A DNA stretch of 64,000 nucleotides from Deltaproteobacteria bacterium (GTDB lineage Bacteria > Bdellovibrionota_G > JALEGL01 > JAGRMV01). The stretch is taken from positions 8,167 to 72,166 of the forward strand of contig JAGRMV010000001.1 in assembly GCA_020441045.1 (NCBI GenBank), in the 5' to 3' direction. Below are positions 1 through 64,000 of this stretch, piece after piece. The position numbers and the translations under genes were made by a program. The stretch's first letter is position 1. Every line of letters begins with the position of its first letter. The notes beneath the pieces are model-generated. The model was not told the origin of the DNA and did not search any database. It saw only the letters and a list, made by a program, of their open reading frames with translations.

Positions 1-1101
1 ATTTTAGAACGAAGTTTTGGTCCGGCTTCGCGCATCATCGGCACCATCACGCTGACCCTGGCCTATGTTATTATTGTTTCGTATCAATACCGTGCCGGCG
101 CAGCTATTGTCGAAAAGCTTGCACCTGACCTACCACATGTTTGGGCCGTAATTTTTATGGCAGTGTTTGTCATTCTTTATACTGTCCTTGCAGGCATGTA
201 CTCGGTCGCCTATACCGACGTTGTCAATGGCCTGATCATGATCGTCGGTTTTATCATCGTCGTACCTTTTTTGCTCAGCAAAGCCGGTGGGATCAGTGGG
301 GTCATCCATAGTTTAGAAACATCGCAGCGAAGTTTCACCGGACATTATTCGCTGGGGGAGCTTATTTCCATATTGTTACCCTCTTTGCTTTTGATTTTGG
401 GGGATGCCAATTTGTATGGCCGCTTCTTTTCCGCCAAAAGCCCAGAAGCAGCCAAAAAATCTGCCAAGTACATGTTGGCCTCGGTCCTATTTATGGAATG
501 GATCATTTTATTCACTGCGATCATCGGCTTGGCTTTGGTCAATCAAGGCGTTATTGCTACGCCTTCAAATCCTGGACACATTGTCGTTGATATTGCTTAC
601 AATGTTCTGCCACCTTTTTTGGGTGCATTGATGATGGCAACCATCATGGCGATTGTGGTCTCGACTGCCGACTCTTACTTGCTTGCCCCAGGTTCAGCTA
701 TCGTGCGCGATATGTACCAACGTTTTTTCAAACCCGAAGCCACCGACAAACAGCTGGTTTTGGTCAGTCGCATCACGGTTGCTGCGCTTGGTTTGATTGC
801 ACTTGCTATGGCGTTTATGTCCGATAAATTTTTTAGCATCTCGCTTTTTGCCTACACACTTTATGGCGCAAGTATCACACCCGCCTTGCTTGGCGCACTG
901 TTTTGGAAAAAGGTCAACTACCATGCTGGAACCATATCGATGGTTGTAGGACTGCTCACTGCACTTATATGGAAATTTTTGCAAACCAAAGAAATGTTAC
1001 CACAAGCCATTGTCGATATGGGCATAGATGCTGTTCTACCAGCGGCGCTGCTTTCAACCATCGTTTTGGTGACAATCACATGGTTCAAGCAAAAATCGTA
1101 A
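1..1101 (+). CDS. Sodium:solute symporter family transporter, partial (5' end lies upstream of the window)
   Basis: Reading frame is open from nt 1 in the same frame as track ORF 157..1101. Polytopic hydrophobic protein with SSS-like C-terminal motifs (…LYTVLAGMYSVAYTDVVNGL…, …KAGGISGV…). Confidence 0.55.
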   Translation: MLERSFGPASRIIGTITLTLAYVIIVSYQYRAGAAIVEKLAPDLPHVWAVIFMAVFVILYTVLAGMYSVAYTDVVNGLIMIVGFIIVVPFLLSKAGGISGVIHSLETSQRSFTGHYSLGELISILLPSLLLILGDANLYGRFFSAKSPEAAKKSAKYMLASVLFMEWIILFTAIIGLALVNQGVIATPSNPGHIVVDIAYNVLPPFLGALMMATIMAIVVSTADSYLLAPGSAIVRDMYQRFFKPEATDKQLVLVSRITVAALGLIALAMAFMSDKFFSISLFAYTLYGASITPALLGALFWKKVNYHAGTISMVVGLLTALIWKFLQTKEMLPQAIVDMGIDAVLPAALLSTIVLVTITWFKQKS

Positions 1102-1186
1102 AGCACCTTGAATACGATCCTCGTCAATTAAATCTTTGGATTGGGTTTGGCTTGACTTTAGATGCCAAATCAACAAAAATTTTTAT

Positions 1187-2173
1187 ATGAACCAAGATCG
1201 AAGATCCTTCTTTTATACGCTCTTACATAGCACCTTTGGCATCGCAGCTGGGACCATTTTGGCAAGCCGGAGTTCGTATGCAAAATCCCGGCGCAAAACA
1301 ACGCAGCCCGGACTTGTGCTTTCTACCTGGAAACATGGTGTAGCTGCCAATGCTGCAGCATGGGATATCATCGTAAAAAATGGGGCCGCACTAGACGCTG
1401 TTGAAGCAGGCGCACGTCTGACCGAAGCCAATCCAGAGGGGAGAAGTGTTGGTCTAGGCGGCCGACCCGATCGAGAGGGTATTGTAACATTAGATGCTTG
1501 TATCATGGATCAGCATGGCAATGCCGGGTCAGTTGCATTTTTACAAGACATCAAACATCCGATTTCTGTCGCACGTAAAGTCATGCAAGAGACACCTCAT
1601 GTCATGCTTGTCGGTAAAGGTGCGCAGCAGTTCGCTTTGCAACAAGGTTTTCGCAAAGAAAACCTTTTAACCGAAGCAACCCGAAAAGAATATCAACAAT
1701 GGCGCAAAAAATCCCAATATCAGCCGATCATCAATATCGAAAATCACGATACCATTGGTGTAATTGCCCAAGACCAACATGGCAACCTCTCAGGCGCATG
1801 TACCACCAGCGGACTCGGGTATAAAATGCATGGCCGTGTCGGTGACTCACCGATTATTGGGGCGGGCCTATTTGTCGACAATGAGGTCGGCGCTGCCGCG
1901 GCGACAGGCACTGGTGAAGCTGTAATGAAAACCTGTGGTTCTTTTTTGATTGTCGAACGCATGCGTCAGGGCGCTTCACCTATGCAAGCATGCAAAGAAG
2001 CGGTCTTACGCATTGTCAAACACCAAGACTACAGAGATATGCAAGTGGCATATATTGCGATCAATAAGCAGGGAGAGTATGGCGCGTTTAGTATCCGACC
2101 TGGCTTTCCTTATGCCATCAAGTCACATGATCTAGATACATTACAACCATCTGATGCCTACGTGCAAAAATAA
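1187..2173 (+). CDS. Ntn-hydrolase glycosylasparaginase / isoaspartyl peptidase-L-asparaginase family protein with Tat-like signal (MNQDRRSFF…)
   Basis: Track ORF 1136..2173 begins at a TTG; the first ATG is at 1187 (MNQDRRSFFYTLL…AGTILA). Conserved autoproteolytic/nucleophile region …HDTIGVIAQD…GACTTSGLGYKMHGRVGDSPIIGAG… is typical of plant-type asparaginase / aspartylglucosaminidase. Confidence 0.7.
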   Translation: MNQDRRSFFYTLLHSTFGIAAGTILASRSSYAKSRRKTTQPGLVLSTWKHGVAANAAAWDIIVKNGAALDAVEAGARLTEANPEGRSVGLGGRPDREGIVTLDACIMDQHGNAGSVAFLQDIKHPISVARKVMQETPHVMLVGKGAQQFALQQGFRKENLLTEATRKEYQQWRKKSQYQPIINIENHDTIGVIAQDQHGNLSGACTTSGLGYKMHGRVGDSPIIGAGLFVDNEVGAAAATGTGEAVMKTCGSFLIVERMRQGASPMQACKEAVLRIVKHQDYRDMQVAYIAINKQGEYGAFSIRPGFPYAIKSHDLDTLQPSDAYVQK

Positions 2174-2184
2174 TCTACTGTCAT

Positions 2185-3381
2185 TCATTGCTTTGCTACT
2201 TTTTCTACATCGGTCATCACACGCAAAATATTTTGCTGTGCAAGCTTGGCTAGGTCACGATCACTCCAGCCTCTTTCAATCAGTTCCGCAAACAAATACG
2301 GGTATCTTGAGACATCACGCAAATCATCTGGCGTAATGCCGCTCCCCCAAAAATCTCCACCAAGGCCAATATGATCAACACCTGCTACATCACGGATATG
2401 CTGGATATGGTCTGCAACATGCTTCACCGTAACCGATGGCGGGATATCTAATTGTTTATCCTTTTCGTAAGCTTGTTTAAAAACATCTGATCGTTGCTGC
2501 GGATTTTGGACTTTTTTGAAAAACGTTTTGGCCCACTGCCTAGACTCTTGGGTAAGAAAATAAGAAACAAAATTGACCATCACAATACCGTTATTGTCTT
2601 TTACTTGCGCAAGGATATTGTCAGGCACGTTTCTTGGGTGTGAACTTACTGCTTTGGCATTGGAATGCGAGAAAATAATCGGCGCCTGACTTAAGGCAAG
2701 CACATCTTGCATTACTTTTTCGGAAACATGCGATAGGTCGATCATCATACCCAATCGATTCATTTCTTTGATCACCGTCTTGCCAAAGTCACTTAAGCCA
2801 TCGCTTCTTGCCTTATCTGTTGCAGAATCAGCCCAATCAATAGTTTTGGAGTGGGTTAAGGTCATATAGCGGACACCAAGACCGTAATACATACGAAGTA
2901 ATGGCAATGAATTTTCAATCACATGTCCCCCCTCGATACCGAGCATGGATGCAATCTTACCTTGTCGCATGGCTTGCTTGACTTGCTTGGCGGTTGTACA
3001 AAACACAAATGTGTCACTGTACTGCGCCACCATACGTTTGACCAAATCAATTTGCTCCAACTGCACTTTGGCATACCGACCCTCTTTGATATCGTTAGGA
3101 ACCCATACAGACCAAAATTGCCCTCCTACTTTTCCTCTTCGGAGTTTAGGAATATCGGTTTCGCCACCCGTTTCTATCTCCAAATGGGACCTTTGTAAGT
3201 CAGGCACTTCACCATACTGTTCACGAATATTCCAAGGCAAGTCATTATGCCCATCGATAACAGGATATTTGTGAAGAACTTTATATGCTTTTTCTAAAGC
3301 CCCTTCAGGCTGGATCTTTGCAAACCCTTGTGATGTAAAAAAACAACCTAGCAGCCCTACAATAAACATTCGTCGTATCAT
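2185..3381 (-). CDS. Membrane dipeptidase (peptidase M19, renal-dipeptidase family), probable lipoprotein
   Basis: VIDGHNDLPWNIRE motif and overall M19 architecture; N-terminus MIRRMFIVGLLGC has a lipobox-like LLGC; ATG confirmed at 3381. Confidence 0.75.
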   Translation of the reverse strand: MIRRMFIVGLLGCFFTSQGFAKIQPEGALEKAYKVLHKYPVIDGHNDLPWNIREQYGEVPDLQRSHLEIETGGETDIPKLRRGKVGGQFWSVWVPNDIKEGRYAKVQLEQIDLVKRMVAQYSDTFVFCTTAKQVKQAMRQGKIASMLGIEGGHVIENSLPLLRMYYGLGVRYMTLTHSKTIDWADSATDKARSDGLSDFGKTVIKEMNRLGMMIDLSHVSEKVMQDVLALSQAPIIFSHSNAKAVSSHPRNVPDNILAQVKDNNGIVMVNFVSYFLTQESRQWAKTFFKKVQNPQQRSDVFKQAYEKDKQLDIPPSVTVKHVADHIQHIRDVAGVDHIGLGGDFWGSGITPDDLRDVSRYPYLFAELIERGWSDRDLAKLAQQNILRVMTDVEKVAKQ

Positions 3382-3636
3382 GAAGATATTATAAGAGTAT
3401 CTGCTAAAAATACCAGCGAGGCTTCATAAAAACCAATAACAATATACCGATAGAAGCAAGCTATGGTCGTTTCGTTTTTATGTAAGGCAATTTTATGGCA
3501 ATGAGCGCAAGAGTGGGGATGGTCATGTGAGAGCTTGCATAAGCTGCCCAAATATGACCAGCCCAATTCTTACGCGGTCTTGAATAAAACCTTAACATCT
3601 ATAGACCTTCAAAGACGTCTTTGATAGGCTTACTTC

Positions 3637-4146
3637 ATGATTAAAGCGCCCTTTCATTTGCAGGCTTGGATTGATGATAACCGTGACAAGCTTAAGCCTC
3701 CGGTTGGTAATGCCGAAGTTTTTCCGGGCAGTGACTACATTGTCATGGTAGTCGGCGGACCGAACAATCGCAGCGATTTTCATATCAACCAAGGTCCTGA
3801 GTTTTTCTTTCAACTGGAAGGCCAGATGAATTTACGCGTGATTGAAGGCGGCATTCCCAAAGATATACCGATCGCAGAAGGGGAAGTTTTTGTGCTTCCT
3901 GCCAATGTTCCTCACAGCCCCCAACGTTTTGCGCATAGTGTAGGATTGGTCGTAGAACAAGTTCGTGGACCTGAAGAAAAAGATGGGTTTTTATGGATTT
4001 GTGAAAAATGTCACACGGAACTTTATAAGGAATTTGTTCATGTCACCGATATTGTAGCGCAACTACCCATTGTATTTGACCATTTTTATCAGAACCCCGA
4101 ACATACCACCTGCAAAAACTGTGGTGAAATCGCAACACGATCCTAG
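3637..4146 (+). CDS. 3-hydroxyanthranilate 3,4-dioxygenase (cupin, kynurenine pathway)
   Basis: 169 aa; aligns by eye along its length with eukaryotic HAAO (…AWIDDNRDKLKPPVGN…MVVGGPNNRSDFHINQGPEFFFQLEG…VFVLPANVPHSPQRFAHSVGLVVE…). Confidence 0.8.
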   Translation: MIKAPFHLQAWIDDNRDKLKPPVGNAEVFPGSDYIVMVVGGPNNRSDFHINQGPEFFFQLEGQMNLRVIEGGIPKDIPIAEGEVFVLPANVPHSPQRFAHSVGLVVEQVRGPEEKDGFLWICEKCHTELYKEFVHVTDIVAQLPIVFDHFYQNPEHTTCKNCGEIATRS

Positions 4147-4154
4147 ATAGCGTT

Positions 4155-5168
4155 ATGTTAAAAATCGATATTCATACCCATATTATTCCCAAGATCATTC
4201 CGCAGTGGATGGAACAGTTCGGCTATGGTGGTTTTATTCAACTGGATCATCATAAAAACTGCTGCGCTCGAATGATCCTTGATGATGGCACGTTTTTTCG
4301 TGAAATTGAACACAACTGTTGGGACCCTGAGCAGCGTATCAAAGAATGTAATGAATCCGAAGTTGGTGTACAAGTTCTATCGACGGTGCCGGTGATGTTT
4401 AACTATTGGGCTCGGGCTGAACACACGCATGACACTTCCCGTTTTTTAAACGATCATATCGCCAGTGTCGTTGCGCAGTATCCAAAAAGGTTTGTCGGCC
4501 TGGGAACATTGCCCATGCAGAAAACCAGATTGGCCATCGATGAATTAGAAAGATGTGTACATGATTTACACCTGTCAGGTGTACAAATTGGATCGCATAT
4601 CAACAACATCAACCTGAGTGACCCAACGTTATTTCCGATTTTTGAAAAGGCGCAAGAAATTGGCGCCTGCGTTTTTGTCCACCCCTGGGATATGATGGGA
4701 GAAAAAAGCTTAGATAAATACTGGCTATCATGGCTTGTTGGCATGCCAGCCGAAAGCGCGCGAGCCATTTGCTCGATGATTTTTGGCGGCGTGTTAGAAC
4801 GTTTACCACACTTAAAAATTGCCTTTGCCCATGGCGGTGGCTCTTTTCCGGCAACCTTAGGCCGAATCGAACACGGCTTTCACGTACGACCTGACTTGTG
4901 CGCGGTGGATAACAATTGCAACCCACGCAAATACGTCAAACAAATCTACGTTGATTCCCTGGTACATGACCCCTATGCGCTTGAATTTCTCATCGACACT
5001 TTTGGCGTCGACCGCATTGCCCTGGGCAGTGACTATCCTTTTCCACTGGGCGAACATCGTCCAGGCGAACTCATCCAATCTATCCAATTAACAAAAACCG
5101 ACCGCGCCCAACTCTTACACGGCACCGCCTTAGACTGGCTCGGCAAAAAAATAGAAGATTTTATATAA
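4155..5168 (+). CDS. 2-amino-3-carboxymuconate-6-semialdehyde decarboxylase (ACMSD; amidohydrolase-2 family)
   Basis: 337 aa; N-terminus MLKIDIHTHIIPK…FGYGGFIQL and motifs …LSTVPVMFNYWA…FVGLGTLPMQ…FVHPWDMMG…YWLSWLVGMPAE…AFAHGGGSFP…RPDLCA…DSLVHDP…LGSDYPFPLGE closely track human ACMSD. Confidence 0.85.
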   Translation: MLKIDIHTHIIPKIIPQWMEQFGYGGFIQLDHHKNCCARMILDDGTFFREIEHNCWDPEQRIKECNESEVGVQVLSTVPVMFNYWARAEHTHDTSRFLNDHIASVVAQYPKRFVGLGTLPMQKTRLAIDELERCVHDLHLSGVQIGSHINNINLSDPTLFPIFEKAQEIGACVFVHPWDMMGEKSLDKYWLSWLVGMPAESARAICSMIFGGVLERLPHLKIAFAHGGGSFPATLGRIEHGFHVRPDLCAVDNNCNPRKYVKQIYVDSLVHDPYALEFLIDTFGVDRIALGSDYPFPLGEHRPGELIQSIQLTKTDRAQLLHGTALDWLGKKIEDFI

Positions 5169-5181
5169 TCAAAGTAGAAAA

Positions 5182-5200
5182 CAAGCTGCTACGCAGCTTG
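5182..5200. terminator. Short hairpin (CAAGCTG-5 nt-CAGCTTG) 14 nt after the ACMSD stop, between convergent genes
   Basis: Perfect 7-bp stem seen directly; no strong U-tract on the + side, a U-rich run (UUUUCUACUUUG) on the - side. Confidence 0.3.
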
Positions 5201-5252
5201 TCCTTCCCCCCCTAAGCACACCACCAGCAAAGCCATTAAAACACCCCAGATG

Positions 5253-5311
5253 CAAAATGATAGGAAGTTTTCATTACTTGCGCAGCTGTTTGAAAACTTC
5301 CTATCATTTTG
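5253..5311. repeat. Perfect 20-bp inverted repeat (CAAAATGATAGGAAGTTTTC / GAAAACTTCCTATCATTTTG) with a 19-nt loop, 21 nt downstream of the SDR stop
   Basis: Arms 5253-5272 and 5292-5311 are exact reverse complements. Confidence 0.55.
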
Positions 5312-5331
5312 TTCCCTAAACTACATGTTTT

Positions 5332-6111
5332 CTAAAGACTCTGCGTACGCCCGCCATCAACGACGAGATTTGTTCCATTGATATAACTAGCCGCAGGACT
5401 GGCCAAAAACGCAACCGCATTGGCGATTTCACTAGGCTCGCCTAGCCTTCCAGCTGGAATCATCTTTTTCCACATGACATCAATCTCTTGTACGGTTTTG
5501 GATAGGCGATTGGCACTGGCTTGCTTAAGTGTTGTCAGCCTTTCAGTATCTGTAAACCCTGGCAGAACATTATTGACTGTAATTTGATCCTGACCAAGTT
5601 CACTTGCAAGGGTTTTACTCCAATTGCCCATCGCCCCGCGGATGGTATTAGACACCCCAAGATTTGGAATGGGCGCTTTGACTGACGTAGAAATAATATT
5701 GATGATACGACCATATTTTTCTTTTTGCATCGATGGCACAAGCAATTGCGCTAAGGTTTGACTGGCCAAAACATGTGTTCGAAACGCCGTTTCAAATTCT
5801 TTTATGTCTGCATCGATCAGCGGACCCGCTTTTGGACCTCCTGCATTGTTGACCAAGACATGAAAAGGATGCTGCGCAAGTAGTGGGGTAACCCTATCAA
5901 TAATGTTGTTTTGATCAGAGAGATCAACAACAACAAATGCATGTCGATCTGCATGTGGCAACTGGGTCATCATTGATTTGAGCTTATCTTCACTGCGCGC
6001 CAGCAGTGTAACCTTTGCTCCAAGCTGTGCTAATGCAATGGCAGTCGAACGACCAATGCCACTGGAAGCACCACAAACCAACGCGTATTTATCCGCAAGA
6101 GAAATATTCAT
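5332..6111 (-). CDS. Short-chain dehydrogenase/reductase (SDR) family protein, atypical active site
   Basis: [11 protein letters not shown] cofactor motif, NNAG motif, and the LPGFTDT segment of a classical SDR. No YxxxK is visible where expected (…[24 protein letters not shown]…). Confidence 0.7.
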
Positions 6112-6162
6112 ATCTCTAGATATATCAATATTTACCTAGAGCGCAATATCCCATTGATGGGA

Positions 6163-7518
6163 CTATTTCAATAAGGTCATGGCTTGGGTAATACTGCCTG
6201 CCCCCATCGAACAAATGATATCTCCTGGCTTGCTATTTTGCTTTGCACTTTCCACACCTTTGGCGATTGAAGCAACATACAATGCCTTTGTTTTTCCACG
6301 CGCATTGATTTCTTCGACCAAACGCTCAGATGTAATATGTTCGATAGGTGTTTCACTGGCTTCGTAAACTGGCGTCACATAGACGCGATCGGTATAATCA
6401 AACACCTCAATATGTTTCTGCCAAGTATCACGCAGCCTCGTATATCGATGTGGTTGATACAAGACATGCACAACACCTAGCCCTGCTTTCTTTTTTAACG
6501 CAATCAAGGTTGCCAAAATTTCTGTGGGGTGATGCGCATAATCATCATACATATCAACACCCTCGATTTGACCATAATAATCCATGCGTCGATCAATACC
6601 TTTGAATTTTTTTAATGCCTTAGCAATATTTTTTGGCGCAAGACCAACGCGAAGACCGACAGCGAATGCACCTAAGGCATTGAGTACATTGTGCTTACCA
6701 AGCATAGGAAGCTCGACAGTGGCCAAACAATCTTTGGCATTCCATACCTCAAATACCATGTATTTTTCTTCGATACGGATGTTATCAGCTCGTATCATGG
6801 CTTTCATATGAGTACCGACGGTTAAAACTGGTTTATTGATTTCTTCCAAAATCTTGTGCACTTCAGGATCATCAATACAGAGAATGGTCAACCCATCAAA
6901 TGGTACACTAGAAGCAAATTGGGCAAAGGCAGATTTCAGATTGTCAAAACTACCATAATGATTCAAATGCTCTTGATCAATATTGGTAATCACCGCAACC
7001 TCGGGATAAAGATGTAAAAAAGAGCCATCGCTTTCATCGCTTTCTGCGACAAACCAGTTCGATTTCCCCACATATGCATTAGATTGTTTACTTTTTAAGC
7101 GTCCCCCCAAAACAAACGTTGGATCCAAATCATTTTCGAGCATCATATGGGCAACCATGGAAGTTGTGGTGGTCTTGCCATGTGACCCAGCAACAACAAG
7201 TGCTCTTTTTTTACGCATGAGTTCCGCCATCATTTCTGCTCTACGCAAAATTGGAATATGCTTATCCTTGGCTGCTATAAGTTCCACATTTTCATGCGTT
7301 ACGGCCGAAGAGTAGACCACCAGGTTGGCGCCATCGATATGAGATGCTTCGTGCCCCTGAAAAATCTTCGCCCCTTTTTGTGTTAATTTATCCGTCTCAC
7401 TATTTTGGCGGAGATCACTACCTTGCACTTCATAGCCTAAATCCAACAATACATCTGCAATTGCCGACATGCCAATACCTGCAATACCAACAAAATGAAT
7501 CTTTTGCTTATCCATCAC
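6163..7518 (-). CDS. murC: UDP-N-acetylmuramate--L-alanine ligase
   Basis: 451 aa; HFVGIAGIGMSAIA N-terminus, Mur ligase GSHGKTTTTSM P-loop, dcw context. Confidence 0.9.
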   Translation of the reverse strand: MMDKQKIHFVGIAGIGMSAIADVLLDLGYEVQGSDLRQNSETDKLTQKGAKIFQGHEASHIDGANLVVYSSAVTHENVELIAAKDKHIPILRRAEMMAELMRKKRALVVAGSHGKTTTTSMVAHMMLENDLDPTFVLGGRLKSKQSNAYVGKSNWFVAESDESDGSFLHLYPEVAVITNIDQEHLNHYGSFDNLKSAFAQFASSVPFDGLTILCIDDPEVHKILEEINKPVLTVGTHMKAMIRADNIRIEEKYMVFEVWNAKDCLATVELPMLGKHNVLNALGAFAVGLRVGLAPKNIAKALKKFKGIDRRMDYYGQIEGVDMYDDYAHHPTEILATLIALKKKAGLGVVHVLYQPHRYTRLRDTWQKHIEVFDYTDRVYVTPVYEASETPIEHITSERLVEEINARGKTKALYVASIAKGVESAKQNSKPGDIICSMGAGSITQAMTLLK

Positions 7519-7622
7519 TGTATTTCATTTATCTGATTTGCGCACTAGCGCAAAGATTTAGGTTACATATTATACTTGAATATCAAACAAGAGATGTCTA
7601 TACATAAAATACTTCTCAAGCC

Positions 7623-8078
7623 ATGATGTCAGAACATTCTCTACATATCATACAAGCATCAACGAAGCAGACTTACCAAGCATGTTTAGGTATTCGTATG
7701 CAAGTATTTGTCAAAGAACAACAAGTCCCGTTAGAGCTAGAGGTCGATACCTTTGAACAAGAGGCGACCCATTTTTTGGGACAACTCGATGGGCGCGCAG
7801 TGGCAACAGGAAGATACCGTGTCTATGGTGCCAATCTTAAATTTGAACGCATTGCCACACTCCCAGCGTATCGGGGCAAAGGTATTGGCAAAAAATTGAT
7901 GCATCATATGCAAGCTTGTGCACAAAAAAATCATCCTACGCTCTTACCCATGATGTATGCACAAGCAGATGCCATTACATTTTATCAACAACTTGGATGG
8001 ATATGCGAAGGTCCTGAATTTCTCGAAGCCAATATCAAACACAAAAAAATGATCTTCCACCACCAAGACCATCAATAA
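7623..8078 (+). CDS. GNAT family N-acetyltransferase
   Basis: 151 aa; acetyl-CoA binding region …RGKGIGKKLM… Antisense to the dcw operon, between murG/hypothetical and murC. Confidence 0.6.
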   Translation: MMSEHSLHIIQASTKQTYQACLGIRMQVFVKEQQVPLELEVDTFEQEATHFLGQLDGRAVATGRYRVYGANLKFERIATLPAYRGKGIGKKLMHHMQACAQKNHPTLLPMMYAQADAITFYQQLGWICEGPEFLEANIKHKKMIFHHQDHQ

Positions 8079-8680
8079 TACTCAAGCGCATACCAATAAT
8101 CTTTACCTAGCTGTAGACCTCTTATATAGGCAAATTGCTCATCATCTTCAGATATATGATCTGTCACCAAATAACACCGATCACTGTCAAAATTGCGACT
8201 CCACACCATCATCCTTCGCCATTTCATTTGATCAACATATTGTTTTACTGCTTTTGGATCAGCAAACACAAGCTTTTGCCAAGGCATGACGGTTGTTCCA
8301 TTTGCACGCAGGTAAGAGCATCGCACCGCATAGACATCCCTTTCCACAATTTCATCACTACGCATCTCTGGAAGGAGATCATCAGAGCATTTCATTGTCT
8401 TTTGCACAATTTCGGTATGCTGGAGCGTAAAGAATTTTCTTTGCATTTTTTTACGTAGGGGGGTCAGAAGAACGACAATGCCAACAACGAAGATTATAAC
8501 AATCGTCGAGGCAAAAAAACGATCCCAATTCAACATCACGGCTACTACTATAGAAATCAATATAACAAAAAAAGAAACAAAGCTTATGACGGTCAACAAA
8601 AACCACCGCTGATGCACAAAAGCAATATTCTTTTCTCTATGTAAAGTAGAAAATCCTGCATTGAGTTCGAGCAAGCTCAT
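8072..8680 (-). CDS. Hypothetical membrane protein (two N-terminal TM helices plus soluble C-terminal domain), translationally coupled to murG
   Basis: ATG at 8680 overlaps the murG TGA stop (ATGA). 202 aa, hydrophobic segments at about 25-75. Confidence 0.5.
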   Translation of the reverse strand: MSLLELNAGFSTLHREKNIAFVHQRWFLLTVISFVSFFVILISIVVAVMLNWDRFFASTIVIIFVVGIVVLLTPLRKKMQRKFFTLQHTEIVQKTMKCSDDLLPEMRSDEIVERDVYAVRCSYLRANGTTVMPWQKLVFADPKAVKQYVDQMKWRRMMVWSRNFDSDRCYLVTDHISEDDEQFAYIRGLQLGKDYWYALEYY

Positions 8681-9762
8681 AATTGCAAAAAATCCTCCAT
8701 GATTTCTTGCACGGCATTTTCTTTGCGTAACGTCTGCAATTGTTCTCTATACTGTGAAGGATCAATATTGAGCATAGATTGTATTTTTTCGAAAAGCAGC
8801 GCCGGGGTAAGATCTTTTTCTTCGATCATGATTGCACCTTGGGTTGCTACCAAAACCTTGGCATTTTCCACCTGATGATTGTCCGCCGCAATGGATAATG
8901 GAATAAGTATCGACGCAATAGCCACCGCTGCAAACTCAAGCACAGACGAACCTGATCTAGCAATGATCAAATGGGTTCGACCATAGATCGCTTCAACATC
9001 ATCAAAAAACGGTTGGACGGTGCTGGTCACATTGATCGACTGATAGCGCTCAGCAATATGTGCATAATCTCTACTGCCGGTTTGGTGAATGACCGTGATT
9101 TTATCTTTAAGTTCATTGATGTTCTGTTCTAGCATCGTGCAAAACACATCATTGACTTGCATAGACCCTTGTGAACCGCCCAATATGGTAACTGTTTTCA
9201 TCGCAGTTTTCTCACTGGGCGGTTGCACTGCAAAAATACTCTTGCGAATCAAATGGCCATAATTGCGAACTTTCTTAGAGGGAAAATAACGGTTTGCCCA
9301 CGCAAATACCACATACACCCGCTTGACAAACTTCGCCAAAATCTTATTTGACAGACCTGGAGCGGCATTGGGTTCAATGATTGCGCAAGGAATACCGCGC
9401 AAACTGGCAAGTAGCATGATTGGTCCCGAAGAATATCCGCCAATCCCAAAAACACGTTCAGGCTTATATTGATCTAAAACTTTTTTTGATTTCATAAATG
9501 CATTGGGTAATTTCAACAACCCTGAAAGTCGTTTGCCAATCGATCCGGATTTGACTCCTTGCATATCTAACAATTCGACATCAAACCCACGCGCTGGAAT
9601 CCACTGCTCTTCAAATTTTCCTTTTACGCCAACAAACACACATCGATATTCAGGATGTTTTTCTCTGATTTCAGACGCCAAAACAAACGCCGGAATAACA
9701 TGCCCTCCGGTACCACCAGCAGCAAATAAAATGGTCTTTTGATCCGCACTCATTGCACCCAA
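8677..9762 (-). CDS. murG: UDP-N-acetylglucosamine--N-acetylmuramyl-(pentapeptide) pyrophosphoryl-undecaprenol N-acetylglucosamine transferase
   Basis: 361 aa; LFAAGGTGGHVIPA N-terminus, GT28 architecture, dcw context. Confidence 0.9.
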   Translation of the reverse strand: MGAMSADQKTILFAAGGTGGHVIPAFVLASEIREKHPEYRCVFVGVKGKFEEQWIPARGFDVELLDMQGVKSGSIGKRLSGLLKLPNAFMKSKKVLDQYKPERVFGIGGYSSGPIMLLASLRGIPCAIIEPNAAPGLSNKILAKFVKRVYVVFAWANRYFPSKKVRNYGHLIRKSIFAVQPPSEKTAMKTVTILGGSQGSMQVNDVFCTMLEQNINELKDKITVIHQTGSRDYAHIAERYQSINVTSTVQPFFDDVEAIYGRTHLIIARSGSSVLEFAAVAIASILIPLSIAADNHQVENAKVLVATQGAIMIEEKDLTPALLFEKIQSMLNIDPSQYREQLQTLRKENAVQEIMEDFLQL

Positions 9763-9804
9763 AAACTACCCCCGGCTTGCTTGCAAGTCAAGAAGCCACC
9801 TTTT

Positions 9805-10935
9805 TTACAGAACCCGCGAAATTTTGGCTTTCTGATGTGAGATCGAGCTTGATAGCGATAACAGAAGGCCCAGAGAAAACATTGTTGAAATCAATGAAGA
9901 ACCTCCATAGCTTACCAAAGGCAATGTTAAGCCTTTGGTCGGCAGAAGCCCCATCACCACGCCCATATTAAAAAGTCCTTGCAGACTGATCAATACTGTA
10001 ATGCCCATCGCTAAAATCGAAGCATATTGATCTTGAATCCGTATCGAAAGACGTATGCCTTGTACCATGACGATAAAAAATAATATGACCACGGCGGCGC
10101 AGCCAATAAAGCCCAGCTCTTCGCCAATCACTGAAAAAATAAAATCTGTATGTGCTTCCGGCAGATATAAAAGTTTTTGCGTACCATCACCTAACCCTTG
10201 CCCTGCCAAACCTCCTCGCTCAAAAGCGATCAATGACTGAATCATTTGGAAGCCATCGCCTTGTGGATCAGCCCATGGGTTGAGAAAGCTAAAAAACCGT
10301 TTTCGTCTGTATTCTGTCGAAAAAATCAAATAGGCCATCGTAATCAGCCCACTGCCAACCAGTGCCAACAAATGCTCCAGCTTTGCCCCAGCTACAAACA
10401 CCATCAAAATAAGAACACTACCGATGGTCACTGTCGTACCAAAATCAGGCTGTTTTAAAATCAATAGCAATACAAAACCTTGCATGCATAAAAGCGGCAG
10501 TAGGCCTTGTTTAAAGGATTGAATTTTTGGCCCCATCCGCTCAATATAACCGGCAGTAAATAAAATAAACCATGGCTTGATCATCTCACTGGGCTGAAAT
10601 CGAAAACCGCCTAAGCTCAGCCAGCGCGTGGCATGTTTTGCTTCCACCCCCAGAGACGTCACCAGTACGGTCAGTAGCAACAAAATACATAAACCAAATA
10701 GTGGTAAGCTGATTTTTTTAAGCACGTGCATGGGAATAAGCAGTGCCACAAACATGGCAATAAAACCAACGCCCAACATCACCAAGTGCCTCTTGAGATA
10801 GTGCGCATGATTAGAAAAATGCTCTGCAGCCATCAGGCTACTCGAGCTATACACCATCACCGTACCAATACATATGAGCAGAAGAATGGATCCGAGCAAA
10901 ATAGGATCTACATATCGAAGTCTAGGCGATTTCAT
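9805..10935 (-). CDS. ftsW: Peptidoglycan glycosyltransferase / lipid II flippase FtsW (SEDS family)
   Basis: 376 aa polytopic protein with SEDS features; ATGA overlap with murD stop. Confidence 0.85.
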   Translation of the reverse strand: MKSPRLRYVDPILLGSILLLICIGTVMVYSSSSLMAAEHFSNHAHYLKRHLVMLGVGFIAMFVALLIPMHVLKKISLPLFGLCILLLLTVLVTSLGVEAKHATRWLSLGGFRFQPSEMIKPWFILFTAGYIERMGPKIQSFKQGLLPLLCMQGFVLLLILKQPDFGTTVTIGSVLILMVFVAGAKLEHLLALVGSGLITMAYLIFSTEYRRKRFFSFLNPWADPQGDGFQMIQSLIAFERGGLAGQGLGDGTQKLLYLPEAHTDFIFSVIGEELGFIGCAAVVILFFIVMVQGIRLSIRIQDQYASILAMGITVLISLQGLFNMGVVMGLLPTKGLTLPLVSYGGSSLISTMFSLGLLLSLSSSISHQKAKISRVL

Positions 10936-12236
10936 ACGGGAACATCTGCAATACGTTTTTTAAAATGCCGGCCGCGTTCTTCGATATTTTGATATTGATC
11001 AAAACTCGTAAAGCCAGGTGAGAACAGTACCACATCACCACTTTTAAGCACAGTAAGAACTTGTGCAAAGGCCTGATCAAGGTTTTTGACCTGTACTAAA
11101 TTAGGATGGGAAAGCACTTTACCTAAGGTCGGTGCCATCTCGCCAAAAACAGTGATGCTGACAATATTCTCATATTGCTGTAGTCTTTGCGCAAAATCTT
11201 GTAAATCAAGACCTTTACCTTTGCCACCCATCATCAAATGCACAGGCGCTTGAAATTGAGTAAGTGCAAACAGCGTAGCATCCGGTGTTGTACTTTTGGA
11301 ATCGTTGACAAAAACATTATCACCTTTAACAATTTTTTCTTGGCGATGTTCCAGTTGGACAAAATGTGCCAACACTTCTTTCACCTTCTGGATATCGATT
11401 TTATAAATACATGCCAACAGAAACAAAGCCAAAACCTGCTGCTTTGGATGACCATGAAAATCTAATGTGATTTCTCGCCCGAACAGATAAATGCTCTCAT
11501 CTTTGACATAAGCGTCAGCGCGCTGATCTGCCTGTGTGGAAAATGTTAAAATTTTGGCCTCACACCCTAATGGAATAAGCTCAGGCTGGTCTGCCGACAC
11601 AATGGCGTAATCGTCTTTGCTCTGGTTTTGAAAGATGCGCTGTTTCGCATAAAGATAATGATCCATACTGCCATGTCGATCGAGATGATTTGCATACAGA
11701 TTTAAAAACACTGCCACCTTCGGGTGAAAACTTGTACTTTGTTGCAATTGGAAACTAGAAACCTCTACTACAGCATGATCACAGCCCTTGCCGAGCGCTT
11801 GGACCAATGCTGTTCCGTAATTACCACCTAGAAAAACATTTTTGTAGCGCATACAAAGCAAGTCGAAACTCATTTTCGCCATCGTAGATTTTCCAAGTGA
11901 ACCAGTAATCGCGAGCACAGGGCATTGCAATCGATCAAAAGAAAAATCAATTTCTGTTTGAACAGTGATCCCCCATGCGTGGGCTTGCGCAATGATTGGA
12001 TGCTCTGCTGGCACACCAGGGCTGATCAGCAACGTCCCAATATTTTTCTTCAAACAAGCGACATCATCAGCAAACACCTGCACATGTTGCCCCGGTTTTT
12101 TATAGGTTGTAACCAAAGTTTGAATCGCTTGCAGGTCACCACCATCAAAAATATCGATATCAGCATCTTGCAGGTATTGTAAAAGACCAAGGCCTGTGCG
12201 CAGGCCAAAGCCAAGAATACCGTATTTTTTTGACAT
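10932..12236 (-). CDS. murD: UDP-N-acetylmuramoylalanine--D-glutamate ligase
   Basis: 434 aa Mur ligase (…ITGSLGKSTMA…), position between mraY and ftsW. Confidence 0.9.
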   Translation of the reverse strand: MSKKYGILGFGLRTGLGLLQYLQDADIDIFDGGDLQAIQTLVTTYKKPGQHVQVFADDVACLKKNIGTLLISPGVPAEHPIIAQAHAWGITVQTEIDFSFDRLQCPVLAITGSLGKSTMAKMSFDLLCMRYKNVFLGGNYGTALVQALGKGCDHAVVEVSSFQLQQSTSFHPKVAVFLNLYANHLDRHGSMDHYLYAKQRIFQNQSKDDYAIVSADQPELIPLGCEAKILTFSTQADQRADAYVKDESIYLFGREITLDFHGHPKQQVLALFLLACIYKIDIQKVKEVLAHFVQLEHRQEKIVKGDNVFVNDSKSTTPDATLFALTQFQAPVHLMMGGKGKGLDLQDFAQRLQQYENIVSITVFGEMAPTLGKVLSHPNLVQVKNLDQAFAQVLTVLKSGDVVLFSPGFTSFDQYQNIEERGRHFKKRIADVPV

Positions 12237-12237
12237 G

Positions 12238-13308
12238 CTAGCGCAATTTTAATGTTGCCAAGGACAAAATGGCAAGGATTATCGAAATAATCCAAAAACG
12301 CACGATAACTTTCGGCTCAGCCCAGCCTTTAAGCTCGAAATGATGGTGAATCGGTGCCATACGGAAAACGCGTTTGCCCGTCAAACGAAAGGATAACACT
12401 TGAATGATAACACTGCTGGCCTCAAGGACAAAAACCCCTCCGACCAAGATCAAAAGCAACTCCTGTTTGACCATGATAGCTATGACCCCCAATGTACCGC
12501 CTAGCGACAAAGACCCAATATCGCCCATAAATACCTGCGCTGGGTAAGTGTTGTACCAAAGAAAACTTAAGGCGCTGCCAAAAAGTGCGCCGCACAATAT
12601 ACAAAGCTCACTGGCACCTTGAATATAGGGAATTTGCAAATATTCAGAAAAATTCACATTCCCTGCCAGATACGCAAAAAGCAAATAGGTTATTGACGAA
12701 ACAATAATGGGTCCGATCGCCAAACCATCCAAGCCATCGGTCAAATTCACCGCATTAGAACTGGCGACCAAGACCAAGGCAACAAAAGGTACAAACAACA
12801 AACCCAACGGGATCACCAGATTCTTGAAAAAGGGTACTACCAGTGAGGTATCAAAACCAAGATACATAAATAAAAATCCAATCAGAAAAGAAAACCCAAC
12901 TTGTAAGCTGAGTTTACCCAAAGCCGAAAGTCCGCCTTTCTTTCGTATTTTTGATAGATCATCAATCAAACCAATCAAAGCAAAACCAACGGCTGTTAAC
13001 AAAGCAATCCAAGTGATATAAAGATCCAAACGAGCCCAAAGCAAAAAGGATACCGTCATCGTAATCAAAATCAAAATTCCACCCATCGTTGGCGTGCCTG
13101 ATTTGGCCAAATGTGAATCTGGCACGTCTTCTCGCACATTGTTGGCCTGGCCTTGTTTTTTCTTTAAAAACCGAATGATCGGACGACCAAATACCAACCC
13201 AATAAACAGCGCCGTCAATATCGCCATAAATACCCGAAAACTGGTGTACTTAAAAACCCGAAAATAACTAAGATCTACATGTAACGGATATAATAAATGG
13301 TATAACAA
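12238..13308 (-). CDS. mraY: Phospho-N-acetylmuramoyl-pentapeptide transferase
   Basis: 356 aa polytopic protein; …NAVNLTDGLDGLA… and …HHHFE… motifs. Confidence 0.9.
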   Translation of the reverse strand: MLYHLLYPLHVDLSYFRVFKYTSFRVFMAILTALFIGLVFGRPIIRFLKKKQGQANNVREDVPDSHLAKSGTPTMGGILILITMTVSFLLWARLDLYITWIALLTAVGFALIGLIDDLSKIRKKGGLSALGKLSLQVGFSFLIGFLFMYLGFDTSLVVPFFKNLVIPLGLLFVPFVALVLVASSNAVNLTDGLDGLAIGPIIVSSITYLLFAYLAGNVNFSEYLQIPYIQGASELCILCGALFGSALSFLWYNTYPAQVFMGDIGSLSLGGTLGVIAIMVKQELLLILVGGVFVLEASSVIIQVLSFRLTGKRVFRMAPIHHHFELKGWAEPKVIVRFWIISIILAILSLATLKLR

Positions 13309-13332
13309 TGTGTGCTCCTATAAAATAATGCC

Positions 13333-14688
13333 TTATATCCATGGTGCTATGATTTCTTCCAATCGCATTCCTCTGGATCCTTTTACATAGAGTATATCGC
13401 CTGATTGCAATTGTGTATGTATCTTTTCATACGCACTTTTTCGATCATCCAAAAGATGAATTTGCGATTCTTGCAGTCCACCAAGCAGAGCTCCCTGATA
13501 ATAATCTTTGGCAAATTGACCGAGCAAAAATACCTGGTCAATGCCTAAATCAAATAATTTTCTGGCAAGGTCCATATGCATTTTCGAACTTTGCTCGCCA
13601 AGTTCAAGCATATCACCTAACAGCACAACTTTTCGGCCTGGCAAGGTCGAAACCATGGTAAGACCTGCCATGGTTGAGGTAGGGTTGGCATTATAACAAT
13701 CGACAATGATGCGAATATCCTCATCTGTTTTATATTCCTGCATCCGCATATCCAATGGTTTAATCATGGCAATACGATCTTGGATCTCATTGATCGTTTT
13801 ACCACAAGCCATCGCCACACCGAGCGCGCAGGCTAAATTATTTCGATTATGTTGCCCTCCCAGATGAAAAGCTGTTTCTATCTGCTGCTGCCCATACTGC
13901 ACTTTGATCGTTTGATCGGACACAAGCTCAACAAAAACATCGGCCTGCGTTTGAGCAGATACCGTCACGATATCAACAGTTAATTTTTCTTGTAGGGTCG
14001 ATAAATACGGATCATCGATATTGATCACAGCAATGCCATCTTGGGGAAGACATGCAAATAATTCAGACTTGGCCTTGAGCACACCTTCTCGATTTTTCAG
14101 ATGCATCAAATGTGAATCCCCGATCACCGTAAGCACACCAATATCAGGCATCGCGTATTGGCAATAACTTTCTAAATCACCGAATTGATTGATACCCATT
14201 TCAATCACCGCAATATGATGGGCTGGACGTAACATCAATAGCGACAGGGGTATACCCAAATGATTGTTCCATGTCCCAGGCGTCGAAAATGCTTCTTCTC
14301 CTAATAGTGTATGGAGCATTTCTTTGGTTGTCGTTTTACCATTAGACCCGCTGACCCCGACCACAATGCCCGACCAAGCTTGGCGGTATTGTTTGGCCAG
14401 CTCATGTAAACTTTGTAATGTGTGGGCTACGATGATTTGCCGAGGCAAATGCATATCATGATCTACAACCACTGCAGCTGCCCCTTTATCTAACGCCCCT
14501 TGCACAAAGTCATGTCCATCTCTGGCAGCCTTGATCGCAAAGAAAAGATCGCCTGGTTGTAGCACCCTGGAATCCAAACAAACACCTGTAATGGCACCTA
14601 TCTGACTATCCAATACAGCTTCTGGAAGCCACTGCTGTAGCAACGCACTTTCGATACGGCAGTTCACCCTTAAATCATCTTTGTGCAT
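13333..14688 (-). CDS. murF: UDP-N-acetylmuramoyl-tripeptide--D-alanyl-D-alanine ligase
   Basis: Track ORF extends to 14781. The ATG at 14688 (MHKDDLRVN…AITGVCLDSRVLQPGDLFFA) gives a canonical MurF N-terminus and leaves an 8-nt gap after the murE stop. GSNGKTTTKE P-loop. Confidence 0.85.
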   Translation of the reverse strand: MHKDDLRVNCRIESALLQQWLPEAVLDSQIGAITGVCLDSRVLQPGDLFFAIKAARDGHDFVQGALDKGAAAVVVDHDMHLPRQIIVAHTLQSLHELAKQYRQAWSGIVVGVSGSNGKTTTKEMLHTLLGEEAFSTPGTWNNHLGIPLSLLMLRPAHHIAVIEMGINQFGDLESYCQYAMPDIGVLTVIGDSHLMHLKNREGVLKAKSELFACLPQDGIAVINIDDPYLSTLQEKLTVDIVTVSAQTQADVFVELVSDQTIKVQYGQQQIETAFHLGGQHNRNNLACALGVAMACGKTINEIQDRIAMIKPLDMRMQEYKTDEDIRIIVDCYNANPTSTMAGLTMVSTLPGRKVVLLGDMLELGEQSSKMHMDLARKLFDLGIDQVFLLGQFAKDYYQGALLGGLQESQIHLLDDRKSAYEKIHTQLQSGDILYVKGSRGMRLEEIIAPWI

Positions 14689-16156
14689 ATTGCTCCCAAT
14701 ACGTTTGGACAACTTCTTGATCATTGAATGGATACCGCACTCCATGAATCTCTTGATAAGTTTCGTGTCCCTTACCTGCAATCAAAACAATATCACCGGG
14801 CTGCGCCATTTGCAGAGATTTTTCAATCGCTGCTCTGCGATCGACAATGATTTCGACCTTCGTGGCATACTCTTTTTCAGTACGAATCCCTTGCGCCATT
14901 TCATCAATAATACTGGCCGGATCTTCCGTACGTGGATTGTCCGTGGTCATAATCAATCGATCGGCATATTCATAGACGGCTTTTGCCATTTTTGGACGAC
15001 GAGTTGCGTCTCGGTCACCCCCACAACCAAACACAGTAACAATACGGTTTTGACGAAATGGTGTCAGCGTCTGCAAAACATTACGAAGCGCATCTTCGGT
15101 ATAGGCAAAATCAACAATAACCGTAAAAGGCGCATCAATATCAACTTTCTGCAAGCGTCCTGGCACGGCAATACCTTTTTCAATACAGGCTTTCATGGTC
15201 GCAACATCAACCCCTTGTACTTTACAGGCAAGCATTGCCGCCATTGTGTTCATGACATTGTATTGTCCAAATGTTGGCATGAATATTTCAACCTTTTCGC
15301 CCATCATCGACAGTGTCATCTGCATACCGTTATCTGTGGTTACAAGCGAAGTTGGGTAGATATCAGCTCCGGGGTGCATGCTATACGTGCAGGTATTTTC
15401 GGCAATACCTTGAGAAACCCAATTTTTACCAACTTCATCATCGACATTGATCACAGCTATTTTATTTTTTTTAGGCGAAGTCGCCAAATGTTTGGTAAAA
15501 AGTTTGGCCTTGGCCTGCGCGTACTCCTGCATGGTTTTATGAAAGTCTAAATGCTCGTGGGATAGATTTGTATAAACACAGACATCAAAAGCAATATCAT
15601 CGATACGACCAAGCTCTATACCATGTGAAGAACATTCCATGACGACCGTTTCGACTTGATCTAGCTGCATCTGATAAAAATACTTTTGCAACATTTCATA
15701 CATTGGGGTGGTAAGCTTGGCATCCATGGTTGTGCCCGGCCAACGGTACTGCGTCGTTCCCACGTAGCCAACCTTGCAAGAAGCATATTGTAAGATCGCT
15801 TCAATAAAATAACTGGTACTGGTCTTGCCATTGGTACCCGTTACCCCAATCATATTCATCTTTGAAGTTGGATGATCATACAAAGCCTGGCATATTTTTT
15901 TTAGAACCTCTTGGCTACGTGGGGCAAGCAGTTGAGGGATGGGCTTGTCGATTTTTTCGGGTACGACAATTGCACTCACACCGCGCCCAATGACTTCATC
16001 AATGAAATGCAGGCCATCAAAATGCTCCCCTTGTTTTGGGAAAAAAAGTGCCCCAGCTGCCACCTGTCGAGAATCTGACTCTACCCAAGATATATCAACA
16101 TCAGATTTGTCCACAGAAGGAAAATCAAGAATTTGTGCTAGTTTTGACAGCAGCAT
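14675..16156 (-). CDS. murE: UDP-N-acetylmuramoyl-L-alanyl-D-glutamate--2,6-diaminopimelate ligase
   Basis: 493 aa; GVTGTNGKTSTSY P-loop; DNPR motif (TTDNPRTEDP) characteristic of MurE. Confidence 0.9.
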   Translation of the reverse strand: MLLSKLAQILDFPSVDKSDVDISWVESDSRQVAAGALFFPKQGEHFDGLHFIDEVIGRGVSAIVVPEKIDKPIPQLLAPRSQEVLKKICQALYDHPTSKMNMIGVTGTNGKTSTSYFIEAILQYASCKVGYVGTTQYRWPGTTMDAKLTTPMYEMLQKYFYQMQLDQVETVVMECSSHGIELGRIDDIAFDVCVYTNLSHEHLDFHKTMQEYAQAKAKLFTKHLATSPKKNKIAVINVDDEVGKNWVSQGIAENTCTYSMHPGADIYPTSLVTTDNGMQMTLSMMGEKVEIFMPTFGQYNVMNTMAAMLACKVQGVDVATMKACIEKGIAVPGRLQKVDIDAPFTVIVDFAYTEDALRNVLQTLTPFRQNRIVTVFGCGGDRDATRRPKMAKAVYEYADRLIMTTDNPRTEDPASIIDEMAQGIRTEKEYATKVEIIVDRRAAIEKSLQMAQPGDIVLIAGKGHETYQEIHGVRYPFNDQEVVQTYWEQYAQR

Positions 16157-16565
16157 CCCTTGTTTTTATCTTAAGTTGCAAAATAGAGCCACTGCTTCTT
16201 TATGACTTCGTTGATATTTTCATTATTCAACGCGTTAGAAATCAAGCAACCTTACTTTCGTATTCAGCAAATGATATTCATACCTTAACCAAATCTACAG
16301 AAGAATTGCCTGATGGTTCATTGAGAAAATATTTTTTATTCATGTATTAAATCTATCACTCAATCATTTGTAAGTATTGATTGGCTATAGAATATCTAAC
16401 TTTATTTTACTGATGATACGGAATGTAATCTTATTGTTATACAATCTACCTGATACAGTGATGCTCATTGTACTAAACCTATATAGCTCTCATAAAATAA
16501 AGGTAACTTCCCGCTGTTACACATGCCTTTAGCCTACGAGCTTTTGAGTGCGTAATATTATTAAC

Positions 16566-18281
16566 TTACTGTTGTTCAATGTCCATATAAGGCAGTGCAT
16601 TTTGCATCACATTTTGAAAGACAGGCGCAGCAATTGTGCCACCATGCTCACCTTCTTTAGGTTGATACAATACAATATAGGCAACCATGGCTGGATTTTC
16701 AGCCGGGACAAAACCTAAAAATGAACTTACGACATGATCATGCGAGTAGCTTTGTGTCTTCGGATCATAAATTTGCGCTGTACCAGTTTTACCTGCAACT
16801 TCATAACCATCGATTCTTGCTCTTTTACCGGTTCCATCTGGCTGCGTGACTGCTGTAAGATATTTGATCATTTCAGCAATTGTTTTTTCAGAATACATTT
16901 TTTGTTTTCTTCCTTGCGGCGCCACATCCAGCACTTTACCTGTTCCGGTAATCATTTTTTCGACGACATAGGGCTGTACAAGCCATCCACCATTGGCAAT
17001 CACAGACATCGCTTGGACCATTTGAATAGATGTGACACTGATTCCCTGTCCAAAGGCTAAATTGGCCAATCGCATATCACGCCATTTACGATTTGGATCA
17101 AATAAACCAGGAGATTCGGCAGGAAAATCAATACCCGTTTTTTGCCCAAAGCCAAAATTGTGAATGACTTTTTGCATGAGATCTTTTCCACCCTGCATGC
17201 CGATCTTCGCCATACAAACATTATTTGAATATTTAATAACGCCTTCTGGAGTAAGCCAGGTTTTTTGTACTGGATTATGGATTTTCTTTTTACCAATCCA
17301 GAGCGTCCCCTCTTCACAATTCATTTGCTCGCCAGGTTTAACAATGCCATCTTCGAGAGCTTGCGTCATGACAAAGGCTTTGAACGTCGATCCAGGTTCA
17401 AAAACTTCTAAAACATTTCTATTTTTACGAGAGCTGGCACTGCTTTGATCAATGCGATTGGGGTTCATTTGCGGATAAGATGCCATGGCTAACACTTTAC
17501 CCGTATATGGATCCATAATCGTACCAAAGCCAGCTTCAACATGATATGTTCGGGCAGCTTCTGCGATTTCTTTTTCTAAGAAATATTGCAAACCACTATC
17601 AATCGTCAATACAATATCAAATCCTTTTTTTCTTTCTAAATCTAGACTTTTGCTAACAAGTGTCGAGCGGCCTTTACCATCTGGTTGTGTAATAAGTTTT
17701 ACCCCATCGGAGTAGAGTGACTCGTCATATCTTCGCTCAATACCTTCTACTCCCTTTCCATCAAGATTGACAAAGCCTAATACTTGCGAAGCAAACTCAC
17801 GATCAGGATAGAGACGATCCCATTCGTAGGTAATACCCAATCCATATATTTTTAAATCTCGAATCGATTTTTCAACATTCGGATTAATTTTTCTTTGCAG
17901 CCAGACAAATCTTCGATCTTTGTTTTTAATTTTTTTTTGCCATATAGATTTTGGCATTTTAAGTATGCTAAGAAGTTTGCGTATTTTATCATCTTCAATT
18001 TCTAAAATCTTAGGATCAATATAGACAGATGGAACTTTAATGCTTACTGCCAATGCGCGCATCGTACGATCAAAGATCGTACCTCTGGGAGAAGTCAATG
18101 TAATCGTTTTAGTTTCTTGTTTACGTGTAAGTATTTGTAATTTTTCATCTCGTACAACCTGAAATGTGAGCAACTTTAAAAGAAGAAGCACATAACAAAA
18201 TGCAAAAACAGAAAAGACTGCAATCAATCTTTTACGGCTAGGATTAGAAACGTAGATCGCTCTCTTTTTATTCTGATACAT
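16566..18281 (-). CDS. ftsI: Peptidoglycan D,D-transpeptidase FtsI (PBP3-like class B penicillin-binding protein)
   Basis: 571 aa; N-terminal TM, STFK (…EPGSTFKAF…), SxN and KTGT (…AGKTGTAQ…) motifs. Confidence 0.85.
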   Translation of the reverse strand: MYQNKKRAIYVSNPSRKRLIAVFSVFAFCYVLLLLKLLTFQVVRDEKLQILTRKQETKTITLTSPRGTIFDRTMRALAVSIKVPSVYIDPKILEIEDDKIRKLLSILKMPKSIWQKKIKNKDRRFVWLQRKINPNVEKSIRDLKIYGLGITYEWDRLYPDREFASQVLGFVNLDGKGVEGIERRYDESLYSDGVKLITQPDGKGRSTLVSKSLDLERKKGFDIVLTIDSGLQYFLEKEIAEAARTYHVEAGFGTIMDPYTGKVLAMASYPQMNPNRIDQSSASSRKNRNVLEVFEPGSTFKAFVMTQALEDGIVKPGEQMNCEEGTLWIGKKKIHNPVQKTWLTPEGVIKYSNNVCMAKIGMQGGKDLMQKVIHNFGFGQKTGIDFPAESPGLFDPNRKWRDMRLANLAFGQGISVTSIQMVQAMSVIANGGWLVQPYVVEKMITGTGKVLDVAPQGRKQKMYSEKTIAEMIKYLTAVTQPDGTGKRARIDGYEVAGKTGTAQIYDPKTQSYSHDHVVSSFLGFVPAENPAMVAYIVLYQPKEGEHGGTIAAPVFQNVMQNALPYMDIEQQ

Positions 18282-18540
18282 AGACGTTCTTAGCGTTTTT
18301 CTTTTGGTACCCTAGATCAAATTTTTCATTGGCAATTTCTTTTACCCGTTTTGGACTTTGTATTGTAGAAAGTTCTAAAAGGTATTTTCGTTTTTCATCT
18401 TCTAATTCTAATTTTTTAACACGTAAATCTTGTACTTTATAGCTTAACTCCACAGTTAGAAAACGCGCTCTTACATAGAGCAATGAAAGCACTACCATAA
18501 CCAAAACCAAAAAAAGTTTATTTTTTATCCATTTTCGCAT
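18268..18540 (-). CDS. ftsL: Cell division protein FtsL (start uncertain: 18540 ATG or 18603)
   Basis: Short bitopic protein (TM LFLVLVMVVLSLLYV then coiled coil) between rsmH and ftsI. Confidence 0.5.
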   Translation of the reverse strand: MRKWIKNKLFLVLVMVVLSLLYVRARFLTVELSYKVQDLRVKKLELEDEKRKYLLELSTIQSPKRVKEIANEKFDLGYQKKNAKNVYVSE

Positions 18541-19414
18541 CAATGACTTCAACTCCCCGCACTTTTGCACTTCTGGCTCTTGGATTTTGTAAATATTCAT
18601 CACGTGTGGCTTGGATAGCCTTTTTATTTAAACGAATAACTTTTTTTTGCCGATCATAGTCTCGAAAAATATTTTTGACCACTCGATCTTCTAGTGAGTG
18701 GAATGTAATGACGACAATTCTTGCCCCTTTATGTAGATGCTTAACCAAATAAGCCAAAGCATTTTCCAGTTCTTGAATTTCTTGATTGAGTTTAATTCGA
18801 ATGGCCTGAAATGTTTTAGTCGCTGGATGGGTTTTTCCTCTACGCTTACCTACAGCTTGCGTAACGGCATCAACCAAATCAAAAGTCGTATTGAGCTTAT
18901 TTTGTTTACTTGCATTGACAATGCTTTTGGCAATTCGGCGACTTCGATACTCATCAGCATATTCATACAGGACATTGGCAATTTCTTCTTCCGTTAACTC
19001 ATGTAAAAGATCTCTAGCCGTTTGTGTCTGAGTTGTATCCATACGCATGTCTAACGGCGCATCAAAACGAAATGAAAATCCCCTATCAGCTTGATCCAAC
19101 TGCATACTAGACACGCCACAGTCTATAAGAACGCCGTCAATATTCTTGATAAGACCATCCATATCCATTAACGCTTGCGTCCAGCTCCCATGAAAAAACC
19201 GACTTTCAGGAAATTTTTTCTTGGCAGCTTCTATACACATTGGATCTCGATCAATGCCTACCATATTTGCTTGGCCTTTTATTTCATCAGCTAGTAAACC
19301 AAAATGTCCACCGGCACCAACTGTCATATCTAAAATCGTTTGACCCGGACGTGGTTGCAAAGTTTGCAACACTTCTTCAACCATGACAGGAATATGTTTT
19401 TTAGCTTCACTCAT
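18518..19414 (-). CDS. rsmH: 16S rRNA (cytosine1402-N4)-methyltransferase RsmH/MraW
   Basis: 298 aa; …HIPVMVEEVL…ILDMTVGAGGH… SAM-binding N-terminus; ATG overlaps priA TGA (ATGA). Confidence 0.9.
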   Translation of the reverse strand: MSEAKKHIPVMVEEVLQTLQPRPGQTILDMTVGAGGHFGLLADEIKGQANMVGIDRDPMCIEAAKKKFPESRFFHGSWTQALMDMDGLIKNIDGVLIDCGVSSMQLDQADRGFSFRFDAPLDMRMDTTQTQTARDLLHELTEEEIANVLYEYADEYRSRRIAKSIVNASKQNKLNTTFDLVDAVTQAVGKRRGKTHPATKTFQAIRIKLNQEIQELENALAYLVKHLHKGARIVVITFHSLEDRVVKNIFRDYDRQKKVIRLNKKAIQATRDEYLQNPRARSAKVRGVEVIDAKMDKK

Positions 19415-21810
19415 AAAAAATGAACCGGGTTGATATCCATTGTTAATTTAATTTTTCTTTTTTCAAAGTGCTCTCGGGCATGTTGATACAACCATTGCAC
19501 CAAAGCATATAGCTTGTTTTTGTCTGCATGTCGCAACAACAAATGAAACCGATAATCATCACGAAGCTTGGCAATCGGTGCTGGTGCAGGACCTAAAATA
19601 TTGATTTCAATACCTTGTGAGGATACTTGTGTTGCTAGCCACCCCATCATATCTTCAACATCCTTGATCTTTTGACCAACTGCCTCAAACAAAACCAAAT
19701 ATGAAAAAGGTGGAAACATCATCGCCCTACGATGTTCGATCTCATGAGTATAAAAACCATGATAGTCTTGCTTTGCACCATGAACAATCGCATAATGCTG
19801 TGGTTGAAGCGTTTGAATTAACGCCTTGCCTTTATTTTTACCGCGACCAGATCTTCCCACAACTTGCGTAATCAACTGAAATGTAGTCTCAGCTGCCAAG
19901 TAGTCTGGAAAGTAAAGTGATTGATCTGCCAGAACAATGCCTACCAGTTCAATATTTGGAAGATCCAATCCTTTTGTGATCATTTGCGTACCAAGTAAAA
20001 TATCAATCTTTCCTTGCATCATTTGATTCATTGTATCGGAAAAAATATTTTTTTTCTGCGTTTGGTCTCGATCTAAACGCGCAATGCTTGCATCAGGAAA
20101 TTTGAACTTGAGCTCTTCTTCAATTTTTTCTGTCCCCATCCCAAAATGAACAAGTTTGCCTTCATGACAAGATGGACAGTGGTCATCAAGATCATGTTCA
20201 TAATAACAATAATGGCACTGCGCTGTATTCTTTGCCTTATGAAATGTTAATGTAACATCACAATGTGGACAATGCACTTCTTTGCCACAGCGATAACAAT
20301 AAACAACATGTGAATATCCACGACGATTCAAAAAAAGCAGCACTTGCTTTTGGCGACTTAAAGTTTTTTCTATCTCAAGACGCAGTTTTTCACCAATCCA
20401 ATATTTTTTACCAAAATCTTTTTCATTTTTTAGATCACAGATTTCAACCTCGGGCAAAGCATGTCCGGTTACACGGTGCTTAAGCTCAACTTTATGTTTG
20501 ACTTGATGATACATATCCACATTTGGCGTCGCAGAACCTAAGACAATTGGGCACTGATGGTATCGACTACGCATCTGTGCAACATCCATCGCATGATAGC
20601 GAAATCCGTCGTGCTGTTTGTACGAACCATCATGAAATTCATCTATGATAATCAATCCGATGTTATCCAATGGGGAAAAAATAGCGCTACGTGTTCCTAC
20701 CACAATTTTAGCTTCTCCTTGCAGCACCCGATACCATTCAGTCAATCTTTGTGAATCGGTTCTCTGACTGTGCAATAACGCTACCTGATCTCCAAAACGA
20801 TCCATAAAGCGCTGCACAAATTGTGGTGTAAGAGAAATTTCGGGCACCAATGCCAACACTTTTTTTCCTCTTTGTAAGCAGGCATGTGTTGCTTGTAAAT
20901 AAACTTCTGTTTTGCCACTACCGGTCACACCATGAAGCATAATTTCTTCAGCTTTATTTTCTTCGATAAAGGATACAATACGTGCCAATACTTCTTTTTG
21001 GTCGGCAGTTGGCTTAATATTTTGCGCTACGCCATGTAAACCCGAAGATGTGGTATTACGAATTTGGGTTTTGCTCGCAATGCATTTTTTTTTCAGCAAA
21101 GCCTTTAAAGATGTTGTAGATTTTCCAAACTTAGCTTGTAATGCCACTGCTGGCACCCAGTCGTTGACTTTTTGCAAGTGCTCCAAAATATCTTTTTGCA
21201 CAGGTCCGACGCGCTTTGATGGCATCAACTGAAAACGATAATAAATATCTTCTTTGACTTTCGCAGTCTGTCCGCCTGGTAAAGCCGTAATATCAATCCA
21301 ACCCTTTTTTTGTACCGACCGTAGCAAAGCTACATCTGCTTTTCGATGCTTATTAAAATGTTGATAGTCCCAATATTTGCTTTTTTGTAAGTGCTCAAAA
21401 AAAGCTTGCTCAAGATCATTCAAGGGTTTGCCCATTTGCCCTGACGGCACAATTTTTTTCTTTGCTGCATAGCTTAAACCTTTTAAAAGCATCGTCTGTA
21501 AAATATCACCATGTGGTACAGCGTATAGCGCAGCACATTGCTGTAATAATACAACCAATTCTTTTGTCATCACTGGAGCATCATCGACTACATGTAAAAT
21601 AGATTTGGTTTCAATATCTACCTGCTTAAGGGATGAAATAACAAATCCGGTCAATGTACGAGAACCAACCGGTGCCAAAACTCTTGAACCAATAGGCAGC
21701 TCCTGATCTTCGAATTCATAATGGTACGAAAGTTTGGGTAACCGCGCGTGTGGAAACACCACATCGATCCATTTCCGGCGAGAAATCAGATCATATCTTG
21801 CTGTCATCAT
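19411..21810 (-). CDS. priA: Primosomal protein N' (replication restart helicase PriA)
   Basis: 799 aa; Walker A GVTGSGKTEVY, DEAH-like IIDEFH, C-terminal Cys-rich zinc-binding region (CxxC…CxxC). Confidence 0.9.
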   Translation of the reverse strand: MMTARYDLISRRKWIDVVFPHARLPKLSYHYEFEDQELPIGSRVLAPVGSRTLTGFVISSLKQVDIETKSILHVVDDAPVMTKELVVLLQQCAALYAVPHGDILQTMLLKGLSYAAKKKIVPSGQMGKPLNDLEQAFFEHLQKSKYWDYQHFNKHRKADVALLRSVQKKGWIDITALPGGQTAKVKEDIYYRFQLMPSKRVGPVQKDILEHLQKVNDWVPAVALQAKFGKSTTSLKALLKKKCIASKTQIRNTTSSGLHGVAQNIKPTADQKEVLARIVSFIEENKAEEIMLHGVTGSGKTEVYLQATHACLQRGKKVLALVPEISLTPQFVQRFMDRFGDQVALLHSQRTDSQRLTEWYRVLQGEAKIVVGTRSAIFSPLDNIGLIIIDEFHDGSYKQHDGFRYHAMDVAQMRSRYHQCPIVLGSATPNVDMYHQVKHKVELKHRVTGHALPEVEICDLKNEKDFGKKYWIGEKLRLEIEKTLSRQKQVLLFLNRRGYSHVVYCYRCGKEVHCPHCDVTLTFHKAKNTAQCHYCYYEHDLDDHCPSCHEGKLVHFGMGTEKIEEELKFKFPDASIARLDRDQTQKKNIFSDTMNQMMQGKIDILLGTQMITKGLDLPNIELVGIVLADQSLYFPDYLAAETTFQLITQVVGRSGRGKNKGKALIQTLQPQHYAIVHGAKQDYHGFYTHEIEHRRAMMFPPFSYLVLFEAVGQKIKDVEDMMGWLATQVSSQGIEINILGPAPAPIAKLRDDYRFHLLLRHADKNKLYALVQWLYQHAREHFEKRKIKLTMDINPVHFL

Positions 21811-22484
21811 GTCGTAGAAAAAACATTCGACGCGAAGTTTTGATTGAGACGTAGATTTTGAATCAAAACTTCATATTTCGGCGTTTGACTTTCAAATTGT
21901 ATGATTTTTATGGGCAGCAACGACTTCGCACCTTGATCAGCTTTGTACATAAACTGATAGATTGCATGACCCTGCTTGGCCATTTTTGGTAGATAGGGTT
22001 CTGTCGAGAACAGCAAAAATGCATCTTCTTTTTTGCCTTGCAACCAATGTTTTTCACCATTGAATAAAAACCACTGAAACTGAGAAACCGAAGTATAAAA
22101 CTGGTTGACTCGAACCATCAACGCATCCGCATTATTGTAGGCCCACAACATTTCCAATGGTCCCATCGCTTGATCTATTGTAATTTTTCTCTTTTGGCCC
22201 TGGGTTATAAGAACTGCGCGCTGCGAATCAACTCGCATCTCTATATTGTTTTTTTCATCCAAAATACGCACCAAACCTGGTCGCTTGATCATTATTTTTT
22301 CAATTTTTTCTACTGATCCTGTTTGCCCGGTTATATCTATAGCCTGATAGACTTTTTCATACGTAAGCGTAGAGACTTGCTTGCCTTTTTGTATCCAGTT
22401 TTCGTAGACAAAATTGGGTGGATATACGTAAGCCCAGGTTTGCATAGGTAATAGTAACGTCAGAAAAATAAAGATTTTATTCAT
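21807..22484 (-). CDS. Hypothetical periplasmic protein (Sec signal MNKIFIFLTLLLPMQTWA)
   Basis: 225 aa, signal peptide; ATGA overlaps with galU (upstream) and priA (downstream) place it in the same operon. Confidence 0.5.
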   Translation of the reverse strand: MNKIFIFLTLLLPMQTWAYVYPPNFVYENWIQKGKQVSTLTYEKVYQAIDITGQTGSVEKIEKIMIKRPGLVRILDEKNNIEMRVDSQRAVLITQGQKRKITIDQAMGPLEMLWAYNNADALMVRVNQFYTSVSQFQWFLFNGEKHWLQGKKEDAFLLFSTEPYLPKMAKQGHAIYQFMYKADQGAKSLLPIKIIQFESQTPKYEVLIQNLRLNQNFASNVFSTT

Positions 22485-23347
22485 AAGCCTATCTCCTCTA
22501 TAAATGACTTGATCTCAGCTTGGTCATTGCCTTCTTGCAAAGCCATCATGATATTGGCTTTTGCAAAACCTATGGGCTGCCCTACATCGACACGCTGTCC
22601 TTCAAAAACAAAGCCTGAAACACCCGAAGTTGTGATCAACTGGGCAATTGCGTCGGTCAATTGAATTTCTTTATGCAATTTTTCTAATTTTTCTGGGATA
22701 TGTGAGAAAATATCTTTAGATAGTATGTAACGGCCCGTCACGGCTAGATTAGAAGGCGCATCTTTTTTGGATGGTTTTTCGACCAACTGACTTAGTGCAA
22801 ATGGTTTGCCCACTTCAACAACTTGCGCCGGTTTAACAACACCATAAGCAGAAATATGTTCATCATTGATTTCCTCTAGAGCTACCATGGTTTGCTGGCA
22901 TGTTTCAAATGCACGGATCAATTGTTGCATACATGGGGTTTGTGAAAAAATGATATCATCGGGTAACACCACTGCAAAGTGATCTGTACAGATTTCCCTT
23001 CTGGATGATAAAACTGCGTGCCCTAGCCCTAAAGGGTTATGTTGATAGACTCTTCTAAAAGTTACTTGTTTCAGTAATCTACGTAATTCAAGAAGCTTAT
23101 CTTCATGTCCACGCTGATCGAGCAATTGATCAATAAAACTTCCTTCAGAAAAATACTGAAAAATCGACTCTTTCTCCGGGCTTAAAACCAAGATAATCTC
23201 TTCAATCCCAGACTGCACCAATTCTTCTACGATATATTGCAGAACAGGCTTGGCCATGATCGGCAATAACTCTTTCGGTACAATTTTGGTTACAGGCAAA
23301 AACCGCGTTCCAAGGCCAGCCGCAGGTATAACAGCTTGTTTAATCAT
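22481..23347 (-). CDS. galU: UTP--glucose-1-phosphate uridylyltransferase (alternative start at 23368)
   Basis: MIKQAVIPAAGLGTRFLPVTK…PKELLPI N-terminus is the canonical GalU signature. Confidence 0.85.
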   Translation of the reverse strand: MIKQAVIPAAGLGTRFLPVTKIVPKELLPIMAKPVLQYIVEELVQSGIEEIILVLSPEKESIFQYFSEGSFIDQLLDQRGHEDKLLELRRLLKQVTFRRVYQHNPLGLGHAVLSSRREICTDHFAVVLPDDIIFSQTPCMQQLIRAFETCQQTMVALEEINDEHISAYGVVKPAQVVEVGKPFALSQLVEKPSKKDAPSNLAVTGRYILSKDIFSHIPEKLEKLHKEIQLTDAIAQLITTSGVSGFVFEGQRVDVGQPIGFAKANIMMALQEGNDQAEIKSFIEEIGL

Positions 23348-23751
23348 AACGCCTGGACTATAACACATTCAAAACCTTTCCCCGAATTGTTTTGGAGCTC
23401 GTAAATATAGTGTTGGTAAAGGGCATCGTTTTTATAGACACCTAAAAATATGTACCAAGAATACTATTTATATTTCCTCAATACACGTTCTGCTTGGTTT
23501 CAAAATTTTTTCATTTCTATTGATACGATTCATTTTTGATCAGCCATTTTTTAAAAAAAATTACTGCGATCATGAAGAAATGATGAAAATTGCTGGTTTA
23601 TTATAGAATTGAAAATATCTGCGTATAGGCTTTGTCACCTCATTTCCTGATGCTACCAAGCCATTATATTCCTTTTATATTTTAATTTAAACTTATCTTA
23701 TTGTAAATAAATAACAATTTTGTGATAAAAAGTTACCTTTTTACATTTATA

Positions 23752-23782
23752 TTGACATGACCAGCTGGTGTTGCTGTATACT
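23752..23782 (+). promoter_or_regulatory. Candidate sigma70-type promoter (TTGACA-19 nt-TATACT) in the 460-bp AT-rich leader of the subtilase gene
   Basis: TTGACA at 23752-23757 and TATACT at 23777-23782, about 48 nt upstream of the ATG at 23830. Spacer is longer than optimal. Confidence 0.3.
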
Positions 23783-23829
23783 AAAAACCGCATTGATCAA
23801 AAATTGTCACTGAAAGGCACACCAAACTT

Positions 23830-26800
23830 ATGCCCAAAAAAAATTTATATTTGTTTTCTTTTCTGATTTTGGTCATTGGGATCACCTCTCTGAACACGCA
23901 AGTTATTGAACAAACCAGCCAAGAAGATCTGGGATTACTGAAAAGCAATATCTGGGGAGACATCGAAACAATATCTACAGACTCAACGATAAAAAACCGT
24001 GAGACCTTAACCGACATTCCAGGTGTATCGGCAGATCAAATCCGTATGCCTGGTGTGCATGCCGATGCTGATGCCTACGTTGATCTTTATAACAAACTCG
24101 AGCGCTATATTTTGGTGCATGAAATTGATGCCCGCGCCCCTTCGTTGGTTCAAAAGTATTTTGAACTCAAACATCACTATATCACTGATGAAGGTCCAGA
24201 AGTAAGTGCCGAAGGCTTTGCGCTCAAAGAAAAAATCCAACCCGAGATGACCGAAGTCATGCAAGGATACAAAGACACTTTTCGCGATGAAGTACAGCGC
24301 TTTGTCGATAACAATCTTAAGGTCATGTTACCCCAGCGCGAAGTCATTGTAGAAGAAATCCATCACCGCAATCAAGACCCTAGATCACAAACTCGTACCC
24401 AGAATAACAGTCCCATTGTCATTCGCTACGCAAATACCTCGATTCCATTTATTGAAATCGAAGGTATCAGCCTACAGGAAGCAACTGCACTAAAAAACGC
24501 CAAAAAAACCAAAAACATGGGATGGACCCGTATGGAAAAGGTTCAGCCCGTCAGCATCCACATGAATGATTCGGCTATGATTACCAATACCACACCATTA
24601 TATGGCAAACCTGGTCCAACCAGTCCCAACGGTAAATCCACCATGCTTGACGGATCAGGCACAACCATTGCCATTATTGATACAGGGATTGATTATACCC
24701 ACCCAGATTTAGGCGGATGCCTGGGCAATGCATGTAAAGTCATCGGTGGCTACGACTTCTACAACGACGATCCCGACCCTATGGATGAAAGATATCACGG
24801 AACGCACGTTGCTGCCATTGCAGCTGGAGTCGGCTCCTATACACAAGGCACCTATACCTATCCGATTCTTGGACAAGCACCTGGGGCAAGACTTTTTGCA
24901 TTGAAAGTCACCGATCCTGCTGGTTTTTCCACCAGTACACTTATCATCAATGCCATCGAAGCCAGCGCTGACCCCAATGGCGATGGCTTGTTCAATGATC
25001 GTGTTGATGTTGTCAACATCAGTATGGGCGGCGGTGGCAATCCGCTTGATTTACAAAGTGCGGCTCTGGATATGATTTCACAAACTGCCGAAATTCTTTT
25101 TGTTGTAAGTGCTGGCAACAATGGCCCCTATGGTCCGAGTATCTCAAGTCCAGGTGTTGCCGCTGAGGCCATCACTGTTGCTGCTGCCTGTGATGCCGAT
25201 CAAATTGGCAATGTCTCTTATACAGATTTACTAAGCGGGGAAGTGATTCAACTTTGCGATCAACCCATCGCACTTTTTTCGTCCCGTGGACCGGTGTTTT
25301 ATAATGGGGTCAATTACCAGAAACCTAATATTAGCGCACCAGGGGTGCAAATTTGTGCCGCCAGAAAAAGCGGGTATTCTGCCGCGGCCACATGCTTGGA
25401 CGCAGCACATATAGCCCTTGACGGTACCAGTATGGCGGCTCCACAAGTTGCTGGCATTGCTGCCATTTTACGCCAAATGGACCCAAACTTTACCAACCAA
25501 CAAATCAAAAATGCATTGTATACCTCGGCCATTGATTTGGGGATGGGAAACAATGCGCAAGGGCATGGCATGGTCGATGCGTTTGGTGCTTATAACGAAC
25601 TTTTCCCGTCTGCCAATTTAAGCTCGGGACTTGGAAGTTTTCAAATTCAAAACATGCCCCTGGTCTTAAACATCGATCCGATGTTTAAAGTCACCCAGTT
25701 TAGTCCTTTGATCGGCATAGAAAACCAAGCCAAATCTTCCGCATCATTTCAGTGGACAAGTCTAAACAACCTGCCACAAGGCATAACTTCGACGGCAGGC
25801 CCCTTATGGAACATTGCATCTGGTCAGATCGATGGCGTCCCGACCAATATTTTTGCCGATCATATGCAAATTCACAAAGGCAATTACTCCACCGACTTTT
25901 CTTTGGCACAAACCTTAAACAACAACACACTCAATTTCGATATTCCAGGTTATCTTCAAGTCCAACCCAAGCTCAAAGCCGACATTCAGAGTATTGATTT
26001 TGGTGTACACTCACCCAAAGACCCCAGTGGAAACTTCCTGCCATCACCGACCATTCTTTCGCAAAAGATTAAATTCGTAAACAAACTTTCAGATCATGGT
26101 CTGACCTATACCGTCAATGTATCCTCACTGCCCGCTGGTTTGGATGTCAGTCTACGTAGCTCGTTAAGTGGATCGGCCAGCTCATCTATTTATTTTGGCC
26201 CTGGCGTCGGCAAGTCTCGGATTTTACGAATCGACGTCGACAATACGATTGTCAAACCAGGCCGCTACGATGGCAAGTTAGAGTTAATTTCACCAAGCAA
26301 TGCCAATGGCGTCAGTGAAGTACTCAGCATTCCATTTACGGTATTTATTGGGTATCAAATCGAGTTCCATTTTCTCGGCACAGAAATTCCGTTTGAAGTA
26401 CAGCTCTTCCAGCCATATCAAAACGGCATGACCGAAACCGAATACAAACAGAAAAAAATCCATATTCCTTTTATCTTTGCGCCCAAAAGTGCGATCACAA
26501 CTTTTAATGTATTGGAACAAGGTACGCACTGGGCTTTGGCACAATACGCAAGTCAAGGCAACGAAAAATATCGATGGGTGATCAAGGAACAAATTCCTGT
26601 TTTCCAAAATGTGACCACTGTCAATATCGATATCAACCAATCTAATCACGTTCTGAATTTACAAGCCCTTGACCCAACAGGCAGCGATTTCAATCGATAT
26701 TGGACCCGACAAATCCGCTTGCTTAAAAAACAGCCCGGGCATGGCACTGTGTTTGTTGAAAACAATATCGTTTTGGGTGGTACCTCTTGGCCCAGCACAG

Positions 26801-28233
26801 ATGGGTTCATACGGATCAATGATCTATCAAGCGACTTTACCATAGCCATCAACTTCGGCGCCAGTCACCAAGGTGGATTAGGCGCTCCGGATTCTTATCT
26901 TTATCAAGGGTATCTCGCCAACGGAATTTTTACGGATAAAGCGTTGTTTGATTATACACAGCTCACGCAAAGAAAAATTCATACCCAAGTATTTGACCCA
27001 GCCATTCGCAGCGCAAGCTATCTAAACTATATTCGCGCTTTTCAACATCAACCGTCATATTCACCATATGGCGAAGCGTGGGATCCTCGCGGATATGGCA
27101 ACAGACTTGCGACCAATACAAATTTTGCCACGGTTTATGCACATGCCTTGATCGAAGCCGATCAGCCCCTGGCCAACAAAACATATCGTGACTGGCCGCT
27201 GCTGCATTTTTTCGCAGAAGACCTTTGGAACAATGCCAGCGGGAAAAAATATGATATTAAAAATAACTACGGCGGGATCGGGGTACTATTTGATCCTTTG
27301 CAAATGCGCATGATGAAGTTGTTAGATAGAGGAACGTTTTTCAAAGACATTCAAGTTCCACTGACAGAGTCCTATCTTTGGTCCCATGAGCTCCCCTTTC
27401 ATGACAACACCTTGATTCCTTTAGGCATTGGATTGGCAACCATCAAACCCGAGGCCAATTACTCGCCGGGTCTCATTCAAGGTTCCGGCATGGGGGCAGT
27501 ATCTCCCTTAATGATTCGTGTCGCCGGTGAAATGGCCGCAGGACCCTTTTCAAAATGTGGTGATTTTACAAACTGGGCAGGCAACGGCACAATGCCTGTC
27601 AACGATCCTTCCATTGCCAGCTGGGTCAACAGTCAGTCTTTTCCAGCTGTTAATTTCGGCAGCGTATGGGGATACTGGTACGCTGATCCTTTTGCAGGCG
27701 GCAGTGGCTCCGGAGAACTCAAAGTGCAATTTCAAGCCGATGTATGCGCTGAAGGGCAAAATCGTCTAGCACGGACTGTCTTGGTCAATCAGGTCGACTC
27801 TAGCACCTATACCGACACCCCTCCGTACCTGCAATCAGTTGTGTTGATGTCGCAAGGTTTGGACCCATATGTTCAAAACGGCATCACCACGACAGACAAG
27901 ATTGATTTGTATTTCCGAGCGTTATCGTCTCATCCTGAACATCTAGGACAAGGCGCGTATTTGGCATCGACCCACGAACTTCTCAATCAACCCGGCAATG
28001 TTCAAGTTCACATCAAAAAAGGATCGCAACAGTTTGCGCTGCCCTTTACGGTTGACGTTGATCCCAATGGCATCGACTTTCACGTCGAAATCGATCCAAC
28101 CTTATTGTTCGATCCATCTTATCCCGTCCCCAATGACGTGACCATGTCGATTTTATTGACCGATATACATGGCAATATCGCGCAACATGGGATTACCATC
28201 CCAGTCGTAAGCAGCTTACTTGAGGCGCCATAA
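23830..28233 (+). CDS. Secreted subtilisin-like serine protease (peptidase S8) with about 870-aa C-terminal extension of unknown function
   Basis: 1467 aa; signal peptide MPKKNLYLFSFLILVIGITSL. Catalytic triad regions IAIIDTGIDYTHPDL (Asp), HGTHVAAIAAG (His), GTSMAAPQVAGIAAIL (Ser). Confidence 0.8.
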   Translation: MPKKNLYLFSFLILVIGITSLNTQVIEQTSQEDLGLLKSNIWGDIETISTDSTIKNRETLTDIPGVSADQIRMPGVHADADAYVDLYNKLERYILVHEIDARAPSLVQKYFELKHHYITDEGPEVSAEGFALKEKIQPEMTEVMQGYKDTFRDEVQRFVDNNLKVMLPQREVIVEEIHHRNQDPRSQTRTQNNSPIVIRYANTSIPFIEIEGISLQEATALKNAKKTKNMGWTRMEKVQPVSIHMNDSAMITNTTPLYGKPGPTSPNGKSTMLDGSGTTIAIIDTGIDYTHPDLGGCLGNACKVIGGYDFYNDDPDPMDERYHGTHVAAIAAGVGSYTQGTYTYPILGQAPGARLFALKVTDPAGFSTSTLIINAIEASADPNGDGLFNDRVDVVNISMGGGGNPLDLQSAALDMISQTAEILFVVSAGNNGPYGPSISSPGVAAEAITVAAACDADQIGNVSYTDLLSGEVIQLCDQPIALFSSRGPVFYNGVNYQKPNISAPGVQICAARKSGYSAAATCLDAAHIALDGTSMAAPQVAGIAAILRQMDPNFTNQQIKNALYTSAIDLGMGNNAQGHGMVDAFGAYNELFPSANLSSGLGSFQIQNMPLVLNIDPMFKVTQFSPLIGIENQAKSSASFQWTSLNNLPQGITSTAGPLWNIASGQIDGVPTNIFADHMQIHKGNYSTDFSLAQTLNNNTLNFDIPGYLQVQPKLKADIQSIDFGVHSPKDPSGNFLPSPTILSQKIKFVNKLSDHGLTYTVNVSSLPAGLDVSLRSSLSGSASSSIYFGPGVGKSRILRIDVDNTIVKPGRYDGKLELISPSNANGVSEVLSIPFTVFIGYQIEFHFLGTEIPFEVQLFQPYQNGMTETEYKQKKIHIPFIFAPKSAITTFNVLEQGTHWALAQYASQGNEKYRWVIKEQIPVFQNVTTVNIDINQSNHVLNLQALDPTGSDFNRYWTRQIRLLKKQPGHGTVFVENNIVLGGTSWPSTDGFIRINDLSSDFTIAINFGASHQGGLGAPDSYLYQGYLANGIFTDKALFDYTQLTQRKIHTQVFDPAIRSASYLNYIRAFQHQPSYSPYGEAWDPRGYGNRLATNTNFATVYAHALIEADQPLANKTYRDWPLLHFFAEDLWNNASGKKYDIKNNYGGIGVLFDPLQMRMMKLLDRGTFFKDIQVPLTESYLWSHELPFHDNTLIPLGIGLATIKPEANYSPGLIQGSGMGAVSPLMIRVAGEMAAGPFSKCGDFTNWAGNGTMPVNDPSIASWVNSQSFPAVNFGSVWGYWYADPFAGGSGSGELKVQFQADVCAEGQNRLARTVLVNQVDSSTYTDTPPYLQSVVLMSQGLDPYVQNGITTTDKIDLYFRALSSHPEHLGQGAYLASTHELLNQPGNVQVHIKKGSQQFALPFTVDVDPNGIDFHVEIDPTLLFDPSYPVPNDVTMSILLTDIHGNIAQHGITIPVVSSLLEAP

Positions 28234-28441
28234 AAACAGCAATGACTCTATAAATTTGTTCATATCGACACTTTTTACTGACCCGCTTGCTATATAGAAC
28301 GGACAATATAGACATAAACACATTCAATGCTATATCGTATTATTCGATCAGTCCTGATGCTTTACTAACAAGCTAAGCTATACTACTCATCATTGTCTTC
28401 GCGGATACGCTTAAGATGCAAAATTTTCGAAAAAAGCGGGA

Positions 28442-30247
28442 TCACATTTTATAAAGTCCATCTAGATTGATGGCGGTTTTTTTATTTTGCGTGGTAGAAG
28501 CATTGAGATATTTTTCTACCGATGCTTGTAGTTGTTTTGGGCTCCACTGTTTTTTTAAACCATATAGAGTCTCATTGAGCATGTGGACTTCTTCTTCGAT
28601 ATGCATTTTTTCTGCAATCATTTGCAAGGTCAGCATATTTTGCTCAGGCCAAAGCTGCTTTCCAAGAGAAATCAAGCTATCACGAACTTGTTTGGGTTGC
28701 CCCAACTTACAGGCTTGATTGAAATTTTTTATAGCTGCTTTATGATCATGCCATCCCCATTGTTTTCTTTCTGAAACTTGCGATACATGATCCGAAGCCG
28801 AAGTCTTTTTTTTGTGGATTTTCCATAAATATATCCATGCGGCACCAAAAATAAGTCCCAAAAGACTCCAAAGATAGATCAAACCATATGTCGATACATG
28901 TTGTTTGATCACATTGTCATACAAAGTATCTTCATTATTGATTATTTTTGGATGACTTGGCTGTGAGGAATCAGGGGTCTTTTGTACATCGATATTCGAG
29001 GCATTTCCCTCTACATGTATACGCTGCAAAGAAAGTTTGGCATATTCTGTCTGTTTACTCTGTATATTGTACCAAGGAATGATGATTTCCGGCAATACGA
29101 CTTCACCAGGAGTTTCAGGTATCATGGTTACTTCAACAACGACATTACTCACAAGTACATCATCAATAAGCGTTTGGTCTTGTTTTGAAATATTTTTGTA
29201 CTGTTTTACGCCATCGATCTCTGGCATTGGCAGGTCAGGGATTTGACTACTGGCCAGACCCCTGGCTTGCACATTGATGATTCTGGTTACAGGTTCTCCT
29301 ATTTTAAACGCTTGTGAACTCCACGCTTGCGACAAATCTAGTGATTGCGCTGGTAGCCAATGCTTACCTTTAAAATCAGATGGAATTGCCGCAACATCAA
29401 TAGTTACTGGCTCAGAGCTCACTTGGACCCGTTGTAAATTATTTGAGAAAAAAGGGTGCGAAAAAAAAGCATCGTCAAAAAGGCTATTGTTGCCAAAAGG
29501 TGCATCAAAAATCCCATTTTGACGCTGTTTTCCTGGAACATGCACTTTTGCGGTCAGTACAGCAGGAGATATTTTGATTTTCCCACTTTTTTGGGGAATC
29601 ACAATATATTGTATTTCGTAAACCAATACTTTTTCACCATCCACCATTTTTTCATATTCGCGAGGCTTACCGATAGACTCAAAAAGTGCTTCACCTTGTT
29701 CAACCGTTGGCTCGGCCAGTTGAGGATTGATAACATTGATATCTCTTATAAGTTGTACAGTATATACAAGTTGCTGCTGAACCAAACTTTTCGTATCGGA
29801 GAGAAAAGCTCTTAATTCAATTTTGCCATGATCGCCGGAAAAACTTCCCTTTGAGTTCTGTTTTGTGGAATGGCTCGACTGCGTATTGGCAATGATATCG
29901 ATATCAAACGGATCGGTTTTTTCCGTGCCATCACCAATTGAAGGAATTTGTATTTTTCCATTTTTACTCGGTAAAAGACTAACTATCAGTTCTTTTTTGC
30001 TTGAAATGTTTCCATTGACGATGGTTGTACTATGTTTTTGACTTGTGCCTAAGATTTGAAAGTCTGTTTCTAGTGGGCGCAGATCCATATCGTTTACGTT
30101 TACATCCGAAATATCAACGGTAAACTCGATAATTTCACCCTCAACATATTGTGTTTTATCTATGAAAGCGTTAATTTTTGCCTGCGCTTGCGATCCGTAG
30201 CATAGCAAGAATAGAGAAAATGCACATATGATGTATTTTTTTACCAT
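28442..30247 (-). CDS. BatD-like protein (signal peptide, large periplasmic domain, C-proximal TM)
   Basis: 601 aa, signal MVKKYIICAFSLFLLCYGSQAQA, TM near residues 455-478. Last gene of the MoxR-DUF58-BatA-BatB/C operon; start overlaps the upstream stop. Confidence 0.6.
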   Translation of the reverse strand: MVKKYIICAFSLFLLCYGSQAQAKINAFIDKTQYVEGEIIEFTVDISDVNVNDMDLRPLETDFQILGTSQKHSTTIVNGNISSKKELIVSLLPSKNGKIQIPSIGDGTEKTDPFDIDIIANTQSSHSTKQNSKGSFSGDHGKIELRAFLSDTKSLVQQQLVYTVQLIRDINVINPQLAEPTVEQGEALFESIGKPREYEKMVDGEKVLVYEIQYIVIPQKSGKIKISPAVLTAKVHVPGKQRQNGIFDAPFGNNSLFDDAFFSHPFFSNNLQRVQVSSEPVTIDVAAIPSDFKGKHWLPAQSLDLSQAWSSQAFKIGEPVTRIINVQARGLASSQIPDLPMPEIDGVKQYKNISKQDQTLIDDVLVSNVVVEVTMIPETPGEVVLPEIIIPWYNIQSKQTEYAKLSLQRIHVEGNASNIDVQKTPDSSQPSHPKIINNEDTLYDNVIKQHVSTYGLIYLWSLLGLIFGAAWIYLWKIHKKKTSASDHVSQVSERKQWGWHDHKAAIKNFNQACKLGQPKQVRDSLISLGKQLWPEQNMLTLQMIAEKMHIEEEVHMLNETLYGLKKQWSPKQLQASVEKYLNASTTQNKKTAINLDGLYKM

Positions 30248-32118
30248 TGCTTTTCTCCTTGATCTTGATTGGTTTTTTTATTTCTTTTTTGGTACTGATA
30301 TAAAAATTTTCTTTTCCATAAAAGGGATGGATCATCAGGTACTCTTCGCAGCCATTGCTTTTTGGCTTCTTCTTTTTCATTAGGAGATAAACGAGCTGTA
30401 GATAAATTTCCTTCTTGATCATTCAAATCATGATCGGGGTGATCTTGATTCATAGCATCTTGCCTTTGATTTTCGGCATATTGTTCATCCTGTTGTTTTA
30501 GTTCATCTTCTTTTTGATCTTGCTCGTCTGAGGTAGTTTGTTTTAGTTCATTTTCGCTTACTTGTTTATCATCATCTTGATTTTTTTCATGCGCATCAGA
30601 TTGTTTTTGCTCAGAATCATTATTTTGTGGTTTGTTATCATGATCACCTTGTTCTTCTGAGCGTTGATCACTTTCTGCACTGTCTTTTTGACCATCTTGT
30701 TTGTTCTGATTTTGTTCCTTTCCATCACCAGATTTTTGATTGTCTTTTTGCTTTTTTTTCCAATCTTCTAAAATTTTTTTGTTATATGCAGCATCACTAT
30801 TGTGAGGTTCCAACTGCAAAGACTGTTCATAGGCTTGAATGGCCGGATCAATCTGGCCCATTTTTGCAAGAATATTGCCACGATTATACCAATCATCACT
30901 TGAGGTTGGTACATCCATACTATCTATTGCTTCCTGATATTTTTTCGCCTTATAATGGGCAGCTTGTTTCCATCGCTTATCTTGAAATGCTTTAGCAGCT
31001 TGCTCAAATTGATTGTTTTGCATCATTTGACTGGCCTGCTGGTCCTTGGTTTTCCATAAATCATCCCATGTCAAGGCGTATGATGCATCAACATGAAAAA
31101 AAGTTGCCATCAAAAATACCGCTAGAACAGAAAAGATATTTTTTCGAAACAAAAAAAGTAGTCCGGGGAGCGCTAATAAAACAAACCATGCACCTTCTTG
31201 CTGCCTGTTTTGAACATGAAAATTGATTTCAGATTTTTTCGAAATATCAGAATGTTCATTAAAATACTGTTGTAAGCGATCGACTGCTTTCATATCTTTA
31301 CTGATGTCAAAATATAGCCCGTTACCTTTGGCAGAAAAATTTTTCATTTCTTCGACATCAAGTTTTGCAATCACTGGATTTCCAGATGAGTCTTTCAGCA
31401 TATCTTGACCAACACGAAAGGGAGCGCCTTGCTTTGTGCCAACGGCTAAAACAGAAACCCGATATCCTTGCGAAACAGCTTTTTCTGCAGCACTTATATA
31501 TTTTTTCTCAATTTCATCTGAGACAAATAAAATGTCTCCTCGCATTTGACCAGCTTGCTGCAATAATTCGATGGATTGATCTATAGCGCGATCGGTTTGA
31601 CTACCTTGTTCCGGCATGATCAGTGTGTTAAGAACCGGAAGCTGGGCAAGGATGGTTTCTGTATCTGCCGTCAAGGGTGAGACCTCAAATGCATCACCGG
31701 CGTATACCACAAGTCCTGTTTGTCCATCTTTTCTTTGCGCAAGAAGATCTTCGATTGCAAATTTTGCCCTTTGCAATCGGGTAGGTTTGATATCTGTTGC
31801 ATTCATTGAGCTTGAAAGATCAAGCACAATAATCAACGATGAATTATTTTTAAATGAGGGTATTTCTTTGGTCTTCCAGCTCGGACCTGCAAGCGCAATG
31901 ATCAAAAAAAGTCCACAGACTCCTCCCCAAAAAAGAGGCCATAGCCGTTTTTTTTGATATTGTTGGTCCATAATATGTGGAAGTAAAGCAGGATCACAAA
32001 ATTTTTCCCATTTTGTTTTCTTTATTTTTTTGGCGTAAAAAACAAAAATTACATAAACCAAGGCAAGCAACGCCAAAAACCAAAGTGGTCTTTCAAAATG
32101 GAGGGATAGAAGATTCAT
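30241..32118 (-). CDS. Fused BatB/BatC-like protein: N-terminal TM, vWA domain, TPR repeats, long acidic low-complexity tail
   Basis: ATG at 32118 (MNLLSLHFERPLWF…) overlaps the BatA stop (ATGA). vWA MIDAS IIVLDLSSSMNATD. TPR-like …WYNRGNILAKMGQIDPAIQAYEQSLQLEP… About 170-aa tail rich in Q/D/E/K/N. Confidence 0.7.
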   Translation of the reverse strand: MNLLSLHFERPLWFLALLALVYVIFVFYAKKIKKTKWEKFCDPALLPHIMDQQYQKKRLWPLFWGGVCGLFLIIALAGPSWKTKEIPSFKNNSSLIIVLDLSSSMNATDIKPTRLQRAKFAIEDLLAQRKDGQTGLVVYAGDAFEVSPLTADTETILAQLPVLNTLIMPEQGSQTDRAIDQSIELLQQAGQMRGDILFVSDEIEKKYISAAEKAVSQGYRVSVLAVGTKQGAPFRVGQDMLKDSSGNPVIAKLDVEEMKNFSAKGNGLYFDISKDMKAVDRLQQYFNEHSDISKKSEINFHVQNRQQEGAWFVLLALPGLLFLFRKNIFSVLAVFLMATFFHVDASYALTWDDLWKTKDQQASQMMQNNQFEQAAKAFQDKRWKQAAHYKAKKYQEAIDSMDVPTSSDDWYNRGNILAKMGQIDPAIQAYEQSLQLEPHNSDAAYNKKILEDWKKKQKDNQKSGDGKEQNQNKQDGQKDSAESDQRSEEQGDHDNKPQNNDSEQKQSDAHEKNQDDDKQVSENELKQTTSDEQDQKEDELKQQDEQYAENQRQDAMNQDHPDHDLNDQEGNLSTARLSPNEKEEAKKQWLRRVPDDPSLLWKRKFLYQYQKRNKKTNQDQGEKQW

Positions 32119-33095
32119 AATGCCACCCTTCTGTCGTAAAGAACGAGGATGCATAACAATGTTAAACACATCGTACCCACAAGAAGTGGCCAATAATAGA
32201 GTGTTTTTTGTGGCCGAAAATATTGTTGTTCTTGCGTAATAGGTTCAAGTGTATCAATGGTTGCATAGATTTCTTGCAACTGACTCAAATTACTTGCTTT
32301 AAAATAACTTCCTCCGGTCACTGCCGAAATCTCTTGTAGGGTTTTTTCATCAAGCCTACTGCCTTGTCCTCGAAGCAATGATGAAAAATTGGATCGGGTT
32401 GAACCGATTCCAATGGTATAAATTTTTATATCTTCATCAGCTGCTAGCTCAGCCGCAGTCATCGGCTCGATATTACCAGCTGTATTGGCTCCATCGGTTA
32501 ATAAAATAAGAACTTTTTGCTCTGCATGGCTCATTTTTTTGATCGCCAGCCCAATTGCATCTCCTATTGCAGTTGACTGACCCGCAAGCCCTAGGACCGA
32601 CTCGTCTAAGAACTTTTGTACCGTTTTGCGATCATAGGTCAGTGGCGTTTGTACATAGGCCTGATCAGCAAAGAGGATAAGCCCTAAATGGTCTCCCTTT
32701 CTTCTTTCAACAAAATCACTTGCGACAATTTTTGTAGCTGTCAATCGATCAACCCATTTTCCCTTATGTTGAAAATCCAGTTCTTGCATGCTCTCAGACA
32801 AATCTACAGCCAGCATGAGATTTCTTCCTTTGGTGGGTATTGCGATAGGTTCATCAACCCATTGCGGATTTGCGGAAGATATCACCAAACTGATCCAGCT
32901 CAAGGACAATACGGCAAGTAGAAGCGAATTTTTTGTTGCCTTCAAATAAACATGATCAGCAGCGCTGGTAATCTGCTGATAAAAAGGCGCAATCAAAGCG
33001 GTAATGTTTTTTCGTTTTACTTCCGGTAAGGCAAAATACACCAACAGCGGCAAGGGCAAAAACAAAAAAGCCCATATGTATTGAAATTCAATCAT
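32115..33095 (-). CDS. BatA-like vWA-domain membrane protein
   Basis: 326 aa; N-terminal TMs; vWA MIDAS LMLAVDLSESM; C-terminal TM. Confidence 0.75.
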   Translation of the reverse strand: MIEFQYIWAFLFLPLPLLVYFALPEVKRKNITALIAPFYQQITSAADHVYLKATKNSLLLAVLSLSWISLVISSANPQWVDEPIAIPTKGRNLMLAVDLSESMQELDFQHKGKWVDRLTATKIVASDFVERRKGDHLGLILFADQAYVQTPLTYDRKTVQKFLDESVLGLAGQSTAIGDAIGLAIKKMSHAEQKVLILLTDGANTAGNIEPMTAAELAADEDIKIYTIGIGSTRSNFSSLLRGQGSRLDEKTLQEISAVTGGSYFKASNLSQLQEIYATIDTLEPITQEQQYFRPQKTLYYWPLLVGTMCLTLLCILVLYDRRVAL

Positions 33096-33580
33096 AATAG
33101 GTGCTTTGCCTCTTTTTTATATGTGACTTTCTTGATCCATTTTTCAACCACTTGGATAAGATCATCAACGCGGTCTAGACTTTTATTTTGATATGGCGCT
33201 GTGATAATTTGACGACCACAGCCTTTGGTAAAATCTTCGCACTCAGCCATTTTATCTAAAAACTCAAGCCACTGCTGTCCGACAAGAGAAGCTGTATCTT
33301 TGCGTGGAAATTTTGAAATGACAATTCTCCGAATAAGGATAGATAATTCCTTTGAAAACTCTGCATCATTTTTATTTTTTTCATATTTTTTGACAATCTC
33401 ATGGAACGCATTGAGTGACAAAGTACCAATATGGTTTTGTTTATATTTTTTATAACGCCATACTGCAAAAACCAATGCAACAAATAAAACCAGCATCACC
33501 CACCAACCTATTGATACTGGCCAATAACCAATCGCATGGGGAAGATGAATATCTCTTAAGGGTATTTGCTCAAAATCCAC
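33092..33580 (-). CDS. Small single-TM protein (DUF4381-like) of the Bat operon; GTG start
   Basis: 162 aa; TM WWVMLVLFVALVFAVW; sits between DUF58 and BatA as in Bat operons; GTG at 33580 directly follows the DUF58 stop. Confidence 0.5.
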   Translation of the reverse strand: MDFEQIPLRDIHLPHAIGYWPVSIGWWVMLVLFVALVFAVWRYKKYKQNHIGTLSLNAFHEIVKKYEKNKNDAEFSKELSILIRRIVISKFPRKDTASLVGQQWLEFLDKMAECEDFTKGCGRQIITAPYQNKSLDRVDDLIQVVEKWIKKVTYKKEAKHLL

Positions 33581-34543
33581 TTACGCACCTTCTTTAGGAA
33601 ATATATTTTGTATCTGTTCACTTTTTTGGAATGCTTTTTGTAATGGATGGTCATTGCTGAAAACCATCATAGTATTGATATTAGGATATGTTGCAAGTGA
33701 TCGGATATCATGAATCCGATTTTTGATAGCACTATAGTAGTTTTCAAGTATTTTTTTTTGCGAAAGATCTAGCAAAGTTTGTTCATGACCATTGCTAAAA
33801 GCATATGTTCCATCACTAGGTAAATTCAATTCTATCGGGTCTAAGACAATGGTAAGCGTAATATCCTGATGTTTAGAAAGTCGAATAATATGTTTTTTGC
33901 AAGTTTGATCCCATCCTAAAAAATCACCAAACAAGAACATTGCCGTACCTGGCTGCTTGACGCGTTCAAGAACTTTAAGTTTTTCATATAAGGTCTGGCT
34001 CGATTGCTTGTCTTGCCCATATTTATCTAAACAAAGGGTATGAAGAAAACGTAGGAAATTTTTTCTATTTTTACCCGCCTTAAAAAAACTGACGCTGTTT
34101 GCACTAGCAATCACGCCTCCGACTCGATTATGTCTTTTTAATTCGTACCATCCAACAAGGCTGGCCAAATGACTGGCGACTACTGATTTAAAACTTCCTT
34201 GGGTTGCAAATTGCATACTGGGACCGACATCAACCCATAAGTAGACAGGACGCTCTCTTTCTTCTTGATAGACCTTGGTATGCAAACGACCTGTTTTGGC
34301 ATAGACCTGCCAGTTTAAATCACGTACATCGTCACCATCCTCATACGGTCGGTTTTCAGTTAACTCAACACCTCTTCCTTTAAACTTTGAAAGCAAAGAA
34401 CCTTTGTGTTGACTTTTGATATGAAAGCTCGGCAAGTCAATTTGCTGCGCCAATTGACTGATCGCCACTAAACTATGTAGCTGATTCTTGACCGGATTGC
34501 TAATCGTCTGATGTGGTTTTTTTTCTATTGCTGCATTCATCAT
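33581..34543 (-). CDS. DUF58 family protein (vWA-like)
   Basis: 320 aa; signature …NRPYEDGDDVRDLNWQVYAKTGRLHTKVYQEERERPVYLWVD…. Confidence 0.75.
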   Translation of the reverse strand: MMNAAIEKKPHQTISNPVKNQLHSLVAISQLAQQIDLPSFHIKSQHKGSLLSKFKGRGVELTENRPYEDGDDVRDLNWQVYAKTGRLHTKVYQEERERPVYLWVDVGPSMQFATQGSFKSVVASHLASLVGWYELKRHNRVGGVIASANSVSFFKAGKNRKNFLRFLHTLCLDKYGQDKQSSQTLYEKLKVLERVKQPGTAMFLFGDFLGWDQTCKKHIIRLSKHQDITLTIVLDPIELNLPSDGTYAFSNGHEQTLLDLSQKKILENYYSAIKNRIHDIRSLATYPNINTMMVFSNDHPLQKAFQKSEQIQNIFPKEGA

Positions 34544-34551
34544 CCAACCTT

Positions 34552-35556
34552 CTATGGCACTGCTATATGTTCAAGAAGCATACTGATGACTTTATCTTTG
34601 CTGATGTTTTGTGCTTCGGCTTCATAAGAAAGACCCATCCGATGTCGAAGCACATCATGTGCCAACTCCTGGATATCATCTGGGGTCACAAAATTACGCC
34701 CATCTAACCAAGCCCTTGCCCGGGCGCAACGATCGAGGGAAATCGTTGCGCGTGGGCTGGCACCGAACTCAAGGAGATTTTCAAACTCCTTGTTATAGGC
34801 GCCAGGGTTTCTGGTGGAGAGAACGACTGCGATTAAATAGTTTTCCAATTCATCTGACATATAAACGTTGAGCACCTCATTGCGTGCCATAAAGATGCTC
34901 TTTTGTGAGAGAACATGTTGCGGATTATTTTCTTTCTGACTTGAAAGAACTTTTTCCTCTTGCTGAATACATTTTAGAATCTTTTTTTCTGTCAGTGCAT
35001 CAGGATAATCAACTTTGATATGCATCAAAAAACGATCTAGCTGCGCTTCCGGCAGACTATACGTACCTTCTTGCTCAATCGGGTTTTGGGTTGCCATCAC
35101 CAAAAAAAGCTCAGGCAATGTGTAGGTCGTTCCACTAACCGATATTTGCCTTTCTCCCATGGCTTCTAAAAGAGCTGATTGAACTTTGGCTGGCGCGCGA
35201 TTGATTTCATCTGCGAGAATAAGGCTGTGGAACAAAGGACCTTTCCGAAAAGAGAATTGACCATCTTGGGGGCGAAACACATCGGTGCCGGTCAGATCAG
35301 ATGGCAACAGATCAGGGGTAAATTGAATTCTTTTAAACTCACCTTCAACGTTTTTTCCCAGTACATTAATCGCTCTGGTTTTGGCAAGTCCCGGCGCACC
35401 TTCGACCAACAAATGACCATCTGCCAAAAGTGCAATGAGAATTCTTTCCAACATCTTTTCTTGCCCAATAATGGAGTCTCGCAGGCGATCTCTCAAAATA
35501 GAAAATTTTGCTTGCTCGCTTGATTGTATGGTATTTTCGGTCGCTGCTTGTGTCAT
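34552..35556 (-). CDS. MoxR-family AAA+ ATPase
   Basis: ATG at 35556 (MTQAATEN…); Walker A GAPGLAKT, Walker B/sensor regions; first gene of the Bat operon. Confidence 0.85.
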   Translation of the reverse strand: MTQAATENTIQSSEQAKFSILRDRLRDSIIGQEKMLERILIALLADGHLLVEGAPGLAKTRAINVLGKNVEGEFKRIQFTPDLLPSDLTGTDVFRPQDGQFSFRKGPLFHSLILADEINRAPAKVQSALLEAMGERQISVSGTTYTLPELFLVMATQNPIEQEGTYSLPEAQLDRFLMHIKVDYPDALTEKKILKCIQQEEKVLSSQKENNPQHVLSQKSIFMARNEVLNVYMSDELENYLIAVVLSTRNPGAYNKEFENLLEFGASPRATISLDRCARARAWLDGRNFVTPDDIQELAHDVLRHRMGLSYEAEAQNISKDKVISMLLEHIAVP

Positions 35557-35747
35557 GGTTACCCTTTCTGATCTACAATATGGTTTCACTTTACCTGATC
35601 AACCTTACCCGAGAATGAATCGAACATTACAAATTGTTAACTTTTTGATAGAAATAAATGACATTATGATTGAAATTACACCCAAAGAGCATTGTATTGC
35701 GTACATTGAGGTACTGTTAAGTTGACAAAGCCAATTGAGGATAACCC

Positions 35748-36428
35748 ATGAAAATACTTCTGGTTGAGGATGACGTAAAAACGCAAAAATTCATTAGCAA
35801 AGGCCTTAAAGAACTAGGGCATCGCGTCGTCACTGCAGACAATGGGCAAGATGGCCTTTTTTTGGCTTTGGAAGAAGAATTTGATGCTATGATTCTTGAC
35901 CGCATGCTGCCTAAACTCGAAGGTATACACATCCTAAAAACCATCAAAAATAGTAAAAAAGAACTTCCGGTGTTAATGCTCAGCGCACTTGGCGAGGTAG
36001 CTCATCGGGTCGAGGGGCTCAATTTGGGTGCTGATGATTATCTGGTCAAACCATTTTCATTTACAGAACTGGTCGCCAGATTGGAAGCTATCGCCCGTAG
36101 AGGAGCGATGGCTGCTGACGAAACCATGCTTATACTCGGAGATTTACAGCTCAATTTACTTTCCAGGCAAGTCAAGCGCGCCGGCAAGGATATTGAACTG
36201 CAATCAAGAGAATTTCAATTGCTAGAGTATTTGATGCGCCACAAAAACCAGGTGGTAACGCGTACCATGCTACTTGAAAATGTATGGGACTATCATTTTG
36301 ACCCACAAACCAATGTCATTGATGTGCATATCAGTCGACTTCGCGGTAAAATTGATAAAGGATTCAATTCCGAATTGATTCATACCGTACGTGGAGCAGG
36401 CTACATCATGAAATTGGATGGCACATGA
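35748..36428 (+). CDS. OmpR/PhoB-family two-component response regulator
   Basis: 226 aa; receiver MKILLVEDD…DAMILDRMLP…; winged-helix C-terminus …VHISRLRGKID…. Confidence 0.85.
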   Translation: MKILLVEDDVKTQKFISKGLKELGHRVVTADNGQDGLFLALEEEFDAMILDRMLPKLEGIHILKTIKNSKKELPVLMLSALGEVAHRVEGLNLGADDYLVKPFSFTELVARLEAIARRGAMAADETMLILGDLQLNLLSRQVKRAGKDIELQSREFQLLEYLMRHKNQVVTRTMLLENVWDYHFDPQTNVIDVHISRLRGKIDKGFNSELIHTVRGAGYIMKLDGT

Positions 36429-36490
36429 AAAAACTTTTTTTGACCCATACCTTTAGACTTTCATTGGTCTATTAGCTTATTTTTTCTTTT

Positions 36491-37807
36491 TTGGTTGCCC
36501 TGCTCTTTGTTCTCATCTATCACAAAACCATTTCGTACTTAGAAAAGGAAACCGATACAATCATAGAAATCGAAATCAATGCATTATCTGATCAATACCA
36601 AAAAAATGGGATTTATGACTTGGTTGAGTCACTCAAACTAAAACTAGACAAATCACAAGCAACTTCATCGATTTATTTACTGACCGACAGTCGATTCAAC
36701 TCGCTTCTAGGTAATATTTCGCAGTGGCCCAAATCCTATGACAAAAACAAGCAATGGGTTGAATTCAATATCATCGGACCAGATAGTGTAAAACAGCGCA
36801 TCAAGGCAAAGTTATTTTTATTGCAAGGCGGCTATTATCTTTTAGTTGGACGTAATATTGAAACCCTCAAAAGAACCAAACAACTAATTTTAGATGCCAT
36901 TATATGGGGGCTTTTACTTACTCTCCTCTTAGGACTATTGGGAGGATATTTTGTTTCGCGAGGTATCTTACAAAGGATTACCATTATCACAAATAGTTGC
37001 AGAGAAATTATTCAAGGTAATTTAGAAAAGCGCATTCCTCAAAACCACCGACATGATGAGTTTGATGCCCTGGCCGAAACCATGAACACAATGTTAGATC
37101 GTATCAATGTCTTGATGACAGGTCTTAAACAAGTGACTGATGACATTGCTCATGATTTAAGAACCCCTTTGAGTCGACTTCGGCAATCTTTAGAAATCGG
37201 CGCGAAGGAAGATGACCCTGACAAAGCCCATCAAATCATGCAGTCCTGTGTAGAAGAAGTCGATGGTCTTTTATCCACTTTTAATGCACTCTTAAAAATA
37301 GCTTCAATAGAAAGTAGCAAGCAGGCTGAAGGTAAAACGAAAGTTAATCTTCAAAACCTTATCAATGATGTTTATGAATTATATCAACCCATTGCTGAAG
37401 AAAAATATCTTCACTTTCATTGTCTGCATATGGATGAACCGATATATATTCAAACCAATCGAAACTTGCTCTTTCAAGCACTTTCGAACGTTATTGATAA
37501 CGCCATCAAGTACACACCCGAACATGGGGAAGTTAAAATAAAAACCAGCATGTATCAAGATACGATTCAATTGGATATTCTCGATACAGGTGTGGGGATT
37601 CCTGCATCAGATCTAGTGCATGTCCACAAAAGATTTTATCGCTCCGATCAAAGCAGAAATAAACCTGGATCAGGGTTAGGCTTAAGCCTTGTGTATGCAA
37701 TTTGTCGCCATTTAAATATTGAAATCTCGCTTGAAAATAAATCTGTAGGTCTGAAAGTCACATTTTTGATAAAGCGTATAAGTAGCACAAATGATATTCA
37801 TTCATGA
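36491..37807 (+). CDS. Sensor histidine kinase. Annotated from TTG 36491; the natural ATG at 36425 is followed by an in-frame TAG at 36473, so this may be a pseudogene or N-terminally truncated.
   Basis: HAMP, H-box IAHDLRTPLS, N-box …VIDNAIKYTP…, G-boxes DTGVGIP / GSGLGLSLV. Read-through from 36425 would give a proper TM1 (MKKLFLTHTFRLSLVY*LIFSFLVALLFVLIY). Confidence 0.65.
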   Translation: MVALLFVLIYHKTISYLEKETDTIIEIEINALSDQYQKNGIYDLVESLKLKLDKSQATSSIYLLTDSRFNSLLGNISQWPKSYDKNKQWVEFNIIGPDSVKQRIKAKLFLLQGGYYLLVGRNIETLKRTKQLILDAIIWGLLLTLLLGLLGGYFVSRGILQRITIITNSCREIIQGNLEKRIPQNHRHDEFDALAETMNTMLDRINVLMTGLKQVTDDIAHDLRTPLSRLRQSLEIGAKEDDPDKAHQIMQSCVEEVDGLLSTFNALLKIASIESSKQAEGKTKVNLQNLINDVYELYQPIAEEKYLHFHCLHMDEPIYIQTNRNLLFQALSNVIDNAIKYTPEHGEVKIKTSMYQDTIQLDILDTGVGIPASDLVHVHKRFYRSDQSRNKPGSGLGLSLVYAICRHLNIEISLENKSVGLKVTFLIKRISSTNDIHS

Positions 37808-38220
37808 TCAGGAACCTGTAAAGGCGCTTTAGCGTATTTTTTTCTCCAGTGATTGATTGTCTTGATCACTGCTTGCCGATGCAAAAAAGCAATAATCAAA
37901 AATCTCTTTTTAGAAAAATCCGATATAGCTAGCCCCATTAAAATTGTAAGTAGACCCTGCCCAGGAAGAAACAACAAAGCCACCCCAACAGCAATCACCA
38001 AAACTGCAAAAAAATTTCTCAACAAAAATATTATTTTTTCTGTCCATGTAAATTTTGCTAAAGGTATCGAAGGTTGCTGCAACAAAAAATAATCACTGGG
38101 AATCAAGACAAAAAAAGCTATGGTTCCAATAAAATAGATGAGGAAAAATAACGCAGAAAAAGTAAACACCTCAGTTCCATGCAAGATCATCCATTGTTTT
38201 ACGTATAATAAATGCTCCAT
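37798..38220 (-). CDS. PGPGW-motif small inner-membrane protein (YbhQ-like)
   Basis: 140 aa, 3-4 TM, …LLFLPGQGLL… motif; follows the EEP gene. Confidence 0.5.
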   Translation of the reverse strand: MEHLLYVKQWMILHGTEVFTFSALFFLIYFIGTIAFFVLIPSDYFLLQQPSIPLAKFTWTEKIIFLLRNFFAVLVIAVGVALLFLPGQGLLTILMGLAISDFSKKRFLIIAFLHRQAVIKTINHWRKKYAKAPLQVPDHE

Positions 38221-38229
38221 TTCGTATCT

Positions 38230-38994
38230 TTATATAATAGAAGCATAAACCAAAAGCGGGTAATGATCAGAAGCCGTGACGGATGTCAAAACTTGTGTTT
38301 GGTGAACCAAAATACCCCGTGTAAAAACAAAAGAAAGTTGTCGTTTACTCAAGCGATGAATATTATCAGGGCCAAAAGCAACCTCGGATAGACCCAGGTT
38401 ATGTGAAAAATCAAGCAGAGCAGACATCTTTCTTTTTGACCAAGTATTAAAGTCACCGGCTAATACAACAGATCCTTGATGTTGGTCAATAATCGCATAT
38501 AAACTTTCTAATTCATGTAGAAATCTCTGCGTATTGATCATATTTAGCATATGCACGTTGACTGTAAGCAATTCAAATTGTTGATTACCAACAGGATGAT
38601 AAGATGCAACGGCTGGCTTTGGAATATAAATCAATGGTTCCTTGTTTTTACTATGCCAAACTTGAGATGTGTTGGAGACATATATTGACCCTGTTTTGAC
38701 GCCACTGAATTTTTTCTTTTGAGGAAGATATAAATTTTTGGCCATGGTCCATTGATAATGATCGAAGTACGAAAAAGGATATTGATCATCCAGCGAAACA
38801 GATACTTCTTGCAAAAAAGAAAATGCAGGCACTTGTTTGATACTTCCCATAGTATCTATGACAACTTCTGCATTGATTTTGTTGGTATTCCAAACCAAAA
38901 AAGAAAATATTTGCTGTGGCTGCAATACAAGGTGTGCTTTGCCGTATTGATCTTTCAGGGGTTGAACCGGTTGCACAAAAAACTTTCGGACCAT
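38230..38994 (-). CDS. Endonuclease/exonuclease/phosphatase (EEP) family protein (YbhP-like)
   Basis: 254 aa; EEP-type motifs (…LNMINTQ…, …VLAGDFNTW…, C-terminal …SDHYPL…); start overlaps cls stop (TAATG). Confidence 0.7.
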   Translation of the reverse strand: MVRKFFVQPVQPLKDQYGKAHLVLQPQQIFSFLVWNTNKINAEVVIDTMGSIKQVPAFSFLQEVSVSLDDQYPFSYFDHYQWTMAKNLYLPQKKKFSGVKTGSIYVSNTSQVWHSKNKEPLIYIPKPAVASYHPVGNQQFELLTVNVHMLNMINTQRFLHELESLYAIIDQHQGSVVLAGDFNTWSKRKMSALLDFSHNLGLSEVAFGPDNIHRLSKRQLSFVFTRGILVHQTQVLTSVTASDHYPLLVYASII

Positions 38995-40424
38995 TATAGG
39001 TATTCCCTAAAAAGATGCATAAAGAGATCACGGTATTGCGTCAGCACAGAGGTTTTGGCATAGGCTTCATCAGAAAACGCCGTCGCTCGTGTAATTTTTT
39101 GATCAATTATCTGATGAAGTTTTTTAACCAAATGCATATCATAACACTCAATATTTAATTCAAAATTCAGTGTAAAGCTTCTTTCATCCCAGTTGGATGA
39201 TCCTAAAAAAGCTACATCATCGTCAATCAAAAACAATTTACTATGATCAAATGGCGCAGGTGTTTCGTAAATCGCACATCCGTTTTTTGCAAGATGACTC
39301 AGCGGAATTTTTGAGCTCCACTGCATGATTTTGGCATTATTGGTTTTCGGCACAATGACTTCAACCAAAACTCCTGATGCTGCTGAAATACAAAGCAAAT
39401 CTAAGATATGGGCATCGGGTAAAAAATAAGGTGTTACAATACGAATACTTTTATTTGCGCTCGATAAAGCTGCAATAAATATAGAACGAAGCGTATCAAA
39501 ATCCTCATCGGGACCATCACGAATTGCCCGTGCCATAGTATATCCTGAAACTTGGTGAGAAACATGTGTAAAAACATCTTCAAGATTTTCTCCGGTCGTA
39601 AAGAGCCAATCTTCATAAAATGTTTGCTGAATCTGATCAACTACAGGCCCTTGAATACAAAAATGAATATCTTGCAAAATAGGTTGCTGCGTTTTTTGAC
39701 TGATGCCACTACGGATATTCATTCCACCAGTATAAGCTGTTTGCTGATCAATGATCAGTGTTTTACGATGGTTACGCAAATTGAAATATTTTGCACGCCA
39801 TGGGATCAATGACGGCAAAAACAATGCAACATTGAACTTATGTTTTTTAAGCAATCCAATAATCGGATGACTGGTATGCCTTGCCCCAACTGCATCAATC
39901 AAAATATAAATTTTAACGCCTCTTTTTTTGGCCCGTTCAAGGGCTGCAACAATCTCTGTACCCATCGCATCAGCATCAAAAATATAAGTGCACAAGGTAA
40001 TTACGCTTTGCGCTTGATCAATATTTTTGCACATGGACTGTGTCGCCAGCATAATCGTGTCTAATATTTCAATATGATTGCCTTGGGTTAGACTTTGCTG
40101 GGTCGTTTTTTGTGCATATCTCTGCAGCTTATCTGCACCAACATCTTGTATAATATCATTTTGCACAAAACGTCTTTGAATGTTTTGAATTTTGGCTTGA
40201 CGATAGATTCGATTGATACCGAGCAACCAATACAAAAAACTCCCAAAAAAAGGAGAAAACCAGATCAAAGCAACCCAGGCCAATCCTGTTTCCTTATATC
40301 TTTTTTCCCTTAGTATGTGCAATGTTGTCATCAAGCTGATCACAACATGCACCAACAAAAAAAGTATATTTCTAAACCGATATGCCAGTGATAAAAAATC
40401 TTTGATTTGTTCTACGTTGATCAT
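38994..40424 (-). CDS. cls: Cardiolipin synthase (PLD superfamily, two HKD motifs, two N-terminal TMs)
   Basis: 476 aa; HKD motifs HRKTLIIDQQTAYTGGMN and HSKLFLIDDDVAFLGSSNWDERS. Confidence 0.85.
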   Translation of the reverse strand: MINVEQIKDFLSLAYRFRNILFLLVHVVISLMTTLHILREKRYKETGLAWVALIWFSPFFGSFLYWLLGINRIYRQAKIQNIQRRFVQNDIIQDVGADKLQRYAQKTTQQSLTQGNHIEILDTIMLATQSMCKNIDQAQSVITLCTYIFDADAMGTEIVAALERAKKRGVKIYILIDAVGARHTSHPIIGLLKKHKFNVALFLPSLIPWRAKYFNLRNHRKTLIIDQQTAYTGGMNIRSGISQKTQQPILQDIHFCIQGPVVDQIQQTFYEDWLFTTGENLEDVFTHVSHQVSGYTMARAIRDGPDEDFDTLRSIFIAALSSANKSIRIVTPYFLPDAHILDLLCISAASGVLVEVIVPKTNNAKIMQWSSKIPLSHLAKNGCAIYETPAPFDHSKLFLIDDDVAFLGSSNWDERSFTLNFELNIECYDMHLVKKLHQIIDQKITRATAFSDEAYAKTSVLTQYRDLFMHLFREYL

Positions 40425-40613
40425 CGTTAAGATTATTGCTTTACGTTATTTTATGTTTTTTATGCTACGCCAATCATGACACAAAACGTAGCACATGCGA
40501 AATATTTGCCATTGTTATTAAATGATATGGATCATTTTTTGTGCTGGGGTTGTTTTGTACGGTTGCAAGTGTTACAAAAAGTATCATCGTATCTATAAAG
40601 AAAGGAGAATCAC

Positions 40614-40877
40614 ATGGTAAAACAAGAATGGAAAGAAATCATGAAAAGCGTCAAAGGCCTAAAAGATGACCTGCGCTTACAATCACATTTGCTGACGATG
40701 GAAGCCAAAGATGAATGGGTTTCTTTAGAAGAAAAATCTGAGAAACTAAAAAATCGTTTGGGGCATGCATGGGATGCAATTGAAGATGTATCTGAAGATG
40801 TGTGGGATGCCAACAAACATGTATTCCATGAGCTACAAGAAGGATTCCAAAAGCTCAAACGCACGCTTAAAGACTGA
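40614..40877 (+). CDS. Small acidic hypothetical protein (87 aa)
   Basis: Strong RBS AAAGGAG 6 nt before the ATG at 40614; followed immediately by an intrinsic terminator. Charged, probably helical. Confidence 0.5.
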   Translation: MVKQEWKEIMKSVKGLKDDLRLQSHLLTMEAKDEWVSLEEKSEKLKNRLGHAWDAIEDVSEDVWDANKHVFHELQEGFQKLKRTLKD

Positions 40878-40886
40878 TCTTTGTGA

Positions 40887-40928
40887 CCCCATAACATCCA
40901 ACCATCGTTGGATGTTATGGGGTTTATT
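40887..40928 (+). terminator. Rho-independent terminator (16-bp perfect stem CCCCATAACATCCAAC/GTTGGATGTTATGGGG, 4-nt loop, then TTTATT)
   Basis: Seen directly; 10 nt after the stop of the 87-aa ORF, between convergent genes. Confidence 0.65.
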
Positions 40929-40978
40929 ACGCCGATAAGGTTCGCTATGAATCATATCATTTTTTTTGCGTCATATTT

Positions 40979-41770
40979 TTAGCTAAATCTTAAGCAGCGC
41001 ATCGACATCGATGCGTTTTGGTAGCCTTCAAAAATAAAGTCAATCATATCTTTTTCATTTGAGGCACCTAAAATATAAAGCAGTGGCAAGTAGTGTTCCC
41101 ATGTCGGAATGCTTAGCTTTGCTTCTGGCATTGTTTCTACATCTGCGATCAATGGTTGAAAATCGCGGGTAATGATTTTATCCTTGACCCAATGATCAAA
41201 TGCAACAACCCAATCATAAGGTTTTGCGTCAGTATCCCAATTGATTTTTCGAAGGTTGTGTACAATATTTCCACTGCCCATGAGCATCACTTCTTGCTTT
41301 CGAAGAAGAGCCAGCTTTTGGCCAAGTGCATAATGAAACGCCGGAGGCTGATTTTGATCCAAACTCAGTTGCAGAACTGGCACATCGGCATGAGGGTATA
41401 CATGCCTGAGCACAGCCCATGTACCATGATCTAACCCCCATTTATTTCTGTCGACTGTAATATTCTGATCAACCAGCATCGCAGCAATCTCTTCTGCCAA
41501 TATTGGCAAACCCTGTGCTGGATATTGAACTGCATAAAGCTCATCCGAAAAACCTGCAAAGTCATGAATCGTCTTTGGATGTTGCATACCCGTAATCCAT
41601 GTCCCTGTTGTTTCCCAATGCGCAGAAATCATTACAATGGCTTTTGGTTTAGGAAGGTTTTTTCCCAAACTGCGTAATGCTTGCGTATAGTCATTTTCTG
41701 CTATGACATTGATCGGTGAACCATGGCCAAAAAAAATCGCTGGCATTTTAGATGATGTATCGACATTCAT
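40979..41770 (-). CDS. ygiD: 4,5-DOPA dioxygenase extradiol-like protein (YgiD family)
   Basis: 263 aa; colinear with E. coli YgiD (…FFGHGSPINV…ISAHWET…IHDFAGF…GLDHGTWAVL…SGNIVHNLR…HYLPLLYILGA…). Confidence 0.8.
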   Translation of the reverse strand: MNVDTSSKMPAIFFGHGSPINVIAENDYTQALRSLGKNLPKPKAIVMISAHWETTGTWITGMQHPKTIHDFAGFSDELYAVQYPAQGLPILAEEIAAMLVDQNITVDRNKWGLDHGTWAVLRHVYPHADVPVLQLSLDQNQPPAFHYALGQKLALLRKQEVMLMGSGNIVHNLRKINWDTDAKPYDWVVAFDHWVKDKIITRDFQPLIADVETMPEAKLSIPTWEHYLPLLYILGASNEKDMIDFIFEGYQNASMSMRCLRFS

Positions 41771-41933
41771 TTTTAGATATCACCTTGGTTACGGTTTTTG
41801 ATTTTTTATACAGTCACAATGACCGACAAATAGGCATACCATACTCTGCATGGGACTTAAAAGCTTTTACCTAATAAGCTTGTTTTGGTATGCTCAGAGA
41901 GATGATTGTTCACCCCAAAAGGAGAATAAAGAC

Positions 41934-42407
41934 ATGGCATTACTCGAAGAAGGCAAAAAAGCCCCTGCATTTACTTTGGCATCTACAAGCGGGAAAAATA
42001 TATCTTCTAAAGATTTATTAGGTTCGTCCTATATTTTATTTTTCTACCCAAAAGACAATACACCTGGTTGCACCAAAGAGGCCTGCTCTTTTCGAGATCA
42101 TTTCTCCAAGCTAAAACGCAAAAAAATTGCACTTTTTGGTATCAGTCCCGATTCCATTGCCAGTCATGAAAAATTCATCAGCAAACAAGAACTTCCTTTT
42201 GAACTTTTAAGTGATCCTGAGCATAACATTGCCGAAAAATTCGGAGCTTGGGGAGAAAAGAAAATGTATGGCAAGTCATATATGGGTATTTTGCGATCAA
42301 CTTTTATCGTCAATGATAAAGGTATCATCGTCAAAGTTTATCCCAAAGTCCAAGTGGCAACCCATGCCGAAGACATTTTGGAAGATCTAAAAGATATAAA
42401 ACTCTAA
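41934..42407 (+). CDS. bcp: Thioredoxin-dependent thiol peroxidase (peroxiredoxin Bcp)
   Basis: ATG at 41934 behind RBS AAAGGAG; MALLEEGKKAPAFTL…; peroxidatic Cys in …FFYPKDNTPGCTKEAC…. Confidence 0.85.
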   Translation: MALLEEGKKAPAFTLASTSGKNISSKDLLGSSYILFFYPKDNTPGCTKEACSFRDHFSKLKRKKIALFGISPDSIASHEKFISKQELPFELLSDPEHNIAEKFGAWGEKKMYGKSYMGILRSTFIVNDKGIIVKVYPKVQVATHAEDILEDLKDIKL

Positions 42408-42430
42408 TTGATTTGATCTTTTACGCGCAA

Positions 42431-43783
42431 TTAAAGGGGTTTTTGGATAAGCTGATCCGTAAGATTGTGCCACTGTACAAAAAAGCTTTGTAGTTGTATC
42501 TGGGCTTGAATTGCGCTGTATTGATTTTGCGCCATTTGCGTTTGTACATCTAAAAATTGGTCGAGCTCAATTTGCCCACGGTTGTACCGAATCAGTTCCT
42601 GATCCATAATACGTACGGCGACATCATATTTGTGCTTGTTGATCTCGACAATTTGTTGTTGTTTTTGAATTTGATGATGCAGGATTTGTATTGCCAAGCT
42701 AATATCGCGCTGTGAAACTTTTTTCTCAAGGGCGGCCACACTAGCATCAAAAGCCAATTTTTTTTGCTCGGCTTTATTCACAGAATCACCTAGGGGCACA
42801 CTGAGCCCAAAACCAACAATTGCTTCATTACGGTCTGCTGAAACATTAAACCGCGTAAATTGATCACGATTTAATCCCAAAATCAAATCCAACTCAGGAT
42901 AACGCTCTCTTTTTTTGACCAAGGCTTGGGTCGAAAGTGCCTCTTCAGTTAATTGTAATATTTTGATACTTCGTGTTTCTGACACCAGTTTATTCATATC
43001 TTGATCACCGATCGATGGTGAAGTCCATAGTACGATTTTAGCTTCTGGACTGATCTGACGACCCGCAACTTGATCAACGGTTAAAAGTTTTTGTTCAAAT
43101 GTAGCTTGTTTTTGTAACATATCTTCTTGATTATTTAACAATTGGAGGGCAATCCTATCCACGTCTACATTAAGCGCAATTTTGTTTTTTCTTTTTTCCT
43201 GAATATATCCGTTGAGCTTTTGTGTCTGCTGATACAAATCTTGACTGGCTTGATAGGTCAGATAGGCCAACTGCAAATCCATATATTCCAGAATTTTAGC
43301 CTCAACATAATCTTCATAAGCCTGCACCACCTGTAAATACAAAATTTGATTTTCTATATTCAGGGCCTGGTTTTGTTTTCTATGATTACTACCAAAAGCA
43401 TTTTTTAAGAGATCTTGCTCAATGCGAATACCTAGGGTTTCTTCATCACGGCCGATCAGTTCATTTTTTTGATAGGACCCTGATATACTCGTTCCAGTTT
43501 CAAAAATTTCTTTTCCTGCAGAAACGCCAAAGCTTTTGGTGGTTTGGCCATCACCTAAAACGATGCCATATTCGTTTTGCACTTCAATCAAAAATTGTCG
43601 ACTTGGCAAAGAAAGATCTTTATGAAAAGAAAGCTGATCCAAATCTTTCAGTATTTTTTCATAGGCAATATCGTTTTGCTTTAATTGCGTAAGATAGTCT
43701 TGCAGTGTCACTGTATGATCTGCAAAAGCTCGCGGCATAAGAAAATAAAACCCGAAAAGAATAAAAAAGATTACATGACCCAT
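42431..43783 (-). CDS. Outer-membrane efflux channel (TolC/OMF family)
   Basis: 450 aa, signal peptide, two-repeat coiled-coil-rich architecture; start overlaps the RND gene's 3' end. Confidence 0.7.
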   Translation of the reverse strand: MGHVIFFILFGFYFLMPRAFADHTVTLQDYLTQLKQNDIAYEKILKDLDQLSFHKDLSLPSRQFLIEVQNEYGIVLGDGQTTKSFGVSAGKEIFETGTSISGSYQKNELIGRDEETLGIRIEQDLLKNAFGSNHRKQNQALNIENQILYLQVVQAYEDYVEAKILEYMDLQLAYLTYQASQDLYQQTQKLNGYIQEKRKNKIALNVDVDRIALQLLNNQEDMLQKQATFEQKLLTVDQVAGRQISPEAKIVLWTSPSIGDQDMNKLVSETRSIKILQLTEEALSTQALVKKRERYPELDLILGLNRDQFTRFNVSADRNEAIVGFGLSVPLGDSVNKAEQKKLAFDASVAALEKKVSQRDISLAIQILHHQIQKQQQIVEINKHKYDVAVRIMDQELIRYNRGQIELDQFLDVQTQMAQNQYSAIQAQIQLQSFFVQWHNLTDQLIQKPL

Positions 43784-46700
43784 TTTTTACTCCATTGGCT
43801 TGCATGCATATAAATCACATATACACATGGTACTAAAACCAAGGTAATCATGGTTCCAAACAAAAGTCCCCATCCCATTGCCAACATCATTTCTGCAAGC
43901 ATCGAGTCATACCCAGCAATACCATATGCTGTCGGAAAGATGCCCGCAATCGTTGTTAATGTCGTTAAAATAATTGGGCGTAATCGCGTAGCACAAACTT
44001 CTGCCACGTGAGCAAAGTTTTGTAAAATCGGAACCTTTGTATCAATGTCATTTTCAAGTTTATTCAGTAGAACAATTGCATCATTGATGACAACCCCGGT
44101 CATGCCTAGCGTTCCAACCACTGCAAAAAAACCATACTGCACAATACCATGTGCCAAAAACGCAACAATGACACCAACCGTGCCAAACGGAATAATCAAG
44201 GCAATCAAAAAAGGTACACTTAATGAGTTAAACAAAAAAACCAGCAATATATAAATCAACATCAGTGCAAGCACAATGGACATTGAAAAATCACCCTGGG
44301 ACTGTCTCGAATCCTCCACTTCACCACGGAATACGAGATTGGTCGAAGGACTTTCTCGGATCAACCCTGGAAATACATTCGTTTCCAACATAGACGCTAC
44401 TTCAAGCGGTGTATATGGAGGATCTTCTACAAAGTCTGCATACACTTTTGTGGAGCGTTTAAAGTTGACCCTTGAGATGTTAGACGGCTTGATGGTTTCT
44501 TCCACATCGACAATACTTGCAATCGGAACCAAATACTGCTGCTCGTTAGAGGTATAAAGATCGAGAATATTTTGAATATCATCAATATTTTTCTTTTGGC
44601 TGCTCAATCGGATATCGACCTCTTCATCGCCATCGATCAATGTATATAAAATTCTTCCTTCAACAAAGGATCGAATGGTTGTGGCCAATTCTTGAAAGTT
44701 GATTTTTAGCTTAGAAGCCTTTTCTTTGTTGATATGAAGTTTATAGGCCCGTTTGGTCACAGGTTTTTCCACCTCAACATTGGAAACAAAATCCATTTTT
44801 TCCATGTGCTGCTCAAGATGATGCACAACCTGGGCCCGTTTGACATCATCGTTTTCTTGGATTTCAATTTCAATGGGGCTTCCACTGCCACTACCCCACC
44901 AATGTTTCATGAAACGCACTTCTTTGAGCCCTTGCATTTGATTGCTTTTTTCCTGCCAGGTATCCAACCAATAAGAGAGCGGATGATCTCGCTGAGAAGG
45001 GTCAACAAGTTCAACCCGAAGAGATGCCTCATTTTCTTTGACTTCACCGCCACGCCGGCTCTGGCCAATACTTGTACGAACCACCTCTACAATTTCTTCA
45101 CCGATAAAAATATCTGCCTGCGGCTCAATCAAAGCGCCCATCTCATACCGATTGATGCCCTCAGGTCCATATGCTTTGATAAATATCTCTTTGGGTTCAT
45201 CACGAGGAAACATGACATATTTCATCTTGGTCGCACCCATATATCCACTGACAATAAGCAAAGCAACGAACAAAACCACAGTCACATATCGAAAAGGCAA
45301 AATGGTGGTGAGAAAATATTGATATTTTTTTTCAAAATATACAATCCATTTTCTGCGAGCAATGGCAAATTTGTTTTGTGGTAGGTCGCTTGATTTTTTC
45401 CATGGCAATGGATGAATCATATGCGAAGGAAGGACAAAGGCCGATTCAAGAAGAGAAGCAAAAAGCATCAAAAAAACAACTGTTGGAATATATTTCACAA
45501 ACAGTCCAAACCGACCGGAAAAAAAATACAACGGCAAAAATGCCGCGCAGGTAGTTAAAATACTGGCTGTTACTGGCATCAGCATGGAAAGCGTGCTTTC
45601 GATAGAAGCTTGTAAACGATCTTTTGCCACCCATAAATGTCTATTGATATTCTCTGCAATGATGATGGCATCATCAACAACAATGCCCAAAACTATGATG
45701 ATCGAAGCTAGTGTCATATTGTTAACGGTAAAACCTAAAAGAATCGCGCCGATCAAGGTAATTGCAAGCGAAAATGGAATGCCCATCGCAACCCAAAACC
45801 CTGTTGAAAAATTCAGAAACAAAAACAACACTAAGACAATCAATAAAAACCCAATCACCCCATTTGAGCCAATGATCGAAAGCCGATTGCGCACATCATA
45901 TGATTCGTCATCCATCAACATAATGCGCAAGCCACTGTCTTGATGGCCTTGTAAAAAAGCATCGGTAAAAGCGACAATGGTCTTTTGTGCGGTAAGAATG
46001 TCGGCACTAGAACTTTTTTGAATATTAAAAATAACCGCTTCATGTCCTTGGATTTTTTGTAGCGCATTGACACGCTCAAACCCGAGTTGTGTGGTTGCCA
46101 AATCTTTGACTTGGATTCTTTGCCCGCCGAAACCACTTTGCACAATGGTGTTATCAAAATCTCTGACATCTTTGATTTCCCCATATAACCCCACCTCTGA
46201 CTCTTGCAAGTCAGACATGTTTCCTGCAGGCACCCTGATATGTTGATCGACAATACTTTGACCCACTGTTGCCATCGAAATTTGTGCTTTTTTCATTTTA
46301 TTGGGATCGACCAATATTTGAATTTCTGGCCGCAAATAACCGGAACTCTCAACGCCACTAATCTCAGGTAATGACAAAAGTTTGTTTTTAAAGGCAAGGG
46401 CGTAGGTTTGCAGTTTTTGTCTATTTTCAATGCTAAGGGTTTTTTCTCCTTCTATATATAAACCGATATCGATAATGGCTTTTTCTGCGCTGCTAAATTG
46501 TGAATAGATCGGATCTTCGCTTTCTCGCGGAAGCTCTGTCCGTTCAACGGCATCTTTGATGTCTTGCACTTTTTGTCGAAACGCATCATCACGAATATGT
46601 GGATCGACATTGATCCGAAATGAAGCCGATCCATACGACGAAGTGGCTTGTACTTCATACAAACCGGAAACGCCTTTGAGGTTTTCTTCAATGGGCTTGG

Positions 46701-46893
46701 TGATAAACAGTTCTACATCTTGCGCAGATGCGCCTGGGTAAATGATCACGCAGCGCAAAAAATTCATCGAAAATTCGGGCAGTTCTTCTTTGCCAATTTG
46801 CTTCCATAATAAGACAGATGCAAACATGGTCGCAAAAAGCACAACGTTGACGACCAATGGTTTTTTACAAAAATATGTAATCAGCCCGCGCAC
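43771..46893 (-). CDS. RND superfamily efflux permease (AcrB-like, 12-TM)
   Basis: 1040 aa; two large periplasmic loops, two 6-TM bundles, conserved RND TM4/TM10 regions. Confidence 0.85.
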   Translation of the reverse strand: MRGLITYFCKKPLVVNVVLFATMFASVLLWKQIGKEELPEFSMNFLRCVIIYPGASAQDVELFITKPIEENLKGVSGLYEVQATSSYGSASFRINVDPHIRDDAFRQKVQDIKDAVERTELPRESEDPIYSQFSSAEKAIIDIGLYIEGEKTLSIENRQKLQTYALAFKNKLLSLPEISGVESSGYLRPEIQILVDPNKMKKAQISMATVGQSIVDQHIRVPAGNMSDLQESEVGLYGEIKDVRDFDNTIVQSGFGGQRIQVKDLATTQLGFERVNALQKIQGHEAVIFNIQKSSSADILTAQKTIVAFTDAFLQGHQDSGLRIMLMDDESYDVRNRLSIIGSNGVIGFLLIVLVLFLFLNFSTGFWVAMGIPFSLAITLIGAILLGFTVNNMTLASIIIVLGIVVDDAIIIAENINRHLWVAKDRLQASIESTLSMLMPVTASILTTCAAFLPLYFFSGRFGLFVKYIPTVVFLMLFASLLESAFVLPSHMIHPLPWKKSSDLPQNKFAIARRKWIVYFEKKYQYFLTTILPFRYVTVVLFVALLIVSGYMGATKMKYVMFPRDEPKEIFIKAYGPEGINRYEMGALIEPQADIFIGEEIVEVVRTSIGQSRRGGEVKENEASLRVELVDPSQRDHPLSYWLDTWQEKSNQMQGLKEVRFMKHWWGSGSGSPIEIEIQENDDVKRAQVVHHLEQHMEKMDFVSNVEVEKPVTKRAYKLHINKEKASKLKINFQELATTIRSFVEGRILYTLIDGDEEVDIRLSSQKKNIDDIQNILDLYTSNEQQYLVPIASIVDVEETIKPSNISRVNFKRSTKVYADFVEDPPYTPLEVASMLETNVFPGLIRESPSTNLVFRGEVEDSRQSQGDFSMSIVLALMLIYILLVFLFNSLSVPFLIALIIPFGTVGVIVAFLAHGIVQYGFFAVVGTLGMTGVVINDAIVLLNKLENDIDTKVPILQNFAHVAEVCATRLRPIILTTLTTIAGIFPTAYGIAGYDSMLAEMMLAMGWGLLFGTMITLVLVPCVYVIYMHASQWSKKWVM

Positions 46894-46982
46894 AGTTCAA
46901 AGTTATACGCGAAAACAACGATAATGCTAAATGAAAGTAGCGGTTATCGCACCTCGGCCATGAGATAAAAGCGCTCTTTGGC

Positions 46983-48239
46983 TTATGGATTGCCCCAAAA
47001 TAAATAACTAATGAAGATAGCAGTAATAATCCCAGCGGCATCGGCAATCAAGCCGCAAGGCGCAGCATGTCGGGTGCGTTTGATCCCAACTGAACCAAAG
47101 TACACAGCCAAGACATAAAACGTCGTCTCAGTACTGCCCTGGAAGACACTGGCCAAACGACCGGCAAAAGAATCAACGCCAAATGTTTTCATGGTCTCAA
47201 ATAGCATACCACGCGCTCCACTCCCGCTGAGTGGTTTCATAAACGCTGTTGGCATCGCATCAACAAAATCGGAATTGATCCCAAAAAGTTCAACCACCCA
47301 TCGAAACATATCCAGAAAAAAATCAAGCGCGCCACTGGCACGAAATACACCAATGGCAACCAGCATCGCAACCAAATATGGAATGATGGTAATTGCCGTT
47401 TGAAAACCATCTTTTGCCCCCTCGATAAACGAATTGTAGACGTTGACTTTTTTGTACACCGACACAGCAATAAAGCTTGTGATCACGCCAAGCAAAATAA
47501 AACTACTCAAAAAAGAGGAGTGACTTTGTAGTTGATCTGCCGGCAAATTATAAAAATACAACAACAATCCCAACACAAACAAAGTCAAGCCACCAAAATA
47601 GGACAGGATGGTTTTATCCCAAATTTTGATTTTTTGGATCCATGCCACCGACAAAAATCCAAATAACGTTGAGGCAAAGGTTGAAAACATCAGCGGAATA
47701 AACACATCGGTCGGATTGGCGGCCCCAAGTTGGGTGCGGTAGGCAAAAATCGTTACCGGGATCAATGAGACCGAAGATGTATTGATCACCAAAAACATAA
47801 TCTGCGCATTGGTCGCTGTACTTTTATCGGCATTGAGCGTCTGCATTTCTTGCATGGCTTTTAATCCAGACGGGGTCGCTGCATTGTCCATACCTAGCAT
47901 ATTGCAAGCCATGTTCATTGCAATCGAGCCCAAGGCTGGATGACCTTTGGGGATGTCCGGCATGATTTTGGCAAACAGAGGATTCAGACATCGGGTGAGC
48001 CACTGAATAAATCCAGCATTCTCACCAATTTTGATGATGCCCATCCATAAACAAAGCACCCCGGTGATACCAATAGAGATTTCAAAACCGACTTTGGCCA
48101 TCTTGAAAGTCGATTCCAGAATTTTTGAAAAAAGATCCTCCTGCGCCTGGAAGATGCCAGCAAAGGCAAAAACAAAGGACGTCAAAAAGAAAAAAACAAA
48201 GATGATATTCAATGGATCGATATGCGATTTTTTGGTCAT
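46983..48239 (-). CDS. Membrane protein with tandem nucleoside-recognition (Gate) domains
   Basis: Polytopic; ATG at 48239 (MTKKSHIDPLNIIFVFFFL…); the track ORF extends further upstream to 48299. Confidence 0.5.
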   Translation of the reverse strand: MTKKSHIDPLNIIFVFFFLTSFVFAFAGIFQAQEDLFSKILESTFKMAKVGFEISIGITGVLCLWMGIIKIGENAGFIQWLTRCLNPLFAKIMPDIPKGHPALGSIAMNMACNMLGMDNAATPSGLKAMQEMQTLNADKSTATNAQIMFLVINTSSVSLIPVTIFAYRTQLGAANPTDVFIPLMFSTFASTLFGFLSVAWIQKIKIWDKTILSYFGGLTLFVLGLLLYFYNLPADQLQSHSSFLSSFILLGVITSFIAVSVYKKVNVYNSFIEGAKDGFQTAITIIPYLVAMLVAIGVFRASGALDFFLDMFRWVVELFGINSDFVDAMPTAFMKPLSGSGARGMLFETMKTFGVDSFAGRLASVFQGSTETTFYVLAVYFGSVGIKRTRHAAPCGLIADAAGIITAIFISYLFWGNP

Positions 48240-48414
48240 TTGTTGTCCCTCTTGAAAAAATAGAAGATCTCGGTATACCAAACATCCGCAATAAACCAAC
48301 CATGATTTTTGACCACATCCATACTTGATATCGCTACAGCAATGATTCTCCTTTGTTTTAAACTACTTAGACAAATGGTGTTGCGCGTTATGAGAAACCA
48401 TGCTACGAGCCCCC

Positions 48415-57976: not shown

Positions 57977-59279
57977 GTTGCAACCTCCTTTTGACCACCC
58001 CGCGAATGATAAAATACACCGGGATATTCAACAAACCAATTGCGACCAACAAACCAACCACATTCAACCCTAATGAAAGCATAACAATTCCAACTACGCT
58101 AGATAGAACCATAAAGCATGCGTTCATCACATTATTGGCTGCGATGATGCGTGATAAATATTTCTGATTTGAGCGATGCTGCATGATTGCATACAATGGA
58201 ACAATGTAAATACCTGAACACAGCGATAGCAAAAGCAAGCTTATCAAAATGAAAATACTCCATGATTGTTCTTGTAAAAATGTACTGATTGAAATCACCT
58301 GCATGGGATCAATCGAATTATTCTGGGTATAAAGCCAACTGAACAAGCCGAACAAAAATATTGATAGACTTATGCCAAAAGACCCAAATGGTACCAAACG
58401 TCCATTGATTTCACCACGCAAAAGCTTATTGCACAGTATAGATCCGACCCCGATTCCTATCGAGAAAATGGTCAGGAGCAAGGTCACAAGATATTCATTG
58501 CCACCAAGTACTTGTTTACAATAAATAGGAAACTGGGTGATAAATGTGGCACCAATCAGCCAAAACCACGAAATCGCAATAATTGAAAGCCATACCGTAT
58601 GTTCCTGTTTTGCGTAATGAATGATATTTTTGGTTTCTATGATTATGTTCCAACCTATACGCAGTGAAGGGTCTGAAACTTGGGTCTTTGGAATATAGCG
58701 GCTGGCCAGCCATCCGACGAACGCGCACACCACTACGATTGCACTGAGTATATAAATCCCAAAAGAAAAGCGGATCACAATACCTCCGATAATGGTGCCG
58801 AGCAATATCGCTAAAAATGTCCCCCCTTCAACATATGCATTACCGGGGATCAACTCGTCTTCATGCAAATGTTCAGGTAACAAGCTGTATTTGATGGGAC
58901 CAAAAAAAGTCGATTGCATACCCATAAAAAACAATATGATCAAAAGTCCCCAAACACTCTGCATATAAAATCCAGTAAAGCACAAGATCATAAGTACAAT
59001 TTCAACCATCTTAATGATGGTTGCTAGATTTGATTTTTCATAGCGATCTGCCATTTGTCCGGCGGTTGCTGAAAATAAGAAGAAAGGTAAAATAAATATA
59101 CCTGCCGCCAACGCCAAAAACTGTCCTTCATCCATGGGTACGCGATCAGACATTTCAAACGTAAACCAAATCAAAAAGGCATTTTTAAATGCATTATCAT
59201 TGAGCACACCTAAAAACTGGGTCAAAAACAATGGCAAAAATCGTCGATCGGTAAAAAGTCTAGATGTATTTTTTTTCAT
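57969..59279 (-). CDS. lplT: MFS lysophospholipid transporter LplT-like
   Basis: 436 aa, 12-TM MFS; immediately upstream of and overlapping aas, as in E. coli lplT-aas. Confidence 0.75.
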   Translation of the reverse strand: MKKNTSRLFTDRRFLPLFLTQFLGVLNDNAFKNAFLIWFTFEMSDRVPMDEGQFLALAAGIFILPFFLFSATAGQMADRYEKSNLATIIKMVEIVLMILCFTGFYMQSVWGLLIILFFMGMQSTFFGPIKYSLLPEHLHEDELIPGNAYVEGGTFLAILLGTIIGGIVIRFSFGIYILSAIVVVCAFVGWLASRYIPKTQVSDPSLRIGWNIIIETKNIIHYAKQEHTVWLSIIAISWFWLIGATFITQFPIYCKQVLGGNEYLVTLLLTIFSIGIGVGSILCNKLLRGEINGRLVPFGSFGISLSIFLFGLFSWLYTQNNSIDPMQVISISTFLQEQSWSIFILISLLLLSLCSGIYIVPLYAIMQHRSNQKYLSRIIAANNVMNACFMVLSSVVGIVMLSLGLNVVGLLVAIGLLNIPVYFIIRGVVKRRLQHA

Positions 59280-59297
59280 ACCATAACCTCATTTCTC

Positions 59298-59906
59298 TTA
59301 CGCATTTTGCGCTAATCCTGCAGTATAATGATCTACAAAATTGCCTACCAACATATTGATTTTGTCGGCTGCCCGACCTACGATATCAATGCGTCCACTT
59401 AAACTCAGTTGACATATCCCGTGGACACTGGCCCATATTACTTTTGCACTTTGTTCTGCGTTTTCTTGTTTTTTACAAAGTCCCATCATCAAGATCGATT
59501 CAATGATTTTAAACAGTTGATTGACTTTGATCAAATACCAATCCGGTAATACTTTTTGATGAACGGAGCGATATTCATATAAACATGACCAACGATTAAA
59601 ATGGTCTATAGCAAAATTGATATAGAGATCAGATACTTGCGCTAGCATTTTTTGGGGTGATTGGGCATGCAGCAATACCTTTTGCATTTTTTCAATAATT
59701 TCAGTTAAGGTTTGGGCATTGATACGCAAAATAAGTTCATCATAATTTTCGAATACATTATAGAGTGTTCCCACTGAATATCCAATTTCCTTGGCCACCC
59801 GCCTGGCACTAAATTTGGCAAAACCTGAGGTCTCTATCAATAAAGTACCGGCTGTGATCGCCATCTGCCGAATTTCATCTCTTGTATGATCGTATCTACG
59901 TGCCAC
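59298..59906 (-). CDS. TetR/AcrR-family transcriptional regulator (GTG start)
   Basis: 202 aa; N-terminal HTH …FSARRVAKEIGYSVGTLYNVFENYDEL…; divergent from the DUF2339-like gene. Confidence 0.8.
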   Translation of the reverse strand: MARRYDHTRDEIRQMAITAGTLLIETSGFAKFSARRVAKEIGYSVGTLYNVFENYDELILRINAQTLTEIIEKMQKVLLHAQSPQKMLAQVSDLYINFAIDHFNRWSCLYEYRSVHQKVLPDWYLIKVNQLFKIIESILMMGLCKKQENAEQSAKVIWASVHGICQLSLSGRIDIVGRAADKINMLVGNFVDHYTAGLAQNA

Positions 59907-59957
59907 TATTTATCCTTTATGTACATCGCGTACCCAGCCCATGGGGGCACATTTTTT

Positions 59958-59976
59958 AATTGAACACTGTTCAATT
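59958..59976. promoter_or_regulatory. Perfect 9-1-9 palindrome AATTGAACA-C-TGTTCAATT in the tetR/DUF2339 divergent intergenic region; candidate TetR operator
   Basis: Exact inverted repeat, 46 nt upstream of the 60022 ATG and 52 nt from the tetR start. Confidence 0.4.
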
Positions 59977-60021
59977 GTATGCTATTGTGAATACAAACGC
60001 AAGCCCAAAAAGGGAGAATTT

Positions 60022-62631
60022 ATGACAATCATTTTTATCATTGGATTAACCATCATCGTCTGTATCAACATCAGTCGCATCACTGCGCTCACCCAAAAAA
60101 TGAAGTTTTTAGAAAACAGGGTAAAGATGCTACAACATCGCTTGCATGCATCTGGCGACATTGCCCCCACGCAAAAATCAGAAAAGCCGTTGTCCTTCGA
60201 GGATAAAGTATCAACCATGTCGACGCCATTGCAAAACTTGAAACAGACGCAATACAATTTTCCAGAAACAACCCCAAAGTCCGAACCAAATTTTCAAGCT
60301 GCGCAAAAAACAAAAATCCCAAAAACCAAACGCGATCACCGATCACTCGAGCGCAAAATATTTTCACAGCTACCCATTTGGCTGGGTGGGATTGCTTTAA
60401 GTTTTGCAGGATTTTATCTGGTCAAATACTCTTTAGAAAACAACCTACTAAGCCCCGCAACTCGAATCATAATGGGAGCCATATTCGGTTTTACTCTTTT
60501 GGTTGTTTCGGGCTTCTTCCAATCTCCAAAGCATGCCATTAAATACATTAGAATTAAACAAGCTTTGGCTGGAGCAGGCATCGCTGTTTTGTACGCAAGT
60601 GTTTTTTCTGCCACCCATCTCTACAACCTAGTGGCAATACCTATTGGTTTTATGCTTATGGCCAGTATCACGATGATGGCGGTTTTTCTTTCACTTTTTT
60701 ATGGCGCGCCCATCGCTTTACTAGGTCTATTAGGTGGCTATTTAACACCCATATTTGTAGGCTCGCAAGATAGCTCGCTCACCACACTTTTGATTTATCT
60801 ATATTTTCTTTTTGTTGGATTTTTGTACGTCATTCTTCAACAAAAATGGTGGAAACTATTGCCGATCTCGGTGTTAAGCATATTGCTTTGGGTTGTCTTC
60901 AGCATAATTGGGGACTCAGCACATATGTATCACTCTAGTTTATCGGTCTTCTTGCTGTCGATTTGCACAACTTCGTTGATTTTTAGCAAGTTATTTAATG
61001 TCAAGGTACATGACAAAGCCAGTGCCCACCACACTATGATGGCACTTTTTGGGATCTCACTGGTATTGGTAGCTTATATGACTTCCGTTTTGAACTTCTC
61101 TACTTTGCAACTGATTTTATATGCTTTGCTCGCATTTTCATCGATGTTCTTAGCCTATGCAAGCCATGCAACGTACCGAACCTTACCTTGGATTGCGCTG
61201 ATCTCAATCGGAATAGGACTTGGATCTTGGCAAACCATGGCTGTTCGAGCTGTATTTTCCATTCATCTTATTTATTTTATCATCTTTGTCGGTGCTGGTC
61301 TGTGGATTGGCATAAGAAAGTTTCATGACCAAGGAGAATATTGGCTGACTTTTACCCTCGCTTCAGCTGTTACTTTATTTTCTACTCTTGCGTACAATTT
61401 GTATCAGGGTGATTTCGTACAACCCTTCGCCTTTTTTTGGCCAGCCATCACAACATTTTTTTATATCCCGCTTGGTTGGGTTCTATTGACAACCATTTCA
61501 AAGCGCAACATCAAAAATGAAAATATATTTATCCTCACAATTATTTCTTTGGTTTATGTTACAACCATAAGTTTTTGCCTTGAATTGGCTCAAGACTCGT
61601 GGCCCTTGTTGTTGGCCATAGAAGCGTTGATCATCAGTATGATTTATCGAAAAACCCGCATCACCCGTATCAAGTACATCGGTGTAATTTTGGGGATTGG
61701 TTTTTGCGTATTTACAATCCCTCAAATCATTGCGGGTATCAATCGATACCGCATGTACGCACATTGGCATAGAGCGCCATTGATGGCAAAATATCCTTTG
61801 ATTCACCTTGCAATACCGGCTTTGTTATTCTTCTTGGTAGGGAAAAACCACCACATGGTTACACGTGATTGGATCGCGAAGTTTTTTACCACTGTTGCCG
61901 TGCTAACCATTACAACGATGACCTACTTTATGACCCGACACCTATTTAGTCTAAATCACGAGGGTTTTGCTCGTAGTGTGTCCTTTTTAGAGCGTAGTAC
62001 GTGGACCAATATTGTCTTTGTTCTTGGACTTGGCAGCTTTTATCTTGGTCAAAAATTAGATATGGCGATACTGCAAACGCATGCCAAATGGCTTTTTGCT
62101 TTAGCTTGGGTGCGTATTCTAACTTTCGATGTTTTAGTTCTCAATCCCATATGGTCAAATGCGCATGTATATGGCATTGTCCCGATCAATACATTGTGTA
62201 TAACTTATCTGCTGCCCATATTTTTTACTACCCAATCCCTAACAAGATCCGTTTTTGATTCAAAACGCGCAGGCGTCTTATATACTTTTTCTTTTGTGCT
62301 GTTTTTTATGTGGATCACCACCAATATTCGTTTCTTTTTCCATCCCGATGCAATGATGCGAGGAACAACCAGCCATATCGAAATCTACACATATTCGATT
62401 GCATACTTATTGGTAAGCATCGGCCTTTTGGTTTATGGTTTAGCGGAAAAACATAAAGGTATTCGAAAAGCATCGATCGCTTTGATGACGTTGACGGTGA
62501 GTAAAGTTTTTCTATACGACGCTTCTAATCTAACCGGCATGTATCGTGTTCTCTCATTTTTAGGCCTTGGTATTTGCTTACTCACGATCAGCTTCATTTA
62601 TTCAAAATTTATCTTTAAGGACGAAACATAA
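60022..62631 (+). CDS. Large polytopic membrane protein (DUF2339-like), about 870 aa
   Basis: ATG at 60022, 5 nt after AGGGAG (the track ORF starts upstream at 59941); N-terminal TM plus coiled-coil/linker, then about 25 predicted TM helices. Confidence 0.55.
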   Translation: MTIIFIIGLTIIVCINISRITALTQKMKFLENRVKMLQHRLHASGDIAPTQKSEKPLSFEDKVSTMSTPLQNLKQTQYNFPETTPKSEPNFQAAQKTKIPKTKRDHRSLERKIFSQLPIWLGGIALSFAGFYLVKYSLENNLLSPATRIIMGAIFGFTLLVVSGFFQSPKHAIKYIRIKQALAGAGIAVLYASVFSATHLYNLVAIPIGFMLMASITMMAVFLSLFYGAPIALLGLLGGYLTPIFVGSQDSSLTTLLIYLYFLFVGFLYVILQQKWWKLLPISVLSILLWVVFSIIGDSAHMYHSSLSVFLLSICTTSLIFSKLFNVKVHDKASAHHTMMALFGISLVLVAYMTSVLNFSTLQLILYALLAFSSMFLAYASHATYRTLPWIALISIGIGLGSWQTMAVRAVFSIHLIYFIIFVGAGLWIGIRKFHDQGEYWLTFTLASAVTLFSTLAYNLYQGDFVQPFAFFWPAITTFFYIPLGWVLLTTISKRNIKNENIFILTIISLVYVTTISFCLELAQDSWPLLLAIEALIISMIYRKTRITRIKYIGVILGIGFCVFTIPQIIAGINRYRMYAHWHRAPLMAKYPLIHLAIPALLFFLVGKNHHMVTRDWIAKFFTTVAVLTITTMTYFMTRHLFSLNHEGFARSVSFLERSTWTNIVFVLGLGSFYLGQKLDMAILQTHAKWLFALAWVRILTFDVLVLNPIWSNAHVYGIVPINTLCITYLLPIFFTTQSLTRSVFDSKRAGVLYTFSFVLFFMWITTNIRFFFHPDAMMRGTTSHIEIYTYSIAYLLVSIGLLVYGLAEKHKGIRKASIALMTLTVSKVFLYDASNLTGMYRVLSFLGLGICLLTISFIYSKFIFKDET

Positions 62632-62694
62632 ATAAACTAAAACATGGCATAACGCAGTTGCATATTTTGACTCTATGTGCCTATAGTGTTTGCT

Positions 62695-64000
62695 ATGAGG
62701 GGCCTACGATTTTTTTTGTTTACCATCACAATCATTATCGCCAAGCTAAGCATATCTTTAGCACTGGAGGATGACCTATGCCGTGGGCCGAGTATGCCCC
62801 TGTTTGAGACCACTGCACAAATGACCGTTACCATTACTGCACCTTTTATAGATGGTTTATATACGCAAGAAAATCGTGACAAACGGGCCTTCAAAAGATT
62901 CAATCAACATATTCTGCTAACCGGTAGCGCGCCGATGGATGGTATGTCACCGGGTGAATTGATGCCTGATCTGGGTGATGATGGCACATTCAAAGGTCAT
63001 CTATCCATTCAAAGTGAAGGCGCCGATCTACAAACATACAATATGGAGATTGAACTTTCTGGCCGCAGCCGCGCTAGTGACACAGTTCGTTTCAAATATG
63101 CTCCATTTAAAATCAGTATCGATGGGCAAGACCTGGACCAAAACAGTATTTTGTATGGTAGCAATGGCACCAAAAAAAAGAAAAAAGCCAAAATCAAAAT
63201 TGTTCCCCAGCAAGTCTATGATTTGCCAGATGGCCCCGTTTTCTCAGACTCATTGCTTAAAGAATATTTTTCTTATGAGCTTTTGCATCTGCTGACCCAG
63301 CAATCGTTTAAAACAAAACTCGTTCATTTGAACTTGGTGGATAGCAACAGCGGTCAGGCATTAACAGAAATTCCTTTACAAGCGATTGTGATCGAACCCA
63401 CCAAAGCCTTTGAAGCCCGCTGCGATGTTTCTCATGTTGATCCAGATGATTGGATCGCCGAAGATCCCAACCAGCAAGAAGCGCAAACGCTTGCCTTTCA
63501 AAAACAGGCGCAACAATGGCAACAGTGGAGCCAAAAATTTCCCATACAAGTTCTGCGAATCATGACTTTCAATAAAATCATTGCGAATTCTGATACCTCA
63601 TTTTATGATCCTATGCTCCAGTTTGCTAGCGGTATTCCCCCATATCCGATCAAAAATACAAAATGGTACCAAACAAACAATGGCTGGATGCCAGTATCAT
63701 ATGATTTTAATGATTCACCTATGGTTGCCTATACACAGCAAGGCTGTAAGGACAAACAAATCTGCTGGCCACAATGGCGCCATAATAACAAAAGTCTTTT
63801 ACATGCACCCGTTTTAGACCATACCGATGATCCATCGGCGTATGCGAAAGTATTTGGTGAAGATTGGCCAAACATTCTGCCGCAAAAACGGTCAGAAGTT
63901 CAATCCATTGTACAACAGCTTTGCCAAGTCCTACCCCAATGGAAAACGATTTTGGTGCAACACAAAACACAAATGCACCAACCGACCAAGGTGGTCATGC
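62695..64000 (+). CDS. Secreted hypothetical protein, partial (runs off the right edge; not in the supplied ORF track)
   Basis: I translated this frame codon by codon: no stop from the TGA at 62668 to nt 64000 (at least 435 codons). ATG at 62695 gives a Sec-type signal MRGLRFFLFTITIIIAKLSISLA. Contains a poly-Lys patch TKKKKKAKIK and a Q/W-rich segment. Confidence 0.5.
   Translation, partial: MRGLRFFLFTITIIIAKLSISLALEDDLCRGPSMPLFETTAQMTVTITAPFIDGLYTQENRDKRAFKRFNQHILLTGSAPMDGMSPGELMPDLGDDGTFKGHLSIQSEGADLQTYNMEIELSGRSRASDTVRFKYAPFKISIDGQDLDQNSILYGSNGTKKKKKAKIKIVPQQVYDLPDGPVFSDSLLKEYFSYELLHLLTQQSFKTKLVHLNLVDSNSGQALTEIPLQAIVIEPTKAFEARCDVSHVDPDDWIAEDPNQQEAQTLAFQKQAQQWQQWSQKFPIQVLRIMTFNKIIANSDTSFYDPMLQFASGIPPYPIKNTKWYQTNNGWMPVSYDFNDSPMVAYTQQGCKDKQICWPQWRHNNKSLLHAPVLDHTDDPSAYAKVFGEDWPNILPQKRSEVQSIVQQLCQVLPQWKTILVQHKTQMHQPTKVVM

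Follow-up and report, generated by a model that had tools for sequence, protein, structure and literature searches.

The four reactions catalysed by 3-hydroxyanthranilate 3,4-dioxygenase (HAAO), ACMS decarboxylase (ACMSD), 2-aminomuconate-6-semialdehyde dehydrogenase (AMSDH) and a RidA-family deaminase form one chemical sequence in Pseudomonas fluorescens KU-7 (NbaC, NbaD, NbaE and NbaF) and in the tryptophan-catabolic cluster of Burkholderia. The make-up of these two clusters was reportedly described by Muraki in 2003 and by Colabroy and Begley in 2005. ACMSD, AMSDH and a deaminase found together are regarded as the signature of the catabolic branch (PMC10143591; preprint 10.64898/2026.06.05.730449). 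Bacterial kynurenine clusters have been taken as NAD-biosynthetic, ending at HAAO (Kurnasov 2003; Lima 2009; Ternes & Schonknecht 2014, PMC4217691). Past 2-aminomuconate the kynurenine pathway was incompletely known before the 2026 preprint (10.64898/2026.06.05.730449), which describes a fungal 2-aminomuconate deaminase (AMD) and a metazoan reductase. For organisms using the deaminase, no gene assigned to the reduction towards 2-oxoadipate was found in the literature.

The window analysed here, the whole stretch of 64,000 nucleotides, comes from a Bdellovibrionota MAG and carries the genes for HAAO (3637..4146) and ACMSD (4155..5168). Both lie on the forward strand, adjacent and co-oriented as the earlier note had described them, with the HAAO stop codon at 4146 and the ACMSD ATG at 4155; given the gap of 8 nt they are presumably co-transcribed. 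The flanking genes are also those first recognised, an M19 membrane dipeptidase divergent from HAAO (2185..3381, reverse strand; PF01244, 390.5 bits) and a non-canonical SDR convergent with ACMSD (5332..6111, reverse strand). This SDR is 100% identical to P0122, a protein of a Bdellovibrionota MAG, and the window's MraY is 100% identical to P0242, followed by Bdellovibrionales proteins at 80%. We consider the pair, with a probability of roughly 0.85, to be the core of a bacterial module for the catabolism of 3-hydroxyanthranilate (3-HAA) in this genome. In such a module HAAO, using Fe2+ and O2, would cleave the aromatic ring of 3-HAA, with ACMS as the product. The zinc enzyme ACMSD would strip CO2 from ACMS ahead of its cyclisation to quinolinate, yielding 2-aminomuconate semialdehyde and committing the carbon to breakdown, not to NAD synthesis. 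An AMSDH-type aldehyde dehydrogenase (ALDH) would convert the semialdehyde to 2-aminomuconate, a RidA-family deaminase would take off ammonia to leave 2-oxohex-3-enedioate, and the convergent SDR, dependent on NAD(P)H, may lead onwards to 2-oxoadipate.

The HAAO protein of 169 amino acids scores 186 bits against Pfam PF06052 (cut-off 25) and exceeds, over its full length, the cut-offs of two NCBIfam equivalogs, NF009763 (235.9; cut-off 220) and TIGR03037 (225.5; cut-off 145.95). In the alignment with the Cupriavidus metallidurans enzyme (PDB 1yfu; residues in brackets) the Fe ligands H49, E55 and H93 (His51, Glu57, His95) and the substrate-binding residues R45, R97 and E107 (Arg47, Arg99, Glu110) are kept. 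A C-terminal rubredoxin-like Cys4 site is formed by C122, C125, C159 and C162, positions occupied in the bovine and human enzymes by V, T, G and a gap. The Cupriavidus enzyme shares the single cupin, the His-Glu-His ligands, the Arg-Arg-Glu set and the Cys4 site, but at 43% identity it is no nearer to the window protein than are the N-terminal domains of the bovine and human enzymes. These profiles and residues mark the protein as a predicted genuine, intact 3-hydroxyanthranilate dioxygenase of the bacterial form. The enzyme had been called HAAO of eukaryote type; the name HAAO is upheld, the type is not. Animal-type HAAO has two cupins and about 286 amino acids, whereas the window protein has one domain and the Cys4 site, and its identity to the Cupriavidus, bovine and human enzymes is equal (42-43%).

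ACMSD, with 337 amino acids, aligns end-to-end with human ACMSD (2wm1; 422.6 bits, E = 1e-125, 54% identity). The score is 219.9 bits (39% identity) with the P. fluorescens enzyme NbaD and far lower with other Amidohydro_2 decarboxylases, LigW giving 88.7 bits and IDCase 78 bits. The Zn ligands H7, H9, H176 and D293 (His9, His11, His177 and Asp294 in P. fluorescens), the catalytic base H226 (His228) and the substrate arginines R49 and R237 (Arg51, Arg239) are all kept. Profile scans gave no family in NCBIfam and only the generic PF04909 in Pfam. With characterised ACMSDs as its best matches and its ligands intact, the protein appears to be a genuine, intact ACMSD, in agreement with the first identification. 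The close likeness to human enzymes which had been seen by eye for both proteins holds for ACMSD, which scores 422 bits with the human enzyme vs 220 with NbaD, but not for HAAO. The top ACMSD match, P0001 (493 amino acids), was considered as a possible HAAO-ACMSD fusion and rejected, being an ACMSD with an internal duplication.

No recognisable Shine-Dalgarno sequence precedes HAAO or ACMSD, and no convincing promoter was found for the pair, promoter-like sites being no commoner than in shuffled sequence. Two hairpins were spotted by eye downstream of ACMSD and then checked by folding. The first (5181..5201), with a 9-bp stem and 13 nt past the ACMSD stop, is probably a terminator. The second (5252..5312) has an uninterrupted 22-bp stem with arms unique within the window, lies between the two convergent genes beside the stop codon of the SDR, and is probably a bidirectional terminator. 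The fold of 5169..5331 has an energy of -47 kcal/mol (z = -7.2 vs shuffled sequences), while a terminator consensus scan did no better than on shuffled sequence. Scanning the window for tRNA genes and Rfam families gave no match.

At the left edge of the window lies a sodium:solute symporter of the SSF family (1..1101, forward strand), which is located inside the module. Its 5' end is cut by the window edge, the frame being open from base 1 and the Pfam SSF match (110 bits) covering the profile only from position 128 onwards; it is complete in the sister assembly L086 (428 amino acids), and its orthologue in the relative L084 (473 amino acids) sits between ALDH and HAAO. It is followed by a gene for an Asparaginase_2/isoaspartyl-peptidase family protein (1136..2173, forward strand; PF01112, 233.7 bits), whose true start is likely the ATG at 1187, whose product is called at 328 amino acids in L086 and whose N-terminus looks like a Tat signal. 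This gene is missing at the same position in the relatives L082 and L084, and the M19 dipeptidase occurs, among all loci surveyed, in the window and L086 only; both are species-specific passengers of the module.

Over 1..16227 the window shares 98.6-99.2% identity with the sister assembly L086, which carries, directly past the symporter and hence just beyond the left edge of the window, a 476 amino acid ALDH and a RidA gene. Among solved structures this ALDH matches 2-aminomuconate-6-semialdehyde dehydrogenases best (437.6 bits), with P. fluorescens AMSDH at the top, and generic ALDHs reach about 371 bits. The L086 assembly contains many indel errors and its RidA gene looks frameshifted. In L082 and L084, whose ACMSDs are 74% and 81% identical to that of the window, RidA, ALDH, HAAO, ACMSD and SDR are all found, arranged alike, between murB and murC, and the module is located as a variable insert in the dcw (cell-division) cluster between these two genes. 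The set of HAAO, ACMSD, AMSDH and RidA-type deaminase is complete with two members in the window and two, ALDH and RidA, outside it in L086, L082 and L084. Because the genes adjoining the window's left edge in L086 encode an ALDH of AMSDH type and a RidA-type deaminase, we infer that flux in the module runs towards breakdown. The catabolic function, one of the options of the earlier note, is also in keeping with L082 and L084.

ACMSD had been described as uncommon in bacteria, and the pair as a possible acquisition from a eukaryotic host. The first statement does not hold, since a protein search gave at least 8000 candidates for the human-type enzyme, and at least 575 stretches of species-representative genomes carry it. 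Holders include Bacteroidota, Gammaproteobacteria, Myxococcota, Bdellovibrionota, Calditrichota and Obscuribacterales. Recent acquisition of the two genes from a eukaryotic host or prey would fit the full-length identity of ACMSD to the human enzyme, as compared with only 39% to the Pseudomonas one, but is extremely improbable. The nearest homologues of the window ACMSD are bacterial, at 63-85% identity, numbering thousands in at least six phyla. In a neighbour-joining tree with one eukaryotic sequence, 71 of 100 bootstraps placed the human enzyme outside the bacterial clade, and of the 28 bacterial sequences in the comparison the window copy resembled it least. The Cys4 architecture of HAAO is bacterial and missing in animals. 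The insert in the dcw cluster would furthermore be old, as the relatives which carry it have ACMSDs only 74-81% identical, and eukaryote-to-bacterium transfer is rejected for the kynurenine pathway by published phylogenies (PMC4217691).

Base composition gives a divided answer. The HAAO/ACMSD block is mildly GC-rich (0.43-0.475 vs a window mean of 0.411 +/- 0.029) and the codon usage of ACMSD is atypical (z = 5.7, rank 2 of 46 genes), as might be expected of foreign DNA. HAAO, however, is typical of the window (z = -0.2), and a deviation nearly as large as that of ACMSD is seen in two core genes, ftsI and priA, with z about 4. The bias of ACMSD is towards C-ending two-fold codons; it has no counterpart in HAAO, is matched by the core genes and is not read as evidence of foreign origin.

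A set of the same gene families is found clustered in many bacterial phyla, in the form SDR-ALDH-RidA-HAAO-ACMSD-kynureninase-KMO, at times with TDO and formamidase, and the module of the window is a reduced form of it with a changed gene order. Of 82 loci surveyed, 61 contained HAAO (median gap -10 nt), 57 kynureninase, 53 SDR, 50 KMO, 50 ALDH, 37 RidA and 21 TDO. The absence of TDO, KMO and kynureninase from the window, stated in the earlier note, was confirmed in a Pfam scan of 41 window ORFs, which likewise contained no nadC; these 41 are most of the ORFs of at least 150 amino acids, six of them being without Pfam match and four long ORFs having been left out. HAAO is the only member of the tryptophan-to-NAD set (TDO, formamidase, KMO, kynureninase, HAAO, NadC) found among the window ORFs covered. 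The locus itself shows no source of 3-HAA, since TDO, KMO, kynureninase and formamidase are found neither in the window nor beside the pair in close relatives; the compound could be made by TDO, KMO and kynureninase encoded elsewhere in the genome, or taken up by the embedded symporter.

These clusters also bear on the possibility that the two genes work in the de novo synthesis of NAD, with ACMS cyclising to quinolinate and ACMSD trimming the excess as in animal liver. Many of the surveyed loci have HAAO in one cluster with kynureninase, KMO and TDO, and HAAO closes the bacterial tryptophan-to-quinolinate route according to Kurnasov et al. (2003), as relayed in PMC10143591. Against this, ACMSD is translationally adjacent to HAAO and linked to the AMSDH-type ALDH and the RidA deaminase, an arrangement sensible for breakdown only, and no nadC is present among the window ORFs scanned. 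NAD synthesis as the purpose of the pair is for these reasons improbable; it is compatible with the breakdown role, as a secondary function at most.

The module had also been compared with nbaC/nbaD, and here the chemistry stands while the genealogy and the lower pathway do not. A xenobiotic module of nba/amn type, degrading 2-nitrobenzoate or 2-aminophenol and feeding a classical meta-cleavage lower pathway, would share its first four reaction types with nbaC, nbaD, nbaE and nbaF, and HAAO does exceed the cut-off of TIGR03037, the equivalog named anthran_nbaC. Yet the window ACMSD is only 39% identical to NbaD, which in the neighbour-joining tree is the outgroup to the clade of the window and human enzymes. 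Recurrent neighbours in 80 NbaD-type loci are a nitroreductase/mutase, FAA_hydrolase-type decarboxylase/hydratase genes (30 loci), a DmpG-type aldolase (21) and LysR (46). None of these was found in the window, L082 or L084, nor were the last three found in L086. The peptidases and the symporter next to the pair point instead to amino-acid or peptide catabolism, and a xenobiotic module of this kind is very improbable. The HAAO-ACMSD pair, read as the core of a 3-HAA catabolic module, is in itself one more bacterial case of a known catabolic junction and adds little.

More is to be learned from the SDR (5332..6111, reverse strand), which had rightly been called non-canonical. Its Rossmann cofactor motifs are present (G14-ASSGIG and N88-NAGG, corresponding to the classical TGxxxGxG and NNAG), and H113-S141-S154-R158 stand where classical SDRs have the catalytic tetrad N-S-Y-K (columns N110, S138, Y151 and K155 of E. 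coli FabG). The H-S-S-R tetrad was found in 56 of 56 SDR orthologues. Residue R39, after strand beta-2, is kept in 73 of 74 aligned sequences and therefore suggests NADP(H) as cofactor. The best solved relatives are the structural-genomics SDRs 5idx, 5vps and 5va8 (148 bits over the full length, at low identity), which are uncharacterised and also have S-N-G-x-R in place of the classical Y-x-x-x-K.

The distribution of this SDR follows the type of ACMSD. It is linked to human-type ACMSD in 46 of 55 loci and to the NbaD type in 0 of 28, while a meta-cleavage aldolase occurs in 0 of the 55 human-type loci; the association was assessed by Fisher tests in which loci were counted as independent. 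Kynurenine-catabolic clusters of several phyla (at least four) include this SDR as a conserved component. Its gene context makes it a candidate for the step towards 2-oxoadipate, and we tentatively propose, as a possible but rather doubtful assignment, that it is the NAD(P)H reductase of the 2-oxoadipate branch, acting on 2-oxohex-3-enedioate or on 2-aminomuconate directly. If this were true, bacteria would have two mutually exclusive routes after 2-aminomuconate, one with the SDR and human-type ACMSD and one with the meta-cleavage aldolase and NbaD-type ACMSD. An SDR subfamily whose active site has been rebuilt, which tracks human-type ACMSD over at least four phyla and which is missing from the aldolase-route clusters, offers a concrete, clonable candidate gene for the unassigned reductive step.

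Human and animal ACMSD (PDB 2wm1, 4ofc, 4igm) align with the window enzyme over the full length without large gaps, have the same Zn ligands, catalytic histidine and both substrate arginines, and form one clade with it apart from NbaD; the window gene, unlike theirs, lies in a presumed bacterial operon beside a bacterial-type HAAO, and the bacterial enzymes of the clade resemble each other more (63-85% identity) than they resemble the human one. NbaD-type loci differ from the clade of the window in their LysR regulators, FAA_hydrolase-type enzymes and DmpG-type aldolases and in the lack of the H-S-S-R SDR. The ascomycete 3-hydroxyanthranilate catabolic cluster (PMC7842363) shares HAAO, ACMSD, AMSDH and the RidA-family deaminase, but is eukaryotic and has introns; it also includes an SDR. 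The metazoan ASPDH/AMR described in 2026 would have a non-homologous counterpart in the window SDR if the latter reduced 2-aminomuconate directly. In the kynurenine clusters of Bacteroidota, Xanthomonadales and other bacteria the same gene families are clustered, a picture which the surveyed loci extend; in the lineage of the window TDO, KMO and kynureninase have been lost or relocated, and only the catabolic half of the pathway after 3-HAA has been kept.

The two adjacent, co-oriented genes at 3637-5168 that the earlier note read as a HAAO-ACMSD pair (3-hydroxyanthranilate 3,4-dioxygenase and ACMS decarboxylase) are borne out as such. HAAO (3637..4146, + strand, 169 aa) matches Pfam PF06052 (186 bits) and exceeds the curated cut-offs of two NCBIfam equivalogs, NF009763 (235.9, cut-off 220) and TIGR03037 (225.5, cut-off 146). 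ACMSD (4155..5168, + strand, 337 aa), whose ATG lies 8 nt after the HAAO stop codon, matched no NCBIfam model and only the generic Amidohydro_2 model of Pfam; among solved structures, human ACMSD (422.6 bits) and the Pseudomonas fluorescens enzyme (219.9 bits) match it along its whole length, and the next Amidohydro_2 superfamily decarboxylases reach less than 90 bits. Residue-by-residue alignment found intact the iron ligands (H49, E55, H93) and substrate residues (R45, R97, E107) of HAAO and the zinc ligands (H7, H9, H176, D293), catalytic base (H226) and substrate arginines (R49, R237) of ACMSD, so that both proteins carry all family features tested. Gene identities, active-site integrity and linkage are established; best matches are not to generic cupins or amidohydrolases, and no metal ligand is missing. 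The two genes are presumably co-transcribed; the search for promoters and Shine-Dalgarno sequences gave nothing convincing for them. The convergent gap between ACMSD and the following short-chain dehydrogenase/reductase gene (SDR, 5332..6111, - strand) holds two strong hairpins, of 9-bp stem (5181..5201) and 22-bp stem (5252..5312), which are plausible terminators; the gap folds with z = -7.2 relative to shuffled sequences.

In the two closest relatives recovered (loci L084 and L082, ACMSDs 81% and 74% identical to that of the window) the pair likewise lies between murB and murC, with an aldehyde dehydrogenase (ALDH) and a RidA/L-PSP protein beside it and the same SDR beyond ACMSD. The left edge of the window cuts a sodium:solute symporter, and by synteny the ALDH and RidA genes were predicted just past that edge. 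This was confirmed in L086, a sister assembly of the same species with 98.6-99.2% DNA identity over the window's first 16 kb, where a 476-aa ALDH and then a RidA gene follow the symporter. Among solved structures this ALDH scores best against 2-aminomuconate-6-semialdehyde dehydrogenases (437.6 bits; generic ALDHs reach about 371); the RidA gene appears frameshifted, in an assembly rich in indels. In window orientation the linked genes are thus RidA(-), ALDH(-), symporter(+), Asparaginase_2(+), M19 dipeptidase(-), HAAO(+), ACMSD(+) and SDR(-), with the dipeptidase and SDR flanking the pair as first described. The Asparaginase_2 and M19 genes are missing in the other relatives and were treated as passengers. 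For the Asparaginase_2 ORF (1136..2173, +) the ATG at 1187 is the probable start, which gives the 328 aa called in L086; the encoded N-terminus, MNQDRRSFF..., looks like a twin-arginine export signal. Peptidases repeatedly adjoin kynurenine clusters in unrelated phyla, with DPP-IV in Pontibacter (L004, 1124..3361), M20 in Colwellia (L014, 4594..5943), M1 in Flavobacteriia (L088 and L089, about 12240..15585) and M19 in the window (2185..3381), which hints at a link to peptide catabolism.

The dcw cluster, normally contiguous, is split between murB and murC in this Bdellovibrionota lineage (window 1..6111, L082, L084, L086) by a variable 6-10 kb insert holding the 3-hydroxyanthranilate (3-HAA) module; its other contents differ, since L082 has an RND pump and a histidine kinase there, L084 a DUF285 protein, and the window peptidases. 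Otherwise the window consists of ordinary bacterial chromosome, including the greater part of the dcw cluster (murC to rsmH), priA, a two-component pair and efflux systems. The window SDR is identical to a protein recorded under a Bdellovibrionota MAG, and the nearest MraY relatives after an identical MAG protein are from Bdellovibrionales (80% identity). The murF and murE ORFs as listed (13333..14781 and 14675..16156, -) share 107 nt, and murF probably begins further downstream than its listed TTG. Between a GNAT gene and murG, a 202-aa ORF without Pfam match (8072..8680, -; region 8063..8678) is absent from the 99%-identical L086, which suggests a strain-level indel. Further features are a complete BatA-D/MoxR/DUF58/DUF4381 operon of the 'aerotolerance' type (28442..35589, -) and, far from the HAAO module and adjoining an AhpC peroxiredoxin, a LigB-family extradiol ring-cleavage dioxygenase (40979..41770, -; PF02900, 81.6 bits).

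The earlier note had found no TDO, KMO or kynureninase gene in the window, and none of these, nor nadC, was found among 41 window ORFs scanned against Pfam (most of at least 150 aa, six without match, and four long ORFs outside the scan). We surveyed 82 non-redundant loci around ACMSDs of the human type, the clade holding the human and window enzymes, grouping neighbouring ORFs by similarity and naming groups with curated models. HAAO was present in 61 loci (median gap -10 nt upstream of ACMSD), kynureninase in 57 (TIGR01814, 473 bits), the SDR in 53, a KMO-like flavoprotein and ALDH in 50 each, RidA in 37, TDO in 21 (TIGR03036, above cut-off) and a cyclase-family putative formamidase in 20. 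Colwellia shows a typical order, SDR-ALDH-RidA-HAAO-ACMSD-formamidase-kynureninase-KMO-TDO, with all genes on a single strand. By this survey the window module is a cut-down form of a widespread cluster; its lineage retains the half of the pathway after 3-HAA, the first half not being found beside the pair.

The description of the pair as eukaryote-type holds in part for ACMSD, which is 54% identical to the human and 39% to the Pseudomonas enzyme and so groups in one clade with the animal enzyme, apart from NbaD. It fails for HAAO, which is as far from the Cupriavidus enzyme as from its bovine and human counterparts (42-43% identity) and has one cupin domain plus C-terminal cysteines at four positions (C122, C125, C159, C162), the rubredoxin-like site of the bacterial enzyme that bovine and human HAAO lack. 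Nor is such an ACMSD uncommon in bacteria, as had been supposed: a wide protein search gave at least 8000 candidates, the best 120 all 63-85% identical, and a genome scan confirmed at least 575 relatives in species-representative genomes, those listed including Bacteroidota (Pontibacter, Saprospiraceae, Solitalea), Gammaproteobacteria (Colwellia, Kangiella, Alcanivoracaceae), Myxococcota, Bdellovibrionota, Calditrichota and Obscuribacterales. In one ACMSD homologue of 493 aa (P0001, on an 819,588-bp ENA contig), some 160 residues are duplicated internally in tandem; the duplication is either real or an artefact of assembly.

Horizontal acquisition from a eukaryotic host, also suggested earlier, finds no support in these close bacterial relatives or in a neighbour-joining tree rooted on NbaD. 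Human ACMSD falls outside the bacterial clade (71/100 bootstraps), and of 28 bacterial sequences compared the window enzyme resembles the human one least (54%; the highest value, 64%, is that of a Cyclobacteriaceae enzyme). The tree excludes a recent transfer from eukaryotes to this lineage, deep history lying beyond a tree with one eukaryote. Ternes and Schonknecht (PMC4217691) found the eukaryotic and bacterial HAAO branches separate and no support for eukaryote-to-bacterium transfer in this pathway. The proposed comparison with flanking genes showed a mild GC excess of the block (0.43-0.475, against 0.411 +/- 0.029 for window genes) and atypical codon usage of ACMSD (z = 5.7, null matched for length and amino-acid composition), but that of HAAO is entirely typical (z = -0.2), and ACMSD is nearly matched in its deviation by two core genes, ftsI and priA (z about 4), so composition gives no clear signal on origin. 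The pair is not a eukaryote-derived acquisition. Codon usage is by far the most deviant in a 1467-aa ORF elsewhere in the window (23830..28233, +; z = 10.7, length-matched null).

The SDR proved the most informative point of the locus. It keeps its cofactor motifs, and it is indeed non-canonical: H113, S141, S154 and R158 stand at the columns of N110, S138, Y151 and K155, the classical catalytic tetrad of E. coli FabG. The alignment places the FabG catalytic residues at the positions expected, in agreement with four canonical SDRs of the surveyed loci. The same H-S-S-R residues occur in all 56 orthologues examined (45-71% identity), and N-S-Y-K is retained by the ordinary SDRs found in these loci. 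The solved structures nearest to the window SDR come from structural genomics, are uncharacterised and share its motif, and database names are generic without exception. A more distant version, L-S-S-R, is found in Myxococcota and other Bdellovibrionota, downstream of KMO (L038, L045, L048, L049, L057, L063, L065, L070, L071, L072, L080); these loci also carry a FAA_hydrolase-family gene no more than 9 kb from ACMSD (upstream by about 3 kb in the loci measured) and may represent a third lower-pathway variant.

When only loci extending 6 kb or more to either side of ACMSD are counted, SDR and HAAO are equally frequent (46/54 each). Starting in reverse from SDR homologues picked by similarity alone, two of three Flavobacteriia loci had the gene inside a one-strand operon, kynureninase-KMO-RidA-ALDH-SDR-ACMSD. 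In the third (Confluentibacter lentus, L087, 8001..8783) the H-S-S-R SDR stands alone at the site syntenic with L088 and L089, without kynurenine-pathway genes around it, reflecting either a role outside the cluster or recent cluster loss. As a control, 80 loci around NbaD-type ACMSDs were taken; these had HAAO in 68, RidA in 52, a LysR regulator in 46, ALDH in 39, a FAA_hydrolase-family gene in 30 and a DmpG-type aldolase in 21, and the non-canonical SDR in none. Among well-flanked loci the SDR was present in 46/55 human-type and 0/28 NbaD-type loci (Fisher p 1e-14) and the aldolase in 0/55 and 9/28 (p 2e-5), p-values that are overstated by treating non-independent loci as independent. The two distributions are complementary between ACMSD types.

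In the proposed pathway, HAAO would cleave 3-HAA to ACMS, ACMSD would decarboxylate this before cyclisation to quinolinate, ALDH would oxidise the semialdehyde to 2-aminomuconate and RidA would deaminate the latter to 2-oxohex-3-enedioate; flux in this direction and the source of 3-HAA are our inference. Burkholderia and Aspergillus RidA-family homologues are reported to have this deaminase activity (preprint 10.64898/2026.06.05.730449), and the same 2026 preprint considers the steps beyond 2-aminomuconate still to be found and likens the chemistry to that of 2,4-dienoyl-CoA reductases. Our literature search found no paper assigning a gene to 2-oxohex-3-enedioate reduction, and 'oxalocrotonate reductase' solely as a nominal step on a pathway figure. 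From gene context, we put the probability that the SDR acts in this pathway at about 0.55. That it reduces 2-oxohex-3-enedioate to 2-oxoadipate, or 2-aminomuconate directly, is a tentative suggestion for the two options together, drawn from the same context; Cytophagales loci with SDR and ALDH and no RidA nearby would fit direct reduction.

The pair works like Pseudomonas nbaC/nbaD and like the animal HAAO/ACMSD junction. The suggested nbaC/nbaD-like catabolic module stands as to its working, but the pair is not a member of the NbaD-type cluster: the window ACMSD belongs to another clade, and the lower-pathway genes and LysR regulator of NbaD-type clusters are absent here. As a further example of a known system the pair is of modest interest; the added value lies in recognising an SDR with a rebuilt active site as a conserved component of bacterial clusters with human-type ACMSD, which gives tryptophan catabolism a candidate, open to testing, for a step that is still unassigned.

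Follow-up and report, generated by a model that had tools for sequence, protein, structure and literature searches.

Spontaneous nonsense and other loss-of-function alleles of two-component sensor kinase genes are common in bacteria, both in nature and in evolution experiments. EnvZ-type kinases that lack their first transmembrane helix (TM1) are blind to their signal, and their activity is constitutive or lost. An early nonsense codon may also be followed by renewed translation, of which the restart polypeptides of lacI amber mutants are the classic case. For native gene pairs of E. coli, a spacing of +14 nt cuts termination-reinitiation by 40–80%, so that 20–60% of the coupling is kept, and a spacing of about +38 nt abolishes coupling altogether (PMC10666635).

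The locus described here, found in a 64-kb stretch of DNA (64,000 nucleotides, hereafter the window) from the MAG 'Deltaproteobacteria bacterium', shares features with all of these systems. Like the spontaneous kinase nonsense alleles, it has a premature stop that is one base away from a sense codon, an intact regulator and a kinase gene in the last position of its operon; unlike them, it is known here from a MAG consensus alone. With the class I kinases of the EnvZ/CusS type and their OmpR-family regulators it has in common the domain order and the overlapping regulator–kinase gene pair, whereas its TM1 is interrupted in the window and its scores for the heavy-metal subfamily lie below the cut-offs. 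An in-frame TTG 15 nt past the stop, a distance within the partial-coupling range of E. coli, is a feature shared with termination-reinitiation systems (PMC10666635). In contrast to the lacI-type restarts, no Shine-Dalgarno (SD) motif accompanies this codon, which arose by a new mutation of an invariant residue instead of having been there beforehand. The amber mutation as such is ordinary, and the sole unusual feature of the locus is the derived TTG 15 nt downstream. In our assessment the locus probably carries a real and evolutionarily recent nonsense allele, an ordinary event by which the sensor would have been inactivated or rewired.

An amber codon in the first TM helix of a sensor kinase

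The features of the locus are as follows.

35748–36428, plus strand: OmpR-family response regulator gene, 226 aa, intact (ORF; Pfam Response_reg and Trans_reg_C)
36425–36427, plus strand: ancestral start ATG of the sensor kinase (the homologous ATG begins the 460-aa kinase of the sister MAG)
36425–36472, plus strand: the 16 codons before the stop, MKKLFLTHTFRLSLVY, cytoplasmic N-tail and first five residues of TM1 (same in the sister; FRLxLxY)
36458–36520, plus strand: TM helix 1, codons 12–32, split by the TAG (Kyte-Doolittle profile, apolar runs)
36473–36475, plus strand: premature amber TAG, codon 17 (A at 36474; sister T, giving TTG, Leu)
36491–36493, plus strand: derived TTG, codon 23, Leu (sister TCG, Ser; NCBI-annotated start)
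36491–37807, plus strand: 438-aa ORF as publicly annotated (longest ORF 3' of the TAG)
36896–36958, plus strand: TM helix 2, codons 158–178, intact (hydropathy)
36950–37774, plus strand: cytoplasmic transmitter, HAMP, HisKA and HATPase_c, intact (Pfam on the full-length sister protein)

An earlier note on this DNA had placed the natural kinase start at an ATG overlapping the regulator's stop, and the sequence bears this out: the TGA at 36426–36428 shares a 4-nt ATGA with the ATG (...GGCAC ATG A AA AAA...), the same start from which the sister's kinase is read. The translation of 36425–37810 also agrees with the note in meeting a TAG, which is codon 17 of the frame; it runs through MKKLFLTHTFRLSLVY, the amber codon and then LIFSFLVALLFVLIYHKT..., and after the TAG a further 443 codons are open up to the stop at 37805–37807. 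The note's proposal of a restart at TTG 36491 matches the longest ORF past the TAG. Its 438-aa product is the NCBI protein MCB1196766.1, annotated from this TTG on a 77,148-bp contig of the MAG, and the regulator is MCB1196765.1. The public record thus gives a 438-aa kinase that is not flagged as the N-terminally truncated remnant of a 460-aa sensor. The final 10 nt of the kinase ORF overlap a convergent gene of the PGPGW family (37798–38220, minus strand). Because the operon ends with the kinase and the neighbouring gene is convergent, the stop would have no polar effect on any other gene.

Similarity to relatives shows that the TAG lies in a coding frame and did not arise by chance in non-coding DNA, since the 16 codons in front of it are the same as the N-terminus of the sister kinase and carry the family motif. 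Nor is TAG an unusual codon at the ends of genes in the window. The 47 likely genes stop with TAA (26), TGA (14) or TAG (7), and the 3-hydroxyanthranilate dioxygenase gene (3-HAO, HAAO; 3637–4146), which the earlier note had named as an example of genuine TAG termination, does end in TAG. This bears on the idea that the codon is decoded by a suppressor tRNA, as pyrrolysine or through programmed read-through, to yield a full-length kinase. The frame does stay open across the TAG, with C as the following base, but nothing specific points to recoding. Against it, TAG serves as terminator of the seven genes just mentioned, it is not conserved (the sister has an ordinary Leu codon, and no homologue lacks residue 17 on account of a stop), no tRNA gene lies in the 64-kb window, and codon 17 encodes a buried residue of a TM helix, where there is no reason for a special amino acid. 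Recoding or suppression, which we consider highly improbable, was rejected on stop-codon usage together with the missing conservation.

The protein interrupted in this way would be a two-pass sensor. In the full-length protein, TM1 (residues 12–32) and TM2 (158–178) flank an input domain some 125 residues long, and the apolar run of the first helix reads LSLVYLLIFSFSVALLFVLIY. Pfam places HAMP at codons 176–228 (E = 5.1e-10), HisKA at residues 235–297 (E = 3.4e-08), with the H-box AHDLRTPL in the translation of the window, and HATPase_c at residues 346–450 (E = 2.8e-22). The window gene therefore has the HisKA and HATPase_c/HAMP domains and the adjoining OmpR-family regulator of a class I transmembrane HAMP/HisKA kinase, and the feature of the class that is missing from the window is a pair of TM helices around the input domain in one uninterrupted ORF. 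The best NCBIfam resemblance of the kinase is to the heavy-metal sensor family TIGR01386 (cztS_silS_copS), at 176.3 bits (cut-off 292.55). The regulator scores 252.6 for TIGR01387 (cut-off 279.2) and 256.3 for the Cu/Ag model NF007346 (cut-off 420). Since all NCBIfam scores fall under the curated cut-offs, the pair was not placed in the heavy-metal sensor/CusR-type subfamily; it is a generic two-component system of the OmpR/EnvZ class.

The ancestral N-terminus in the sister genome and in the family

The earlier note had recommended a look at the orthologous locus of related strains. The comparator was MEZ4819329.1 (P0121), a 460-aa kinase from the MAG 'Bdellovibrionota bacterium' (GCA_041391435.1, contig JAWKOA010000006.1, locus L002) and the sole other member of the 90%-identity protein cluster that holds MCB1196766.1; the close-relative comparison thus rests on this one genome. 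The two loci are syntenic and collinear, with about 99% identity (97.5–99.3%). The regulator–kinase block differs at 21 of 2060 nt, with no indels; 8 differences fall in the regulator (2 of them non-synonymous, pN/pS 0.09) and 13 in the kinase. The sister kinase is uninterrupted from the homologous ATG, its N-terminus reading MKKLFLTHTFRLSLVYLLIFSFSVALLF..., and has the sense codon TTG (Leu) at the positions that correspond to 36473–36475. A single base separates the two alleles at codon 17 (A in the window, T in the sister), and a second single base distinguishes them at codon 23, where the window has TTG (Leu) and the sister TCG (Ser; T versus C at 36492). Codons 24 and 29 differ synonymously only, and the family alignment is highly variable at the sites of the two remaining amino-acid differences between the MAGs, codons 267 and 328.

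This alignment was built from 120 homologues, the sister and 119 more distant proteins; in a collection of 5.8 billion proteins, no homologue apart from the sister exceeded about 50% identity. Of the 120, 114 possess the N-terminal segment from which TM1 is formed. The motif F10-R11-L12-x-L14-x-Y16 is kept in 99–111 of the 120 and is found in the window codons that precede the stop. Column 17 is hydrophobic across the family (M 84, A 10, I 9, L 8, and others), with Leu in the four nearest homologues (50% identity; FKLALLYLLIFS). The TTG of the sister, the Leu of the four closest homologues and the family-wide hydrophobic character of the column together identify the TAG as the derived, single-base state. 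As expected of a nonsense allele, homologous coding sequence flanks the stop and the ancestral sense codon is one mutation away.

According to the earlier note, its reading would fail if the orthologues all began downstream with a short N-terminus. They do not, as the full N-terminus with TM1 is carried by the great majority just given, and a family of short-N-terminus orthologues was rejected because only 6 of the 120 are without the segment. Five of the six begin at or just past a Met aligned with codon 17 and appear to reflect differences in start calling; four of these five are closely similar to full-length proteins (e.g., P0013, P0016, P0018). The start of the sixth (P0008, 420 aa) falls about 38 residues in.

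Of the 64 alignment columns with a conservation of 99% or more, 62 have the consensus residue in the window. The two exceptions are S23L and a conservative K/R column at codon 73, where the sister has the same residue as the window. The pN/pS of the kinase against the sister is 0.14, and that of twelve neighbouring genes is 0.09. The mutation appears recent by these measures, and the remainder of the gene is intact with no accumulated decay, since all domains are present, the conserved columns are at consensus apart from those two and the pN/pS is near that of the neighbourhood. A degrading, pseudogene-filled genome was rejected as a setting for the allele; coding sequence makes up about 91% of the window, its ORFs are long and intact, and among the 18 genes that could be compared none but the kinase is interrupted.

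Support for the allele in the available assemblies

The choice that the earlier note had left between a recent nonsense mutation and a sequencing error is tipped towards the mutation by the sister locus and the N-termini of the homologues. The alternative, which we hold to be unlikely, is that the organism has in truth TTG (Leu) at codon 17 and makes a normal 460-aa kinase, or that the assembler followed a rare variant. Several observations give this alternative some weight. The window is a MAG contig, i.e., the consensus of a population, and strain variants do coexist: over 4002–6649 of the window, a Logan contig of SRR7638773 shows 99.85% identity, with differences at 4 of 2648 positions. 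Single-base lesions occur in the MAGs of the lineage: the sister assembly has BatD split by a 1-bp indel, FtsW in pieces of 280 and 87 aa instead of 376 aa and a MurD of 396 instead of 434 aa, all three genes being intact in the window. Furthermore, both derived changes of the kinase lie in a T-rich stretch in which 4 of its 13 differences fall within 38 nt, which could mark a poor or chimeric piece of sequence, although tight synonymous clusters are also found elsewhere in the kinase gene.

Position 36474 lies outside all the assemblies recovered by the look-ups and metagenome scans. Look-ups with neighbouring genes returned contigs of this population from Logan and ENA, the nearest of which ends at 37577, and none covered 36474. 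Neither the 438-aa kinase of the window nor its regulator had an exact match in the contig index, and the JGI metagenomes gave no match to peptide patterns or to a DNA pattern spanning the TAG in which the codon was left free. A protein search with residues 1–265 recovered the known cluster and no near-identical fragments, and one with the N-terminal 153 aa produced no scoring candidate, a search that missed the protein itself as well owing to a word-index limit. Among GTDB representatives, the genome-collection scan with the kinase matched solely an unrelated Patescibacteria kinase at 25% identity, and a literature search on the run, sample and assembly accessions yielded no papers.

Three independent assemblies nevertheless argue for the quality of the adjoining sequence. 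The contigs from the ENA samples SAMN08389193, SAMN08389199 and ERZ27309180, which are about 99.1% identical to the sister, match the window with 100% identity over 37577–39618. This match begins inside the 3' end of the kinase and takes in its last 76 codons, short of codon 17, and the agreement of three separately assembled samples over these adjacent 2 kb counts against an artefact. So does the finding that, among the 18 genes common to the window and the sister, the kinase alone is interrupted by a stop in the window. A consensus sequence seldom contains substitution errors. An artefact at codon 17 would moreover leave S23L to be accounted for, by a second independent error or by the unlikely loss of an invariant Ser from a gene that still functions. 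A consensus error at codon 17 is for these reasons considered unlikely, and we infer that the allele is present in cells beyond the assembly.

The derived TTG and the fate of the sensor

On the reading we prefer, that of a real nonsense allele, the course of events may be outlined as follows. A T-to-A transversion at 36474 would have turned the Leu codon 17 (TTG) into TAG in the middle of TM1 of a two-pass HAMP/HisKA sensor kinase. Ribosomes entering from the regulator through the ATGA overlap would make a 16-residue peptide and then terminate, and the full-length sensor, with its input module of TM1, periplasmic domain and TM2, would no longer be made. At most, some ribosomes might reinitiate 15 nt further on, at TTG 36491, a codon made by a TCG-to-TTG change in the same lineage. 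The resulting 438-aa product would have an intact catalytic core and a hydrophobic stub of 10 residues in place of TM1. The product begins MVALLFVLIYHK, the apolar residues left of TM1 being MVALLFVLIY, and in the TTG product no N-terminal segment rises above the 19-residue Kyte-Doolittle threshold. Hydropathy thus upholds the view of the earlier note that a TTG-initiated kinase is without a proper TM1. Because a stub stands in for the helix, the normal topology with its TM1/TM2 bundle would be unattainable and normal sensing would be lost. The net effect would be that the signal input to an intact OmpR-type regulator is lost or rewired. When the signalling capacity of this uncultured Bdellovibrionota-like population is inferred from its genome, the system is accordingly best treated as probably input-dead in this strain.

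How much of the truncated kinase is made would depend on the restart. TTG 36491 is the sole canonical in-frame start near the stop, and its distance is within the limit of about 20 nt for an in-frame restart codon; the next in-frame ATG, GTG or TTG is the TTG of codon 66, 144 nt downstream. The predicted RNA structure around TTG 36491 is weak (z = -0.40). The tract upstream of the codon is U-rich and holds no SD motif, and a crude motif scan found an SD-like motif in about half of the genes of the window. Since TTG is a weak start codon, the restart, although plausible, is probably inefficient and may give a negligible amount of product.

Comparison with the sister and the family shows that this TTG is a second derived mutation and not a pre-existing ancestral codon. 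Ser occupies column 23 in 118 of the 118 other homologues, the most conserved column of the alignment. The lineage of the window has therefore acquired two radical changes within seven codons of TM1, the second of which yields the only canonical start nearby. It may be asked whether the two form a selected pair, the de novo restart codon having rescued the nonsense allele or pre-adapted the gene to it, so that the gene was rewired rather than killed. Its product, still devoid of TM1, would then be a signal-blind, constitutive kinase or phosphatase, or would be exported by means of the short stub. We give both the pairing and this outcome a low probability. In their favour, the TTG, a derived codon, stands where the family has an invariant Ser, and no other canonical start falls in the reinitiation range (15 versus 144 nt). 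A rough estimate from pS gives P ~0.05 for the chance that a neutral mutation would, over this span of time, produce an in-frame start no more than about 12 codons from the stop. The changes at codons 24 and 29 are synonymous only, and the pN/pS of the rest of the gene is ordinary. Yet this is a single event, for which chance is a possible cause. The 13 differences also amount to a divergence too low to reveal whether selection on the window copy has continued. The codon is a weak start that no SD motif precedes, and a hydrophobic stub of 10 residues is too short to span the membrane. Finally, relaxed constraint on a dead N-terminus accounts for S23L equally well. Together, the amber stop and the new TTG offer a small case, cheap to test, of whether restart codons arise in nature to compensate for nonsense mutations, and the pair, if truly compensatory, would be a natural example of the creation of a start codon following a nonsense mutation.

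A separate observation, in support of a real allele, concerns residue 23 itself. Its change to Leu, six codons past the stop, fits a relaxation or a shift of the selection on TM1; it is difficult to square with a full-length gene that functions, and easy to accommodate if TM1 is untranslated or newly selected.

Differences between the two assemblies

The record labels of the two MAGs differ despite about 99% identity: the window MAG is deposited as 'Deltaproteobacteria bacterium', and the sister MAG (GCA_041391435.1) with its collinear locus as 'Bdellovibrionota bacterium'. The BatD, FtsW and MurD genes are intact in the window (alignments at 28662 and 9805-12236) and broken in the sister MAG. 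There, the loss of one base (CC versus C) splits BatD, FtsW is divided into products of 280 and 87 aa, compared with 376 aa in the window, and MurD has 396 aa instead of 434 aa. Because ftsW is among the genes broken in the sister MAG, its lesions suggest assembly errors rather than real pseudogenes. Homopolymer lengths also differ by 1 bp at 31948 (T8 in the window, T7 in the sister), 32025 (T7/T6) and 32044 (A5/A4), all three inside 100 nt directly upstream of the sister's annotated VWA/TPR gene start. The VWA/TPR ORF has 650 aa in the window, extending to a candidate start at 32193, versus 554 aa in the sister, and the ORF extended in this way overlaps the upstream gene by 79 nt.

Window-only and divergent segments

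A segment of about 5 kb (23387-28414) is without a counterpart in the sister MAG, where an unrelated stretch of 122 nt takes its place. The GC content of the segment is 44%, versus 41% in the window, and the peptidase it encodes is the sole member of its 90% cluster. In a second region, at about 40400-42500, identity to the sister MAG falls to 82%–89% between flanks of 99%, which looks like an allele replacement via recombination. The peroxiredoxin gene located there shows a pN/pS of 0.13.

Genes within the two segments
23830-28233, S8-family (subtilase) peptidase, 1467 aa, MCB1196758.1 (window-only segment)
40979-41770, LigB-family extradiol dioxygenase (divergent patch)
41850-42407, AhpC/TSA peroxiredoxin (divergent patch)

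The sensor kinase gene

Four kinase homologues of 435-436 aa from the alignment (P0075, P0088, P0107 and P0114) are annotated to start at a Met aligned to codon 17 of the window kinase. Their starts are probably miscalled, since 453-aa proteins with the full N-terminus closely resemble them. Within the kinase gene, the window reads CTC TTA at 36928-36931 where the sister has CTG CTT, leaving Leu-Leu unchanged, and at 37030-37039 three synonymous third-position differences fall inside 10 nt. Such tight synonymous clusters suggest multi-nucleotide events or micro-recombination. The 3' end of the kinase gene shares 10 nt (37798-37807) with a convergent gene:

37798-38220, minus strand, PGPGW-family membrane protein

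The 3-hydroxyanthranilate 3,4-dioxygenase gene pair

The 3-hydroxyanthranilate 3,4-dioxygenase (Pfam 3-HAO, E = 4e-55) encoded at 3637-4146 does end at a TAG stop, as the earlier note had claimed. An Amidohydro_2 protein gene starts 8 nt past it, and its product could be ACMSD; if so, 3637-5168 would hold a kynurenine-pathway gene pair.

What the first reader, a model, noticed from the sequence alone, without database searches (positions are those of the whole stretch)
62695..64000. Unlisted ORF of at least 435 aa for a secreted protein running off the right edge
In the frame 62695+3n I verified every codon to position 64000 and found no stop. The supplied track shows only short ORFs in other frames and strands here, presumably because this ORF has no stop inside the window. 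The N-terminus MRGLRFFLFTITIIIAKLSISLA is a typical Sec signal. The protein has a Lys-rich patch (TKKKKKAKIK) and a Q/W-rich stretch. It follows the DUF2339-like gene on the same strand.
Basis: seen in the sequence. Interest (0 to 1): 0.5.

Follow-up and report, generated by a model that had tools for sequence, protein, structure and literature searches.

The report
Exported, highly divergent CotH-like kinase gene
The unlisted open frame is a real gene under purifying selection, encoding a 448-residue exported protein with the fold of the CotH atypical protein kinases; it belongs to a widespread bacterial family with no curated model, so it is a modest addition to a known enzyme class rather than something new in kind.

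The parts
62632..62694 (+). 63-bp intergenic spacer between the DUF2339 gene and the target. It has no Shine-Dalgarno-like motif and no consensus sigma-70 match.
   Evidence: Sequence. The promoter scan found nothing here. 59 of 63 bases are identical, with no indels, in the sister genome L091.
62695..64000 (+). Coding sequence, codons 1-435 of 448, for an exported CotH-like protein (P0001). The stop codon lies 13 codons beyond the window.
   Evidence: Open frame; codon usage; exact match to the 448-aa NCBI protein; dN/dS 0.17.
62695..62763 (+). Predicted Sec signal peptide, aa 1-23 (MRGLR / FFLFTITIIIA / KLSISLA), with a likely cleavage after S-L-A.
   Evidence: The only hydrophobic segment in the protein (Kyte-Doolittle). 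There is no lipobox. 93 of 104 family members have an equivalent N-terminus. The cleavage site is inferred from the -3/-1 rule and was not predicted with a dedicated tool.
62800..63429 (+). N-lobe of the kinase-like fold (aa 36-245). It includes a target-specific low-confidence insertion at about aa 52-95 and the 'RG' loop, which is S122-G123 here (nt 63055-63072).
   Evidence: Family HMM alignment over aa 87-268. hhalign to authentic CotH: probability 81%, E 1.2e-5. Strand and helix order from the model.
63169..63204 (+). Lys-rich patch TKKKKKAKIKIV (aa 159-170). Its end is the beta3 strand with invariant K168 (nt 63196-63198). It is encoded by an A8-G-A6 tract.
   Evidence: K168 is invariant in 104 of 104 sequences. 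Strand 165-171 in the model. The nucleotides are identical in the sister genome.
63262..63264 (+). E190, an invariant Glu on the alphaC-like helix (aa 186-200), the putative partner of K168.
   Evidence: Invariant in 104 of 104. Helix 186-200 in the model. The pairing itself is inferred because no coordinates were available.
63439..63537 (+). Acidic, Q/W-rich insertion (aa 249-281) between the lobes, predicted helical. It is shared only with the Bdellovibrionales relatives P0002 and P0003.
   Evidence: Alignment A1. Helix 260-281 in the model.
63580..63657 (+). Catalytic-loop equivalent (aa 296-321): I-A-N298-S-D300, a 13-residue target-specific insertion, then K-N321.
   Evidence: N298 and N321 are invariant and D300 is 99% conserved. 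The loop lies between the alphaE-like helix 283-295 and strands 322-327 and 330-335. The family hN..PYDFD block maps onto CotH HN..PWDYD.
63700..63711 (+). Y336-D337-F338-N339, the DFG-equivalent metal-binding motif. The family consensus is PYDFD. The target has Asn at the second Asp and Ser in place of the preceding Pro.
   Evidence: Y, D and F are invariant. D339 is 100% Asp in the other 103 members but Asn in the target. An authentic Planococcus CotH-family protein has WDFNNS, with the same change.
63727..64000 (+). C-terminal helical region (aa 345-435 of 448). It has no significant similarity to the family's C-terminus and model confidence is low to moderate.
   Evidence: The family HMM alignment ends at aa 344. 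pLDDT is 40-64 and the region is helical.

Best explanation
The ORF encodes a Sec-exported protein of 448 residues (about 425 after signal cleavage) with the atypical protein-kinase-like fold of the CotH/FAM20 branch. It is a fast-evolving Bdellovibrionota member of a large uncharacterised family of exported proteins of about 350 aa, with consensus motifs RG..R, KLKLV, lkEYlaYk, flIE, IGNtDws..hN and vPYDFDxSG. Proposed mechanism (inferred): after export, the N-lobe Lys168-Glu190 pair and the RG loop hold a nucleotide. Asn321 and Asp337 bind the metal. Asp300 acts as the catalytic base that transfers the gamma-phosphate to a hydroxyl group of an extracytoplasmic substrate. The substrate is most likely a protein, by analogy with CotH and Fam20C. 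Shown here: the gene is real and under purifying selection; the protein belongs to this family; the fold is closest to CotH; the motif residues are conserved; the family is exported. Inferred: catalytic activity, phosphate donor, substrate, and where the enzyme acts (own envelope, medium, or prey).
Against: The target itself has no hit to Pfam CotH even at E<=10, nor to any PDB sequence. Only about 3 of 104 family members reach Pfam's gathering level. The target has uniquely lost residues that are at least 99% conserved in the family: R122 to S (this Arg is also invariant in the 7 authentic CotH proteins), C132 to R, C173 to Q, P335 to S, D339 to N and G342 to P. It also carries a 13-residue insertion between D300 and N321, so it may be catalytically dead. 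CotH's invariant KK (K54/K55) has no counterpart in the family, where PP occupies that position, so nucleotide binding may differ. Mapping of the catalytic Asp (D300 to CotH D223/D228) is not reproduced by the weak profile alignments, which shift it by a few residues. From my own knowledge, the Gram-negative periplasm is not known to contain ATP, which makes the phosphate donor and the site of action unclear. No conserved gene neighbour points to a substrate. No model coordinates were available, so active-site geometry was not checked.
Confidence: 0.6

Rival explanations
1. Exported pseudokinase. The protein keeps the CotH-like fold but no longer transfers phosphate, and acts as a binding, scaffold or adhesin-type protein. 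Fungal CotH proteins are likewise discussed mainly as surface ligands.
For: Target-specific loss of R122, which is invariant both in the family and in 7 authentic CotH proteins. D339 to N, G342 to P and P335 to S flank the metal-binding Asp. There is a 13-residue insertion inside the catalytic loop. The target is the family outlier, with median identity 18.9% against 29.2% among the other members. It scores 83.6 bits, whereas other members scored at least 220 bits against the seed HMM.
Against: All nine strictly invariant positions, including the K168/E190/N298/N321/D337 set, plus D300, are retained after extensive divergence. The gene is under purifying selection, dN/dS 0.17. The same second-Asp to Asn change occurs in an annotated Planococcus CotH-family protein. 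R124 and R126 lie next to the lost R122 and might substitute for it.
Confidence: 0.25
2. An active kinase whose substrate is not a protein but a lipid, glycan or small molecule of the envelope or of prey. The precedents are Fam20B xylosylkinase, PI4K and MavQ.
Against: The closest structural and sequence relative by a wide margin is CotH, a Ser/Thr protein kinase (PMC7821199). Nothing in the gene neighbourhood points to lipid or glycan metabolism that is conserved across the family.
Confidence: 0.12
3. A functional partner of the upstream DUF2339 membrane protein, co-transcribed with it as a two-gene module.
For: Same strand with a 63-bp gap, and no terminator-like or promoter-like site between the two genes.
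Against: The nearest relatives P0002 and P0003 are monocistronic, between oppositely oriented genes, with no DUF2339 nearby. No neighbour family recurs in more than 6 of the 80 loci. In the sister genome the DUF2339 gene carries at least 40 indel events, while the target has none.
Confidence: 0.05
4. A spurious open frame that is not a gene.
For: No Shine-Dalgarno motif and no recognisable promoter upstream. No database family hit for the target alone.
Against: Stop-free by chance at about 1e-11. Codon score is within 1 sd of the window's genes. dN/dS 0.17. Significant family homology. A confident kinase-like model.
Confidence: 0.01

Closest known systems
CotH spore-coat protein kinase family (Pfam PF08757; structures 5JD9/5JDA of B. 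cereus CotH)
   Different: The target does not hit the Pfam model at all and only about 3% of its family reach the gathering score. The family has PP where CotH has its invariant KK. It has its own invariant Lys (K168) and Glu (E190), which authentic CotH does not conserve at the aligned positions. The D-to-N spacing is 8 in the family and 21 in the target, against 5 in CotH. The family has a conserved disulfide-type Cys pair. B. subtilis and B. cereus CotH have no signal peptide and act in the mother cell (PMC7821199). The polyphosphate-polymerase/DUF4956 neighbours seen next to three plasmid CotH genes are absent here.
Fam20C / secretory-pathway kinases (FAM20 family)
   Different: They are eukaryotic, Golgi-lumen enzymes supplied with imported ATP. 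No detectable sequence similarity. The structural score is much lower than for CotH.
Helicobacter pylori CtkA (JHP0940), a secreted pro-inflammatory Ser/Thr kinase
   Different: 8% identity, no shared family motifs, and a different lineage. Its structural score is clearly below that of CotH.
HipA toxin kinases and PI3K/PI4K lipid kinases
   Different: They are cytoplasmic, with different accessory domains and motifs, and no sequence-level link.

Membership tests
Pfam CotH (PF08757) | The sequence scores at or above the curated gathering score (23.8 bits) against the CotH HMM. | tested here: not met
   The target has no hit even at E<=10. Within its family, 22 of 104 hit at E<0.01 but only 3 of 104 at about the gathering level.
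Pfam CotH (PF08757) | CotH-type atypical kinase fold. | tested here: met
Pfam CotH (PF08757) | Catalytic Asp (B. subtilis D228 in QN[YF]DGFVHN; D228Q is inactive) and the following Asn. | tested here: inconclusive
   The target has N298-S-D300 and N321 at invariant or 99%-conserved family positions, in the topologically right place. N321 maps to the CotH HN motif. The weak profile alignments do not place D300 exactly on the CotH Asp, and the D-to-N spacing differs. D228Q is from PMC7821199.
Pfam CotH (PF08757) | W-D-x-D metal-binding motif after beta8. | tested here: met
   The first Asp (D337) is present in Y-D-F-N and aligns to CotH W-D-Y-D. The second Asp is Asn in the target, as in the Planococcus CotH-family protein, WDFNNS.
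Pfam CotH (PF08757) | Invariant R-G and K-K(S-Y) motifs of the N-lobe. | tested here: not met
   The 7 authentic CotH proteins have invariant R45, G46, K54 and K55. The target has S122-G123. Its family has RG but PP in place of KK.
Protein-kinase-like (PKL) superfamily | Bilobal fold with a beta3 Lys, an alphaC Glu, a catalytic-loop Asp and Asn, and a DFG-type Asp. | tested here: met
Uncurated 'PYDFD' family of exported CotH-like proteins (defined here, alignment A3) | Significant score against a family HMM built without the target. | tested here: met
Uncurated 'PYDFD' family of exported CotH-like proteins (defined here, alignment A3) | All strictly invariant residues are present (G123, K168, E190, Y194, N298, N321, Y336, D337, F338). 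| tested here: met
Uncurated 'PYDFD' family of exported CotH-like proteins (defined here, alignment A3) | Near-invariant (at least 99%) residues: R122, the Cys pair C132/C173, P335 and D339. | tested here: not met
   The target has S, R/Q, S and N at these positions. It is therefore an aberrant, long-branch member.
Uncurated 'PYDFD' family of exported CotH-like proteins (defined here, alignment A3) | N-terminal signal peptide. | tested here: met
   A hydrophobic N-terminus in 93 of 104 members, including the target. This is a heuristic; SignalP was not available.

The most novel reading that the evidence does not exclude
The target and its more than 100 relatives form a previously unrecognised, phylogenetically broad family of Sec-exported kinases in Gram-negative bacteria. 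They would carry out extracytoplasmic phosphorylation, which is essentially undocumented in bacteria. The fast-evolving Bdellovibrionota version, with its own insertions and its remodelled RG and DFD motifs, would be a predation or host-interaction effector that phosphorylates prey envelope or cytoplasmic targets, using ATP from the prey or another donor.
Probability: 0.1. Interest if true: 0.7.

Novelty: new variant of a known kind. Interest (0 to 1): 0.35.

Why it matters
If the family is catalytically active, it would add an exported bacterial branch to the CotH/FAM20 group of atypical kinases. It would also raise a concrete question: where does a Sec-exported kinase in a Gram-negative bacterium get its phosphate donor, and what does it phosphorylate? 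On the practical side, over 100 'hypothetical proteins' across Bacteroidota, Gammaproteobacteria, Acidobacteriota and Bdellovibrionota could be annotated as CotH-like, because Pfam currently captures only about 3% of them and NCBIfam none. For this window specifically, the result is mainly an annotation fix: a real gene was missed because it runs off the edge.

Tried and rejected
Direct family searches with the target gave nothing useful: Pfam, NCBIfam and PADLOC returned no hits, and PHROGs returned only a tail-fiber hit at E 0.065, which I treated as noise. PDB sequence searches with the target and with both family profiles found nothing meaningful. The word-indexed protein search with the target found only itself, and with the A1 profile it added just one sequence. 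The first genome scan, using target-specific peptides, found nothing. The single-sequence AlphaFold model was unusable, with pLDDT 37.6. hhalign of the family against one CotH sequence was insensitive, at probability 2.6%, so I built a 7-member CotH profile from plasmid records. The AFDB fold library was not available. Nguyen et al. 2016, the primary CotH structure paper, is not held, so CotH residue roles rest on PMC7821199 plus the conservation I computed. I wrote the B. subtilis CotH bait sequence from memory and used it only to retrieve the authentic 5JD9 chain. Look-ups for the window's own contig failed, so the downstream context comes from the sister genome. Conserved-neighbour analysis over 80 loci gave no recurrent partner. 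I considered and rejected an operon with DUF2339, a lipoprotein (no lipobox), a mobile-element or defence context, and paralogues within the window (none).

Full report
OBSERVATION. Translating window 62695-64000 on the + strand gives 435 codons with no stop, beginning MRGLRFFLFTITIIIAKLSISLA. The other five frames of the same stretch hold 12-34 stops each. With the local base composition, a stop-free run of this length is expected with probability about 9e-12. An in-frame TGA lies at 62668, and ATG 62695 is the first ATG after it. I trained a codon log-odds score on 29 long ORFs of the same window. It gives +0.189 per codon for this frame, against a mean of 0.218 (sd 0.046) for the training genes. 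All alternative frames score between -0.25 and -0.48, and the short ORFs listed here by the mechanical ORF finder score between -0.30 and +0.005. The ORF is unlisted simply because the ORF tool omits ORFs that run off the end of the source.

FULL LENGTH AND SELECTION. The fragment is 100% identical to a 448-aa NCBI protein, MCB1196786.1 (locus tag KDK51_00300, 'Deltaproteobacteria bacterium' MAG, contig of 77 kb), so only 13 residues lie beyond the window. Its 90% cluster contains a second protein, P0019, from a 'Bdellovibrionota bacterium' MAG, with 434 of 448 residues identical. I retrieved the contig carrying P0019 as L091. Across the 435 shared codons there are 36 nucleotide differences and no indels. 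22 of the differences are at third positions, giving dS 0.084, dN 0.014 and dN/dS 0.17. The stop is a TAG, and the next gene is convergent, only 22 nt away. This is a real gene under purifying selection, and it ends its transcription unit.

ANATOMY OF THE TARGET. Residues 1-23 form the only hydrophobic segment in the protein. They have a basic n-region and an S-L-A motif before the likely cleavage site, and there is no lipobox. The order of predicted elements is that of a kinase core:
- Strands 98-107 and 113-121, then the RG loop, then strand 138-142.
- Strand 165-171, which carries K168.
- Helix 186-200, which carries E190.
- Strands 207-216 and 228-233, followed by E234.
- Helix 283-295, then N298-S-D300.
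- N321 immediately before strands 322-327 and 330-335, then Y336-D337-F338.
The 'Q/W-rich stretch' (aa 249-281) is an inter-lobe insertion shared only with P0002 and P0003. Those two relatives also share Cys243, and a Cys seven residues before the conserved LF motif, which is Cys29 in the target.

The target is the outlier of its family. Its median identity to the other members is 18.9%, against 29.2% among the others. It alone has changed residues that are at least 99% conserved in the rest of the family:
- R122 to S. This Arg is also invariant in authentic CotH.
- Both members of the Cys pair C132/C173, to R and Q.
- P335 to S, D339 to N and G342 to P.
It also has about 40 extra residues at positions 52-95, 13 extra residues inside the catalytic loop, and a C-terminal 100 residues with no detectable similarity to the family. 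The D339N change also occurs in the annotated Planococcus CotH-family protein, which has WDFNNS.

EXPORT. 93 of 104 members start with a signal-peptide-like hydrophobic stretch, and the family conserves a Cys pair, so the family as a whole is extracytoplasmic. This differs from Bacillus CotH, which acts in the mother cell (PMC7821199).

CONTEXT. The window is ordinary chromosome. It carries PBP/dcw genes, PriA, a Bat operon, a 1467-aa subtilase, an AcrB pump, Aas and LplT, and a TetR regulator. There are no tRNA genes and no Rfam hits. The target follows a DUF2339 membrane-protein gene after a 63-bp gap, but this adjacency is not conserved. P0002 and P0003 stand alone between oppositely oriented genes. 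Among 271 neighbours in the 80 loci, no neighbour family recurs in more than 6 loci. In the sister genome the DUF2339 gene carries at least 40 indel events while the target has none. Some Bacteroidota genomes carry tandem arrays of the family, with five copies in L063 and three in L062.

MECHANISM. The best-supported reading, with confidence about 0.6, is a Sec-exported CotH-like phosphotransferase. K168 and E190 would position the nucleotide, N321 and D337 would bind the metal, and D300 would act as the catalytic base on an extracytoplasmic, probably protein, substrate. The fold, the family membership, the residue conservation, the selection and the export signal are shown. Catalysis, donor, substrate and site of action are inferred. 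The main rival, at about 0.25, is a pseudokinase, given the target-specific losses around the RG loop and the DFD motif. A lipid or glycan kinase is a lesser rival. A caveat from general knowledge is that the Gram-negative periplasm is not known to hold ATP. An exported kinase would therefore have to act outside the cell, inside prey or a host, or use another donor.

NOVELTY AND VERDICT. The kind of protein is known: the CotH/FAM20-type atypical kinase, including exported forms. What is not curated is this particular family. Pfam captures about 3% of it and NCBIfam none, and I found no paper on it. The family has its own invariant Lys/Glu pair, a PYDFD motif and a disulfide-type Cys pair, and it lacks CotH's KK motif. 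The target is an aberrant, long-branch Bdellovibrionota member. I rate it a new variant of a known kind, with interest 0.35. It is a useful annotation and a reasonable lead for kinase specialists, but it is not surprising in kind.

Noticed in passing
window 55004-64000 compared with L091 2376-11306: In the sister Bdellovibrionota genome, small indels cluster in four genes. The Rce1-like 247-aa ORF (55095-55838) has 14 events, MFS/LplT (57969-59279) has 24, TetR (59298-59906) has 21, and DUF2339 (59941-62631) has at least 40. Aas (55841-57976) and the target have none, and the transitions fall exactly at gene borders. This could be gene-by-gene pseudogenisation in the sister lineage or patchy assembly error.
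   Followed up: partly
L083 2545-5684; L085 931-3787; L086 2435-5245: Annotated CotH-kinase-family genes on plasmids of Pseudobutyrivibrio, Planococcus and Deinococcus each sit next to a 'polyphosphate polymerase domain' gene and a DUF4956 gene. The trio recurs across three phyla and might bear on the phosphate donor of exported CotH-like enzymes. It is not present near the target.
   Followed up: no
L063 3623-9149; L062 7809-11443; also L069, L037, L075, L029, L001: The exported CotH-like family occurs as head-to-tail tandem arrays in some Bacteroidota genomes, with five consecutive paralogues in a Phaeodactylibacter MAG and three in a Bacteroidales MAG. This suggests lineage-specific expansion.
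   Followed up: no
window 63169-63204: The Lys-rich patch is encoded by an A8-G-A6 tract (ACCAAAAAAAAGAAAAAAGCC). Such a tract could be slippage-prone, but it is identical in length and sequence in the sister genome.
   Followed up: partly
window 55841-59279 (-): The LplT-like MFS ORF (57969-59279) and the Aas acyltransferase/acyl-ACP synthetase ORF (55841-57976) overlap by 8 nt. Together they cover, end to end, NCBIfam model PRK06814, a single fused 1140-aa acyl-[ACP]-phospholipid O-acyltransferase: positions 3-421 and 427-1130. The gene pair here is therefore either split or unfused.
   Followed up: no
window 23830-28233 (+); L091 15978-17810: A very large (1467 aa) subtilase-family protein is encoded in the window. 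Only residues 275-580 are explained by Peptidase_S8, so about 1100 residues are unassigned. Another S8 peptidase lies about 4.6 kb downstream of the target's orthologue in the sister genome.
   Followed up: no
window 48400-49803 (+), 53246-54568 (-); L091 11369-12301 (-): Two long window ORFs (467 and 440 aa), and the 310-aa gene convergent with the target's orthologue, have no Pfam match at E<=1e-3.
   Followed up: no
window 62632-62694: The target has no Shine-Dalgarno-like sequence. A TATAGT hexamer ends 7 nt before the ATG (sequence), which would fit a leaderless or near-leaderless transcript. No matching -35 element passed the scan.
   Followed up: no
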